The position numbers and the translations under genes are program-made. DNA of 64,000 nucleotides, from assembly GCA_030265395.1 (NCBI GenBank), contig JARFYF010000022.1, forward strand, positions 44,265,924 to 44,329,923. Direction: 5' to 3'. Origin of the DNA: Rhina ancylostomus. Its lineage: Eukaryota. The notes beneath the pieces are model-generated. The model was not told the origin of the DNA and did not search any database. It saw nothing but the letters and a program-made list of their open reading frames with translations. How positions within the stretch are numbered: position 1 is the first letter of the stretch; each line of letters starts with the position of its first letter. Positions 1 to 64,000 of this stretch are shown in pieces.

Positions 1-1609
1 GATCTCCCCACCCTGACTCTTCCCACTCCCTCTCTCCCCACCTCCCCTCACTCCCCCTCACTCCCCCCTCCCCATCTTCCATTGGACCTTCCTTTTCCCC
101 CATTTTCACTCTTCCTGCCCCCCCCTTTGGACTGTTTAGCTTTCATTGTATCGCCCCTCCATTCTGGTGTTCTCCCTGGAATCTTTCTGTCCTTCCACCA
201 AACTTTTGGTTGTGTCAAGTTTCCTGATGTGGTATGGTGTCTGTAATTCTGAGGTCATGATTTTGCAATTATAATGTTGATTTTTTTTATCATGACAGTT
301 GAATTTTGTATGTGAAATTGTTGATGTCAACTAGAAATGTAATGTTGCAACCTGATCAATCTTTTATCAACTGGGCAATGAATCCTGTAATTTTATTTTG
401 CATGTTTTGTCTAACCTTCTAGTTTTCTGAAACTTGGCTCTATCATTGGAACATTTATTTTTTGATAACTTGTCTGTATATAATTTCCTAGGCTCTCTGT
501 TCCCACTTCTCAAGTAATACTGCATTGTAGCTGTTTCATCAGGTGTTGTCATTGCTTCCATTCTGATGTGGTGATGTCCATGAAACATACAGGGAAAACT
601 GTCAAATTGTGACATTGGCCAAAAAAGCTGACTTACAACATCAAAATTCAATAAAAGCCTACAACCAATTAATGTTTAAAAAATAATTATATTAGATGTT
701 GAGGTTTGATCATTTGTTTTGGGATCAGTATATTTTCTTGTGACACTGAAAAAAAATATAGTTCAGTAAATAAATCAAAAATTGAACAACTCATCGGGCA
801 GGCAGCATCTGAGGAGTAGCTAACAGAGTTAATGTCTTAGATTGATAACATCATCAAAAGTGGGAAAAGGAAGAGACAAAGTTTTAAGATGCAAGGAAAG
901 GCAGAGTGGGGGGATTGGAGGGAATACACTAAAGTTTAATAGAGTGAAAGATTAAATGAAAAAAGGGCTGATGGAGGAAGGTGACAAAGGAATTAATAAC
1001 AAAAGGCAGGTTTGAAGAAAATGTAAATAGATATTTGAATAAATATTTGAAATTACTGACAGTTTTAAAAAAAATGTTGGGAATATGAGTTATAAAGACT
1101 GGAATTGCTGATTCTCCGAAGTTATCGAAGTCATTAAGTTCAGACAGCTTTATTTTGCCTGGGCTGAGCTTCTAGTTGCCTGGCCTTTTAATCTTCCAAC
1201 TCGTACTCACTTGGACCACTTGTCTTTGGCTTCTTATACTCTTCCAATAAAGCCCAACACAAGTTCAAAGAACAAAATCTGTGCTGGCCACATCTAAGTC
1301 AACTCGGGTATAAGAATTTATAATTCTTTTAAGTTCTGCTGTTTGTTTCTTCATCTCCTTATAATCAGATTGGTTGTCTTGTCAGAGCCTTATAATCTTT
1401 AGTCCTGGGTCCTTCACTGAATTAGCTGATACTCATTGGCATGCTACAAATAGCAAATATTCTGGGCTGTGACTGAAAATTAGTCCGAGTAACCACAGTT
1501 AATTTTTACCTGGTGGGTTCTACGAACAGGGGTGGAATGTGGACCATTGATACGGCAGTGTTCATAATTGAACGTAATACAGTATCAACTCATTCTTGTG
1601 AATAGTCCA

Positions 1610-1792
1610 CTTTGCACTAAAATGGACTTTGTTTTTGTTCTAATTGTGTTCTTTCTTATAAAAAATGTGTATAATTTATGTTTAGTTTATGTTTGCTATG
1701 ATGCTATGTGACTGCGATGCTGCTGCAAGTAAGTTTTTCATTACATTTGTGCATACATGTGCATATGACAAAAAACTAGAGTTTGAATTTTG
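1610..1792 (+). mobile_element. LINE 3' tail remnant (Rex/Babar-like)
   Basis: gatgctgctgcaagtaagtttttcatt...catatgacaaaaaac resembles a recalled common elasmobranch LINE tail. Confidence 0.45.
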
Positions 1793-2318
1793 AATAATGG
1801 TCACATGCACATTTTTTTCTGGAGTCAACAACTCGGGAACAAGTCTTTTAATATATAGTGGATCACAAAGGGTTGCATGTTATGAGTTTTTATATTTTCT
1901 AGACAGTGTGCATTTCATAATCTAAACTGAATCAAGCTAGGTCTTTTGCACAGACACCCATGGTTCTTATGTATATTCTAAATCTTGTGCAGAAATGATG
2001 GGTATGCAGAATTTCATTTAACAGGAAATTGAACTGCAGCCTGTATTTTATGTTACCAAACAAGACGCGTTGCTTCAGAAACTATGCTAATACTGGTATT
2101 TAAATAAGGGAAAAGTCAACTTCCTGAGACCCCACCCCACCCATGTTCTTATTATTCACAGAATTTGTTATGATGATGTGCCTTATCCCAGGTGTAGAAA
2201 ACTGATTTACTAAAGTATGGAAGCTTGCTTAATTCATTTCAAACACGTTTTTGTCAGAACTGCACAACTAATAAATTATTGTTGTAAATCATTTTTACAG
2301 TTAAGAGAAGTATCAGCA

Positions 2319-2469
2319 ATGGCAACAGCCGATCTGTTAGTGGATTTACAGGATGATCTGGTGTCTGATGATGCTCCCAATACACTTGGAAAACTCAAAC
2401 TTTCTCCATTGGATGACAAGCCCTGGCCAGCAGAAAATGATGATGATGATGATGAAGATTTAAAGTCAG
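2319..2469 (+). CDS. ARHGAP1: RhoGAP coding exon 1 ([13 protein letters not shown]...DLKS); exon starts at 2301 after the acceptor
   Basis: Acceptor tttttacag ends at 2300, ATG at 2319, donor cag|gttagt after 2469. Resembles the ARHGAP1 N-terminus (LQDDL...LKL..DD/E..WP). Confidence 0.85.
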
Positions 2470-5400
2470 GTTAGTTTCCATTGTGGTGGAGTTTCTGCTC
2501 AGCACCAGGTTCAGTGTAAGCACTCAGAGTGCCCCTTTAGCAATTAGCAGAATTATAAATGTTAAATCTTATCCTAAAAAGATGGAAAGAGTTGTATAAT
2601 GGCAATAGTACAAAATGGCCAATTATAAATCAGTGAGACACAAGAGAGACTGCAAGTACTGGAAATCTGGAGCACAAAATGCTGGAGGAACTCAGCAAGT
2701 CAGGCAGCATATATGGAGGGAAATGAACAGTCAATGTTTCAGGTCGAGNNNNNNNNNNNNNNNNNNNNNNNNNNNNNNNNNNNNNNNNNNNNNNNNNNNN
2801 NNNNNNNNNNNNNNNNNNNNNNNNNNNNNNNNNNNNNNNNNNNNNNNNNNNNNNNNNNNNNNNNNNNNNNNNNNNNNNNNNNNNNNNNNNNNNNNNNNNN
2901 NNNNNNNNNNNNNNNNNNNNNNNNNNNNNNNNNNNNNNNNNNNNNNNNNNNNNNNNNNNNNNNNNNNNNNNNNNNNNNNNNNNNNNNNNNNNNNNNNNNN
3001 NNNNNNNNNNNNNNNNNNNNNNNNNNNNNNNNNNNNNNNNNNNNNNNNNNNNNNNNNNNNNNNNNNNNNNNNNNNNNNNNNNNNNNNNNNNNNNNNNNNN
3101 NNNNNNNNNNNNNNNNNNNNNNNNNNNNNNNNNNNNNNNNNNNNNNNNNNNNNNNNNNNNNNNNNNNNNNNNNNCTAATCTGTGTTTAGCCTCAACTTGG
3201 CAGTAGAGCAGGCGATGGACAGACATGTCAGTGTGGGAATGAGAAGTGGAATACAAAATTGGCCACTGGGAGATCCTGGCTGTTCCGGCAGATGGAGCGA
3301 AGATGCTCGACAAGTCGTCCCCCGCTGTCTGCATTGGGTCTCACTGATGCAGAGGAGGTTGCACCAGGCAGCAGTCCATTACACATTGTGCTTATTTATC
3401 TTTTCCATTGAAGTTGGAGAAGGCTGTTAATTTTTGAATTAAACTATTTATGCCCTTTGGCTTTAACCAAGTTCACTCATGGAATATTCAATATGTCACA
3501 AAAGACCACCAGCAAAATGATGATTACCTTCAATGATCACAACAAAAATATTGTTCTGTTGTTTGCTTTAGGTTTCTGGTTTTTGAACCCAGCAGTCACG
3601 TGGGCAATTGTCCTGCCCGTTGCAAAAGGCTGCCGTACTTGTCAAACAGTCTCTCTCCACAAGCCCTTACACTCCCCACAGTCTCTCCTGAGCCTGGGTA
3701 CCATCTATTATCTTACTGTCTGCTGTTCAAATCATTGTTTATCCTCCCAGACCTTTCAGTAATACACAATATTGGTTCTGAAATTAGAATATAATAGTAT
3801 GGACTTGATCTTTCTCCAAAAGGATTAAATCCTTAAGCAATTTCAATATCATCGGATTTCTGAACAGTCCATGAATCCATGAACACGACCTCATTATTCC
3901 CTTTTTTTGGGGTGCACTATTTATTTATTTTGGGAATTTATAGTAATTTTATGTCTTTTCACTGTACTGCTGCCACAAGACAATGCATTTCACATCATAT
4001 ATGTCAGGAGTAATAAATATAATTCTTACTCTAAGTTTTGTACCATATTTTCTCAGCCCCAGTGCTGTTGACACTAGTGTGCCTGATTTAGTTCTTCTCT
4101 ATGCATCATCACACAACTCTACAGTTTCCAGCTGGATGTTGCAAACCAAAGTAACATCCATTGTAGATTGTCACAGATATATTGCTCTGACCTCATATTG
4201 TCCAAGTTGTCTTCCCAAGTCAAGGCTCCTCAGACTGTCAATATAGCAGCAGCCAAATTCAGTAACTCCCATGTAACCACAATTATTTCTATGCCAAGCT
4301 TAGAAACCATAATCCAGCCTTAGGTGAAGACTTCATTCTCCAGGCTTAATCAGAACCTACCTCACTGTCCAATCTCATTTAAGTTTACAGACAGACTTAC
4401 CCAGTAGCAACTCTGTGGTTCTGTGGACTATATTCTTGTTGTCTTAGTCAGAAAATTGTGGCATGAAGTCCCACCCCAGACACATGAGCACAAAGATCTA
4501 GGGTAACCTTCCATTGCATCATAAAGGGAATACAACATTGTCAGAGGTGTCTTTTGAATGAGATGTTAAATTAAGGGCCTTTCTGCTCTTGGGTGAGCAT
4601 ATAAGATCCCATAGCACTATATAGATGAAAAGGAAAGTTCTCTCTTTATCCTGACTAATATTTATCCTTCAGCCAACATCATTAAAATAGATTATCCGGA
4701 CATTATCACATTGGATCTATGCGCATTTTGGGTGCCTATTTCCTGGATTGCATGTCTCATTCATAAAATACAATTTTATCTGTCTCGACTTGTCTTAAGG
4801 CCTTGAGAGGCGCTGCATAAACACAAATCTTTTTAAATCATCCACATACTTATTTGTGAACAGACATACATAAGCAAAGGCTTCATCTGCAGTTTAAGGT
4901 TAGTTAATGACCAAAATTTTGCCTGCTTCTAGAGGATCATCAGGCTGCAAGATGTACAATACATCTTGAATACTGCAAGATGTACAATACATAAGTTGGG
5001 CTTTGGCCTTCCAGTGATGTCTGTAGTTGATGGTTTACTTTCATCTTAAACACTTCTAACGGATGTCTAGATGCCCAGCAGCTTGGTAACCTCTGTGTAC
5101 ACAGGAACTTCTGTGATGACCCCACTTCCACAGGACAGTACCCAATGAAGAGTCAGTTCATTATTTGGAAGAGAAGACTAAGAGAAAAACAAACCTGAGG
5201 AAACTGTAGGGATTCAAGGAACTATCATAAACCAAGTTATTGATTAAACAACAGTGTTGTGGAGGGGAGGATAAGGAAGCTTTCACTGCATCGATTCATA
5301 CTTCACAGTTAGTTAGCCAGCCGCTCCAACCCACTCACAACTGTCAATCAGCAACAATATCTCCTCGAGAAGCAACTTTTGCTGAGTATGATTCAATGAG

Positions 5401-8400
5401 TGCCATTTGTGTTGGCTTACTAGTTTGTCATGAAGTGGATCAAATTAAGTCAAAGAAAATATGAAATAAAATGCACATGAAAATGATGAAGTACTTGTAC
5501 CAACTTTTCCAACAGTCAGCAATTAAAAATATTAACTCAATAAGACTGTTAGAGAAGTTTATTTGCAGTTTCCAGGAGTCTTCAAAGAACTCTGCACAAC
5601 TTAGCCTTAAGTCTCGTGCTTCATAATTCAACACCTAAAACATGATGAATTTTAACAGGTTCTCTGTTGTGGTTTTCTTCGAACTAAATGAATTGTTCCT
5701 AAGTAACCTTATTTTAATTGTTGTAGGGTTTCTATTTCATCTTTCATTCTGCTGTTGAAAGGGTTTCTCACTCCCTCCCTTTTGTAAAAATTAACTAATT
5801 AAGACAGGAGTTCAGAGGCTAATTTTGTCTATTGTGACATCATTAGCATGTATCTATCTCTGATTGGCTCTTTGGGCTGTCAGTCAGTCTTGAAGGCCAA
5901 TCCTATAATGTCACAAGGCCCTAAACTACCACCTACCAACCGTAGAATGCCATTTGACTGTATATTTTGTACCTGTTTACGCAAACTCTTCCTAAATAAG
6001 AAGAAAGGTAAGAAAAGTCATTTAATCTAATCTGTGGTCGTGTGAGAGACCAAAACAAAATTATGTTTGTAAGCCATCTCTGGCAGTTCCTTGGATCAAG
6101 AACGACTTGCTTCCTCTCCACCTCTGTAGCGTGTAAGATGGCTGAAGGGGCCAATGTGGAACCTGCGGCCTCTGGTACAGGTGGGTCAGGAGATGTTTGA
6201 TGGATAATTTGGGAGGTGGTCCACTATTTCCATCATGTATGTTGGGCTTTTTTTTGTGCACCTGAGAATGAACTCTGTTCTCAGTGCTGGCTCGAATGCT
6301 TCTCCCTTTTGGCCAGGGAATCTCATGAGTTGCTGGGTAGATTACATTATTTTAAGGAGGCTTTGAGAACATCCTTAACTCTTTTTCCCTGTACACCCAG
6401 TAATCTCTAGCCATGACAGAGCTCAGACTAGTGTCTGTTTTGGGAGTCTGGCTTTGACCTTGCACCCTGATTGAGACACGTAGGCAGGACGAGATGGCCA
6501 GTTCAATGAACAAGGTAGTGTGTACACCTTTTGGAAGAAGAACACCTCCTTCATGGGGTGGATTTTGCAAGGATGTACTAGCCTAGCATCTCAGGGATTA
6601 CCCTGTGGGACAAGTTAATGTGTCATGATCCCCTGGCTCACTTTAATGTGGTCATTCTGCAAATAGTAATGCTGGAAACCAGACGTGGCCAAGAAGGACA
6701 TGCACTGCATACTGGAGGGAGCTGTTGTCTTGACCGGTGAGATTTCTTCTGGGAATGATGGATCAAGGAGGAGAAAACTATGTTCAGAGTTCCTGATTCT
6801 TGTCTCCTGGAGGATGTCTATTCATTTTAGGAGGAGGAGAGCAGGACTGGATTTGTCTGTCCTGTGGTCAAATAGCCTGACACCTATAGTATTTTATGCA
6901 GTATAGTATTGAGGACTGCAAGTACCCAGAGACAATATGAATCATTTGTGGAAAAAAAAGTTTCTTTTAAAACATTGTGCCTTTATATAATCTAATGGAG
7001 CTAGAAAATCCAAATGGAAAATCAATTTTATCTTAGCTAGACCCTCTGCAACCTCTGTGCAGAATTAGTTATACTATTCTGAGGTGTAAAGTTTTCTAAA
7101 GAGGGGTAAAAACACTAAGGAAATTCCCCTCTAATCCTGGAAGGCAATCTTAACAAGTTCCAGGAAACTGCACAGAGTGATGTGACTCCTATTTCCTTAA
7201 GACACACAAAAAGAGGCTGTTTGGCTCATTGTATTTATGCCAGCTTTTGGAGCATTCGTATCAGTTTCATTCTCCCACTTACTTCCCTGTATCCTATTCT
7301 TCCTTACTTACTGATTGACTTCCCCTTGATTCCCCTGCCACGCGCCTACACTAGGGGTGACTTATGGAACCCAATTAACCTACCGGCATATCTCTAGGAT
7401 TTGTGAGGAAAGCAGAGTAATCAGAGAAAACTCGCGCAGTTATGGGGAAAATGTGCAAAAACCAGGCACAGTGCTTGAGGTCAAGATTGAAGCCAGGTTA
7501 CTGGAGCTGTGCAGCAGTCTAACAACTTGCTGCGCCAGTGTGCCATCCCACATTTCACTAACTTTCTAAAACATGAGGTTTCTTCCAACCTCAGGAAATA
7601 ACCCGATTGCTTCTAAACTTGTTTCTGATGAACTTTCTTCAGACTTTGTTTTCCTGCTGAAGATCAGGCAGAGGTTAGAATTACTCTTGTCTTGACTCGA
7701 TGTTTAAGATACTAGTAGTTCTTAAACTACTAATTATTAGTAGGTATTACCCATGTGGAGTCAGAGTTTAAGCTACTTCAAAGGTCCTTGCAATGATGTG
7801 TAAATGAGGAAGAAGTGCACATCAGCAATGACAGAACTTGTAGCTATATTTTTTTTGAGAGTTCTTGATCACTTCAAATGTTTTTCATAAAATTAAGTAA
7901 TTGGTTTTGGAATTTTATGTCCAGTCTTTTAAATGCCAAGAGCACCAAATAACTGATCAATTTATAAATGTGTTTAATCATTTGTCATTTGTACTGTTAT
8001 TGAGTAGAGGAACAGGCCCTTTGGCCCACCATGCCCATACTGCCCATTAAGTTCCCACCTGTACTAACCCAATTTAATTGCACTTGGACTGTCTTTTGTA
8101 CCTTGGTGATTCAAGTGCAAATGTCTACATTATTTTTATAATTATATATTTAAATGGTATAAAATGGTATACTATTTTTATACAAATTGTGTTGTTATAC
8201 AAATTGTATAAAAATGATTTCATTTTCCCCATATTATTTTTGTCCATTTACTTCACTGCCCAAAGGGTGCTGAATGCTGCGGTTCTGCAAATGAGATATG
8301 TATAACATCACATCATGACGTGGGAAGGTAAGAAATGTGTGCAGTTACATCACTGATAAGTCCAACAGACCTCCTCTCTATTAAATTCAAATTTCAAGAG

Positions 8401-11400
8401 AATATTAAGCGGGAAAAGCCAAGAACTCTCCAGGAGATGTCTAGAGTCTAAACTGATGGCTGTATGAATTCTACCTCTGTTTACTTATGCAACATGATAA
8501 ATACTTTGGTTTGGAGCACAGCACATCCTCTTTCATGTTGTAATAAAGCATATATTTACTGAAATGGAGATTTGACACAGCTAGTTTAAACATTAAGTAT
8601 TATCTTGATCTTAACCAGACAAAGAGTGCACACCTGAGGTTGTTGATCCTCCTCCAAATCTGAAGTGGGATGATCCGTTCTATGACATTGCAAGACGTCA
8701 AATTGTGGAGGTAGCAGGTGGGTGCTGTGCAATAGTTCTAATCTGTAAATATGTTAACCTGTTGATGCACAGGGTAAAAATGAACATGTATGTCCTTATC
8801 CTCGGGGAGCAAAGGAAGGGTAAGGAATACTCAGCAGGATCACTTTTGAGTTAACACTTTGTTTGTTGGGTTTTTAGTATTGAAATGAAGGAATATTAAT
8901 GAGCGCTCTTCTGGTAGTTTCTATCAGTAGTTGCAACCTGAACTGTAGAAATACAAATAACTGTCCTGCCTCTTTGTTATTTCCTAAGAGATAATCTTCT
9001 CTGCTGGAGTTCCAGTTTACCTTTGAGTGCATACAAGATTAAGGATGTTTCTTTTAAGAAAAAAAGATTCTTGCTGCAAATTCAAATTGCTGCATTATCT
9101 TCCTCCAAATATTTACTTGGTTAGTCAAGTATCTGATGTGGGCAGAAGCTTGCCTCAACCTTGAGTCTTCTAAACAAGATTTGGAGTCTGATTAACAGTC
9201 TGACAGGCTGTGATGATAATCCCACTTCCACGGCCATAACTAACATTGGTTGGACCTATATTATGAGAGTTTTATAGATCTCCTGCCTCACGTGTTTTAA
9301 ATTGTTTTGGCTAGAGGCTTGTCCTTCAGGTTGCAGCTGGGGAAAAGATATAAATTAAAATTAAATTAAATTAAATTTAAATTTTATTTACATCGTGGTA
9401 ATAGGCCCTTCCGGCCCAACAAGTCAGCTCCGCCCATTTTAAGATTTTGCAAAGAATTTCATGGAAGGTATAGGACAGAAATGGGTCATTCAAGCCCCTG
9501 GTCCATGCTGTTGTTAATGCGGCGTATAAGCCTCCTCCCAGCCGACTCTATCCATTCCGATCACATTGCTCCTCTATTCCAATTTCTCTCATTACTTGTG
9601 TAACTTCTCCCCAAATGAATCTCTTTGCTGAAACTTGAATATTTCTCCAGTTGTTAATAGTCTTAAATTGTTGCTATGCAATGTTTCTGTTAAGCAAGCC
9701 AGAGCAGCTTGGAGGATTTTGGTCGAGTCAGGATACTGGAAGTGAAGGTCAGAGTGTGTTATGCCTTAAAAATGTCTTTGCCTTTGAGACTTCAGTAAAT
9801 TAACAAGGCAGTAAGAAAACCTCAATATTTTGACACGTAGTGAAGTGCTCCGTAAACTGTTAACTGGGAAGCTGCACATTTCCTCAGCCTTAAGTTACTG
9901 GGGAAAGCACTGACTTTTTCCCAAATGAACTGACCTCTTAATTCTGTTCCTACAGGAGATGATAACTATGGTAGGAAGGTGATTGTGTTCAGTGCTTCTC
10001 GGATGCCTCCCAGTCACCAGTTGGACCACACAAAACTGCTTCAGTGAGTTTGCCAAAAGATTTCTAGTGTTATTTAGCTGTGTAAAACACCATTTCCTAA
10101 AGGGAAATAAAATGAATCAGGATTTCAGAATGCAATGAAATTGCACTTCCAGGGCCTCCCTTAGTGCAGTTTGCCAGCCAAGCATTATACTTGTGACCTG
10201 TAGGTGAGGGCACTGCAGAGGCTACTTATTGCAGTACACCTATAAATATTCTCTACCTGATCATTTCCCTGATCTCATTATACAAATGCTGCACACATTG
10301 GAATATCGGACCTTTTTGCATGAATAATGAATAATGAACCAATGCACCACCTCTATGGGCTCGCTCATTCCCTCCTCTGTAGTTTGGCTCTGTCCCTAAA
10401 CTGAGGTGAATGGAGGCAGGTTCCACTATAAATGGAGATTTTTTTTTTGCCAAGGCACATTCTGCTCAGAACGTTGAATTGGTGCTTGGCTTCATCCCGG
10501 TCATCACCAGCCTTTTTGAAAGTTTGGGACAGTACTGAGTTGCTTAACTAATGATGTTAGGGGTCAGAGATTAAAGTGAAGAGCTAGTGAAAAGACAAAA
10601 GAAAAATATTTGCAGGATAACTTCATTATTTCTGAAAACAAACCTCACCTTTGACTGCCCTGTATAAAAACTAACACACCCAGTTAACAATGTTGAGGAA
10701 TTTGGGGTTGGTCTGAGGGGAGTGACATTTTGACATTTCAACATTTCTCATGCATTGCTCGTTTTGTGTTTGTGGGCTTCGTGAGGCCCCAGCACTTAGC
10801 CTTGGTCTTATGTCGAATGGCTTCTTGCCTGAAGGTGGCTCGTGCTTGTAGCACCTTATCAGAGGAAAAAAATCTGTTGAGTAGAAGACTCAGTGGTGCT
10901 ACAATAATTACCCCATCATAAAATGAAATATGAGTAAGTGGTTGATTTAATGTTGGTGCTCCCTGAAAAGATGTTAATTGTTTTTTGAGAATTAATGATA
11001 CTCTTTGAGACAGTGAGCCAAATCTAAACGAACAGCAAGTTTCCTTATGACTGGGACCCTGACTGATGATTTTGGTGTAGAGAGTTGGATTTTTTTTTGA
11101 GAATTCTTTGAAGAGCCTAAGATGGTAGAGGGATCACACTCCCATTCTCAAAGTTGTACTGTTACCACTTTCTAAAGACATTGTTTGACCCGCTGTCAGG
11201 GTTAATCAACAAGTATCATCAGCTGCGTGATCCTGTAATAGCAACTCATGGCCATCGTTTAATCTTTAATCTCAGTTATTTTGGAAGTGTCTTCCACATT
11301 CCTGTTTGATCTGACTTTAAATCCCTGCAATTCACCCCTGAATTTTATTTCCCCATTTTATTTTCAACAACTTGCTAATGCCAGAAGACAGCCATAATTT

Positions 11401-14400
11401 TGGATATTTTAAGGTTAAGATTTGGTACTGCCCCGGTCAGAGCTGGCAGTTAAATGCTTTCTACTGTGCTTTAGAACTATTGAAATATCTCCCATTAGTG
11501 TTTAAAAAGAAGTAAGTATCTTGTTACTTTCTACATCAACCATCTAGTTGCTCCTTTGAAGTTGTCGCAAAGGGGCAGTTTTGGTGCTAGGAACCAAACC
11601 ATTTTATTGAAATGGTCCAGAATGATTTCCTAAGGCATCTTATATGGGATTTCCATTGGGTTTCAATGGTCTGCACTGTATTTCAGTTAAAAGACAGATG
11701 GTGCCTATGCAGAGTATTTTGTTTTGGTCTCAATCTTAAGTTCAATTGTGAAGCTCAGAGCATATTAATGAGTGCATTAATGCTTATGGTACTGGGTTTT
11801 GAGTAGTTCTGAGTTTGTTTTTCTTTCCATGTCACTAGATACTTGAAGCACACACTGGATAAATATGTTGAGAGTGACTACTCCGTTGTATACTTTCATT
11901 ACGGACTCACCAGTCAGAATAAACCTTCATTCAGCTGGTTGCTAGAAGCCTACAGGGAGTTTGACAGGAAGTAAGTGAGATAATGTGAGATCATTTTGAT
12001 GAAACTAGCACAATTGTCTCATGTGGACATGAATATAACTGTTGTGTGTCTGGGAATACTGATGTACCAAGTTCGGCAAGTGGATTCCTCCAGTTGTCTG
12101 ATCAAATTGAATTTGGCAAAATTAAATAGTGCATTCAGTAAGATTAGTTTGCACCTTTCATTCTTGCTATCTAAGGGTCCCTACCCAGACATTGGATTGG
12201 AGGGAAAAGATTGGGCAGTAGGTGTGGAAGGTACAGGTAAAGTTTACTGGGGTTTGGAGGTGATGTCTATGCAAAATGTTTTCTCATAAGCTGCTTTTAT
12301 TTCACATAATGTTTCATTGTATAATGTGGTGCTTCAAGAAAAAGGGTTCAGCTCAATTGGCTGCTTCAGTTAAGAACTAGTGCTGATCAGTAACAGTGTG
12401 AGGAGAAAGTTCAGCAGTTTGATCACATTTTCACATGTTTGTTCTCAATGTAGATTTCTGTGCTTTTGAAGGAAGCAGTCAATTGTGCTAAACATTTTGA
12501 ATTGCTCCAAGATAGTTGGCATCTACTTCAACAGGCAAAGCAGGATCTCATTTTAACATCTCAGCCTAAAGGCCATCATCTGACAGTGCAGGGCTTCCTC
12601 ACTACTGTTCTGCTGATAGCCTTGGTTACATGTTTACCTTTGTGATGTTAGTATCTCTGGGCATCAGAGAATAGTCAGTGAAAATTGGTCAGCAAGCTCG
12701 GGACTTCCATGTCTGTGTGGGAATCTAAATTAGATGGCCTTTACATTGCAAAATTCCCCAAAAAGTTCCAGCCCTGTGTTTGTGATCTGATGGGTGTCCC
12801 TTAATTTTAATGGATGGGAATCTATGAGCTGGTGGCGAGTGATTTTTTTTCAATATGTAGTAGAAATTTAATGCTTAAGGTATCACGGGAACTTGCTGAC
12901 AAAGGAGAAAGTGGCTGGCAGGGTGTGCAACTCATTAAAGGATTCATTTCTGGGATGAAACTTGACCCTGTGCCCTTTGACACAGTTGGGGACAATATTA
13001 TTGAACTAATTTAAAACTTGATAATAGTTCCATTTTTGCCTCTTCAAAATTATTGTACCGTACTTAATGAAACCAGATTCAAAGTTTAAAATACACTTGG
13101 ACTGCTCCACTGGCTTAGTTGTTGAAGACTATGACTGAAGCAAACAATTCAGAAACTCTTAGCCGGTATTACATTTGCTATTTTCCATAGAATGCGGCAA
13201 ATGATCTCGGTCACTGGATTAGGGAAGGGACTTTTTGTTTCCAGAAATGTCACAGAGAGAATTTGTAAATTCCACACAAACAGCACCGGAAGTCAGGATT
13301 GAACGAGGTATCAGTACTACTAGCTGTGCCATGAGGTGGAATGTTTTTACACAGCAAGTTGTCAGGGTTGCAGGAGGAGCAGATTCATTTGCAGAATTGA
13401 AACAGGAACTGGGTAGGCATCTTAAAGGAAAGAATTTGCAAGGCTATGGAGACAGGGCAGGAGAATGGGACAAGCTGTATTATTCTTAAATGCTGGTATA
13501 GACTTGATGGATTGAATAGTCTCTTGCCATGCTGTAACCATTCTATGATTTGCAAGGAGACTTGTGCATCGCCACAAAGTAAACCCTTCACAACAGATGG
13601 GCTGCCTGAACTTGGCCGAGATGTCCTCTGGGTCAAGAAGTGTTCTGCCAAGGCTTGCATATGAATGATATTTTCTGCACGGTACGGCACAGTAGCATAG
13701 TGGTTAGCTTTTACAGCAGCAGCGATCGGGGTTAAATTCCTGCTGCCGTCTGTAAGGAGTTTATACATTCTCCCCGTGACTGCATGGGTTTCTTCTGGGT
13801 GCTCCGGTTTTCTCCTACGTTCAAAAGATGGATGGGTGAGTAGGGTGTAATTGGGCGGTGTGGGCTTGTTGGGCCGGAAGGGCCTGTTACTCTGCTGTAT
13901 AAATAAAGTTTTAATGTATTCTTTCAAGTTAACTAAAGGCTACTCAGAGGAGTGTATTTTTTGTCGGGTTTCACCATGTGAAGCAAGTACACATTCTGAC
14001 ACTTTGTAGCAGGGACGTGTGGGGAGAAAACACATAGACTACTTGCCCACATCTCTCTGGAGTCTGAGATGACCTACCCCCTCCAAGCCCTCCCCACACC
14101 CAATAATAGCATGACTTTCTGTAGTATTCCCCTTCGATTACCTTTCATTTTCTACACTCCTAACTTCATGCCATCATATTTCTGATTTTGGAAATTCTGA
14201 ATGTGTCCTTTCGAAGCAGTATTGGTTGGTTCATGATTAGTTTTCTTCCAACTTGGTTTAAAAAAAACACTCAGAGGGTGTCCTTAGTCCAGATTCAACA
14301 CATCTAAAGGGTTAGAGATGAGATGAAGTTTTAATCAGCCTTGAACAAAAGAACTGACAAGGACTTTAAAGGCCAAATAAAAGAAATTGATGTTACTGGA

Positions 14401-17400
14401 TGAAGTCTGTGGGTCCAAAGTTTGCACTTAGTAGACCCGAACACATGGTAGGTATTGAACAGAATTTTGTTTAGTTCAGTAAATTCCAGAGAATCCAAGT
14501 GTAAATTGAGGGTTACTGACAGCTTCCATTAAACTTCATCAAGAGTGCTTTATATTAATCAATATTCAATATGGCTTCATAGGGAACATCATTGTCTATC
14601 TCCAACATTAAGATCAAGAATTCTTTCACCTCACCGTTAGACATTATGATTTGTTCATCACCCCAATCCCCTGAAGGTGAAATCAGGATGCAGGCTGATG
14701 TTTCCTCTGGTGTTGAGGGATAAACTATTAAATTGATGAACTGATCTCTGTAGAATCAGAATCCTGAAAAGAATAAATAGTGAATTAAATTTGGACCCCT
14801 CTTTCTAAACACAGGTACAAGAAGAACATAAAAGCTCTCTACATTGTCCACCCCACCAGGTTCATCACGGCACTCCTTGTTGTCTTCAAACCCATAATCA
14901 GGTCAGTTCAAGTCTGGTGATGTTTGCGTTGGGTGAAAAAATGCAAAATTATTAATTTTTTGCTTCTTACCACTGGTCTTTGTTGTCAGAGCATTTAGAA
15001 AGGGGAAAACAGTTGTGTTCCTAGGGCAAGAAAGTAAATATCTTGATTGGATGACTGCATTTCCTTTCATGGTAGCATAGCCTTCTGTCAAACATGGGTA
15101 TACATACGAATCCTACCTCTCTATTTAGGTTCTTTTACCATCTCTTCCAAATTCCTTTTTCCTATCCGTTCACTGCTTTTGTGCAGTAGCACCTTGGGTG
15201 CTGCCTCCCTCCCTTTTGTGCCCATTCAGTCAGGCGTGCACATATTCTCCCTTTTCCTCTCATACACCTTTGTGCATTCATATCCTCTGCTCCCCTATGC
15301 TCACTTGTGTGCAGATGCATGAGTATACACTTGATGACACTGCACAGTCAAGCATTCTGTCTGAACTCTTGTGAACGTGTGCTCGTGTGGACTCTCAGTG
15401 GCGCACATTGTCCAGACTCTCGAGAACACAAAATAGGAGAAGAAGTAGGCCACTCAGCCCCTCAAGCCTGACCCATCATTCAATATGATCATGGCCAATC
15501 TATGCTGGCCTCAACTCCTCTTCTGTGCTGATTCCTCATAACCCTTAATTCCTCGACCTTTCAAATATTTATCCACCTCCACCTTAAATATAGCTAACGA
15601 TCGGGCTTCCTCCACCCATGGGACAGAGAATGCCGGAGATTCACTGCCATCTGAGGGATGTTTCTGCACACCTCAGTTTTATGTAACTGGCCCATTATTT
15701 TGTAGTCATATTCCCTTGTTCATGACTCTCCCACTAGTGGAAACATCTCAACATCTACCCCATCAAGCCCTGTTAGGATCTTGTATGTTTGAGTAAGATC
15801 ACCCCTCATTCTACTAAACTCCTTGGAGTACAAAACCAAACTCTAATCTCTGTGTAGACTACAATGAAGAAAGGCCACTGCATGGTTGCAAAGGTTGCTG
15901 ATTGAATTTCCTGAGCAGCAGCATTGGGAGCCACTTTATGTGGGGCATTTAGCCCTTTAGATAGATTTAATTCTGTTTTATCTCCATCATCATTTTGCAA
16001 GTGAGTCAGAATCTGGAGTGATATAATGGACTTGTGAGTGGAGAGATCTGGCAAACAATGCAGCAATCTCACTTGTGCCTCTTCTGTTTCCACTTTATTT
16101 TTTTTTCTCTCCACTTCGGCTCCTGTTCCAGCATGAAGTTTGGCAGGAAAATCTTGTACATGAATCATTTGGGCGAACTTGAACATTACTTGAAATGTGA
16201 TCGAATGGTGATCCCAGCATGCGTGAAGAAGTAAGTCCAGGAAGATCATCCACCTGATGAGAATACTCTGTTTATTTCCACATTGCTAAAGCTGGTCCAG
16301 GGTCATTTTGGTGGAGGTATTACGATCATATTGTCTTTTAGGAGAGAGCCTAATTTTTCTGTTGTTTTTGAGTATTTATTAAGCATTTCATTCCATGCTT
16401 CGGAAGAGAGTCTGTCGTATAAATGTAATGGCCCAGGTTTTGCAGACTATTATCACCATTTACCCTTGTAACTGCTGAGTTTCCCCGCTGACCAATAATG
16501 GGATTTTTGCACAAATGTGGAGTCCCAACGTTGCAGTCAGGAATTTGCTTTACCGCACCCCCACCACCCCACCCCGGCTGTGCTCCAATATCGGACTCCT
16601 TTTTTTGAGCACAAAGCTGTAGGTATTCCCTACTGCTTCAGATGGGAGAATCTACCCGAGCAGCTTGTGTTAGACTTGAAGTGGGAGGTCCACCCCATTC
16701 ATTTCAAGAGAAAACTACAATAAAGAACTGAGGCTTTTGTTCTGGAAAATAAACCAGAGAATTTTAAATCATGTTAAGAAAAAAAATTTTTTTTCACAAA
16801 ATATACACAGAGGTTGTGTCTTGGCTGTCCACTAAAGTTTCCACAAAGATTTTGTGGGCATGACTTGTTCTGACCCTACCCCAATGTTCAGTGCCTTGCT
16901 GATGTGGACAAGTCTGGCCTCTCCTGCCAAGTTCCCACCCACCGAACCAGGCAAAGGCAACCAGAGGTTTTTTCATGGGGCGCTGGTAACTGTGAGCAGC
17001 TCCTGTTGACTGCAAATCCTGAATCAGTATCTGGATAGCGATAATGGACAGGCAGATAGCCTTAACTCTGTCAAACCATCTGCAGGTTAGGGTTAGGGTA
17101 ATATTTATAAGTCCTTTCGTCAACAGTATTTATTTAATGGTTTTAAGGTAATGAGATTTCTCAAAGTTTGCTTCAATGGAACTTTGTAGCTCAGCGCTAA
17201 ATGTTAATGTTGGGGATGTTAAGACAGATCCGAAATTAAATTGAACATTATTTAAAGCAGAAAGTAGGGAATTGGAGATCTAGGAAGTGAATTCCAAGAT
17301 TTAAAGGATAGGACGAACATTTATGACGATGTAGTTTATATTGGGAATTAGAAGAATGTTTGATTCTTTGGAAGACTGTTGGGGGGAGAGTAAAGGAGAT

Positions 17401-20400
17401 TGGAGGGACAGAGGTGGAGACAACAGATGTTCAAAAACATTTAAATCTGAAGCATTGCTCAACTGGACCATGTTGTTCAGTAGGCACAGAACTATGGATG
17501 AATGGGGCTTAGTGTGACTTGGGACACTGGCAGTACAGTATGGATAATTTTGCAGTGTAGAATGAGGGACGTAAGCCAGGGACAGTCTGAAATAACCAAA
17601 CCTTGAGGCAGCAAAGCGAGGTTGAAAATTTCAGAGCACTTGAGCCGTTATATGATGTTGCAGAGGTGTAAATAGGTGGCTTTGGTGAAAGCACGATTTT
17701 GCAGTTTGAAGCCCACCTTGGAAGTGCTAATGGTCTAGTTCACTTTTAAACTGAGTCAAAGAAAGGACTAAGAATGCAATGGGGGAATAAAGGCAAGGGA
17801 AATTCTTCACAGCCAGTTCTTAATGTCTGACAAACAGTGTGACAGTTTGGAGGTGGTGATGTGGAGCTGCATGTTGTCTGCATGTTTGGAAACTGTTTCA
17901 GGGTGATGTTGCCTAGGGCTCATATGTAACTGACAAATGGGACACCAAGAAGTAAAGGTAAACATGGGGGAAGAGAAGCCATTGCTGCTTTAGGTGCGAC
18001 TGGTTGGGTAAGAGTGGAACCAGGCAAGTGTAGTCAGAGCCGGCTGGTTGGCAGTGGAGAAGGATTAGAGGCAGCAGTGTGTTTAATGGTCCCAAAGACT
18101 GCAGGAGGGAGAACATTTGTCACAATCAAATTGTATCTGATTCATTACTTTTTCTGTACTGTGGCAGTGGAGGAAAGCTGATTGGAGGGATTCAAACAAG
18201 GATTTTTGGGGAGGATGCATATGAATTCAAGGTCCTACAACATACTCAAGGTTGTTGGAAGAGGGAAGGGTTAGTGATAAGGCCATAGTTGGCAAAGATC
18301 GTGGTCAAGTGTCTTTCTTAAGGATGGGATTAATAGGGATTATGGTAGAATGAGTTGGGATGGGGAGAGTGCAACTCATGGACTAAGTGAGCTTGGAGAA
18401 GGCACAAGTGGAGATAAATATCTCCCATTCTGATTGGCCTCTTTCCCTGACTGCCAATCCAGCATCCCCACTCCATGCTGAATTACACCACGCTGCTGCA
18501 TGTTGGAATTTGGAAATGCCTGTAGTTTTTTTTCTCCCCCTTTCTGTCTCCCATATTTCCAAGCTCAGCCCATTTTCTAACCTGCACAGGTTGATTGGTG
18601 ACCTGCTTTACAATTCCAACCTTCCTTTCTAACTGAGAAACAAAGGACTGCAGATGTTGGAATCTAGGTGAAAAGCAGGACCCGAAGAAACGTTGACCAC
18701 CTACTTTTCTCCACGGATGCTGCTTGGCCTGCTGAGTTCCTCCAGCATCATTGTGTTTTTCACTGCTTTCTAACCAGCTCGTGGGAATTATGCAAGAATG
18801 CCCTGTCTGTTTGCTGGCTGGTTGTGTCTTCTATTTTTGGCCTTACCATTTTTGTTTAATCATTTGGTGTACAATAGGGCTTGTGTGCAAATAGGTTGTC
18901 TTGTTTGGCCATAGGTTAAAAGGGATCCGAGGCCTTGTTTGAATTAATACTGAGATTTCATTTTTTCCATAGCTCTGTCTGGTAATCACATTGACCTTAC
19001 CCACTTCCATGTTGGATCATTATTTTTTAGGTTTGATGAGACTATCCGTGCAGCACAGAAACCTGTCCCACCAGTGCAAATAAAGCAACTGCCTCACCAA
19101 CAGTTTGGGATTGATCTTCCAACGTAAGTATTTACTGTACACTTTGTTTTTGTTGTTCTTTGCCTAATAGTGAGTAGTATTCTTTTAATCCCATCTAGTC
19201 TTCATTTGCTTACGGCAATGGTTCCTCTGAGTTCTAGTTCCATGAGCAACGGCATATCTCACTTAGGCTTCCATTTTTCACAGTTTAGTTCAGTGGGTCT
19301 TGGAATTGTGGTCGTAAGACCAATTCTGTTTTTGTTTGATGCCTATAATGTTCATGCTGTGTCTGCTACTGTTACTGGCTAAAGATTAGAATATTGATTC
19401 CACTTTCCTCTCCCTGTGCATTTTGGTATTTGCTTGCAGCCGGGGAGTGTTTGATCAAAGTTGCTGCATTTGTGTGGTGTGGATTTCCTGTTTAATGAAG
19501 GCATTTGATCCTCTGTGGACAAGCTTAGAGTGTTTCTGCTTGAGTATCAACTATTTGGTCCCCTTTTTCCTTGTAGGCATGTATTGTTTTCCCCATCTTT
19601 AATAATGGATCTTGCCTTTTGATTCAGGCTCAGAGCAAAAGATCCTGAAAAGAGGGCCATCCCACTGGTAATGGAGCAGACAGTCACTTACATCAAGGAG
19701 CATGGTAAGTGAAATGTACAGAAACCCAGAGGGAATCAACTGGACCTGACCCAAAAATCCTTTCTTCCCTTTCTCCCTATTAAATGTATTGATTTTTTAA
19801 TGGGACGCAGTGCCACAGACACTGAGAGACTACAGGAGGCATACAATGAGCTTTATTTATTTTCCCCCAACAATTTCTCACTAAAGTGAATGGAATTCTA
19901 ATAAACAACTCGTCTACACTTTTTATTGCGTAACTCAGGGTAAAGGTTTCTTGCTGGTATTGTTGCCTGGTGGAAAACCAGACCTGGAAGATTTAAAATG
20001 ATTGTTTTGTTTGCATATGATGAATATTATTTGCCTATCCTCAGGTCTAAACAAAGAAGGGATATTCCGCAGATCAGCTAACATGTGCTTGGTAAGGGAA
20101 GTGCTGGATAAATACAACAATGGTGAGTAAGTTACTGTACAAATAACATTGCCTTGATAACTACAAGGCAAAACTCTAAGTATCTGTTCACCCCCCACGA
20201 AAAGGTGACAAAACCTTTAGCCCCATTGATCTCTCTCCCCCTCCCCCTCCCCCTCCCCCTCTTTCCTTAACAGATGTTTGAATGTGACCTGGANNNNNNN
20301 NNNNNTGTTTTTTCCTGGAAAGAGATAGCTAAAACATAAAAAACCTAACCATGAGCATAATATTTGCTTTGGTGTCTCCCAGCCCTGCTGTTCTGTGCAG

Positions 20401-22503
20401 AGCATTACAGCACTGATGATCATCCTAACCCCTACACTTGGCAGGAGCACTGCAGATCAAAACCTCCAATTCGCGTGGCCGTATTGTGACCCTCAGCACC
20501 TTGAGGTTCTTGAACTGGTTTTTGCCCCCAGTTGTGCAAAGCGATAAGCAAGTTTAAATCACAGTTGTGAGTTGCACTGGATACTGCTCCCTGTTGATGA
20601 TGTGCTTGGATATCTTTCTGATAGCATCCATAAAGACACCACAGATTGTTGAGGAGGGCTTGGCAATTAATGTGCTTGGGTCTCTGTGCAGCTTCAGAGG
20701 CCTATTCTTTGTGCAGGGTCTTTATTATTCTCCAAGTTGAGTTGTTACTGGGATGCAGAAGAGCTGAGAGCTTTTTAGCACGAGAATGATTTTGTGTTGG
20801 CTGAGGCGTGCCTGATAAAATGAGCAGCAATGCTGGCTCACCAATCGTGCTTTACAAGGTTTCCAGATGAGAAAGGAGAGGTGGTTGCAATACTGGTTAA
20901 AGAAACAATTGCAGCGATTGGGAAAGGATGTTGTGCTAAAAAGACCTAAAGACAAAGCCACATTGGCAGAACTGTGGAACGAAAAAGGAGAAGTGACATT
21001 GCTGATTATCTGCTTTAGACCCAAGAGCAAAAGCACGAAGATTGAAGAACAAACATGTAGGCATTTTCTGTGGTGCAGAAGTCATATTAGTACAGTAGTA
21101 CTAGTGAACTTCAACCCCTCTAATGTATTGTATTCACTTAGCACTCAAGATGCCTTCCCGCTGGTGGAATAAATGCTAAAAGGGGTCATTATGTACATCG
21201 AGATGTATTACTGACGGCCCTGCTGTGCCGGGAACCTAGTTGAGGGCACAGCCCTTCCCTGGCGCTCTTGCAGCAATGAAACAGTTAAAGTGAGCTCATT
21301 GCCATAGGGCTTGGTGTGGAATGAGCCACCAAAGTAACATGCAAAGACTGCCTGCAAGGGCTAGTGTAGGGTGGGCTGGGGCGAGTGGTGTGGCCGTTCA
21401 CTGCTGAGATGTGGGGCTTAGGCTTGGGGGATTACTGGGGACAGGCACCAGTGTTGGCAGATCGTCCAGATCCCATGATCTCTCTCATCACCACCTGTTG
21501 GATATAATGGAAGCTGCAGTGTCTCTCTCTCTTTGTTTGGCTGCACAGCTCAGTTCAGTTCTCCATGATCTCTCCATGGCAATGAGCTTAACAGTGGTTG
21601 CTGGCTATTGAGCTCATTACTGTCGAGAAATCTCCACCAAACAGAATACAAGAAGGTACCTACCTGTGTCTGTTCAGACTCCAGAACCAAGAATGCTATC
21701 AGTGCTCTGAGTAAGTTGCCACTGAATTAACTGGGATAGAATCAGTGTCAAAAGTATGGAGGGAGCCAGATGGTATAGTGAGTCCAAGGCAGTTCTGGAC
21801 TGGAGAGTGAAGAGTGGGAAGCAGTAATAGGGAGCATTTAGGAGCAAGTAATTATAATTCAATTAGGTTTACTACAGTTATTGAAAGGATCAGTGTGAGA
21901 CCAGGAGTCATACAGCACGGAAACAGGCTGTTCAGCCCAACTGGCTGTTGGATCCGGTTATTTTCAAATCCACAGGTTCTTTCAGGAGTCCAGGAATGAG
22001 TTGAAAACAATTTGGTGCTTCGCAATGTTTTATTGGGAAAGTTTAAAACAAAGGAACAGTCATAGAGCACATGGCACCGGCTTTGATGAGCTGAGACAAA
22101 GGGAACAAAAGGAAGCTCAGTCCAGGGGAGAGGAAGAGCCAGAGAGAGATTAACAAAAGGACGACACCTTTAGCTAACAATAGTCCAATCAGGAAACCTA
22201 TTAGATACTTGTGGGCATACCAACCAATGAAAAAACCAGATATTCACCTGATGGACGAACCAATAAGCTAGTAAGCGGCCATTCCTTGTGCAGTCACTGG
22301 AGGTGTATTAAACACTATACGTGTTAAAAACTAAATCAAACAGTTGAATCCAACGTGGCCCATGACAACATAGATGTCCATCCAGGCTAGTCCCATTTGC
22401 CTGCATTTGCCCATATATTTCTAAACCTGTCGACTCTTTTGAAAGTTGTTATTGTACCTGCCTCAACCACTTCCTCTGGTAGCTCATACCATATATGGAT
22501 CAC

Positions 22504-22566
<63 letters not shown>

Positions 22567-25500
22567 AAAAAAAGTTGCCCTTCAAGTTCCTCTTAAAGAA
22601 TTAAGAATTTTTGCAATGAGAGTATGTTTCCTTGGAACATGTTGGATCATTTTAATTGGGTGTATAAAATTAAGCAGCTGAGGTCAGAAACTAGGGGAGG
22701 GGGAGGAAGAAGGCCATGGTTTTGAAGTAAGTAATAGGAAGATTAGAGGGGACATGAGAATTTTTTTCATCCAGAGAATGTTGTGGGAAGAGGGACAGTG
22801 GTCTGGAATTTGATGCCCAAAAGGGTTTTTGGATAAGGCAATGAGTTTGGGGCAGATTTAAAAAAAAATAAAAGCCCCAAATATGGGAAATCTGAAATGA
22901 AAACAAAATGCTGGAAACACTCAGCAGGAGTGAGTGTTTCCAGCTGCACCTACGGAGAAAGAAACAGGATTTCATTTCAGTTATTTTTTGACTGTGGGGT
23001 GGTTTTGTGAAATAGCTTTTAGTTCTTCCACTTCAGTTGAATAATTGCTCAGCAGCCAAAATCCGTGCAGTGCCTTAGCACATTACCAGGGATGAATATT
23101 AAGGGCAGGTTTCTTCTAATAATGGACAAATAACTCTGTACTCAAGCATTTAGTGGAAATTCTACCGCACTTGGACAACGTGGTCCCACCTTGTTGTCAA
23201 AGTGACAATAGCCCCAAGTTGTGCGGCAGGATAAAGGGAACATATTTTTGACTGGTGCACATAATGAACCTGCTAGTTTTAGTTAGTTTCTTAGCTGGAG
23301 AAGACAAAAGCATTGAAGTGAATTTCCTATTGGTCTCAAAATTGGAAACAGTGGAACTTCGTAGAGCTGTTTAAACAGTGGTGTCTTGTGTAGGTAGCTG
23401 ATCCTGGCCTTGATAACAAACCAGACAAGAAGAATTGAAAGGGGAGTTTTTGCATGTAACTCGTGATGCGAAACTGTGGGATGTTGAACAGACCTTATTC
23501 AAAAGAACATGAATTGCTCAGTACCTGGACTAACAGCATGTAATGGATTAGCTGGGAAGTAATTTCAGTGTGAAGGTGGAGTGGGCACGCACACAGTTCA
23601 GTCTTTAGAAACCAACAGTTTGGTTTTTTGTTATAAAACAAAAATGGAGTTTTATTTTCGAAAGTAGGAGGCTATTTCTTGATCATACATTCATCACTGT
23701 TGAACTGACTTTCCAAAGTGTGTGGCTACCTGCTTTTATTAGGAGCTTGATGTCAAAATTGTAGGTGTGACTTTGCCACCTATGTATTAGTGATATGCTG
23801 AGCATCTTTCACAGGAAGTAGGCTGAAACTGCCAGTGGCTTGCCAAAATTTTCAAGCTGATCTGTTTTCATCTTCTCATGATGGAAGAAACAGTTTGTCC
23901 CCTTTAAAGTAGCATCCAGTGTTATTGCATTATTAAATTCCAGACCCGTCCAAGTAGGATATTGCATTGTTACTTGCGGTAATACTGTAGCAGAATTTTA
24001 CATAAAAATTTTGACTCAGAAACAATTCGTTTGGGCTTGTTTTTGAATCCCCCACTTCAGCAGTACATCTGATCCCATGTGCCTGGTCCTGTTCTGTATC
24101 TTCCTGTCTTCATTCAACCACTTACGTCAGTGTGATCCTTTTCATTTGCTTGCTGATAGTGCAATAAACTTATTTGTACTCTTAACTCTGCATTACAAAT
24201 TCTGTGTCAACGTCCATGCCCTTCTAGTTGCTGTCTAAACGTTCATCACAAAACATTTTTATCAACCATCCCCTTACTTTCCCTTGCAGATTGTTTAAAA
24301 AAAGGACAGTTCTTTCTATGTCTTGCTTCGACTTGTTTCAGCAAGACCTGCGTGAATCTACACTTTATTCCTTAGTCATTGCAATTGAGCCCTTATCACA
24401 AAATGCAGGCGTGGTATGCAGGGTGAGAAGAGGAAGAAGGAACCGCACAAGGTTTTTGAAAATGTGCGCTACCTTTCTTTCTCTTGAAGAGCAGGAGAGG
24501 AAATAGTGCTAAATTGTATTGTCCACCCTTGGATAAGCTGTGAATGAAAGCGCAGAGCCACCTCAGACTGGTACAGAAGAACACGGGGCAGGAGAAGGCC
24601 AACCGGCCCGTCATCTACCCTGCTGTTCAATATGATCATAGCTGATCTGTAGTGGCTTCAACTCCACTTCTGTGCCAGTTCCCCAGAACACTCAAATTCT
24701 TCAGTCTTTTAAATATTTATCTATTTCCGCCTTAAACATATCTAATCATCTGGCCTCTAGCACCCTCGGGCAAAGAATTCCAGGGATTCACTACCCTCTG
24801 AGAGAATAAATTTCTACACACCTCAGTTTTAAATGATCAGTCCCTTATTTNNNNNNNNNNNNNNNNNNNNNNCTCCATTCACGACTCTCCCACTAGTGGA
24901 AGCTAGTAGCCTGTCAATAGATTCCATGCTGCTCCACGTGATAAGAATGGCTGAGTAAAGTGTCGCTGTGGTCTAGTCTGGAGATCTGTGCTATGGTCTT
25001 TGGAGATAATGTTGGGGGTGAGATTTGGACTTCCTCGTGACTATAGTTTGCTGACTGTTTTGATTGTCTGTTGTCGATCAGTCTTGGGTTTAATTCTTTC
25101 TAAAAAGATAAACCTTAACCCTGTTTACGAGCTCCATCATATCAATTTGAGGATCATCCAAATTGTGCCAAGTGAGATGGAAGTTCCAAATAAAATGGTG
25201 ACTGCCAGACAGATAATGAATTTGTGTATGAACTTTTCTGCTGAAGTTGCATGTAGGCAGCAGCAGAAAGTGGAACCACAAGTTGTGGGGAGGCAGTGGT
25301 GACCTCCACGTCATCCCATTCAACAAACAGAACTGATCAAAGCAGGCTGGTCACTCAGTTCCAGCTTTGAATGCAATATTCCATGACACTTACTTTGCTT
25401 TAATATGTTGTGTAACGTGAGGTTCTTACTGAGAACTACATCATTAGAAAATGCATTGTGAATTTTAATATTTGGGACAAGCTCGTGATGTGAAGTGTCA

Positions 25501-28500
25501 CATTCCACTGTGAGTGGGTTTTCGTTGATCATCTAACTTATTGCAGGCAGTTTGGTCAGAGATGTGTTTCTGTAAGATACGACCCTAAATTGTGACCTCC
25601 CTGCAGGTGTTCCTGTGGATTTTGCAGTCTATGGTGATGTACACTTGGTGGCAGTTATGCTGAAGACCTTTCTTCGCGAATTACCTGAACCTCTGCTGAC
25701 CTATGACCTGTACAACCAAGTGGTTTCATTTGGGAGTAAGTTGCACTCTTCAGTCAACATTTGGAATTGTTCTTTATTGCATCTTGCTCCTATTTGAATT
25801 GGAATTTTCCAAAAATCATCTTCGTCTTGCAAGATCTGGTAAACTTCCATTTCAAGGACTCCCATCTATGATGAAAGCAAAGAATTACTTGGGACCCTAG
25901 TTAGGTTTGACTCATGAAATTGTCCTCAGATAAATCTAAGCTTTGTTCAGTTGATTAATTATCACCCCTTACTGATGGTCACAAAGTGATCCACAGTTTT
26001 GCTCTGCTTCCCCACCTCTAAATAGAAACACTTCTCTGTCTGGCCTATTGAACCTTTTTTTATCATCTTTTTAAAAACCTGTGAGGTCTCTCCATAACTT
26101 ACTTTATTTTAAGAAAGCTTGTTCAGTCCTTCCTCGTGAGGGTCAGGGCAAATATTAACCAACTGACCACAGCTCAAAAGAACCCTGGGAGCTATCTTTG
26201 AGAATGAGGTAGCAGGGCTACAGGGAATAACGGGAGGAGGAGAACAGCTGATGGGATTGCTCTGCTGGGAACTAACGGGGATTCGATGGGTCACGTGGCT
26301 TCCTTTGTCATAATAAGAAAGGGTGCCGTGAATTAATGCTGAGACAATTAAGAACAATTTAGAGCGAGATCCACTTTCCACTGTGCCTAGTCTGGGAGTA
26401 CTTGCTGGTGTACCTGAAATGGAAGGCTGGCATTTTCAATGTCAAGCATTTCACTAAAAATCATGGCCTCGACATCAATTTCTCTAACTTGCAGCACCCC
26501 CTCGCCTCNNNNNNNNNNNNNNNNNNNNNNNNNNNNNNNNNNNNNNNNNNNNNNNNNNNNNNNNNNNNNNNNNNNNNNNNNNNNNNNNNNNNNNNNNNNN
26601 NNNNNNNNTCTCTCTCACACACACACACAGTCTCTCTCTCTCTCTCACACACACAGTCTCTCTCTCTCTCTCACACACACTCTCTCTCACACACACACAC
26701 ATATTCTCTTTCTCTGACACACACACCCTCTCTCTTTCTCTCTCACACACACCCTAAATCTCTCCTACCATGATAGTTCCAGGTGGGAAGGAGTTGTGTT
26801 ATGAGGAAAGATTAAGAAGACTTGGACAATACTTTCTGGAATTTAGAAGAATGAGAAATGATTTTATTGTAGCAAGATTCTCTGATGGCTGGTAGGGCAG
26901 ATGTTCCCTTGTCAGTGAATCCAGAATTGGAATAAAGTATTAATGCTATTCTTCAGCATGTAACTGCTGTAAACAGGATGCATGCTCATTGTTAAATGGA
27001 TAATTGACTGCAGGAAACAGCATCTTGATGACCTCTCAGATGCCCCCAACGACGTCTCCTGACAACTGAATGCACAGGGTCCAGCTCTTCATTACAAAGC
27101 AACTCAATTTAAAATGCTGAGCATGTGCAAAAGCATTGAGATTTTCCTCCTCCTGTGTTACCTTGGCTGTGGCCTCTTTCAGTTTGGATCATTGAAATCA
27201 TAGTCATGGGCCACAGACACATAGCAAGACAAGGTGAGAGGATCAGTGAACAAAAGCAATTTCAATAGTTTAGGTTCCTTTCTAAACCCTGTCATTCCTC
27301 AAACTCGGAGAGCCGCACTTGAGGGGTGTGTGGGTCATGCCTTCCTAAAACCTTTCCTGTGTGTCGGTAGGTAATCTACCAGTATATAACAGTGGCGCCA
27401 GACAGAGCTTCTACCTTAACCTTTCAACCGAAATTTAACACTGCTGCTGCTCCTAATTAATATATTATGATTCTATGAAAAGCATCAAATTCAGGAGTCA
27501 AATCCATTTTTGTTTAATTCACTTTCAGATGCAAGGGAGTAATTTTGTCCTACAGATCAGTGTTTTGCTTTGTAGATGAAACTTCAACAAACTCTGCAAA
27601 TATTTCACAACATGTTTCCTACATTACAGCAGTGACTGGCTTTGGGGTCTCCTGAGCTGCGAGGTACTTTATATACATGGACATCTTTCCTCTTTTTAAG
27701 TATTATCACTCTCTCTGGGATTCCTGTAAATGTTTTCACAAATCTGGGGGCCCAGTGCAAATATTAACACACTCTTGGAGATTTCCAAGTATTAGGTAAA
27801 TTCTAGAGGCCTCCTGCAAATATTTAAAGACTTCAATGAACCCCTGTAAACATTAATAAGACTCCTTGGGATTCTTTGCAGATGCAAGCACACTTTGAGA
27901 GACCCCATGGTAACATTAGCACAGTCCTAAGGACCATTTGCAAATATTATCATACTCCTAGGGATGCTTTGTAAATAATGACCTGTTCCTGCAAAACCCC
28001 CATGAACAAACCCTTAAGGAACACCAAAGGTTCCGACACTTTGCTGGGGAAGCCCAGTCCCAATTCTTGGAAGCAAGGAGGGAAATTTGTCAAATACAAT
28101 TCCCCTTTCATAAAACCATGCTGACTCTGCTTCATTAATTTTCTAAATGCCTTGCTATTACCTCCTTAATAATGGATTACAGCAGTTTACAAGTGATAGC
28201 TATCAGTCTAACTGGCCTATTCTTTCCTGCTGCAACAAACAAGATAATGGAGGAACTCAGAAAGTCAGGCAGCATCTGTGGAGGGAAATGGGCAGTCGAC
28301 ATTTCGGCTTGAGACCCTTCATCTCAACAGTCCAGGTGAAGCGTCTCGACCCAAAATGTCGACAGCCCATTTCCCTCCATAGATGCTGCCTGACCTGCTG
28401 AGTTCCTCCAGCATTTTGTGTGTTGCTCCAGATTCCAGTATCTGCAGAATCTCTTGTCTCCATTTCACTGAAAATGTTGTTTTAAATAATTTTTGCAGTA

Positions 28501-31500
28501 TATTTCAAATGCTGCCTTCATTCCTCAGCCAAATTGAAACTGCTACATTTCAGAAATGATCTGTTTTAAAATTTTTACACAAATATTACTTCAACTAATG
28601 AGAATGGTCCAAAACTAAAACAACAGCTCAGTCACGGAACAGTAACTCCTCAAAGTGCAGTGACAGTAAAGCTAGTCATGGTGAAGGTGTCTGCTGGTGA
28701 CTGTCAGCACACTGGGAGGTGGGAAGGGGACCCTGCCCCAGAGCCAGCTGTCTGCACCCTCACAAGCTTAATTTCCGTGCTGCAGTGTGGGGACGTAACG
28801 TCCCTTTTCCTGAAGCAGCTCCGTCTCAGTGGAGCAATCAACCGGAACCTCTCAGCCTCAGGCTTGTCTGGCTGAAGCCAATTAGCTTCATTCCTGTAGC
28901 TAAAGGTTGGTGTGCACTGAGTGGGGAAGTAAGAAACTGCGATATTTTAAAAATGTATTGCTCCCAAAAACCTTTTTCTCTGTGGTCTTGGATCAGCAGC
29001 AGCAAACATCTCTAAAGCTCCGGTTAGCTGCTTAATGAATTTACTGCTGCCAATTGGAACACAGTAACAGGATTTGGCCAGGACGATATCATCCTCTGCT
29101 ATTACTGTGAATGGGAAGATGCTTTCATTTTCTAACTCCCACTGTAAGCACAGTTTTGATCTGCCACGGAAAATGGTAAACAACATTTCATCATTAGGTG
29201 GGTGCATCCTGGTGAATTGCCATTGTCTTATGTGATCTTCATTGAATCCAATGGTATTTGCATTCTTGTGCCCGCTGTAGTTAGGTTGTGTACATCTTTT
29301 GTGTAACCATTTCCCTTTCTCTCACTGATTTTCAGAAGTGCCAGTAAGTAACCAAGCAGAAACCATCGCGAAGATGATTCAGACACTGCCTAAGGATAAC
29401 TTTGTGGTGCTGCAATACCTGTTGAACTTGCTGCGATTGGTAAGATGGTGGCCTTATCATCCAGTGTTTAACTGTGCCAAGTTAGCTGATTGGTGGCACT
29501 ACTGCCTACAGTTCTCCTGCACTGGGTTTATTGTGAGTTTGGGTTTGAGATTTGTTTTGTGTAGCAGTGCAGACCTTTTCTCCATTGGCAGTCCCATAGA
29601 ATTGAGGGTGACTTGCTTTCACTCTTGTCCTGAGGAGTGGACGATGCCTGTGAATGAATCCTTTGAATGTGAAAAGGCCATTGCGCAGCGGCTGCTACAC
29701 GTGGCAGTGTGAAGTCTTGGTCCATTGGCCAGGAGGACCAAGACAATTGGAGACCAGACTTTGCTGCACAGACTTGGTACACGTGTATTTGTTGACAGGC
29801 ATAATCATATAGCGCACTCATAAGTAAACCCTCTACGCATGCACAGTCTTGCCACACTCTCTTCCTCAGCACCCTCCCTGATCTCAGTCACCCTACCTCT
29901 GCCTCCTCAATCCACACCCCCCCTCACCAAACTTCACTCTACACAGTGTTTTCAGGTGTTAGGAATGTCATTCTCCTCTCTCACCGATCACTCACCCCCT
30001 ATACTATCTTGTTCATTTGTAAGGAATAGTCGAGAAGCAAAGCAGTGTCATTGATTAAAATATTCAAAACAAAAATTGAGCCTTGTACTTTCCAAAATTC
30101 AGTGGTCTAAGTGTGCAAACCTTTACAAAATCAACATAAATAGTGGCATCATTATAAAAACAGGCATTATATTCCAGGAGCTGCTTTGTATTTGAAACCA
30201 TTAATTATATAGTAAGCGGTTGTTATGCTAATTCTACTAAATATTTACCTCACACTTGTACTGGTTTCAAGATGCACCTTGTAGTCTTTTGAGAAAATAA
30301 CTTTTGCTGAGTCTTGCTCAACACATTCACACTTGCACCAGAATTATTGCTGTGATCTCCAACCCCTCATCAGAATGAGGCATATTTAATCACATCCTCA
30401 GAATGCTGACAAAGTGAAAGGCTGATTGTAGCAAGTTGGGAACAATTTTAGCACCATTAGCACTATAGAACAATTCAACACTTTGTTCATATAAAGTATG
30501 GTCAGACAACTGACAAATAGTTACACTTCACAAGTTGAACTTCTGGAAAAACGTAGTTGCAAAAAATGTAGATGACACCAAAATGAAAATTTGCCAACAC
30601 TGGAGAATTGCAGTAGGCCATGAATTGTGTCAGAGAATGGAGCTACAAGTGTTGGATTTTACATTTTGGAAAGAAAACTAAGGTTGTTTGCAAGCATACA
30701 GATAGGAGTTCTAAGATGCCAAAGAATAGATGGTCCAAGGAGTCCAGGCACACACATGACACTATTAGTAGTGATGCAGATTAACGAGACCATTAGGGGG
30801 AAAACGAATNNNNNNNNNNNNNNNNNNNNNNNNNNNNNNNNNNNNNNNNNNNNNNNNNTGAACTTATTGAACCTTGCTGGAAACAAACTAATGCATGCAG
30901 TTTTGGTCACCAAATTATAAAATGACGTGGCGGCACTGGGCTCATAGACTGATGAACTGCGACGGGAAAAGATGACAGACTGAACTTCAGAATTATGAAA
31001 AGCTTGGTTAGCGTACAAAGGGAAGATCAAAACTTGAATCCATACATTTATGATTCGAAAGAAAGATTTGACTTTTTATGTGGCTTTCATAGTCTCGAGC
31101 TACAGTCGACAGTGGAGATCTACTCACTGTTGCAGTACAGGACAAGTAGCAAACTTGCATAAACTGCAATGTAATGACCATGCAGTCTCCTTTAATAATA
31201 CAGTTTGAGGGATAATTATTGGCCTTGTGGTCAAATGGTACTTGGATGTGTACTAGAAGACCTGTGATGTGTAGGCCTATGAACACAGTGTTGGGTAGCT
31301 CTCTTTGAAGTGGTGTGGATGTGGGCTAAACATCCTGTTTCTTTGTTGTAACCCTCCTGTGACCCGTACAGCCCTTTGCAATCCCTGCGTTCTCTGGAGG
31401 AAGTTAAGATGGGAACAGGGGTCATGGAGGGATTTGAACCTGGGAATAAGAGCTTTAAATTCAAGTATGACTGGTATAGGTGCTCAAGTGCAGGGTTATT

Positions 31501-33442
31501 GAGTAAGTGAGACATTGTATGAGTTGGGATTTGGGCGGCAGAGTTTTGGATGGTGTAAAATGGGAGCCCAGCCAGGAGACTGTTGGAATAATGAAGTTGA
31601 GAAGGGACACAGCCTGGGGTTTGGAGTTGGGCAGTGTTGCGTTTTAATTGTGGTGAGGGTTTCTGCCTCTTTCTTTCATACAGTGGATCCAGTAGGTGAA
31701 AAATCTTTACTCTTTTCCCCTCCACTTCTAGTTACTTCATGATTTCTGGTTTTAAGGGAAGCAAGCCTTCTTTTAANNNNNNNNNNNNNNNNNNNNNNNN
31801 NNNNNNNNNNNNNNNNNNNNNNNNTTTTTTGCTTTTAGTCACAATTTTCCAGCCCTGGCAACATCTTCGTAAGTATAGGCTGACTTTGTGCCTACATAGT
31901 ACCACAGTTGTCACGTGACTGGAGCTACAGTGTCTGGAAATGCAATTGATTTTCCTTCAGGTCGTGCACATGAGTGAAGGGAGTCCTTAGCATTTGCATC
32001 TGGGATTAGCTGCGGACTTGGGGGTTGGTAGAAAAATGAACACAATTCTTTGATAAGTCAAAGTTGCAAGACACCTTGCCTCTTTCTGTGAGCTTCAAGT
32101 CATCACTGTCTTTCTTTGCACATGGCCCCTTGGGATCAAGGATGAATCGCTCCGGTTCTCTGGGCTGAGATGTAACTAGTGAGGACAATGTAGTGTTACG
32201 TACTAGCAACAACAGAACACACCAAATCATGTATAAGTGTTAGAAACTATCTTATTAATAACTACTTATGATAATAAGAAAAGTAAAAATGTTAGATATT
32301 AAACATTAACCCTAAAACTAAACTTGAAGTGTGTGTGTGGCAAATTCCCAAACCCTAAGTCTAGGAATAGTTCTCAAAGTTCAGTTCAGCAAGTCATCAG
32401 GTGAAACATGAGCAAAAGCTTTTGCAAAACTACTATTGACTGAAGAGAAAATGTAGAGAGAGAATAGTGAGAAATTACAAAATCCACATGTTCCACGAAG
32501 GAACCCATACAACACCTCAATCACTGATGACCTCCACTGCTTTGTTACGAAGTATCTGCCACCCCAAAGGCATTCGATATGGCTGCCCACACAAATACCT
32601 GTTTCCCTCTACAGGTTAACGACAAAGTGGACTCCACTTGTTTGCTCCAAAAATCCATATGTGGATTGTATGTGACAGTCACAGCTTATTGTTCTTCATT
32701 CATTGTTATGAAGACCAGCAGTCAGTCGCGCTGTCTCTCGCTCTCTCTTCCCCCGCCTCCCCCCCCCCCCCCCCACCGACTCACTTTGAATCCCTGAGTA
32801 AAACAGCCAGCACATTGTCACAGCAGCAAGAAGATAACAACACCACACACAAACACTACCATAAGTCCAGGTGCCTTAAAGGGACATTCACCAAATNNNN
32901 NNNNNNNNNNNNNNNNNNNNNNNNNNNNNNNNNNNNNNNNNNNNNNNNNNNNNNNNNNNNNNNNNNNNNNNNNNNNNNNNNNNNNNNNNNNNNNNNATAA
33001 CAACACCACACACAAACACTACCATAAGTCCAGGTGCCTTAAAGGGACATTCACCAAATAGCAACCTGGCTCGTAACAGTCGGAACTTCCACAGATGGGC
33101 CGGGTGAGTGGGACCCTGAGGCATAGTCCAGTGGCAGAAGCAAAGTGAACTCGAGGGGTTTTAAGTAATTCCCACTGAAAGAGCAAAGTCCGTCCCAGAT
33201 GTCTGATTTATTAACGTGACTGCATTGTGTTTCCTGTCTGCTTCCAGGTCGCTGACAACAGTGAACTGAATAAAATGACGCCATCCAACCTGGCTCTGGT
33301 GTTTGGGCCCACACTCATGTGGGCAAAGGATGCTGCAATTTCACTCAGTGCCATCAACCCCATTAATTACTTTGTTCAATCGCTCTTGGAAAATTATCAT
33401 GAGATATTTTCAGCCTCTTCTGAAAAAGCTTTAATGTCTTAA
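2319..33442 (+). CDS. ARHGAP1: Rho GTPase-activating protein 1-like (BCH/Sec14 + RhoGAP), whole spliced CDS, 12 coding exons, 443 aa
   Basis: Exon lengths 151+99+88+132+87+99+93+77+78+129+104+195 = 1332 nt, all GT-AG with matching phases. Motifs [66 protein letters not shown] and [16 protein letters not shown] match p50RhoGAP/ARHGAP1. ARHGAP8 is not fully excluded. Confidence 0.85.
2635..3368 (-). mobile_element. Penelope-like retroelement 3' part: degenerate GIY-YIG endonuclease plus terminal repeat (pLTR), interrupted by N gap 2749-3174
   Basis: Minus-strand frameshifted peptides CNLLCISET / [21 protein letters not shown] / [25 protein letters not shown]; terminal repeat 2635-2748 is shared with 28248-28460. 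Confidence 0.75.
3835..4030 (+). mobile_element. LINE 3' end remnant (Rex/Babar-like)
   Basis: atcggatttctgaacagtccatgaa...cactgtactgctgccacaa...atttcacatcatatatgtcag; same tail family as 50325-50405. Confidence 0.5.
4445..4835 (+). mobile_element. SacSINE1/Deu-domain SINE, near full length, diverged
   Basis: Collinear blocks gatgttaaa...gatcccatagcactat...aatatttatcc...aacatcattaaaatagattatc...attatcacattg and tail ggcgctgcataaa. Confidence 0.65.
6075..6400 (-). mobile_element. RTE-clade LINE 3' fragment
   Basis: Minus strand encodes DVLKASLK; tail gaagcaagtcgttcttgatccaaggaactgcc; related copy at ~47000-47200. Confidence 0.6.
6460..6575 (+). mobile_element. RTE-like AP-endonuclease fragment (degenerate)
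   Basis: Frameshifted ETR..GQFNEQG..YTFW..LHGVDFA-like peptide. Confidence 0.4.
7203..7550 (-). mobile_element. HE1/V-SINE-like tRNA-derived SINE, diverged
   Basis: Reverse complement has ggcacactggcgcagc head, tttgcacattttccccat V-domain and ggttaattgggt. Confidence 0.6.
8619..8717 (+). CDS. ARHGAP1: RhoGAP coding exon 2 ([32 protein letters not shown])
   Basis: ttaaccag| acceptor, cag|gtgggt donor, 99 nt, phase 1-1. Confidence 0.9.
9350..9442 (-). mobile_element. SINE 3' tail fragment with (TTAAA)n
   Basis: Reverse complement matches 13850-13912 (ttgttgggccggaagggcct). Confidence 0.6.
9956..10043 (+). CDS. ARHGAP1: RhoGAP coding exon 3 ([28 protein letters not shown]), BCH domain
   Basis: cctacag| acceptor, ca|gtgagt donor, 88 nt. 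Confidence 0.93.
11839..11970 (+). CDS. ARHGAP1: RhoGAP coding exon 4 ([14 protein letters not shown]...YREFDR), BCH domain
   Basis: cactag| acceptor, aa|gtaagt donor, 132 nt. Confidence 0.94.
13331..13550 (+). mobile_element. CR1 LINE 3' end
   Basis: Encodes NVFTQQVV...[22 protein letters not shown]; tail ctgtaaccattctatgatt. Confidence 0.7.
13683..13914 (+). mobile_element. HE1/V-SINE-like SINE
   Basis: A-box-like tagcatagtggttagc, B-box-like ggttaaattcc (13730-13740), V-domain ttctccccgtgactgcatgggtttcttctgggtgctccggttt, CR1-type tail. Confidence 0.8.
14815..14901 (+). CDS. ARHGAP1: RhoGAP coding exon 5 ([28 protein letters not shown])
   Basis: acacag| acceptor, ag|gtcagt donor, 87 nt. 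Confidence 0.94.
15424..15840 (-). mobile_element. CR1 LINE 3' fragment
   Basis: ataggagaagaagtaggccactcagccc...aagatcacccctcattctactaaactcc; homologous to 24576-24900. Confidence 0.75.
16132..16230 (+). CDS. ARHGAP1: RhoGAP coding exon 6 ([32 protein letters not shown])
   Basis: Long pyrimidine tract and ttccag| acceptor, aa|gtaagt donor, 99 nt. Confidence 0.93.
17440..17900 (-). mobile_element. L2-like LINE fragment, very degenerate
   Basis: Nucleotide resemblance to the L2 ORF2 C-terminal region also seen at 31380-31620. Confidence 0.35.
18633..18760. mobile_element. Internally deleted, inverted Penelope pLTR-derived element
   Basis: gactgcagatgttggaatct joined to gaaacgttgac...gatgctgcttggcctgctgagttcctccagcat. 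Confidence 0.6.
19031..19123 (+). CDS. ARHGAP1: RhoGAP coding exon 7 ([30 protein letters not shown]), linker
   Basis: ttttttag| acceptor, ac|gtaagt donor, 93 nt; QQFG motif that precedes the GAP domain. Confidence 0.9.
19628..19704 (+). CDS. ARHGAP1: RhoGAP coding exon 8 ([25 protein letters not shown])
   Basis: attcag| acceptor, g|gtaagt donor, 77 nt. Confidence 0.92.
20045..20122 (+). CDS. ARHGAP1: RhoGAP coding exon 9 ([25 protein letters not shown]), contains the arginine finger
   Basis: cctcag| acceptor, g|gtgagt donor, 78 nt; GIFR arginine codon cgc at 20068-20070. Confidence 0.94.
21946..22355 (-). mobile_element. Solo LTR, 410 bp, 4-bp TSD TGGC
   Basis: Termini tgttggatcc / gaatccaacg, tggc on both sides, minus-strand AATAAA at 22034-22029, three CCAAT boxes. 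Confidence 0.75.
22506..22562. repeat. (GT)n microsatellite
   Basis: Uninterrupted tg run visible in the sequence. Confidence 0.97.
24576..24900 (-). mobile_element. CR1 LINE 3' fragment
   Basis: Collinear with 15424-15745 (ttcaatatgatcat...gactctcccactagtgga). Confidence 0.75.
25607..25735 (+). CDS. ARHGAP1: RhoGAP coding exon 10 ([42 protein letters not shown])
   Basis: ctgcag| acceptor, a|gtaagt donor, 129 nt. Confidence 0.95.
26609..26752. repeat. Compound (CT)n/(CA)n microsatellite next to a gap
   Basis: Visible in the sequence. Confidence 0.95.
27716..27980. repeat. Degenerate minisatellite, ~30-bp period
   Basis: Recurring gg(a)ccc..tg(c/t)aaa(t/c)att..cacactc units. Confidence 0.55.
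28248..28460. mobile_element. Palindromic Penelope pLTR-derived element with two degenerate hammerhead-like cores
   Basis: 28248-28322 is an imperfect inverted repeat of 28336-28410; same family as 2635-2748. Confidence 0.75.
29336..29439 (+). CDS. ARHGAP1: RhoGAP coding exon 11 ([34 protein letters not shown])
   Basis: tttcag| acceptor, ttg|gtaaga donor, 104 nt. Confidence 0.93.
31380..31620 (-). mobile_element. L2-clade LINE ORF2 C-terminal fragment
   Basis: ORF 31231..31725 contains [20 protein letters not shown], typical of L2 (LDYSN.LL.GLP...QN.AAR). Confidence 0.7.
32194..33078. mobile_element. Solo LTR-like insertion (about 720 bp after removing the gap artefact)
   Basis: Termini TGTTACG...CGTAACA; flanks gtag / gtcg form an imperfect 4-bp TSD. 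Confidence 0.65.
33248..33442 (+). CDS. ARHGAP1: RhoGAP last coding exon ([40 protein letters not shown]...ALMS*)
   Basis: ttccag| acceptor, phase 0, TAA stop ending at 33442. Confidence 0.95.
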   Translation, partial: VADNSELNKMTPSNLALVFGPTLMWAKDAAISLSAINPINYFVQSLLENYHEIFSASSEKALMS

Positions 33443-36400
33443 GCCACTGGAGTAAAAAAAATCAGGTTTCTCTTCTATAAACTTTAATGACAATGTACCC
33501 ATGTGCCGCACCGCACAGGAGAGAAATTAAAGGTGCACCCTTTCAGTCAGTTAGGGATTGCATGTCTTTATACTGCTTTGAGTGGAGTGTGTGTGCAGCA
33601 TAACTCTCCATAAACCCGGGGCTGGATTCCCTGGCTATATTCATTCATTTATTTGCCTGAGAATCAGTGTGTTGGGAATGCAGTTGGAGTGCTTGATTTT
33701 CTTTTTTCTTTCCATTGAACCTGTGCCAGAGTTCTCCTGTTTTAAATTTTGTATGTTTCTCTTTCCCACCCTCTTCAGTACTTTAAGCTTTTTAACAAAT
33801 TTTTAAAAAAATAATGGGAAGTTTGTAGCTAATTTCTATTACCTGAATATTTCTATGCTGATCACTTTGAAACCGATCGTTTTGTGGGTAATGTTCATTC
33901 TGCACCAACCTCCTGATTTTTTTTTAATACGTTGTGCAATTGTTACTGTGCCATTCTTAAATATTCTGGATTCCCTTGGGCGAGCAAAATAATGTTTTGT
34001 GTAACTATTTTGTGGTGGTACGCCCCATTTTGCTAATTCTGCAGTGCACAGGGTTTGAAACATTTTTGTATCTTTTGCACACTTTGCTGGTTCATTCAGG
34101 GAGAGGACAATCTATTCCTGTAAGTAGATTGCAGATGTAACTTTATTCTGAGGTGCATTGTGGCTCATCTAGAAATAGGTCAAAGGAAAATGTCAATGTG
34201 ANNNNNNNNNNNNNNNNNNNNNNNNNNNNNNNNNNNNNNNNNNNNNNNNNNNNNNNNNNNNNNNNNNNNNNNNNNNNNNNNNNNNNNNNNNNNNNNNNNN
34301 NAAAAGAGTTTGCTTGATCAATGCTTAAAGTTTTGATATTATAGTGGATTTATATTGTTTTGATTGGTTTAACTTTGCTCAATCTAAAGAGGGAGCCTGT
34401 TCTTCACCTTTCCATCATGATGGGAACTGGCTTGACCAGACCAGGTGAGATGAGCAAAAGGGAGTTCATGTTATCAAAATGCTGTCATTCCCTTGGGATG
34501 TTTCTGAGTGTCATGTATTTTTATCTGTGGTGTTAACTCTGCTCCATCTGCTGTCAGGTCACTTTTTTAAATAAATGGCCTGAAATGTTCCCAAACTGGG
34601 ACCCATTATATCTATTTAATTGGCAAACCACAGTAAATAGGAAATTTATAAAGAAAAACCCTATTTACGTGGTGGTAAGTGGCTATGTGTGTTCTATATA
34701 TTGTAGGATGTGACACTGATTGTACTCCTTCAATGACACAGTACTACAGATGTGAAATTACCTGGGAATACATGTTCTCACAATAATGTCTTCTGTGTTT
34801 ATTATTTTAAAAAGAGAAAAAAACATGAATCATAATTGTCTTTAATTGGTCATTGATAATGAGCTTATCTTTTTAAATATTGTGTATTTTATTGGCTTTC
34901 GTTTCTGGCCCAGTTGGTAAACTGTGGTCCTTTGTTCAAATTCATTCAAGGTACGCAACCCAGCATTTTATCCAGGAAAGCCTTTCTCAAATATAATGTG
35001 AATTGGCTGTTATTATGGCATTAACTTAAGCAATAACTGGTCTCTTTATGCAATGTAGCATATCAGTTCTACAGAAAGTCACGTCTTGCAGTAACTGCTT
35101 TTGTAAAACATTGAGGTGGAGAGAGATGTATTGTGATCCTCAAGCAGTGGACGATCAGGGTGGACAAATTTCAGGCTCTTATTTTGAAAAGAAATCTCAA
35201 GGTTTAATAGTCTGGGTTTATTGCCTTCATACTCTCAACATCATGTGACTATAATTTTTTTTGAGGAGGTGGGGGATGATTTTTTTTGTACATTTCGAAT
35301 TAATGTGTCAGTAACAGTGGGATCTTAGTGATATCTGTCCAGTTCACCATGTCCTTTCCTGGGATGTTTGCTCTCGGATCAGTGCTCCCGGACACCTGGC
35401 TTAAGTGGACATTTTTTGTGTTGCTTTGGACAATAAATTGTGGCTGACTGTTGGAATGAGGTGGCATCACAGTGCTAGATACCCAAGCACGTTTGCCAGC
35501 AAAGGTTTATGGTGCTTAGAAGTGGGAAGATGATGACTTCCCCTCAGGTGAAGGTAGTCATATAAAAACAATAGTTGAAACACGTAGTTGTAAGGAAATC
35601 TAGGAGTGATTTTCTTTTTTCCTTTTAATTTCACGTAGTTGCTATTGCTTCACCAACCCGTTCTGAGTTTGGTAACAGTTTTAAATGAACCACTATGTGT
35701 AATGTGTAAACAATCCCTATTCAGGAAATGATCTCCTGGATTTGTAATGTCCTTGCAAGACATCCTGAGGTCTCCCAATGATAGGGTTTTAAGCTCCACA
35801 TTATCTTCAGACGTTGCCATGTTCCGCACCCTCCGCAATCAGTTAGTGTGTGAGAACTGAAAAGGGAAATAAAGTATTTAGCAGGGAGTTAGTAGGGTTC
35901 AAATTTCCTCACATTAGTACGGTGCTTGACTTTCACCACTGGTTATTTAATTACTCCCCAAAAAGTGTTTATCACCTTGGCCTGACTCAGGGATATCAAT
36001 TGCCAATCAATGAAATGGAGGCTTCTTGTCTGAACCTTTGCCATGTGTAAGACAATCTTATTGAAATAAATTCCAATCAATCGTAATCATCACTCAACAT
36101 TCCCATAATGGATAGGTACATACAGGAAATGGCCTGAAACATTTTAATGCCATCATTTTTTTTGTCACTGCTACCTTTCAGAGACCAGGGACCATTTCCA
36201 GTGTCAAACCATCTCCTGCTGCCATTCTCAATCTTGATAAAACAATGGCTTGATCAAGCCGAAATCTGTATTTGGTTCATTCTTCTTTGGGGACTTTGCG
36301 GTTTGATGTTTTGTTCTCCTTGTTTGTTCAAAATTGCAGTCATTTGTCTCCAGGGAAGGCAGTCAAGTGAAAGGTGTCGCAGCTGGAGATTCAGAAATCC

Positions 36401-37988
36401 ACGTGGTTTGTGCTTTTGCATTTAGTAGCAATAGTGGGCAAATAAACTACAAATGGAGGAGGGGGGTTGGTGTTGGAGGGAAGTGTTCTTTCTGACTGAA
36501 TGGGTTCAGCCTAGTTGTAGGGATCTTGTGAAGAAGTATCTTGCCTGATGATTTTTCTGGATGTCCATCAGTCACTGGGGAAGCCCTAACCTATTTCCTG
36601 CCGAGAATTGAGGCACAGGTTATTGGCAAGGGCACTGAGTGTTGGAGAATCACAGCATTAAAGAGAAAATCTTTAAGCAATGTTTGTCCTTTCGGCTACA
36701 TGTACCACTGTAACTGTATCTGCTCTTTGGTGAGGAAATGGCTATGATTAATGTTTATAGAACTAATGCAACCATCAGTCATTTAAAGTATCCTCTGACT
36801 GAGAACTTATTGCAATGCTGTAACCAGAATCCAAAGGTCTAAGCCCACTTGTATGGGGAGAGACAGCCTACGTTCTATTTGCAGCAGTACAAGGGCCAGT
36901 GATGCAAGGAAAATCTTTTTTTGTACCACATTGGAAGCAAATATGCAGTTACTGAGTCAATTTTACATTAACCCACAATCTTCATATTACTTTTGAGCAC
37001 ACTTTACTACATTGTTACTTCTCCTCCCTTGAGATAGAGTTGTATCTTTGGACTTTTTAATCTTTTATTACATACGAGTTTTTGCTGTATTGTTTTTCAG
37101 TGAGGGAAGGACTATTAAGATTTTGACGCAGGAATGTTAGACAGTATTTTAAAGATGATTAATCCTGCTTCCCTAAGTAATATTTTGTCTTGTACTGCTT
37201 TTACATGTGTTAATATATATTGTTTCCTGTGCACCTCCTCTTCTGTCATTGGTGCGAGTATCTAGTTGTCACCTACAGTTTGTGGGTGGATGTTAATACG
37301 AGAATTTGGAAATGTAATGTCAAAGTTTATAGCAAACTTTTTGTACAGAACCACATTTGATTCTCCATACTATCCTCATCTGATAAAATGTGTATTTTTT
37401 TTCCTGTCTTTAAACAATGTTTACACATATTTTGGAGATATTTAAGTTTGTAGCAAGTTTTTTTTTCCCCCAGTAATTAATTCCTGGGTATTACCCTTCC
37501 TGTCCCCTTCTCTGTGGATAGGATCTGATCAAAATGTGCAAGATGTAACCTGTCTCTTAAGGACTGTACTTGAGATTTAATGTACAGGAATGAGCAAAAT
37601 GAGATAAAGCGTGACTGTTTCTAGATGTTAAAAAAATTGCTGCTTGAGACATTATCTTCTTTGAAGTAGTGTTTCTAATCCCAATGCCTTGGATTTGGCT
37701 GTTAGATATTCTGATTTAATTGTTTTATCATGGCCCTCAATGTGAGGATGCGTTGGGCTGTTAGGCCCCAAGGCCAACTCTGAAGTGGGGTTGCTGTCAT
37801 CCAGGAGAAGGCCAGCTTCCACAGTGCCAAGTACTCAGATGTGGTATTTTATTGCATTCTGGTCCTATCGTTTTAATTTCTGATTTCCAATATCTGTAGG
37901 GCTTTATTGCCTGTTTTTTGATTGGTCATTCATAGAAAATCATTGATGCTATGTGGAGCTACAGGCTTTCCTGTTTTGCTTTGTTGAT

Positions 37989-38239
37989 CCAAGACTATCT
38001 TCCAGCTCTAGGGTAGTTCCTGTAGAATTTTTCTATTGAAAGTTTAAGTACACTTGTATGTTATGGTTTTTTAATTTCTGGGTGTTTTATAACTTGGCTA
38101 ATCGAAGTTGAAGCACATTTCTTATATATAATATTTTGACAAGGGTAGTCCAGTGGTCGTACATCTTGCCTGAATAAATTGCCATATTCGTAGTGTTACT
38201 GTTTTTGGTTTCCATTGTGGTAGGGTCTATAGGTTGGTA
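37989..38239 (+). repeat. Diverged direct duplication, copy 1
   Basis: Aligns by eye with 39139-39388. Confidence 0.9.
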
Positions 38240-38568
38240 CAGATGATCTACGTTTTGTTTTTACAAATGCTGACCAAAATTGACAAATCTGCCAACCATT
38301 TCTTAAGGTATTGTCTGGTACCCTATTCTGCCTTGTTCTGGTCCATTTTCATCTTGGGCAGTTTTAACCTGCTTTACAGACTTCTTCCTGTTTTTGGATA
38401 AGTGATTAAACCAAGGCCCTATCTAACCCCTTGAGTGTTAAAAGGTTTAAGAGAAAACTGTTTCTGATCGACTCCCCAGTGTCACAGATCTGGTTGTTAA
38501 CTTATNNNNNNNNNNGTGTAAGTTGTCTGCTGTATTGCCAGTAACTTTGGGAAGGCACTAAGTAAATC

Positions 38569-38790
38569 ATAGGACAGTACAGCACAATGCAGGCCCTTCA
38601 GCCCACAATGTTGTGCTGACCTTTAAACCTCACCTAAGACTATCTAACTCCTTCCGCCCACATATCCCGCTGTTTTAAATTCCTCCATATATGTTTATCT
38701 AGCAATCTTTTGAATTTAACCAATGTCCCTGCCTCCACCACTATCCCAGGCAGCGCATTCCATGCCCCAACCACTCTCTGGGTAAAAGAA
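38569..38790 (-). mobile_element. CR1 LINE 3' fragment
   Basis: cataggacagtacagcac...aggcccttcagcccacaatgttgtgc...ggcagcgcattccatgccccaaccactctctgggtaaa. Confidence 0.75.
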
Positions 38791-39138
38791 TGCCTTCCTG
38801 AACCAGATCTTGCTTTTTGAATACTCTGGCTGAATCTCTTGTTCTCCTGGTAGCAGATATAATGACAAAAAAATTGATTCAGCTTTAAATATGCATTTCA
38901 TGTTCATTATTAGGACAAAACCACTTGCAGTCTCTTACTTGTAGAAGGGCAAACAGGCAGTACAGGTGGGCATAGAATGTGTGGTTTCTCTCAGCTAAGT
39001 ATTTCAATGGTAAGAGAGTAACCAGAGAGAAAAAATAAAGGTTCCTGTAAGGACTAAGGAATCAATCTGTGCATGGAACTAGTGGATGAATTTTTTCTTC
39101 CTTTGTATACCTGTGGCCACTTGAAGAAACCTTTTCTT

Positions 39139-39388
39139 CCAAGTCTATCTTCCTGCTCTCTGGTAGTTCCTGTAGAAGTTTTCTATTGAAAGTTTAAGTA
39201 CACTTGTATGTTTTGGGTTTTTTATAACTTGGCTAATCAAAGTTGAAGCACATTTCTTGTATACAATTTTTTGACAAGGGTAGTCAAGTGGTTCTACATC
39301 AATCTCTGTGTACATCTTACCTGAACAAATTGCCATACTTGTAGTGTTACTGTTTTGGTTTCCATTGTGGTAGAGTCATAAGTTGGTG
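39139..39388 (+). repeat. Diverged direct duplication, copy 2
   Basis: Shares ttctattgaaagtttaagtacacttgtatgtt and later blocks with copy 1. Confidence 0.9.
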
Positions 39389-39764
39389 TGAAGATGACAT
39401 GACCAATTTTAATGGCTGATCCGGCTAGGACAGGATTCATCGTTCTCTTCACGTGGTACAATGCACCATCAGTGCCCTTAGAAAATAATATTAATTCTAC
39501 CCGCTTTCTATATAGAAAATCAACAACCTTTTTTACCAGCAGAAAATATCCTATTAATAAATTTGTCATAGTTAAGTATAACACATGGTTAATCCTTTAT
39601 TGAAATATGTTCACAATGATTACTGACACTTATTATGTTCACTGCTTTGTGTAAATTGGATGATATCTGTACAGCTGGTTTGTTTTGGGGTATGTGGGGA
39701 CACTGGGGACTTCAATCATATTATGTAGTTTGTTTATAATGTAATGGTCAACCTCTAACTTTCA

Positions 39765-39770
39765 AATAAA
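39765..39770 (+). terminator. Candidate distal poly(A) signal of the RhoGAP gene
   Basis: AATAAA followed by a T-rich tract (~39809-39818), at the end of the plus-strand T-rich zone; not confirmed by transcripts. Confidence 0.4.
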
Positions 39771-40974
39771 ATGTGAATATCATGTAAACAGGTGCTTTTA
39801 CATCTGGCATTTTTTTTTACTCCATGAAGTTAAATAACATTGGATCAGCTATACCAGCATCTTCCCAGTTGAGCAGTGGATCTAATTAACTTTGCAGTGC
39901 ATATTTATGATTGATTTGTGGTACTTCTGTCATTCACCTGAAGCAGAGTCTGGAACTAAGACTGAATCATGATGTACAGTTTAGAGCTAAATTATGGTAA
40001 CATTCAAACTACCCCTCCTCCCTCCCTCCTGCAACAGAAAGCTCCTCTGTAACTGAGAGCAGGCCAACTTACCCAAAAGAGAAATTAGAGAATGAAAGAA
40101 ACAGAAGTATACCAAAAAATTATTAATAATTTGCTGTTTATTGAAAAACAAACTAATCTGTATCCAAGTAGAAATGTGTGAAAGGCAAGTAGATAGAGAA
40201 TTTAGTTTCATCTGCAAAGAGACAGCCAGCCATCTGTTTCTGTTGGTTGCATGATTAAGTTGCCTTCTACCTGGAGCATTAAACTCCCTCAAAAGTTGCT
40301 GATCATTGTTAAAGCTACACTAACCCCCAAGTTTGCAGCAGTATAACTTTGGATTTGTGCAATCAGAAATAATCCAAAAACAGCAATGCCATATGGAAGC
40401 GATTCCAATTGTGCTGGTGTCACAACCACCCTGTACTTAAACAAAAACTAACCACTTCAGATAACTCAGAATCCACCATATACACTGCAAGTTAAATGTC
40501 CAAATCAAAATGCAAATAAGAAAGGCAGATAGAAATGAACAAAGAAAGAATATCAAAGTTAGGTAATTAGAAAGACATTTACAAAATAATAAACACAGAA
40601 GACCAATCTCTCCCTCATGTCTCTGCAAGAGTAATCCAAGTCCATTGGAAGAATCAGCAATCCAAAAGCAGCAGAAATAGATAAAATAAAGACTATTTCT
40701 GTTGACAGTGTGAACGGCCAAGAACACTATTTACACAGGTTTGACTGAATCTAGGTCTAATTTGCATTTGAAATACAAAATCCAGGAATCAATAATGAAG
40801 CTACTTTATTTCTTTGTGGAACACTCACCATCCTTTAAATGTTCCTGGTGCTCAGTAGAAAACTTGAGGCATGATCCCACTGTGCCCAAGTCAATGGGGA
40901 AGCAATTACTCCAAAGCAATTAAAATTTTAAACGAAGGTGCCGAAACTGTGCTGGATTGCAATTTCCAGTAAAA

Positions 40975-40980
40975 TTTATT
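40975..40980 (-). terminator. Candidate distal poly(A) signal of the PHF21A-like gene
   Basis: tttatt on plus (AATAAA on minus) near the edge of the minus-strand T-rich, UTR-like zone. Confidence 0.3.
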
Positions 40981-43900
40981 TTGGCCACCATTTCCTCAGG
41001 AGAAAAAATATGAAAAATGAAATAAACCAGAATTTGTCATCCTAAAAAATATTTCTACCTGTTCAGACTTGCATCATACAAAAAAACATGGTCAAAACAG
41101 TCAAAAAAGCATTGTGTACAATCTTTACTTAGCAAAGAATAAAATAAATACAAATTGATCCAAAAGGTTTCAGATGCATCTCAAGATTTTTGTCCTTTTT
41201 TTTGTTTTTAAGTACAGCTATTATCTAGATACATCACGAATTTAAAATTCACAATGGCTTTCAAACAAGGGGAAAAAGTGAGTAAATAAGAGGCTTAAAC
41301 TGCTAGAATGAAAAAAATATTTAGCACAGGATCTTGGACAAACAATATTAGAAAACAATTACAATTTAAAAAAGCCTGTTGAGTTTGCAGTTTTTCTATC
41401 AAACCAACTTGGGAAAAAGTCCTATACAATTCCAAAAAACTGAACACCACTATCTTACAATAAGCACTGATATTGAACCAGTGTAATGATACATTTTACA
41501 CAAATTGCAGCACATTCAAACAGTTGTAGTGTTTGCCCTCCTTAATGGTGACACTTCCTGCTTAATTATCTGCATTAAATCTGGAAGCATGAGGCAAAGA
41601 AACGCGATTATTTTTGCTTGTATAGTTTTCCTGTTTCATTTTGTTTGCCTACCCCCTCTTTATATATACACAATAATGTAAAAGTACTGCGCATATGAGG
41701 TAAGAGACTATTTTAAAAAAACACAATGTAAACTGTTAGTGCCCTTTGTGAGGACTGCTATCCATAAATCACTTCTCAATCTGCTGCTTGAAGGATAATC
41801 AAGTGTTTAAAAAATGCTGCCAGCAATTCCTACTGCCATTTGTAACCTTCATAACTATTAATTCGGCCAATGTGATTTTTGCAGAGGAGGAGGTATTATA
41901 GTTACTCTGGCAAATAAATTCTTAAAAATAGCTCAATTCATAACCTCATGTGAGCAGAATTCATTTTTCATTCAGAGCTCACTAGGGTGCCTCATTACAA
42001 CAAAAACAATTAGTTGGCTGTTTGGTTTTGAAAACAGGATCTATTGCTGCATTAGTTGAGGTCACATGCAGTAAAACATCACCATCAGCATTTTTAGTTC
42101 TCCAAACAATCGTTCCATAAAGCATTGCTTCCTTACCGCATCCCACTGCCACCATAGACTAGGTCAGGGATCAAGTGCAGTCCTCGTGGTACCTTGTACA
42201 AAAGCCAGAAGCAGCTCAGTGGGTTGGGTTGGGTGAGCTGATCCCAGGCTGTTAATAGGTGCATTAAAATACAGGTTTGTTAGGAAGAATGAGGAGGGGA
42301 ATAAAGTCACCGTTTCTGTTTCCATTGGCCTTCTGAAAATGTACACGTTTTACCAGGTTTGTTTTCTTGAATATGGGTGGGCCCTATCATGTATGTATAT
42401 ACCATCAAGTGTGTATTGCCTAGTGTACCAGGTAGTATGTGTGCACAAGAATGACTAAGTTGACAATCATCATCATCTCAGATCTCAAAGAGGCAACAAC
42501 TCTGGAACATTATCTCTAATCAATTTGGCAACTTTAGGAGCAAACAAGATGTGGGAAGTTTTTTGTTTTTAAAAAAAAGTTGTGGACTGTGGTGATCGAG
42601 TTAAGTTAGTTCATTTAAGTATTTGCTCAATTGTTCTTACAGGCTGGGAATTCCTGGAAAGTATCTCTCTGTTTTGACCGTATTCTAAATAAAGTACAAA
42701 AGGTAAAATTGATGGTGAAAATTAACTTCAAGTGACTCTAAAAAAACACTTAAAAAAAATTCCAAATTTAATTTAGTAGTTTAGAAAACCACAACATTTA
42801 AGGTAGANNNNNNNNNNNNNNNNNNNNNNNNNNNNNNNNNNNNNNNNNNNNNNNNNNNNNNNNNNNNNNNNNNNNNNNNNNNNNNNNNNNNNNNNNNNNN
42901 NNNNNNNAGGTAGACAGATCAGGAAAACTGTAAGGGTAATTTCAAAAGCATTCCTTTTTTTCAGATAAATTGTAAAGCCTTTTATTGGTTTCAGAAAATA
43001 GAGTGAGCCCCTGTGAAGCAGTTTCAGGCAGCAGGAATTGGCTCAATGCGAACAGAAAGTAAATTTAAATGCCCTCCAATTAAGCATGATCTGCCAAAAG
43101 AGAGGAAAAATACCAGTAATGACAAAATAATTTAAATTGGAAAAACATGTGCAAAATTTTATATTGTACCATAGTTAGTTATATGCCTTTTGAGAAAGCC
43201 TCTACTTCTGCTCTCTTTACAGTAAACAGATATAATACTGATGCTGGTTTGATCTCAATTCCAGTCCACAGAACGTCACTGATTGCTGCCACATTCACAT
43301 TCTTTTTGTTTACAAATATATCATCAGAAAGCACAGAGCAGGTAGTGTGACAAGGTACTGAGGGCTCTGTGACAAATACAAACATTGACATTTAACATAC
43401 TATTGAATCTGCCACTTATAATTCATTCAGTGCAGTACTGCTTCCTGTTCTGCCAAGCTCAAACACACAAAAATCAGTTATTTTTATTCATTTTGGTAAC
43501 TACACCATTGGCTTTTCAGAGCATGAGTCAAAAGCTACGACAGGATTAGCTCTGTGCACTATCAGATTTTAAAACTTTTTCTATAAGTAATAAAAACTCA
43601 CCTTGCAGCCTTTAAAATCTATATTTTTGGCTTCAGGAATATTATTTACAGTCAACACTGTTTGAATGGAACATGGTCCCCAGTGTTGATTTTCAGGCAG
43701 ACAACTTTCTTTGATAGACAAATACCTAAATGTGTGTCTGGAGTTCAGCAAACCGGGACTGGATGTTGTCATTTCAGTTCTAGATGAATGAACAAGTTAA
43801 TAAGATCACCTCTCCACCCCCATTACCCAACTCTGCTCTGCACCAGGCAAAAATCAGACACCTCCACCAAGATGCCACCACAGGATCTGTGGTAAATTCT

Positions 43901-46900
43901 GACAACCACCAGAATTTTATCAAGTGGAAGGAATCATTAAAAAAAAATCAGTGTGTTTGAGACTGGGCTTTCACAGATGTAACCACAGTGCTTCTAACAC
44001 TAGAAGGTATCAAATACTACTGCAGAACTATTCATTTCTACATTCAGGTTGAGGACATCCTGAATACTTGTTGAATGCCAAGCACAATGCCAATACTTGA
44101 AGCAATGTCACAGAAGCACTAGCTAAATATAATAGGAATAGACGAACAAGATAAACAAAAAGTATTCAAGTACAGATAACTAAAGAAACAACTACTGCTG
44201 TGAAATTAATTGTATAATTATACTTTTATAGCACTCAGTGCAACTTTTAGTGACTAGTATTTTAGGAGATAATTTACAATAGGGAAACAAACAAAAGACA
44301 GATAGAGAGACATCAAAGTATGCCTGGAGTCTCTCTAGTTTCTTTTTAAGGCTATACCTGCAGTCAATGGTATGAAGAGCCCTGAGCGAGAGCAGATTAC
44401 AGATCCAAGCACATGGCTAACACTGGATCAAACTCTGTCATAAGGTTATTTGGAGCCAGCAAAAAGGAAGATTGGTTCCAGGAGTTTACTCTATCATGGG
44501 CACATTTGGAAAGAATCAATTTGTTCATTGACTATACTGTTCATATTTTGCTGTAAAATTATCCACAACTTCCAGTCCAGGTAACTGATAATCGAGGCAC
44601 GGGAAAATGTTGCACATACTTCCTATTTCCTCCTCCATCCCCACACTATTAGTCTGTTTTATGTCACAAGCTGTCAAATAATCTTTGGAAAGCTGACTAA
44701 AACTCCCACTTGCAATGACAAACCATCCTGAGTGTTCGGTAACTGTAAATTATGCTTAGGAGCTGATTGGACCCTTGGTAAAATAAAAGTTGGAAGCAGA
44801 CCATAGTGCTTCCTACATGCCACAGTACAGAATGGCAAGAGCAATTACAGGGGATCAGCCCGGGTGTTGTGGGAGAATGAGGGAATTAGTGAGGGATAAA
44901 CTTTTTACTCTTTATTAATCAGGTCACAGCGAGTGGGGGTGTGGCAGGAATATTAAGGCATCCTCCAGCCAGCCACAGTGAAAGATTGTCCGGAAATAGG
45001 CCACCTGCCTCTCTAGGCTGCGAGGCAGGAACATAGGCAGTGCATAGAACAAGAGGGCCTAGAAAATGCTTGATATGTAGATGTTCCATGCCATTCTGGA
45101 CATGACAAAATATAGAATGATATGGATCTTGCAAAAGTTATAAATTATTTTAATGTGTCAATATATTAGTGAGAAATAACCTGGTACCAACCACATCACA
45201 TGTTGCACCCTCAGGTCACCTTAGTTGAAATGACTAGGGGCTTTCCTCACGCAGAACAGAAAGTTAGGGTGTTCCCCTAAGCCGAACTATTTGAGGGGTG
45301 GGGTAAGTGGGAGTGGGGTAAGTAGGCGTGGAAAGCTTACATTAGATGGCAGTATTTTTCAGAGTCTCATTTACACATTCCTCATTAAGAAATGTTTACC
45401 TTCACAAAACTAAGAATGCACCCATTTTTAGAACCCACAAATGCATCAGTGCTTCTTTCTTTAGGACATCATTGCTGGTTGGAACCCATTCTTAAAATGA
45501 AGACAAGATTGCTCAACATATGTGGAGACAAATGAGTTAATTCCAGTTGAACTCTGCAACTTTATCACACTGAAAAATCCTGAGATTGAAGCAGCAAAAT
45601 TAATTCTCAAAGACTAAAGTAAATGAATTATGCCATAAGATTTTTCTATTTAAAAATATTATAATTGTTCAGTCTGAAGTATCTGAATTTCTACCAGTGA
45701 ATTCTGATAGGCCAAACACTTTTTAAAATGTTTTCTTAAAACCTTAAAAGATAACGATACCATCAATTGCGCATAGCTAATTTGTAACATTGAGCAACGT
45801 CCCTTCCTATTCCTCAAACTACTGAAAAATTTAACAGTGTTCTTAGGCTTTAATTTCTTAAGTATTAGACTCCCAGTGTGATCGTCAGGACAACACTCAC
45901 CTTTCATCATTACTGAAGAGACTGATTTGCATATTGCAGGTTATTTCACAGTAGGAACACAACCACATTTTGCTCTGCTAAAAACTGGCAGGTGCAGCAT
46001 GATGGTGGAGATTTGCAACACAGTTGGTTGGACTGGTCCTGTATTGGTTCTATGTGACACCAGCTTCAGTGGATTTAAGCACTGTTGCACCTCTCACATA
46101 CAATAAATATGATACCACATCATGGTGTTGTGAGGGTTGTTAGTGGGATAGCAGAGGGGGAAGAGACAAAGTACATTCAGCATGATGATTAAAATCCACC
46201 TTTGTGTAATTATTTTAATTATTAAAGTTCACCTTTGAAGCTAAGGGAAATGAGAAGAGTTGGTATTTTCTAAAGCCGAATAGTTTGCTTTACTCGTCCA
46301 ACTCACTATCAGTTGATATGCAGTAAAAATTAATCACAACTTACACATAGCAGCACAGACATTTTTTTCTCCCTTCTCCCAAGTTCAAACTATTCTCAGT
46401 CTGGAAGGTGAAAACTATTCTCTGCCTCTGAGTGGGTCTGAAAAGAGTGAAACATCATCAGCTTTTGCAATGATCTCAGATGACACGACTACAAGCTGGG
46501 GAATTCAATGAAGCAACTAGCGGGGAATTCACTAAATTGTAACCACCAGATCATCACATCAACTGCTGTGAGAAATATTGTGAAGAGGAATCACCAGAAG
46601 TTCTGCTCGGTAAAGAAAAAGAGGTGTGTGTGTGTGTTCGTGCACACATTCACACCATCTGTANNNNNNNNNNNNNNNNNNNNNNNNNNNNNNNNNNNNN
46701 NNNNNNNNNNNNNNNNNNNNNNNNNNNNNNNNNNNNNNNNNNNNNNNNNNNNNNNNNNNNNNNNNNNNNNNNNNNNNNNNNNNNNNNNNNNNNNNNNNNN
46801 NNNNNNNNNNNNNNNNNNNNNNNNNNNNNNNNNNNNNNNNNNNNNNNNNNNNNNNNNNNNNNNNNNNNNNNNNNNNNNNNNNNNNNNNNNNNNNNCCCCC

Positions 46901-46907
46901 CCCCCTC

Positions 46908-46993
46908 CCCACAGATGCTGCTTGACCCTTTGAGTTCCTATAGTAAATTGCTTGTTGCTCCAGATTCCAGCGTCTGTAGTTTCCTGTGTCTCC
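46908..46993 (+). mobile_element. Penelope pLTR-family fragment
   Basis: cagatgctgcttgacc..tgagttcct...gttgctccagattccagc matches 28380-28460. Confidence 0.65.
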
Positions 46994-46995
46994 AT

Positions 46996-47202
46996 GACTG
47001 TTTGAGGTGGAGGAGCATTCCGGATAATATTCAAAACTGAGGATATGCATCGGTCACGAAGAAGCCCTGCCATAAAGGCGGATGATTAGCGTCACTTCAT
47101 TACTACCCACCTGTCCCGTCTGTGGAAGAGTCCATATTAACCACCGCAGATCCCACAATACTGGAGTCATGCTCCATCCCAAGGAGCTGTCTAGGAAGGA
47201 GG
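46996..47202 (+). mobile_element. RTE-clade LINE 3' end
   Basis: cctgtcccgtctgtggaagagtc (CPVCGRV zinc-knuckle remnant) and gtcat..ccatcccaagg tail. Confidence 0.55.
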
Positions 47203-50200
47203 ATCTGCAGATAATTAGGAATCAATGACTAGATCTTTAAATGAGTGTCCTTGAATCTGTTTTAATTTAACCAACTAATTTCAAGTGAACTAAAGCACAC
47301 TTTTGAAAACTAAGTGACCTGAAAAGGATATAAAATAGCATTAGAGGTTCATAGCTGGGCATTCTTTAAATCATTCAAATAAGGGTCCTGATAGCTATCA
47401 GAAACGTTAAAGTATTTATTCTATGAATTACTGCTTTAAACTAAAATGCAGGCTTTTGTGTTTTTAATAAAATTATTCCTCTCAGAAGTGTTAGTTTCTT
47501 GCTGGGAATAGTTTTAAGTCAGATGGGGCCCAACTATATAACCATTCTTCACTGGTGAGACTAGACAATGAGTGTGAAGTAAAAGGAATCCCATTGCTCA
47601 CCCAATATTCACACCTACTAGATAATGATCAGCATCAGGATACCAGAACAATTGACAATTTTCAAACCAACTGGGACAATCCCAATCAGCCCATAAGTGT
47701 TCAGACTTCTGGGTTCAACTGATTTGTGTCTTTTCCAATAAGGCCCAAAGCAGCAAAATCTTGTTTTGTACCAGTGTCAAATTAAATGAAGTTGGGATAA
47801 TGTTCTCTTTAAACCTCCCTGGAAATAATAGTTACAGAAAATCACCAGGACTGGAAATAGGCCATGACAAATGGGGACAATTTATTGAAGTTTATCTTTC
47901 ATAGTAAGAACTTGTAACTTACTGGTTGTAACCATCTCGAGATGTTAAAAGTATAGTGGGAAGCTGATAAAGAGTAGGCAGGGGCACTCATAAATATTCA
48001 ACCTGTTTTGTAGATGGCACTGGAGAAACATCATCATTGCACAGTGTTTGCATTTTTCCATCAGATTAACAAGTACTTCCTGTTACCTGCTAAATTAACA
48101 AAACCTACTCACTTTGACATAAAAGCAGAAAATGCTAGAAATATGAGGCACGGCTGACCTGTTGAATGTTTCCAGCAATTTTTGTTTTTATTTCAGATTT
48201 CAAGCACTTCAATTTTTTAAATTTTTGTCTGCTCACTTTGCCCTTTCATTGTGTTCTAAAATAACCATGATGAAAATAATATGTTGCATTTAACTGAACT
48301 GGCCCCAAAATCCCATGCCTGCCCACTCCAGTTAGTTTGAGCCTTGTCACGGAGCTCTGAGTCCATTCCATTAACTCAGGAATGAATCAACAGGCAAGCT
48401 GGAATGAAACAACTCAGGTAAACAAGGACACTGAGAATGGAGCCAAAAGAACATGAAAGCATCTCAGGTTTGTTTATATATGCCATACATGCCCTGCGAT
48501 TTCACACTCATTAGTTTAAATTAATAGAAGTTTACATAAACTGAGTCAAACACATTCTTTGAGAAAAATTTTATAATTCAATAAACTGCACTGAAGTTAT
48601 AGACAAGTTCATATTTTGCTCAAAATTTAAAGTTTCACACACACAGGCATTGGGTGTGTGTCTAACAGCAGTGTTGATCTCAAAACAAAGTAAATCTCCC
48701 GAACTCGAATAACCATAAATACATACATTTTTACAAAGTCTTTTTTTTGCTAACTTTGCTGGAGGTGTTCTGTGGCGTTGTTGCAAAAATAATCATTCTG
48801 ACCTCAACTCTCAAAATGTACTTTTAAACTATGAACATTGTACAAAAGTGCGTAACTAATATACCAGCCTGAACTAGCTGTTAGAAAACCCCTTTAAATC
48901 GTGGCTACGTGTCCTAAAGATTTTTATAAAGAAACAGGTAAGTTGTAAGTGAGGGAAATCCTGTTAATTATCACTATGAGTCTGTGTGATACAATCCAAA
49001 TTGTTTTTGTGCTCCCAATCTAATTATTTTAATATATTACACTTAATTCTAACTCATTCACATTCCTTATTTCCTTCCAGTCTTCAACAATGCAGTTTAC
49101 CAGCATTGATCATCAGTTAAGTTTTACATCACTTGTCCGTATAGGATTATCTATCCTCTTGCAAATTTGGTTCGGGACAGTTCCATAGATTAAATATTCC
49201 AGTCCTAAGAGAACAATATCTGACTGGGTCTGATTAATGAGCTGATTTGGGGGCTGATGTGTTCCAGACCTGACTGACCAAACCTGCTCCAGTCAGCCCT
49301 ACTTTGCCAAGAAGTACACAAAAAGTCTTGGTTTTGACTTTGCAAGAGTTTTGAATCAGGATCAGAAGAGGTGGCATCAATGTTCCCAAAAAATTGACAA
49401 AAATACATTCTAAAAATAACACTGGATTTTCTAAAGTGTAACTAATATTTGAGATGAGCTAGGCTGCGAGGAAAGAAAAGTCCAACGGACCATTGACAGA
49501 TTTTTTGTTAATTGACCAAGAGGGGGCCAGGTTGAGAAGAATCCTTACTTTATCCTTCCCCATTCAGTTCAATAAAACCAGGCAAATTCTACCCACAAAA
49601 TTACATTAATTCTAACCATATAAATGCACATTTTGTTTTGTAAATAGAAATAATGGTACAGTATCAATGGAGTAAATATCTATCCTTTGCTGCACATGTA
49701 CTACATTCATAGTCACCAATAAATGCAACTCCAAGCCTCCCCAACCACAGTATTTTATCCAAGATGCCAAAACAGTAGCAGTTACTAACAACGTGCAACT
49801 TTCCCAACAAAGCATGAGCTTAGACGGTGAGCAGCAGCACACTGTCACAGTGAGGAAGGGCAACTTCTGGAACCAGGAACCCTATGGCTTATCCTCCTCT
49901 CAAGAATGATGTACATCTCCCTGGCTATCCCATCACCATGATTAAACGTATTTGGGCAATCACATCATGACCTGAGAGAACGAACTCAAATACACTTCAA
50001 CAGTATTCCTCATGTAGTTTGTCCCTGGAGATGATAGCAATCGTTTCCAATTTACATTAACTAGAATGCCACAAGAGAAATTTACCGAAAATGGAATACA
50101 TTTAAATTGAAAGGATTTATAGCAGAAATATTTATTCAACTCCATGCACCTCAACACTAATTTATAGTAGATTTGTATCTCTTTTACTCCACCTCCCCGA

Positions 50201-51301
50201 AGGTAGTTACCCATGCCATTGTCCGAGTTTGTGCTCACTTCCCTAGTCAGCGAGGGCCATTGGCAGGTTGCTTGATGAAAGGGGCATCAAAGGAAAAACA
50301 CGTAAATAACGATCAGGATCAGATTTATTATCACTGACATACGACTGGAAATTTATTGTTTTGCGGCAGCAGTGCAAATTTCACGTCATATGTCAGTGAT
50401 AATAAGATGATGAGATGATTTTTCTTTCCCCCCGGGATACAACTAAGTTGTGGTTCTCCTACCCTTCCTCAAGCCAAGTTGTGTTGGATTTAGCAGATAA
50501 AACAATAACTTGAATATATATAGCACCTTCAATATACCACAACAATCCAAGGTACTTAATACAAGAATACAGCAGAACATTCTTTGCACAACATTCACAT
50601 GAATAGAGTAAACCGTACTGTACAATGTGCTGAGTCCTACACTAAAAAATGGGGACACCAAGGCTATAAGGGGCAACAGTAGATCACAGCCAGGAGACTC
50701 CACTATTTAAAGTGCAAGGAGAAGTTCATGATTTGACATTGGACGTTTGAACTAGCTGAAGGATAAATAGGAACCAATAGTTGCAGGAAACAGTTTCACT
50801 TTGGGTGCACTATCAAAGATGATCTTTGATATTCTACTTGAAAGACAACAGGGGACGTGTGAATTGTACAAAAAGCAGACCTTGAAGGTCCGAACTCCCA
50901 AGATTAGGACAATATCTGAATCTTTTTTGTTTAAATGGGCTAGCAAGGAAGACTTAACAGTTAACTGGTCTATTTCAATGTTGTCCAATACATTAGCTGC
51001 ACAGCCCTTGAGAGTGGTTAGGGAAGTGGTCTCATGCTCATTTGCTCAGTGTTTGTATGTGTACTTGAACCTTTGTGGTTTTTTTAACTAAAATAGTGAT
51101 GAAAGCAATGTGTGAAAGTTTTAATGTCAATATTACTGTTACTTGTCTTGGTAGATACTTGTTAAATAAATATACATTTGTAAAGTATACTTGCATTCTT
51201 TGAGTGCTTAAAAATTCATTTTCTTGTAAATTTAGTGCCAAAATAGTGTCATGCTTGAGGTTAGCCAGTGATTTTGACTGGAGAACAGTATTCTGCATGT
51301 T

Positions 51302-51605
51302 GGTGGCACAGTGATGCAACACACACTGCTGCTGTCTAATGGTTTGATTCTGTCTGTGTGGAATTTACACAATCACCTTGTCACCGTCTGCATTTCCCCT
51401 GGGTGCTTCTGTTTCTTCCCATGTCCCAAAGACATGCTGATCAGTAGGTTAATTGGTTGCTGCAAGTTATCCCTGGTGCGGGCGGGTGGTAAAAGAATGG
51501 GCACGGGGGAGAGTATAGTTACAGGGAAAGAAGTTGGGATTGGGACTGATGGATTGCACCGAGCCAGAACACACTTCATGAGTTGAAGGGCCTCTTTCTA
51601 TGTCA
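51302..51605 (+). mobile_element. HE1/V-SINE-like SINE, diverged
   Basis: ggtggcacagtg head; tgtctgtgtggaattt...gggtgcttctgtttcttcccatgtcccaaagacatgc...aggttaattgg. Confidence 0.7.
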
Positions 51606-52049
51606 CAGGAAAAAATAAGTACATGCAAATGGGACCAGAGACTGAGATTAAATCTACAGAATTAATTATAGCATTGTTATGAGAATTAAGAGAGCTTTCA
51701 ATATTTGAATTGTTTTAAGGATTGATAGTGTTAAGCAAAAAGTAATCAAAGAAAATGCCTGACAATGGAGAAACATTTGTTGTGCAGTTCAGGAAAAATT
51801 ATGTAAATTAGAAGATAGTACATAGAGCTGCAAAAAAGAAAAGACTTGCCTCTTGCAGGCTCAAAACGCAAGTTCTGTCCCGACTGTGACAAATTCCAGG
51901 CTGACTAGCAGATTGATGGTAAATAATAACCTAGTTAAGTGAATAACTGAGGTACTATGAACATGCTGTAGCTTTGCTCTGCCCATTTTGAGATAACACA
52001 GGAAGTCAATTTCAGGTCACTCTTTATAGACCTGGGGTCCAAAATCAAA

Positions 52050-52730
52050 ACTCAGTTTTCAGTGTCCAAATACAATCCAGTATATTAGGAATACCTGCAC
52101 AGAAAAGGCAAGCTCGATGTATATTGAATGGAGGTCAAAGGACCTACATTGGGTGTAAATTTGTCACTGCTTTGGGGTAAACTAGATTATGCAAGTAATG
52201 GTTGAATGTAATGTTTTATTACACTTATTGTGTACAGCCCCAATTTCCATATCACAAACAAGCTGCAGACAGCAGCACAGAAGAGACTTATAGAGGAGCT
52301 CTAAGAAATGATTGTTAATAGCAACAGATTGTAAAGACTCAAGGTTAAAAGTGCTGCCCAATAGCGGTCTTTATGGAGTTGTGAAGGGGTTTGATAGGTA
52401 TGGAGAAATTTGTTTCCATTTGTGAAGAAATTCAAAACTTAAGGCAATGAATATAAAACAGTTACTAATAGGATTAAAAACAAGTTTCTCCTGAATATTT
52501 TATTAATACAGTTCAAGCAAAATGTGAAACTTGCAACCACATGGAGTACTTAAGTGAATAGCACTGATACATTTAAGGCAAAGTTAGCAAAGTGCTTTAA
52601 GGAGACTGGATGAGTAGGAAATGTTAAGAGGTTTGAAGAAGTTAAGTGGGAGGGTATTAGTTCAGAGAATGAGCATCAACACAGACCAATTAGGTCAAAG
52701 GACCTACATTGGGTGTAAATCTTAAGTAAT
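52050..52730 (+). mobile_element. Old CR1 3' fragment
   Basis: Degenerate blocks gtgaaggggtttgataggta...tgtggaac-like...gatacatttaagg..agacc. Confidence 0.5.
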
Positions 52731-54019
52731 GAATGAAGAGATGGGGACCACAACTAATCTCACACCTATGTTCTTGCCCAACGCCACATGGGTGCGATGG
52801 GATACTAAGGTAAAGATATTTAAATTTGGTGGATTATAGTGCAGTCAGTGAATCCTGGAGAACAGTAGGTGCACAGGTATCTAAATGTAGCACATGGTTT
52901 TGTATTATCAAGGAAACGCTGGAGAAAATAAAGATCATTAACCACCCAACGATTTTCAACTCCTCCACAACTATTGGGAGCTACAGCTAAGTGCTGCAGG
53001 CCATCATACTTTGATTGCTACAGCCAGAGAGGTTGTACTTTTCAATCATTTGAGATGGATAAAATCACAGTGGATCCTTTGGGACAATGATCAAATGCAT
53101 GCATGCATTCTTTGGGTGGGGTTGGGGGTGAAATATACAGAAGGCTGGATTTATCACAGATTAGTTCCCCCAAGTGTAAAAACTTGGTAATGTTATCTGC
53201 AGATTCTATTCAAGGAATCAGGTCCGAACCAGGTGGTCCTGCTTCTTCAGAGCATAACTGCAAAAGGAAGTCATTATATGTAGATACAGTCAGGATTACT
53301 CTCTACAAGAAGCCATTGAATCTGACCGGGGGGAGGGGGGGGGGCACTGTTGGAAAAACATTTGGTCAACTCACACTCTCACTCAGAAAATATTGCATAC
53401 ATGCCAATTCCAAAAGAATGTCTAAGCATTACTTAGTTACTGCAACCCATACTGTATAATTTGATCACATTCTCAATTTGCTTAAATTCAAAATGAATGC
53501 ATGTTTGTTACAATGGATCACTGTACTGCAGGGATGCATCATGGTCAACTGCTGGCAGAACTGGTATACTTATGAAATCAAATCAGAATGTGGAAACATC
53601 CTTTATCTCCATTAGCTATGTAATCACTTATGCTCTGGAACAAAACTCACTGACCATTTCAAAGAGCAGAAGAAATAAATCACTGCTTGGAGGGATTAGT
53701 AATGGGAAAAAAGGGTTTCTTTTGCTGAATTCCTAAGCAGTTTTAAACACCACATTGGAGCGAAGGCAACATCTCCATTAAATGGCAGCATACTAGCTTG
53801 ACGAGCTCGGTGTGGTTTATGGCCACAGCACAATACATGAGCAAGTTAGTTTCAGCCGTAAATATGCTGATTAATCTCATTCNNNNNNNNNNNNNNNATT
53901 CCATCAAAACATTCTACAGAGATAAGAGTTTAAATTAGATATGAAAGGAATGTGAATGAACATTTAAGTTGGCTTAAACTATATACTTGCAGATGATGTG
54001 GATTCGCAAATAGCAAAAT

Positions 54020-54560
54020 ATATGCTAGAAATTTGAAATAAAGGCAGAAAATGTTGGAAACATTCATCTATGGAGAATGGGTTAATATTTTTCTTCCTGG
54101 AGCAAATATTTTTTCTTATGACCTCTTTTTACACTTAATAACTTTGCTTTTAACCCAACTCACATCCTCTAAATAAAATGTTGCTATGGGAACCTGCATG
54201 GTCTTCTGGTGCTGCATCCTGTTCTCTCTCTGTGAGTTTCATTAAATTTGCTTTCAATTTCCAACCCTTGCTTACCAAGTTGACCATCTCTGACATGTGT
54301 TTGATTTTCTTGACTTCAGGTGGCAGTCCCCACTCACATTTATTATAAGAGTCCAATGACATCCTCTACAACCAATATTTATTTCTTCCATTTCACTTAC
54401 TGTAGAGGACTTGATACACTTCGTGTCTCTATTGCAAAATAAAAATGGCTCTGACAAAATGTCCTAAGACCAAACATTAACCCTATCTTCCAAGATGCAA
54501 CCCCAACTTGTTAATTATTCATACATTTGCTGGATGTAAATTTTGCAGTTTTCTACAATA
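54020..54560. mobile_element. Old Penelope-like remnant (RT fragment on + with pLTR pieces)
   Basis: FIKFAFNFQPLL / ISD...FLD / IYYK-like peptides at ~54235-54350; pLTR-like pieces at 54022-54090 and 54450-54530. Confidence 0.45.
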
Positions 54561-57147
54561 CTTGTGGGTGATCCTTGTGCTCTTGTCTATTGATTGTACG
54601 TCTGACCAGTTGACTTGGTAAATCTAAATCTGGAAAACAGCCATTGAAAATACGTGACTATACAGGAATTTAAGTCTTCAGCATGTGTTGGGTACTACTT
54701 CAGTTTGTTTCACATCTGCACAAGGACATATTAAACTCTGCAAATTCATGCTGATGTAATGCATAAATGCCATACTTATCTTGACTGAGGATTAATGATC
54801 AATATTTATAGTTTACCTGAAAACCCTCTGATCTCCTGTAAGCATTTCTAGGATCTTATTTAAATTGCTTGCTTAATTAACTGCAAGAATTTCCCCCAGG
54901 TTTCAGGCACCACACTTTTCAGATCTTTTTTTAACCTTGTTTTGTAAATTTCAAGAATAAAATCTAATAATTTAGCCTCATGAAAATATTTTAGCATGGC
55001 TAGTACTATCTGTCTTTAGAAGTGACCAGGGATGTAACAAATTGATATGTATTATTCAGTCGCAATACGAGAAGGGGATTGGATTTTGGGAAGATGGAAG
55101 TTTGTTTTTCCCCATTAACTATCTTATATTAATGCAAGTTGTTGCTGTTACTTCAAGCTTACATTTCATATCATGAGAGCAGGTTCACCAAAGGAAATTA
55201 CAGTTTGTGATGAGACAAAAAATGTATTAGCAGCAATATCAAGTACTCACAATTAATTATTGTCATATTCTCCACACGATCATTATTCTAAAACAACACA
55301 ATTTTGAAGGTTATGAAAAAAAGTAAATGCTAATAAGGGTTCTCATTCTGCTGCCAGTTTTACTTTTGATCTGAATATTAACAGCTTTCTTTGCCAGTTT
55401 TGTCCTTTGTATCTTGCTACACAGTATCATTAAGGTCCAGTTATTCAACCTGGCAGAAGATGAGTATGGAGGACATTACAGTCAAGAAGAAGCTTATACA
55501 TTTCAAATTTGCACAACTTCGTGCTTTCCAAATGAAGTCACTAAGACATTTCACTTGCTTTTCCCTCCCTGTCTTAGTGCACCAAATACTATTGTCTGCC
55601 TACCAAGCACCAGTCAGCAAACTGCATCTGATCCGACTCGTCTATGTTGGTTTTACCAAACAAGTCATACAGTAGATTTTAGAGTGTACCTCTGAGTGAC
55701 ACCGTTTACCACAGAGATGAACAATGGAACAAAGAAATGACAATGATCTCAAAAGTCATGAACTCAAGTGGTTTCCAAAGAGAACGTGAACTGAAAGATA
55801 AGTCTTTGTATGTTAGCAAAGCATAACAATTTATAGCTTTAAACTCACAGACAGCAGTTTATTGCTGAATGTGACAGACAAAAAATGTACCGATAAGAAA
55901 TAGTAGTATATTGTAAATTAAGGGCTAAATATGATTGGGTCATAGGAAAGGAAGGCAAATAGTATACTTCGATAATATCTCACTTCCCAACAAGCAAAAA
56001 TCACAACAGTCTCTTTGAAGTTGAACCAACGTCAGATAGGAAAGGTTATAAACATTGTTGGTTTCATAATCGACTCACTGCAGTTACCAAATGACATTAT
56101 GTAGACAAAGTTATTTTGAAACATTTATCATATCATTAATTTAAATATCAGTCTCCAGCTTTTTCTCAACTAGGCATTATGATGAGCAGAACAGAAAATG
56201 TCTTAATAAAGGCAATAGAGACATTTACTGACAGTTCTGACCTGACTGCGAAGAATATTTGCATGCAGGAGTGTTAAGGGAAGCACTGATGTCAAGGGGA
56301 TAAGGAATAAAGAAATAAAGATTTTGGGATACATCCAGAAATGCTTCTGCAACCATTTTGTTTTATTTAGATTACTATTTCAGCCCTCAACACTGATTAT
56401 TTGGTTGCAAATCAAATCTGAAAAAAAATCTTTTGGTTTTGAAGTAGATTTTCTTCTTGTTTATCTGTTGATTTTATAAATTGCAATGAGTATCAATTCA
56501 ATGAAAAAAATATCTTTAATATGACTAATGTTCAGAATTGGGTTTAAAAACTTTGTAAAAGATCAATATTAAGTAGTGACAGAAAATCACTGACTATCTT
56601 TGAAGCAACCTCCTCCCTCCCCTTCTTCCCAAAAAAAGTGTTCTGTACATGCACCATTGTCAGGGTGGGCAGGCAGCAATCAGGAAAAGTCAATTCTTCA
56701 CATAGCTAGTTCAGAAGAAACTCTTCATTAATAGTCTCTTCCATCTGCCATGTTGTTTGGTTAGTAATTACAAATGTAAGTATAAATGGCTGAATTTTTC
56801 ACCTAGTGCCGAAGGTGAAGGCAAGCACACCCTGATATGTTAAATTAAGTACAACCAACATTAAATATTAATGCAAATATAAATTTCCATTCTGGCTGTA
56901 CTTGCACAACAGACAACAGACTTTTCCCATTTTTTTTTACATAACTGAAGACCTATGACCATTTTACTTAACTGATCTCATTACCTGTGACCTTCAATCC
57001 ACTTTTCATAAAGATGGAAATAGAACTGTAAAACTGTTCCAGTATATTCCCCAGTAAACTGAAGATCATTCCCTGCAGGTTCAATATAGCATTTGGCAGT
57101 TCAGACAATAACAGATTTTTTTTTCTTTTTACACATACAGAGACAGT

Positions 57148-57280
57148 ATGTGTGTGTGTGCGTGTGGGTGTGTGTGTATGTGTGCGTGCGTGTGCATGTG
57201 TGTGCAGTGATTGTTTGGGATATGTGTGTATATTTGTATTTATATAATATATATTTGCATTTTTTATATATATATATACA
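57148..57280. repeat. Imperfect (GT)n and (AT)n tracts in the PHF21A-like 3' UTR
   Basis: Visible in the sequence. Confidence 0.9.
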
Positions 57281-58130
57281 GAATCTGCTCAATTTCTAAC
57301 ACTTTGTTTTCTATAAATCACCTCGTTAGGAAACAAAAGCACTCAACAGTTTTTCTTGATCTAATTTCCGTAACACTAGGAAGACCTGAATATTTCCCAA
57401 AGCTTAAAACCCCCCAAAATCTCAGGACAAATTCAGTCTGCCCATCTTGTGTCTTTCCAGTGTAAGACACTGAAACAACTACTTGTACAATGAACAACCA
57501 CATGACATTTTAAAACAAAATTAAAAAGAAACACTCCTCATCATAAGCCATGCACGGTTTTGGTGCCACCACCTACCCTCCCAATAATAAACCTCCATTT
57601 GTGGTTTTTGTATTTAAAACAAAAATAGGAATATCATTGTACTCTGTGCTGTGCCCATTACACAATATATCTGTCTGTCTGTATTTCTGATTCAGCCTTT
57701 GCTACTTCAATCACAGTCAATGACTGGGACCATCATGTTCTCATGCTTTTCAACCTTTGCTTTCTGCACAATGTTTCCCCATCATGTTGCATTGCATTAA
57801 ATATCTGCTAATCTGCTCAAGTGGTCCTGGACTCGAGAATCATGAAAATGCATTCCATGACCAGGGCAGCTCATTAAGTCATCACCATTGTTTTCTACCT
57901 ATATCCCTGAAGAATAGACAAACTAAAAACCAAACTGGTGGCAGCAGGCACACACTGGTATTTCACTTGGCTTGACGCTGGTTCTTACCAAGCTGGCACT
58001 CCCAATGTGGATCTATAAGAACACAATCCAGCACAGAATCCCCCTTCAATTGGCAAGTCAGGAACAGCCTGTCACAATTTTGTTCCCAGAAAGGTTTGTA
58101 AGTTCTACAGTATCTAGCCCTTTCTTTCAG

Positions 58131-58349
58131 CTACTTGGTCTCTAAATTACTGTCACAGTTCACTGGTGAAGGTTCAACGGTGGGAGAGTTCATATAGTCT
58201 GTGGGATTGTTGACTGCCTCATCTGTTGGTGTAGCATTTTTTGTGAGCTGTATACCCTGGATCAGGTGTATCAGCCGTTTTACTTTTTCCAACGAGGACT
58301 GCATATCCTTCTGCCGAGCGAGCAATGTGTTCTTAGTCTCCATACATTT
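58131..58349 (-). CDS. PHF21A: PHD finger protein 21A-like, last coding exon (KCMETKNTLLARQKDMQSSLEKVKRLIHLIQG...NLETK*)
   Basis: Minus-strand acceptor (plus ct at 58350-58351) with pyrimidine tract, TAG at 58133-58131. Closely matches the recalled PHF21A/BHC80 C-terminus ([24 protein letters not shown]...ETK). Confidence 0.88.
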   Translation of the reverse strand, partial: KCMETKNTLLARQKDMQSSLEKVKRLIHLIQGIQLTKNATPTDEAVNNPTDYMNSPTVEPSPVNCDSNLETK

Positions 58350-60264
58350 CTAAAGAAAAAGAAAAATCTCTTAGTGTGATCAGCTATCAGTTTTACTGAG
58401 AAACTCATTGATTCCATTTCCATTCTTCCGTGTAATTTTTCATTTCCAATTCCCAGACTTGGGAGACTCCTCACTTATTCTTTTACTAGTTTATACCAAT
58501 AACCCTCATAATACCAAATGAAAATCAATAGTATGAATCTGAAATTGCCCATTTTAGTTAAAACACACATAATGATATCATGTTAAAGGGAGGAAGATTT
58601 TGGTGCTTTGTAAGAGTAAAGGGAATTGGGAGCTCAAGTTCATAAGGCACGGTTAAGTTCATAAGTGCCTAGCAAAAAAGATAATAAAGCAAACTTATGG
58701 ACTGATTAGTTGACAGCCAGAGATAGAGAAGATAAATTTTTTGTAAAACTAGTCAGAATATTGTGTATATCCTTGAGCTCCACAATGTAGAAAGTATAAG
58801 CTGGCAAAACAACACACCTCATGAAGATTCACCAGATGTTATCTAGGCCAAGTAAATGCAAATACAGACACTTTATATGTTACAAGGGAGATTATTGTTG
58901 TTGAGGTGNNNNNNNNNNNNNNNNNNNNNNNNNNNNNNNNNNNNNNNNNNNNNNNNNNNNNNNNNNNNNNNNNNNNNNNNNNNNNNNNNNNNNNNNNNNN
59001 NNNNNNNNAAATACAGACACTTTATATTTTACAAGTGGGATTATTGTTGTTGAGGTGACTCAGTACCTCAAATTTTCACAATGTAGAGGCTTAACAAAGA
59101 TATTTAAATTGTTCATTTCTGAAAATACAGACTGAAATAGAAACCAGTATTGCATAATTAAGATAATTAAGTCACTAAATACAACAAAATGACTTACTGT
59201 GTCCATGGAACTTCATTTTAAACTGTTCCAAAAGCATTTTTATACACATTTCTTTGCATTCTGTACACAAGACCCCTACAACATTTTTTATATCAATTAC
59301 CACATTGTCATTGACAATCAGCACTTATTACCTATCCTTAACTATTCTTAAGGTGGCGGCAACTGCACAACTGCATTCTTGAACTACTACAGTTCTTCTA
59401 CTGAAGTTGTCTGCATAGTGCAGCTGGATAAGGAAAGGAGTACCAGGATTCAGACCCAGCAATGAAATAGTTCCACATCAGGATGGCATGTGCCTTGGAG
59501 AGGAACTTGTCGGTAATGGTGTTCCCATAAACCTTGTCTTTCTTGGTGGGATACATTGTTGGCTTGGGAAGCACTGTTGAGGAAACCTAGGCAAGTAACT
59601 GCAAGTGGAGAGACTGGATATTTAAGACTGTGTGTAAATCAAAAAGGTCATTTTGTCCCAGCTAGAATCAAGCTCCTTGAATACTGCTGCATTGACTTCA
59701 AGAGCACAATATTGCATCATAACCCCAACTTGTGCTTGTAGATGGCAAAAAGACTTGGGGGAAGGTGGGGGGAAATCAGGAGGTATGTAACTTGCCAAAG
59801 AATTACTAACTTCTAACCTGCTCTTGTAGCCAAAGTACTTATGTAGTTAGCAATATCTTTCAACAGTAATCCTCAGAATGTGATAGCAAGGGGCTCAGTA
59901 ATGGCAAAATCATTGAATATTAAGAGGGTTGTTCGGTATTCTCTCGTTGGAGATGTTCATTTCCTCACACTTCTGTGGTTCAAGTTATTTGTAAGAAGAT
60001 TTTAGCATGGATGTTACTGTATAAAATCATTCTTGAATGGTGCTGTCATCTCCCATATACTACGATACCATAGTACCATTAGGTACTAGATTTATGTTCT
60101 ACTTGACCCTCTGAATTTAAAGACTTATCTCAAACACATCCTGCGTCAGCATTACCANNNNNNNNNNCTGGTTGCTAAAAATTAGTTTGGTTGCAGTGGT
60201 TCCAGACAAGAATTTTAGTAGTAATTAAATCTTTTAGTTGAAAAGACACAAGCTTAAATTTTAG

Positions 60265-61450
60265 AGCATGAAAGGAGGCCATTCAATCCAATAAGCCTAT
60301 GTCAGCTCTCTCAGTCACATTTCCCAGCTCTTTCCCATAGCCATGCAATTCCTTAAGCATCTATCCAAATGTTTTTTGAAAGCTTTGATTCAATCATTTT
60401 TCACCATCTTTTTAGGCAGTGAATTTCAGATCATGGTGACTTAATTGCATGCTGAAGTTTTTCCTCATGTCACTCCTGGTCCTTTGGTCAATTACTTTAA
60501 ATTTATGTTTACTAGGTCTTGCTAATGGAAACAGGTTCCATTCATTCAGGACCCTTAATGATTCTGAACACGTCAATCAAACTAACTCTCCGCTTTGTCT
60601 GTTCTAAGCAGAGCTACTCCCGCTTCTCAAGTCCATTCATACAACTTAATCCCTCATCTGTCAGACCATTCCACAAAATCATTTCTGAAACCTCTTTAGG
60701 ACATTCACATCTTGTAAGGCAGAACCGGACGCAATAGTTAACTTGCGGCTGAATCAGCATTTGGTTCAACAGTATCTACAGAAGCACAGATCGATATCAA
60801 GGTAAAGCCCAGCAATTTTCTTAAATTGTCTTGCTTTGTTCAAAGATTTTTGCACATACACACTCACTGTTACTGTATCTGATTTACAATCATAACCTTA
60901 ATAATTTGCCTCTCTATGTCATCTCTTTTTACCCATTTCTGAGCATTAAACATCATATGGCCATCCATTCCACCAGTCTATCTGTATTCTCCTCAAGCCC
61001 ACCAATATCTTCCTTATTCTTTACCAATTTCCAACTTGTGACTCATCAGCAAATTCTGAAACAGTGCTGGGTTCAAGTCATTAATATATTTCAAGAAAGC
61101 CAGTGGTCCTAAAACTGACCTTTGGAAAACATCACTGCAACTTCTCCCAGCCCACAAAATACTTCTTCACCATGACTCTTCGTGTTCCCAAATCAAAATT
61201 ATATCCTTGCTGCCAAGGCCATTTTACTCCATAGACTGACAAGCTGATTACACTGCGCTTTACTAAATGGCTTCTGAAAGTCTAGAACATTACTTGCATT
61301 GTCTCATAAACCTTCTGTTGCCTCAAAAGATCCAATCAAGTTGTTGATATAAAATTTGACTCATGTTGGCTTTCTTTTATTCATTTACACTTGTGTGAAT
61401 AATTATTAACAGTCTCCAAACGTACTTACATGCAGCTTCTCTGCTGCTGA
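60265..61450 (-). mobile_element. Old, long CR1 fragment in the last PHF21A intron
   Basis: ggaggccattcaatcc tail followed by degenerate RT-region blocks (cagaaccggacgcaata, gtggtcctaaaactgacc, atccaatcaagtt). Confidence 0.55.
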
Positions 61451-62526
61451 GGTTAAACTCTAGCCTGCAGTTCCTTTATCATTTTACAAATTACTGACCA
61501 ATCTCTCCTGTGCACTTTGCAAGCTTGGTGCAATGTTCTGAAAGCAAGAGATATTTTCTATATCCTTCAAATTTATTGTCACCATCATGCTTAATCAGTA
61601 AAACAATTAGAAGAATAATTTGTCCAACTAGTGATCTAGGATATTTTTCTTGATTTTTTTTAGAAAAGAAAGATTGGTTGAAAGTAAAAAAATCAAGTCA
61701 TAAAAATGGAATCCCAGTGCATTTGTCAATTACATACATCTCATCACCATTCCCAACGCCATTCACTATTTTGTTCCACACCATGTGACAAGAANNNNGA
61801 AATGAGGTTAATTAATGCATACACACTTCAATAAGTGAAATAAGACAAAATACTTTTCAGCATGAACGTGATACAGAAATCGCTGAGAAAAAGGCAAAGT
61901 CTTCAACTGTAACTAATGGCTTCATGTTAAACATTAGTTGATAAAATCACATGAAGTGTCCTTGAAAATTTTGCAGTGTTATGTGTGCTATGCATCTATC
62001 TAACCAACTAACCAAACCACAGAACGGCTCATAGAATCATCGACAATTTATAACTCAAATGGTCATTCAGCCCATCTTATCTATGACAATTGAGAGAGCT
62101 ACCCAACTTAATCCCATCTTCCAACACTTGATATGTAGTTTTGCAAGTGACATCAAATCTTAAACTTAAATATTTGTTTTGTGATTAACAATGGGACTGA
62201 GTGAAATCTGGGCATCTAATTCACTCACTCCAGTCTGTCATTTCATCTTTAAGTTGGTAGTCAATCAGTTCCATCTGGGTGGGGGATAGAAATTTTTGTC
62301 ACATACTAAAATCATTCATGGATTGAAGTGCTGCAGCTTAGAACACTTATGACTGACATAAGAAGGTATCTTCTGCCCTTATATACACCAGTTCTTTTTC
62401 AAAATCTGGTTCCCAAGCATGAAGAACAAACCGCCAAGGATTTGCTACATTTCAGAGAATTTAGGATGATGGTTACAGGTTTATTGCAGGGCAACCTGCT
62501 CTTATCTTCAGAACTGATTTACTCAC

Positions 62527-62630
62527 CGTTATGGAGTTGCTCAGCTGCTTAACTTTCTGTTCCAACTGTTCTCGCTCCTGTTTTAGTTCTGCACTCCACT
62601 TTAACAACTTTTGTTTTTCCTCTTCTTTTG
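62527..62630 (-). CDS. PHF21A: PHF21A-like penultimate coding exon ([34 protein letters not shown]), coiled coil; gene continues beyond the window
   Basis: Acceptor ttttctag and donor acg|gtgagt on the minus strand, 104 nt, joins the last exon in frame. Confidence 0.9.
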
Positions 62631-63119
62631 CTAGAAAATAGAGAAAATACAATTTCAGAAGCTGTACTACACACAATCCAATGCTCAATGGATTTTACCA
62701 ATACAATTTGTCCAAGAAAGTTGAAAAGTGGGACAGAATGTCAAAGAACCATTTTCATTTGAATTGCCATGTAATCCTAAGATCTTAAACCAGGATGTTG
62801 CACACTTTTCAATTTCCCTCAGAGCTCATTTGTTCTTATGTTTTTGATTACACATAATAATCCATTGATTTTACACACTGTAAAATACCTGTTATGTAAC
62901 AACTCCAGCTGGGATTTTACAAACACCTTAACTTTAAATGACAGCTCCCTTCACAACAACTTGGCAAAGCCACCACAAAAGTAGTTAAAATCAACCTAGG
63001 CATTCTGGGAAGAAGCAACCAACATTCATGGTGCTGCAGGCACAAACCCACCATCCAGATGGAAGGAAATGTGAGAAGCATCCAATGCAGGGAACAAATA
63101 CCTAATCACTGATTCCAAA

Positions 63120-63300
63120 GCAGAGGTCCCTGCCTTCAACCCCCCCTTAAGATGGACAGCCCTTAACAGACTATGTCCACATCATGGACAATGCGGCCAT
63201 CTCCTCTACCAACGAAAGTTGCTGGATGTTCCGAAGTATACACAATGGAAGACATCACATCAAACTCTTCAAGCAGTTATGTTACGTGGCACCTTATTTT
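63120..63300 (+). mobile_element. Ingi/Vingi-like LINE C-terminal remnant
   Basis: VPAFNPP then WTALNRLCPHHGQCGHLLYQRK starting at 63153. Confidence 0.45.
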
Positions 63301-63520
63301 TCCATATGGCATCTCAGGAAGCTGTTAATTGGCTTGGCATAGTGGACTCCCAAGTGCACTTTATATAAAAGAAATATGTAACAAAGAACCCTTGCCAGAA
63401 ACATAGCACGGTTTCTTTTTTTGCCCCACTAATGTTTACTTACATTTTCTTGCAATATGAATTATGCTGCATCTCTGATAGCCAAAATAATTTTCCTCAC
63501 AAGTTAACATAATCTTAGAG

Positions 63521-64000
63521 TAAGAGTTATACAGCACGAAAAATAGACCCTTCGCCCAACTAGTCCATGTCGACCAAGTTACCTAACTGAGCTAGTCCCA
63601 TTTGCCTGAATTTGGCCCATATTCCTCTCGACCATTCCTATCCCTGTACCTGTCCCTTTGATATTTACAAATTGTATTTGTACCCATCTCTAATCTCTAC
63701 CACTTCCTCTGGCAGTTCATTCCATATACTCACCACCCTCTGTATGAAGAATGCCTCAGGTTCCACTTAAATCTTTCCCCTCTCACTTTAAACCTATGCC
63801 CTCTAGTTTTGAACTCCCCTATCCTGAGGAAAAGACTGTGGCTATTCACCTTATCTACGTCCCTCATGATTTTATAAACCTCAATAAGATCACCGCTCAG
63901 CCTCCTATGCTCCAGGGAAACAAATCCCAGCCTCTCCTAACTCAAGCCCACCAGTCCTAGTAATATCCTCATATATCTTTTGTGCAGCTTTTTAATCTCT
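63521..64000 (-). mobile_element. CR1 LINE 3' end, runs off the window
   Basis: Minus strand gives DLIEVYKIMRDVDKVNSHSLF...KTRGHRFKVRGERFK...VVSIWNELPEEVV, the CR1 ORF2 C-terminus. Confidence 0.85.

Follow-up and report, generated by a model that had tools for sequence, protein, structure and literature searches.

The palindrome in the analysed stretch of Rhina ancylostomus DNA (64,000 nt, hereafter the window) very probably consists of two pseudo-LTR (pLTR) stubs of a Neptune/Nematis-type Penelope-like element (PLE), joined head to head, one with a tail and the other without. Taken as a whole, a single PLE insertion is the best explanation and, in our judgement, a very likely one; that it was primed from both ends of the target is only somewhat more likely than not. 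The insertion is real but unremarkable, and its layout of inverted pLTR plus tail is already known. Its palindrome arose in a single old event, appears to have decayed neutrally and is now an ordinary fossil.

Overall, the palindrome measures ~230 bases. An initial annotation had described a long imperfect hairpin with arms of ~75 nt; the hairpin was confirmed, but its arms (28227-28324 and 28334-28431) are 98 nt each, with 85% complementarity and a spacer of 9 nt. The predicted RNA fold has −149.1 kcal/mol, a stability reached by none of 200 shuffles (z=−17.1), and in the host pre-mRNA the predicted hairpin would form a long double-stranded stem. On the plus strand the arm runs on, unpaired, for ~35 nt past the pairing to 28462, a stretch to which the initial annotation had drawn no separate attention. 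The palindrome and both hammerhead-like motifs quoted in that annotation are present in the sequence as given there: the plus core reads CAGGTGA (28333-28339) and then AAAAT GTC (28353-28360), and the minus core reads GAGATGA (28325-28319) and then GAAAT GTC (28305-28298).

Compared with the family, the minus-strand half is an inverted, tail-less pLTR stub at 28232-28328 (family positions ~0 to +97; 85% identity to the family majority, 84 of 99 positions). The plus-strand half is a forward, tailed stub at 28328-28462 (family positions ~−2 to +133; 88% identity, 116 of 132). The 5′ end of the plus arm given by nhmmer (−28) is an artefact of the palindrome, and the end was taken from the sequence itself. 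The two stubs meet in the head-to-head layout that had been annotated, with a junction at 28323-28333; each arm starts at the 5′ edge of its hammerhead, and the same junction length was found at L005 and L018. The ~35-nt extension at 28427-28462, present on the plus arm only, is the PLE 'tail', placed as in the layout described in PMC3846280 and PMC8557442.

The origin of the repeat can be read from longer copies, some of which extend upstream via a pyrimidine-rich stretch into coding sequence. At L121, a reverse transcriptase (RT) frame of 302 codons lies upstream of the repeat and is 68% identical to a protein named from Chiloscyllium punctatum; relatives of this RT protein are annotated with RT, PF26215 and GIY-YIG. 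An RT frame with a C-terminal GIY-YIG domain is joined to the repeat as its pLTR at five loci (L121, L129, L131, L141 and L142). Pfam matched one of five broken frames (RVT_1, below cut-off). The order at L131 is the end of the GIY-YIG domain, a stop at 540, the pLTR with the hammerhead from 829, the tail and an ATG at 997, after which 738 codons stay open to the contig end. This locus represents a sister subfamily whose pLTR has 79% identity to the reference, and it shows a partial tandem in which one ORF ends before the pLTR and another starts after it. The position of the repeat, behind the GIY-YIG domain and ahead of the start codon of the following ORF, supports the Penelope pLTR origin proposed in the initial annotation.

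By eye, the L131 translations contain a CX4CxxC linker (of the CX2-5CxxC type, between RT and endonuclease) and a DKG motif. These features fit an element of the Neptune/Nematis type as described in PMC8557442, a placement made by linker and DKG motifs. The clade call draws on the annotations of the L121 relatives, the L131 translations and the ORF-bearing loci. Among 30 such loci, L146, L151 and L160 have their 5′ break joined immediately to an inverted pLTR stub, and the window element can therefore be regarded as the short end of a continuum. L131 (G000:C2762:100-3287) appears to be a young sister PLE, parts of which are matched by one run's contigs with 0-4 differences; this sister family is possibly still intact.

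A 32-base arm motif matched the 2.2-Gb genome exactly at no fewer than 8,229 sites and a CpG-tolerant core pattern at 5,569, with 0 matches for the reversed-pattern control in both cases. By rough extrapolation from five arms in ~63 kb, arms would number ~10^5 in the genome and palindromes would number thousands. The family arm search located three single arms in the window: two tailed arms of the same family at 2634-2748 (minus strand) and 46907-46995 (plus strand), and a tail-less arm of a related subfamily at 18679-18761 (plus strand). The GAAAC-bearing copies that had been reported near 2735 (minus strand) and 18690 are present.

We catalogued 246 arms from the window and from loci selected solely by the downstream motif (557,634 bases searched, not counting N). 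L101 and L102 duplicate L124 and were left out of the adjacency, junction and end counts; 14 loci with overlaps were excluded from the target-duplication, subfamily-marker, core and 5′-edge base counts. The two pairs of L104, which lie on either side of a gap and may be a single pair duplicated by the assembly, were kept. Adjacent arms formed 38 head-to-head, 4 tail-to-tail and 5 direct pairs. Head-to-head pairs made up 38 of 208 insertions (18%) in this sample, which was not chosen for inversion; it comes mainly from exact-motif loci in the first 24 Mb of one contig, and palindromes get two chances of being picked, so that 18% may be high. The remaining 170 insertions were single arms.

The 3′ ends of the arms were bimodal, at +85-104 and +130-137, where numbering starts from the G that precedes the core. 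Single arms had the same distribution, with 96 tailed, 71 tail-less and 3 unclear. One tailed and one tail-less arm were combined in 30 of the 36 scorable pairs other than the window copy (p=3×10^-5 against an expectation of 50%); four pairs were tail-less twice and two were tailed twice. The tail was found on either arm of the pairs. The combination of 5′ ends was distinct in 35 of 37 pairs, again without the window copy. Flanks shared at least 7 nt in 26 of 80 pairs (all loci, including window-like picks), compared with 1.9% of mismatched flank pairs, and 54 of the 80 stayed below this mark for target duplication. The longest word shared by the flanks of the window copy is 4 nt, and no target duplication is visible there. 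Because the junctions are distinct, the tails mixed and the target duplications often the insertions' own, we conclude that every insertion builds its palindrome anew, with no other palindrome as the template.

The family core has a 5-bp stem I, the box CUGAUGA, one bulged A, a 4-bp stem II with a CUCG loop, GAAA and the palindrome ACGU, with which a stem III is possible only between two molecules. This is a small correction to the annotation, where stem II had 5 bp and a 2-nt loop. A real family copy folds with stems I and II, and the CTGATGA consensus that had been proposed has 163 exact copies in the genome (control, 0). A comparison with Rfam and a family consensus were among the checks suggested together with it. 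The Rfam scan of the window (E≤10) reported no hammerhead family, and the family consensus has an intact core. A match to RUF6-5 in the window (33 bits; gathering threshold, 70) was rejected, as it merely reflects the hairpin.

No compensatory changes were found in stems I and II among 227 arms, which showed single-sided decay only, and the covariation test at stem pair −1/34 gave p=1.0 for the same arms; one family has little power in either case. The hammerhead call thus relies on the motif, its pairing and its resemblance to PLE hammerheads in the literature, with hammerhead definitions taken from PMC6155905 and PMC6765202. On these grounds the minimal type I hammerhead with an intact consensus and a palindromic ACGU stem III, as initially annotated, is supported at the level of the family. 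All core bases were kept in 23 of the 127 core-spanning sampled arms, and ACGU as well in 8; the loss is mainly CpG decay.

The window holds two decayed minimal type I hammerheads, identified by sequence reading and fold, at 28328-28365 on the plus strand (nominal cleavage after 28360) and at 28293-28330 on the minus strand (GAAA intact). U4 and A6, together with G12 and C3, matter for hammerhead catalysis. The plus core has A at U4 (the subfamily state), A6>G, a C-C mismatch in stem II, G12>A, C15.2>U and a mismatch in stem I, and it gave no hammerhead fold (−4.4 kcal/mol). In the minus core, the changes are C3>G, A at U4, a G-G mismatch in stem II, C15.2>U and damage to the 5′ strand of stem I. 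C3, G8 and G12 are named as key hammerhead bases in PMC6155905/PMC6765202 and PMC11167929. With core bases and stems checked, an intact catalytic core is absent from both window copies. Both ribozymes are likely dead, judging from their sequence, in agreement with the inactivity expected in the initial annotation.

Moreover, the plus core is predicted to pair with the inverted arm in the host transcript (mean pairing probability 0.86), and in this layout even an intact ribozyme would therefore be blocked. In functional terms, the suggestion of a ribozyme on each strand does not hold here: one transcript contains one sense core and an antisense copy that pair together, which makes a dimer impossible.

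Both window arms belong to a subfamily with the ancestral box CAGATGA, in which A replaces U4. The CAGATGA core had 41 exact matches in the genome (reversed-pattern control, 0), and U4>A was found in 37 of the 127 sampled arms, about a third. A4 is linked to CC at +37/38, which was present in 81 of 86 A4 arms compared with 21 of 98 U4 arms (p=1×10^-25). The CAGAUGA subfamily, with its own linked markers, has amplified despite a non-canonical hammerhead box.

The 5′ ends of single arms pile up at one edge. Among the 87 single arms that end between −45 and +45, 34 had their 5′ end at −5 to +3 (p=6×10^-13). Base counts put the edge at −1 or 0, where both window arms start. At the cleavage site (+29 to +33), only 2 of the same 87 arms ended (p=0.96). 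We rejected a fossil of ribozyme cleavage on account of this lack of enrichment; the few pairs in which an arm has its 5′ end at +31 coincide with the self-complementarity of stem I and are indistinguishable from its effect. The sequence at the edge is a pyrimidine tract followed by AG and is also an initiator-like word.

The pile-up could be caused by a transcription start, by a splice acceptor like that of D. virilis Penelope, where the intron end is a pyrimidine tract plus AG (PMC4209133, PMC2377424), or by an RT stop at stem I. The signal for a cap-derived G at the edge was not convincing: the base at −2 was G in 8 of 26 short copies, with 20% as background. TATA-like words at −32 to −26 gave a weak signal (16 among 69 long copies), and a first exon common to the short copies was not seen in their upstream sequence. 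Contigs on L131 had no GT-AG joint at the edge among the 15 joints listed of 240, and such contigs cannot decide splicing.

We propose that the element protein would cut both target strands and that each target 3′ end would prime reverse transcription. One cDNA would start at a distal site (the tail, ~+135) and the other at a proximal site (~+95). Both would run to the 5′ edge of the hammerhead and be joined head to head, often via short self-complementary stretches from the hammerhead stems. The joined copy would then decay neutrally, and we saw no sign of selection for the hairpin. We lean towards priming from both target ends as the step that builds the palindrome. An anole PLE protein is described as cleaving and extending both strands; it initiates at two neighbouring positions within the RNA, one at either end of the tail, is predicted to act as a dimer, and works just as well on RNA whose hammerhead has been mutated (PMC11167929). 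Together with this assay, the bimodal 3′ ends of single arms suggest two internal start sites, and the 71 tail-less arms among 170 single arms indicate that the proximal end is a start site in its own right.

The published reading of head-to-head inverted pLTRs is different. In Adineta, an inverted pLTR with an optional 31-bp tail at one end and a target duplication was read as self-priming on an antisense template (PMC3846280), and the inverted-pLTR scheme is also found in PMC8557442, PMC8969392 and PMC2377424. Applied to the present family, one cDNA or antisense template would snap back on the stem palindrome and be copied to just before the tail. Subfamily markers do agree between the two arms of a locus (33 of 34 and 26 of 32), and such arms resemble each other more closely (0.836) than arms taken from different loci (0.789; 59 of 66); several junctions (L103, L104, L105, L175, L098 and L124; as seen by eye) lie on the self-complementarity of stem I or stem II. 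However, among the 30 mixed pairs there were 12 whose tail-less arm extended beyond the 5′ end of the tailed arm by 10 nt or more; the reverse was true of 8, and the ends lay within 10 nt of each other in 10. In those 12 pairs each arm holds at least 10 nt that are absent from the other, so that neither was the template of the other. Tail-less ends are, in addition, common among single arms.

Since neither arm contains the other in these 12 pairs, we favour both-end priming over simple fold-back, which we consider rather unlikely. Both-end priming has points against it as well: central deletion of a longer palindrome could mimic unequal arms, 6 of 36 pairs were not mixed, and target duplication was below the 7-nt mark in 54 of 80 pairs and is not visible at the window copy. 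A more detailed version of both-end priming is tentative. A protein dimer might prime both cut strands at start sites in the 5′ leader of the RNA, the cDNAs might run off at the first base of the hammerhead, and the stems might join them, the CAGAUGA subfamily having been amplified in the same way. If this is true, hammerhead cleavage would be dispensable in vivo.

The initial annotation had interpreted the palindrome as a non-autonomous, MITE-like or retrozyme-like unit. A search did return 82 matches to full-length palindromic look-alikes at 78-85% identity from the 40 scored of 3,879 candidates, and a few junction lengths recur (L001, L005, L018). An element that spreads as a palindrome is nevertheless not supported, given the distinct junctions (35 of 37 combinations), the asymmetric ends with the tail on either arm, and the predominance of single arms (170 of 208). 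Long copies with an ORF, too, are capped by the inverted stub, and the antisense arm masks the sense core. As for a retrozyme-like derivative, animal retrozymes are described as head-to-tail tandems (10.64898/2026.07.22.740005); here the layout is head to head, without head-to-tail units, and direct pairs in the catalogue were few (5, against 38 head-to-head). We regard this interpretation as highly improbable.

The palindrome lies in an intron of an ARHGAP1-like gene (CRAL-TRIO/BCH plus RhoGAP domains) at 25738-29335 on the plus strand, with bounds taken from predicted exons: one predicted coding exon ends at 25737 and the next starts at 29336. The gene was identified by CRAL-TRIO matches and by similarity to Rho GTPase-activating protein 1 (E=2×10^-18). 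It occupies 2330-33400 of the window on the plus strand, with 12 or 13 predicted coding exons, and a 51-nt candidate exon at 6130-6180 fixes the numbering of its introns. The annotated position within a host intron is thus correct, and its number, given as 10, is 10 or 11 depending on this exon. Contigs of a run from another organism cover both outer boundaries of the palindrome, where the inverted arm meets the left flank and where the tail meets the right flank, which suggests that the insertion is shared with a relative and is older than a species split.

That the host has adopted the hairpin to regulate the ARHGAP1-like pre-mRNA through editing, splicing or small RNA would suit the strong predicted stem and the apparently shared insertion but is very improbable, as the arms are 85% identical, close to the average pair (0.836), differ from the majority by 12-15%, which is ordinary decay, and lie ~870 nt from the nearest predicted exon, with thousands of similar palindromes expected by extrapolation.

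Several other repeats were seen in the window. A short AT-rich, near-perfect palindrome at 50324-50408 gave weak scores with miRNA-hairpin models on both strands, far below gathering, and is probably a small DNA transposon remnant. A direct duplication (37988-38227 and 39138-39377) has 88% identity over copies that lie ~1,150 bases apart. Near-identical direct repeats at 32834-33059 and 58860-59057 flank 100-base runs of N and are probably assembly overlaps. Unclassified dispersed repeat families were found at 9382-9439 and 13849-13906, at 7329-7383 and 51444-51498, at 15479-15622 and 24626-24770, and at 22360-22513 and 63565-63746.

The inverted pLTR plus tail and the hammerheads on opposite strands were known before (PMC3846280, PMC8557442, PMC4209133). 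Literature searches found, within the library covered, no paper on this PLE family, on the U4A hammerhead variant or on twin priming in PLEs; supplements and Repbase may hold such reports. The family statistics bear on how PLEs build an inverted pLTR with a one-sided tail, and on the role of the hammerhead. Mixed arms, pairs in which each arm has private sequence, and 5′ ends at the edge rather than at the cleavage site yield predictions within reach of the existing in vitro PLE assay. The fossil is of wider value only as a hint that PLEs of this kind probably use both ends of the cut DNA to copy their RNA.

Among known systems, Pen2a_Av of Adineta and Penelope of D. virilis share with the present family the head-to-head inverted 5′-truncated pLTR, the 30-40-nt tail at one end, target duplications of ~8-15 nt (not visible at the window copy), partial tandems and an RT with GIY-YIG (PMC3846280, PMC8557442, PMC2377424). 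In contrast to those PLEs, the window unit consists of two stubs of ~100-135 nt with no coding sequence, and its family has a very high copy number. The hammerheads of metazoan PLEs share the short stem I, the bulge between A9 and G10.1, the G10.1-C11.1 pair and a palindromic 15.2-16.2 without loop 3; the window cores differ by several substitutions, and the U4A variant is absent from the part of PMC4209133 available to us. Dual hammerhead motifs lying 100-700 bp apart on opposite strands are read in PMC4209133 as truncated PLEs.

Animal non-LTR retrozymes resemble the window unit in being non-coding, PLE-related and equipped with a type I hammerhead (10.64898/2026.07.22.740005). They form tandem arrays with a hammerhead in each unit, whereas a head-to-head pair gives no two sense ribozymes per RNA. 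Poseidon PAc of Anolis shares the two adjacent 3′ ends that bound the tail, downstream of the hammerhead, and its ends likewise do not accumulate where the hammerhead would cleave. PAc is a Penelope/Poseidon element whose ORF starts inside the hammerhead (PMC11167929), whereas the linker found here points to Neptune/Nematis and the first ATG of L131 lies ~170 nt after the hammerhead start.
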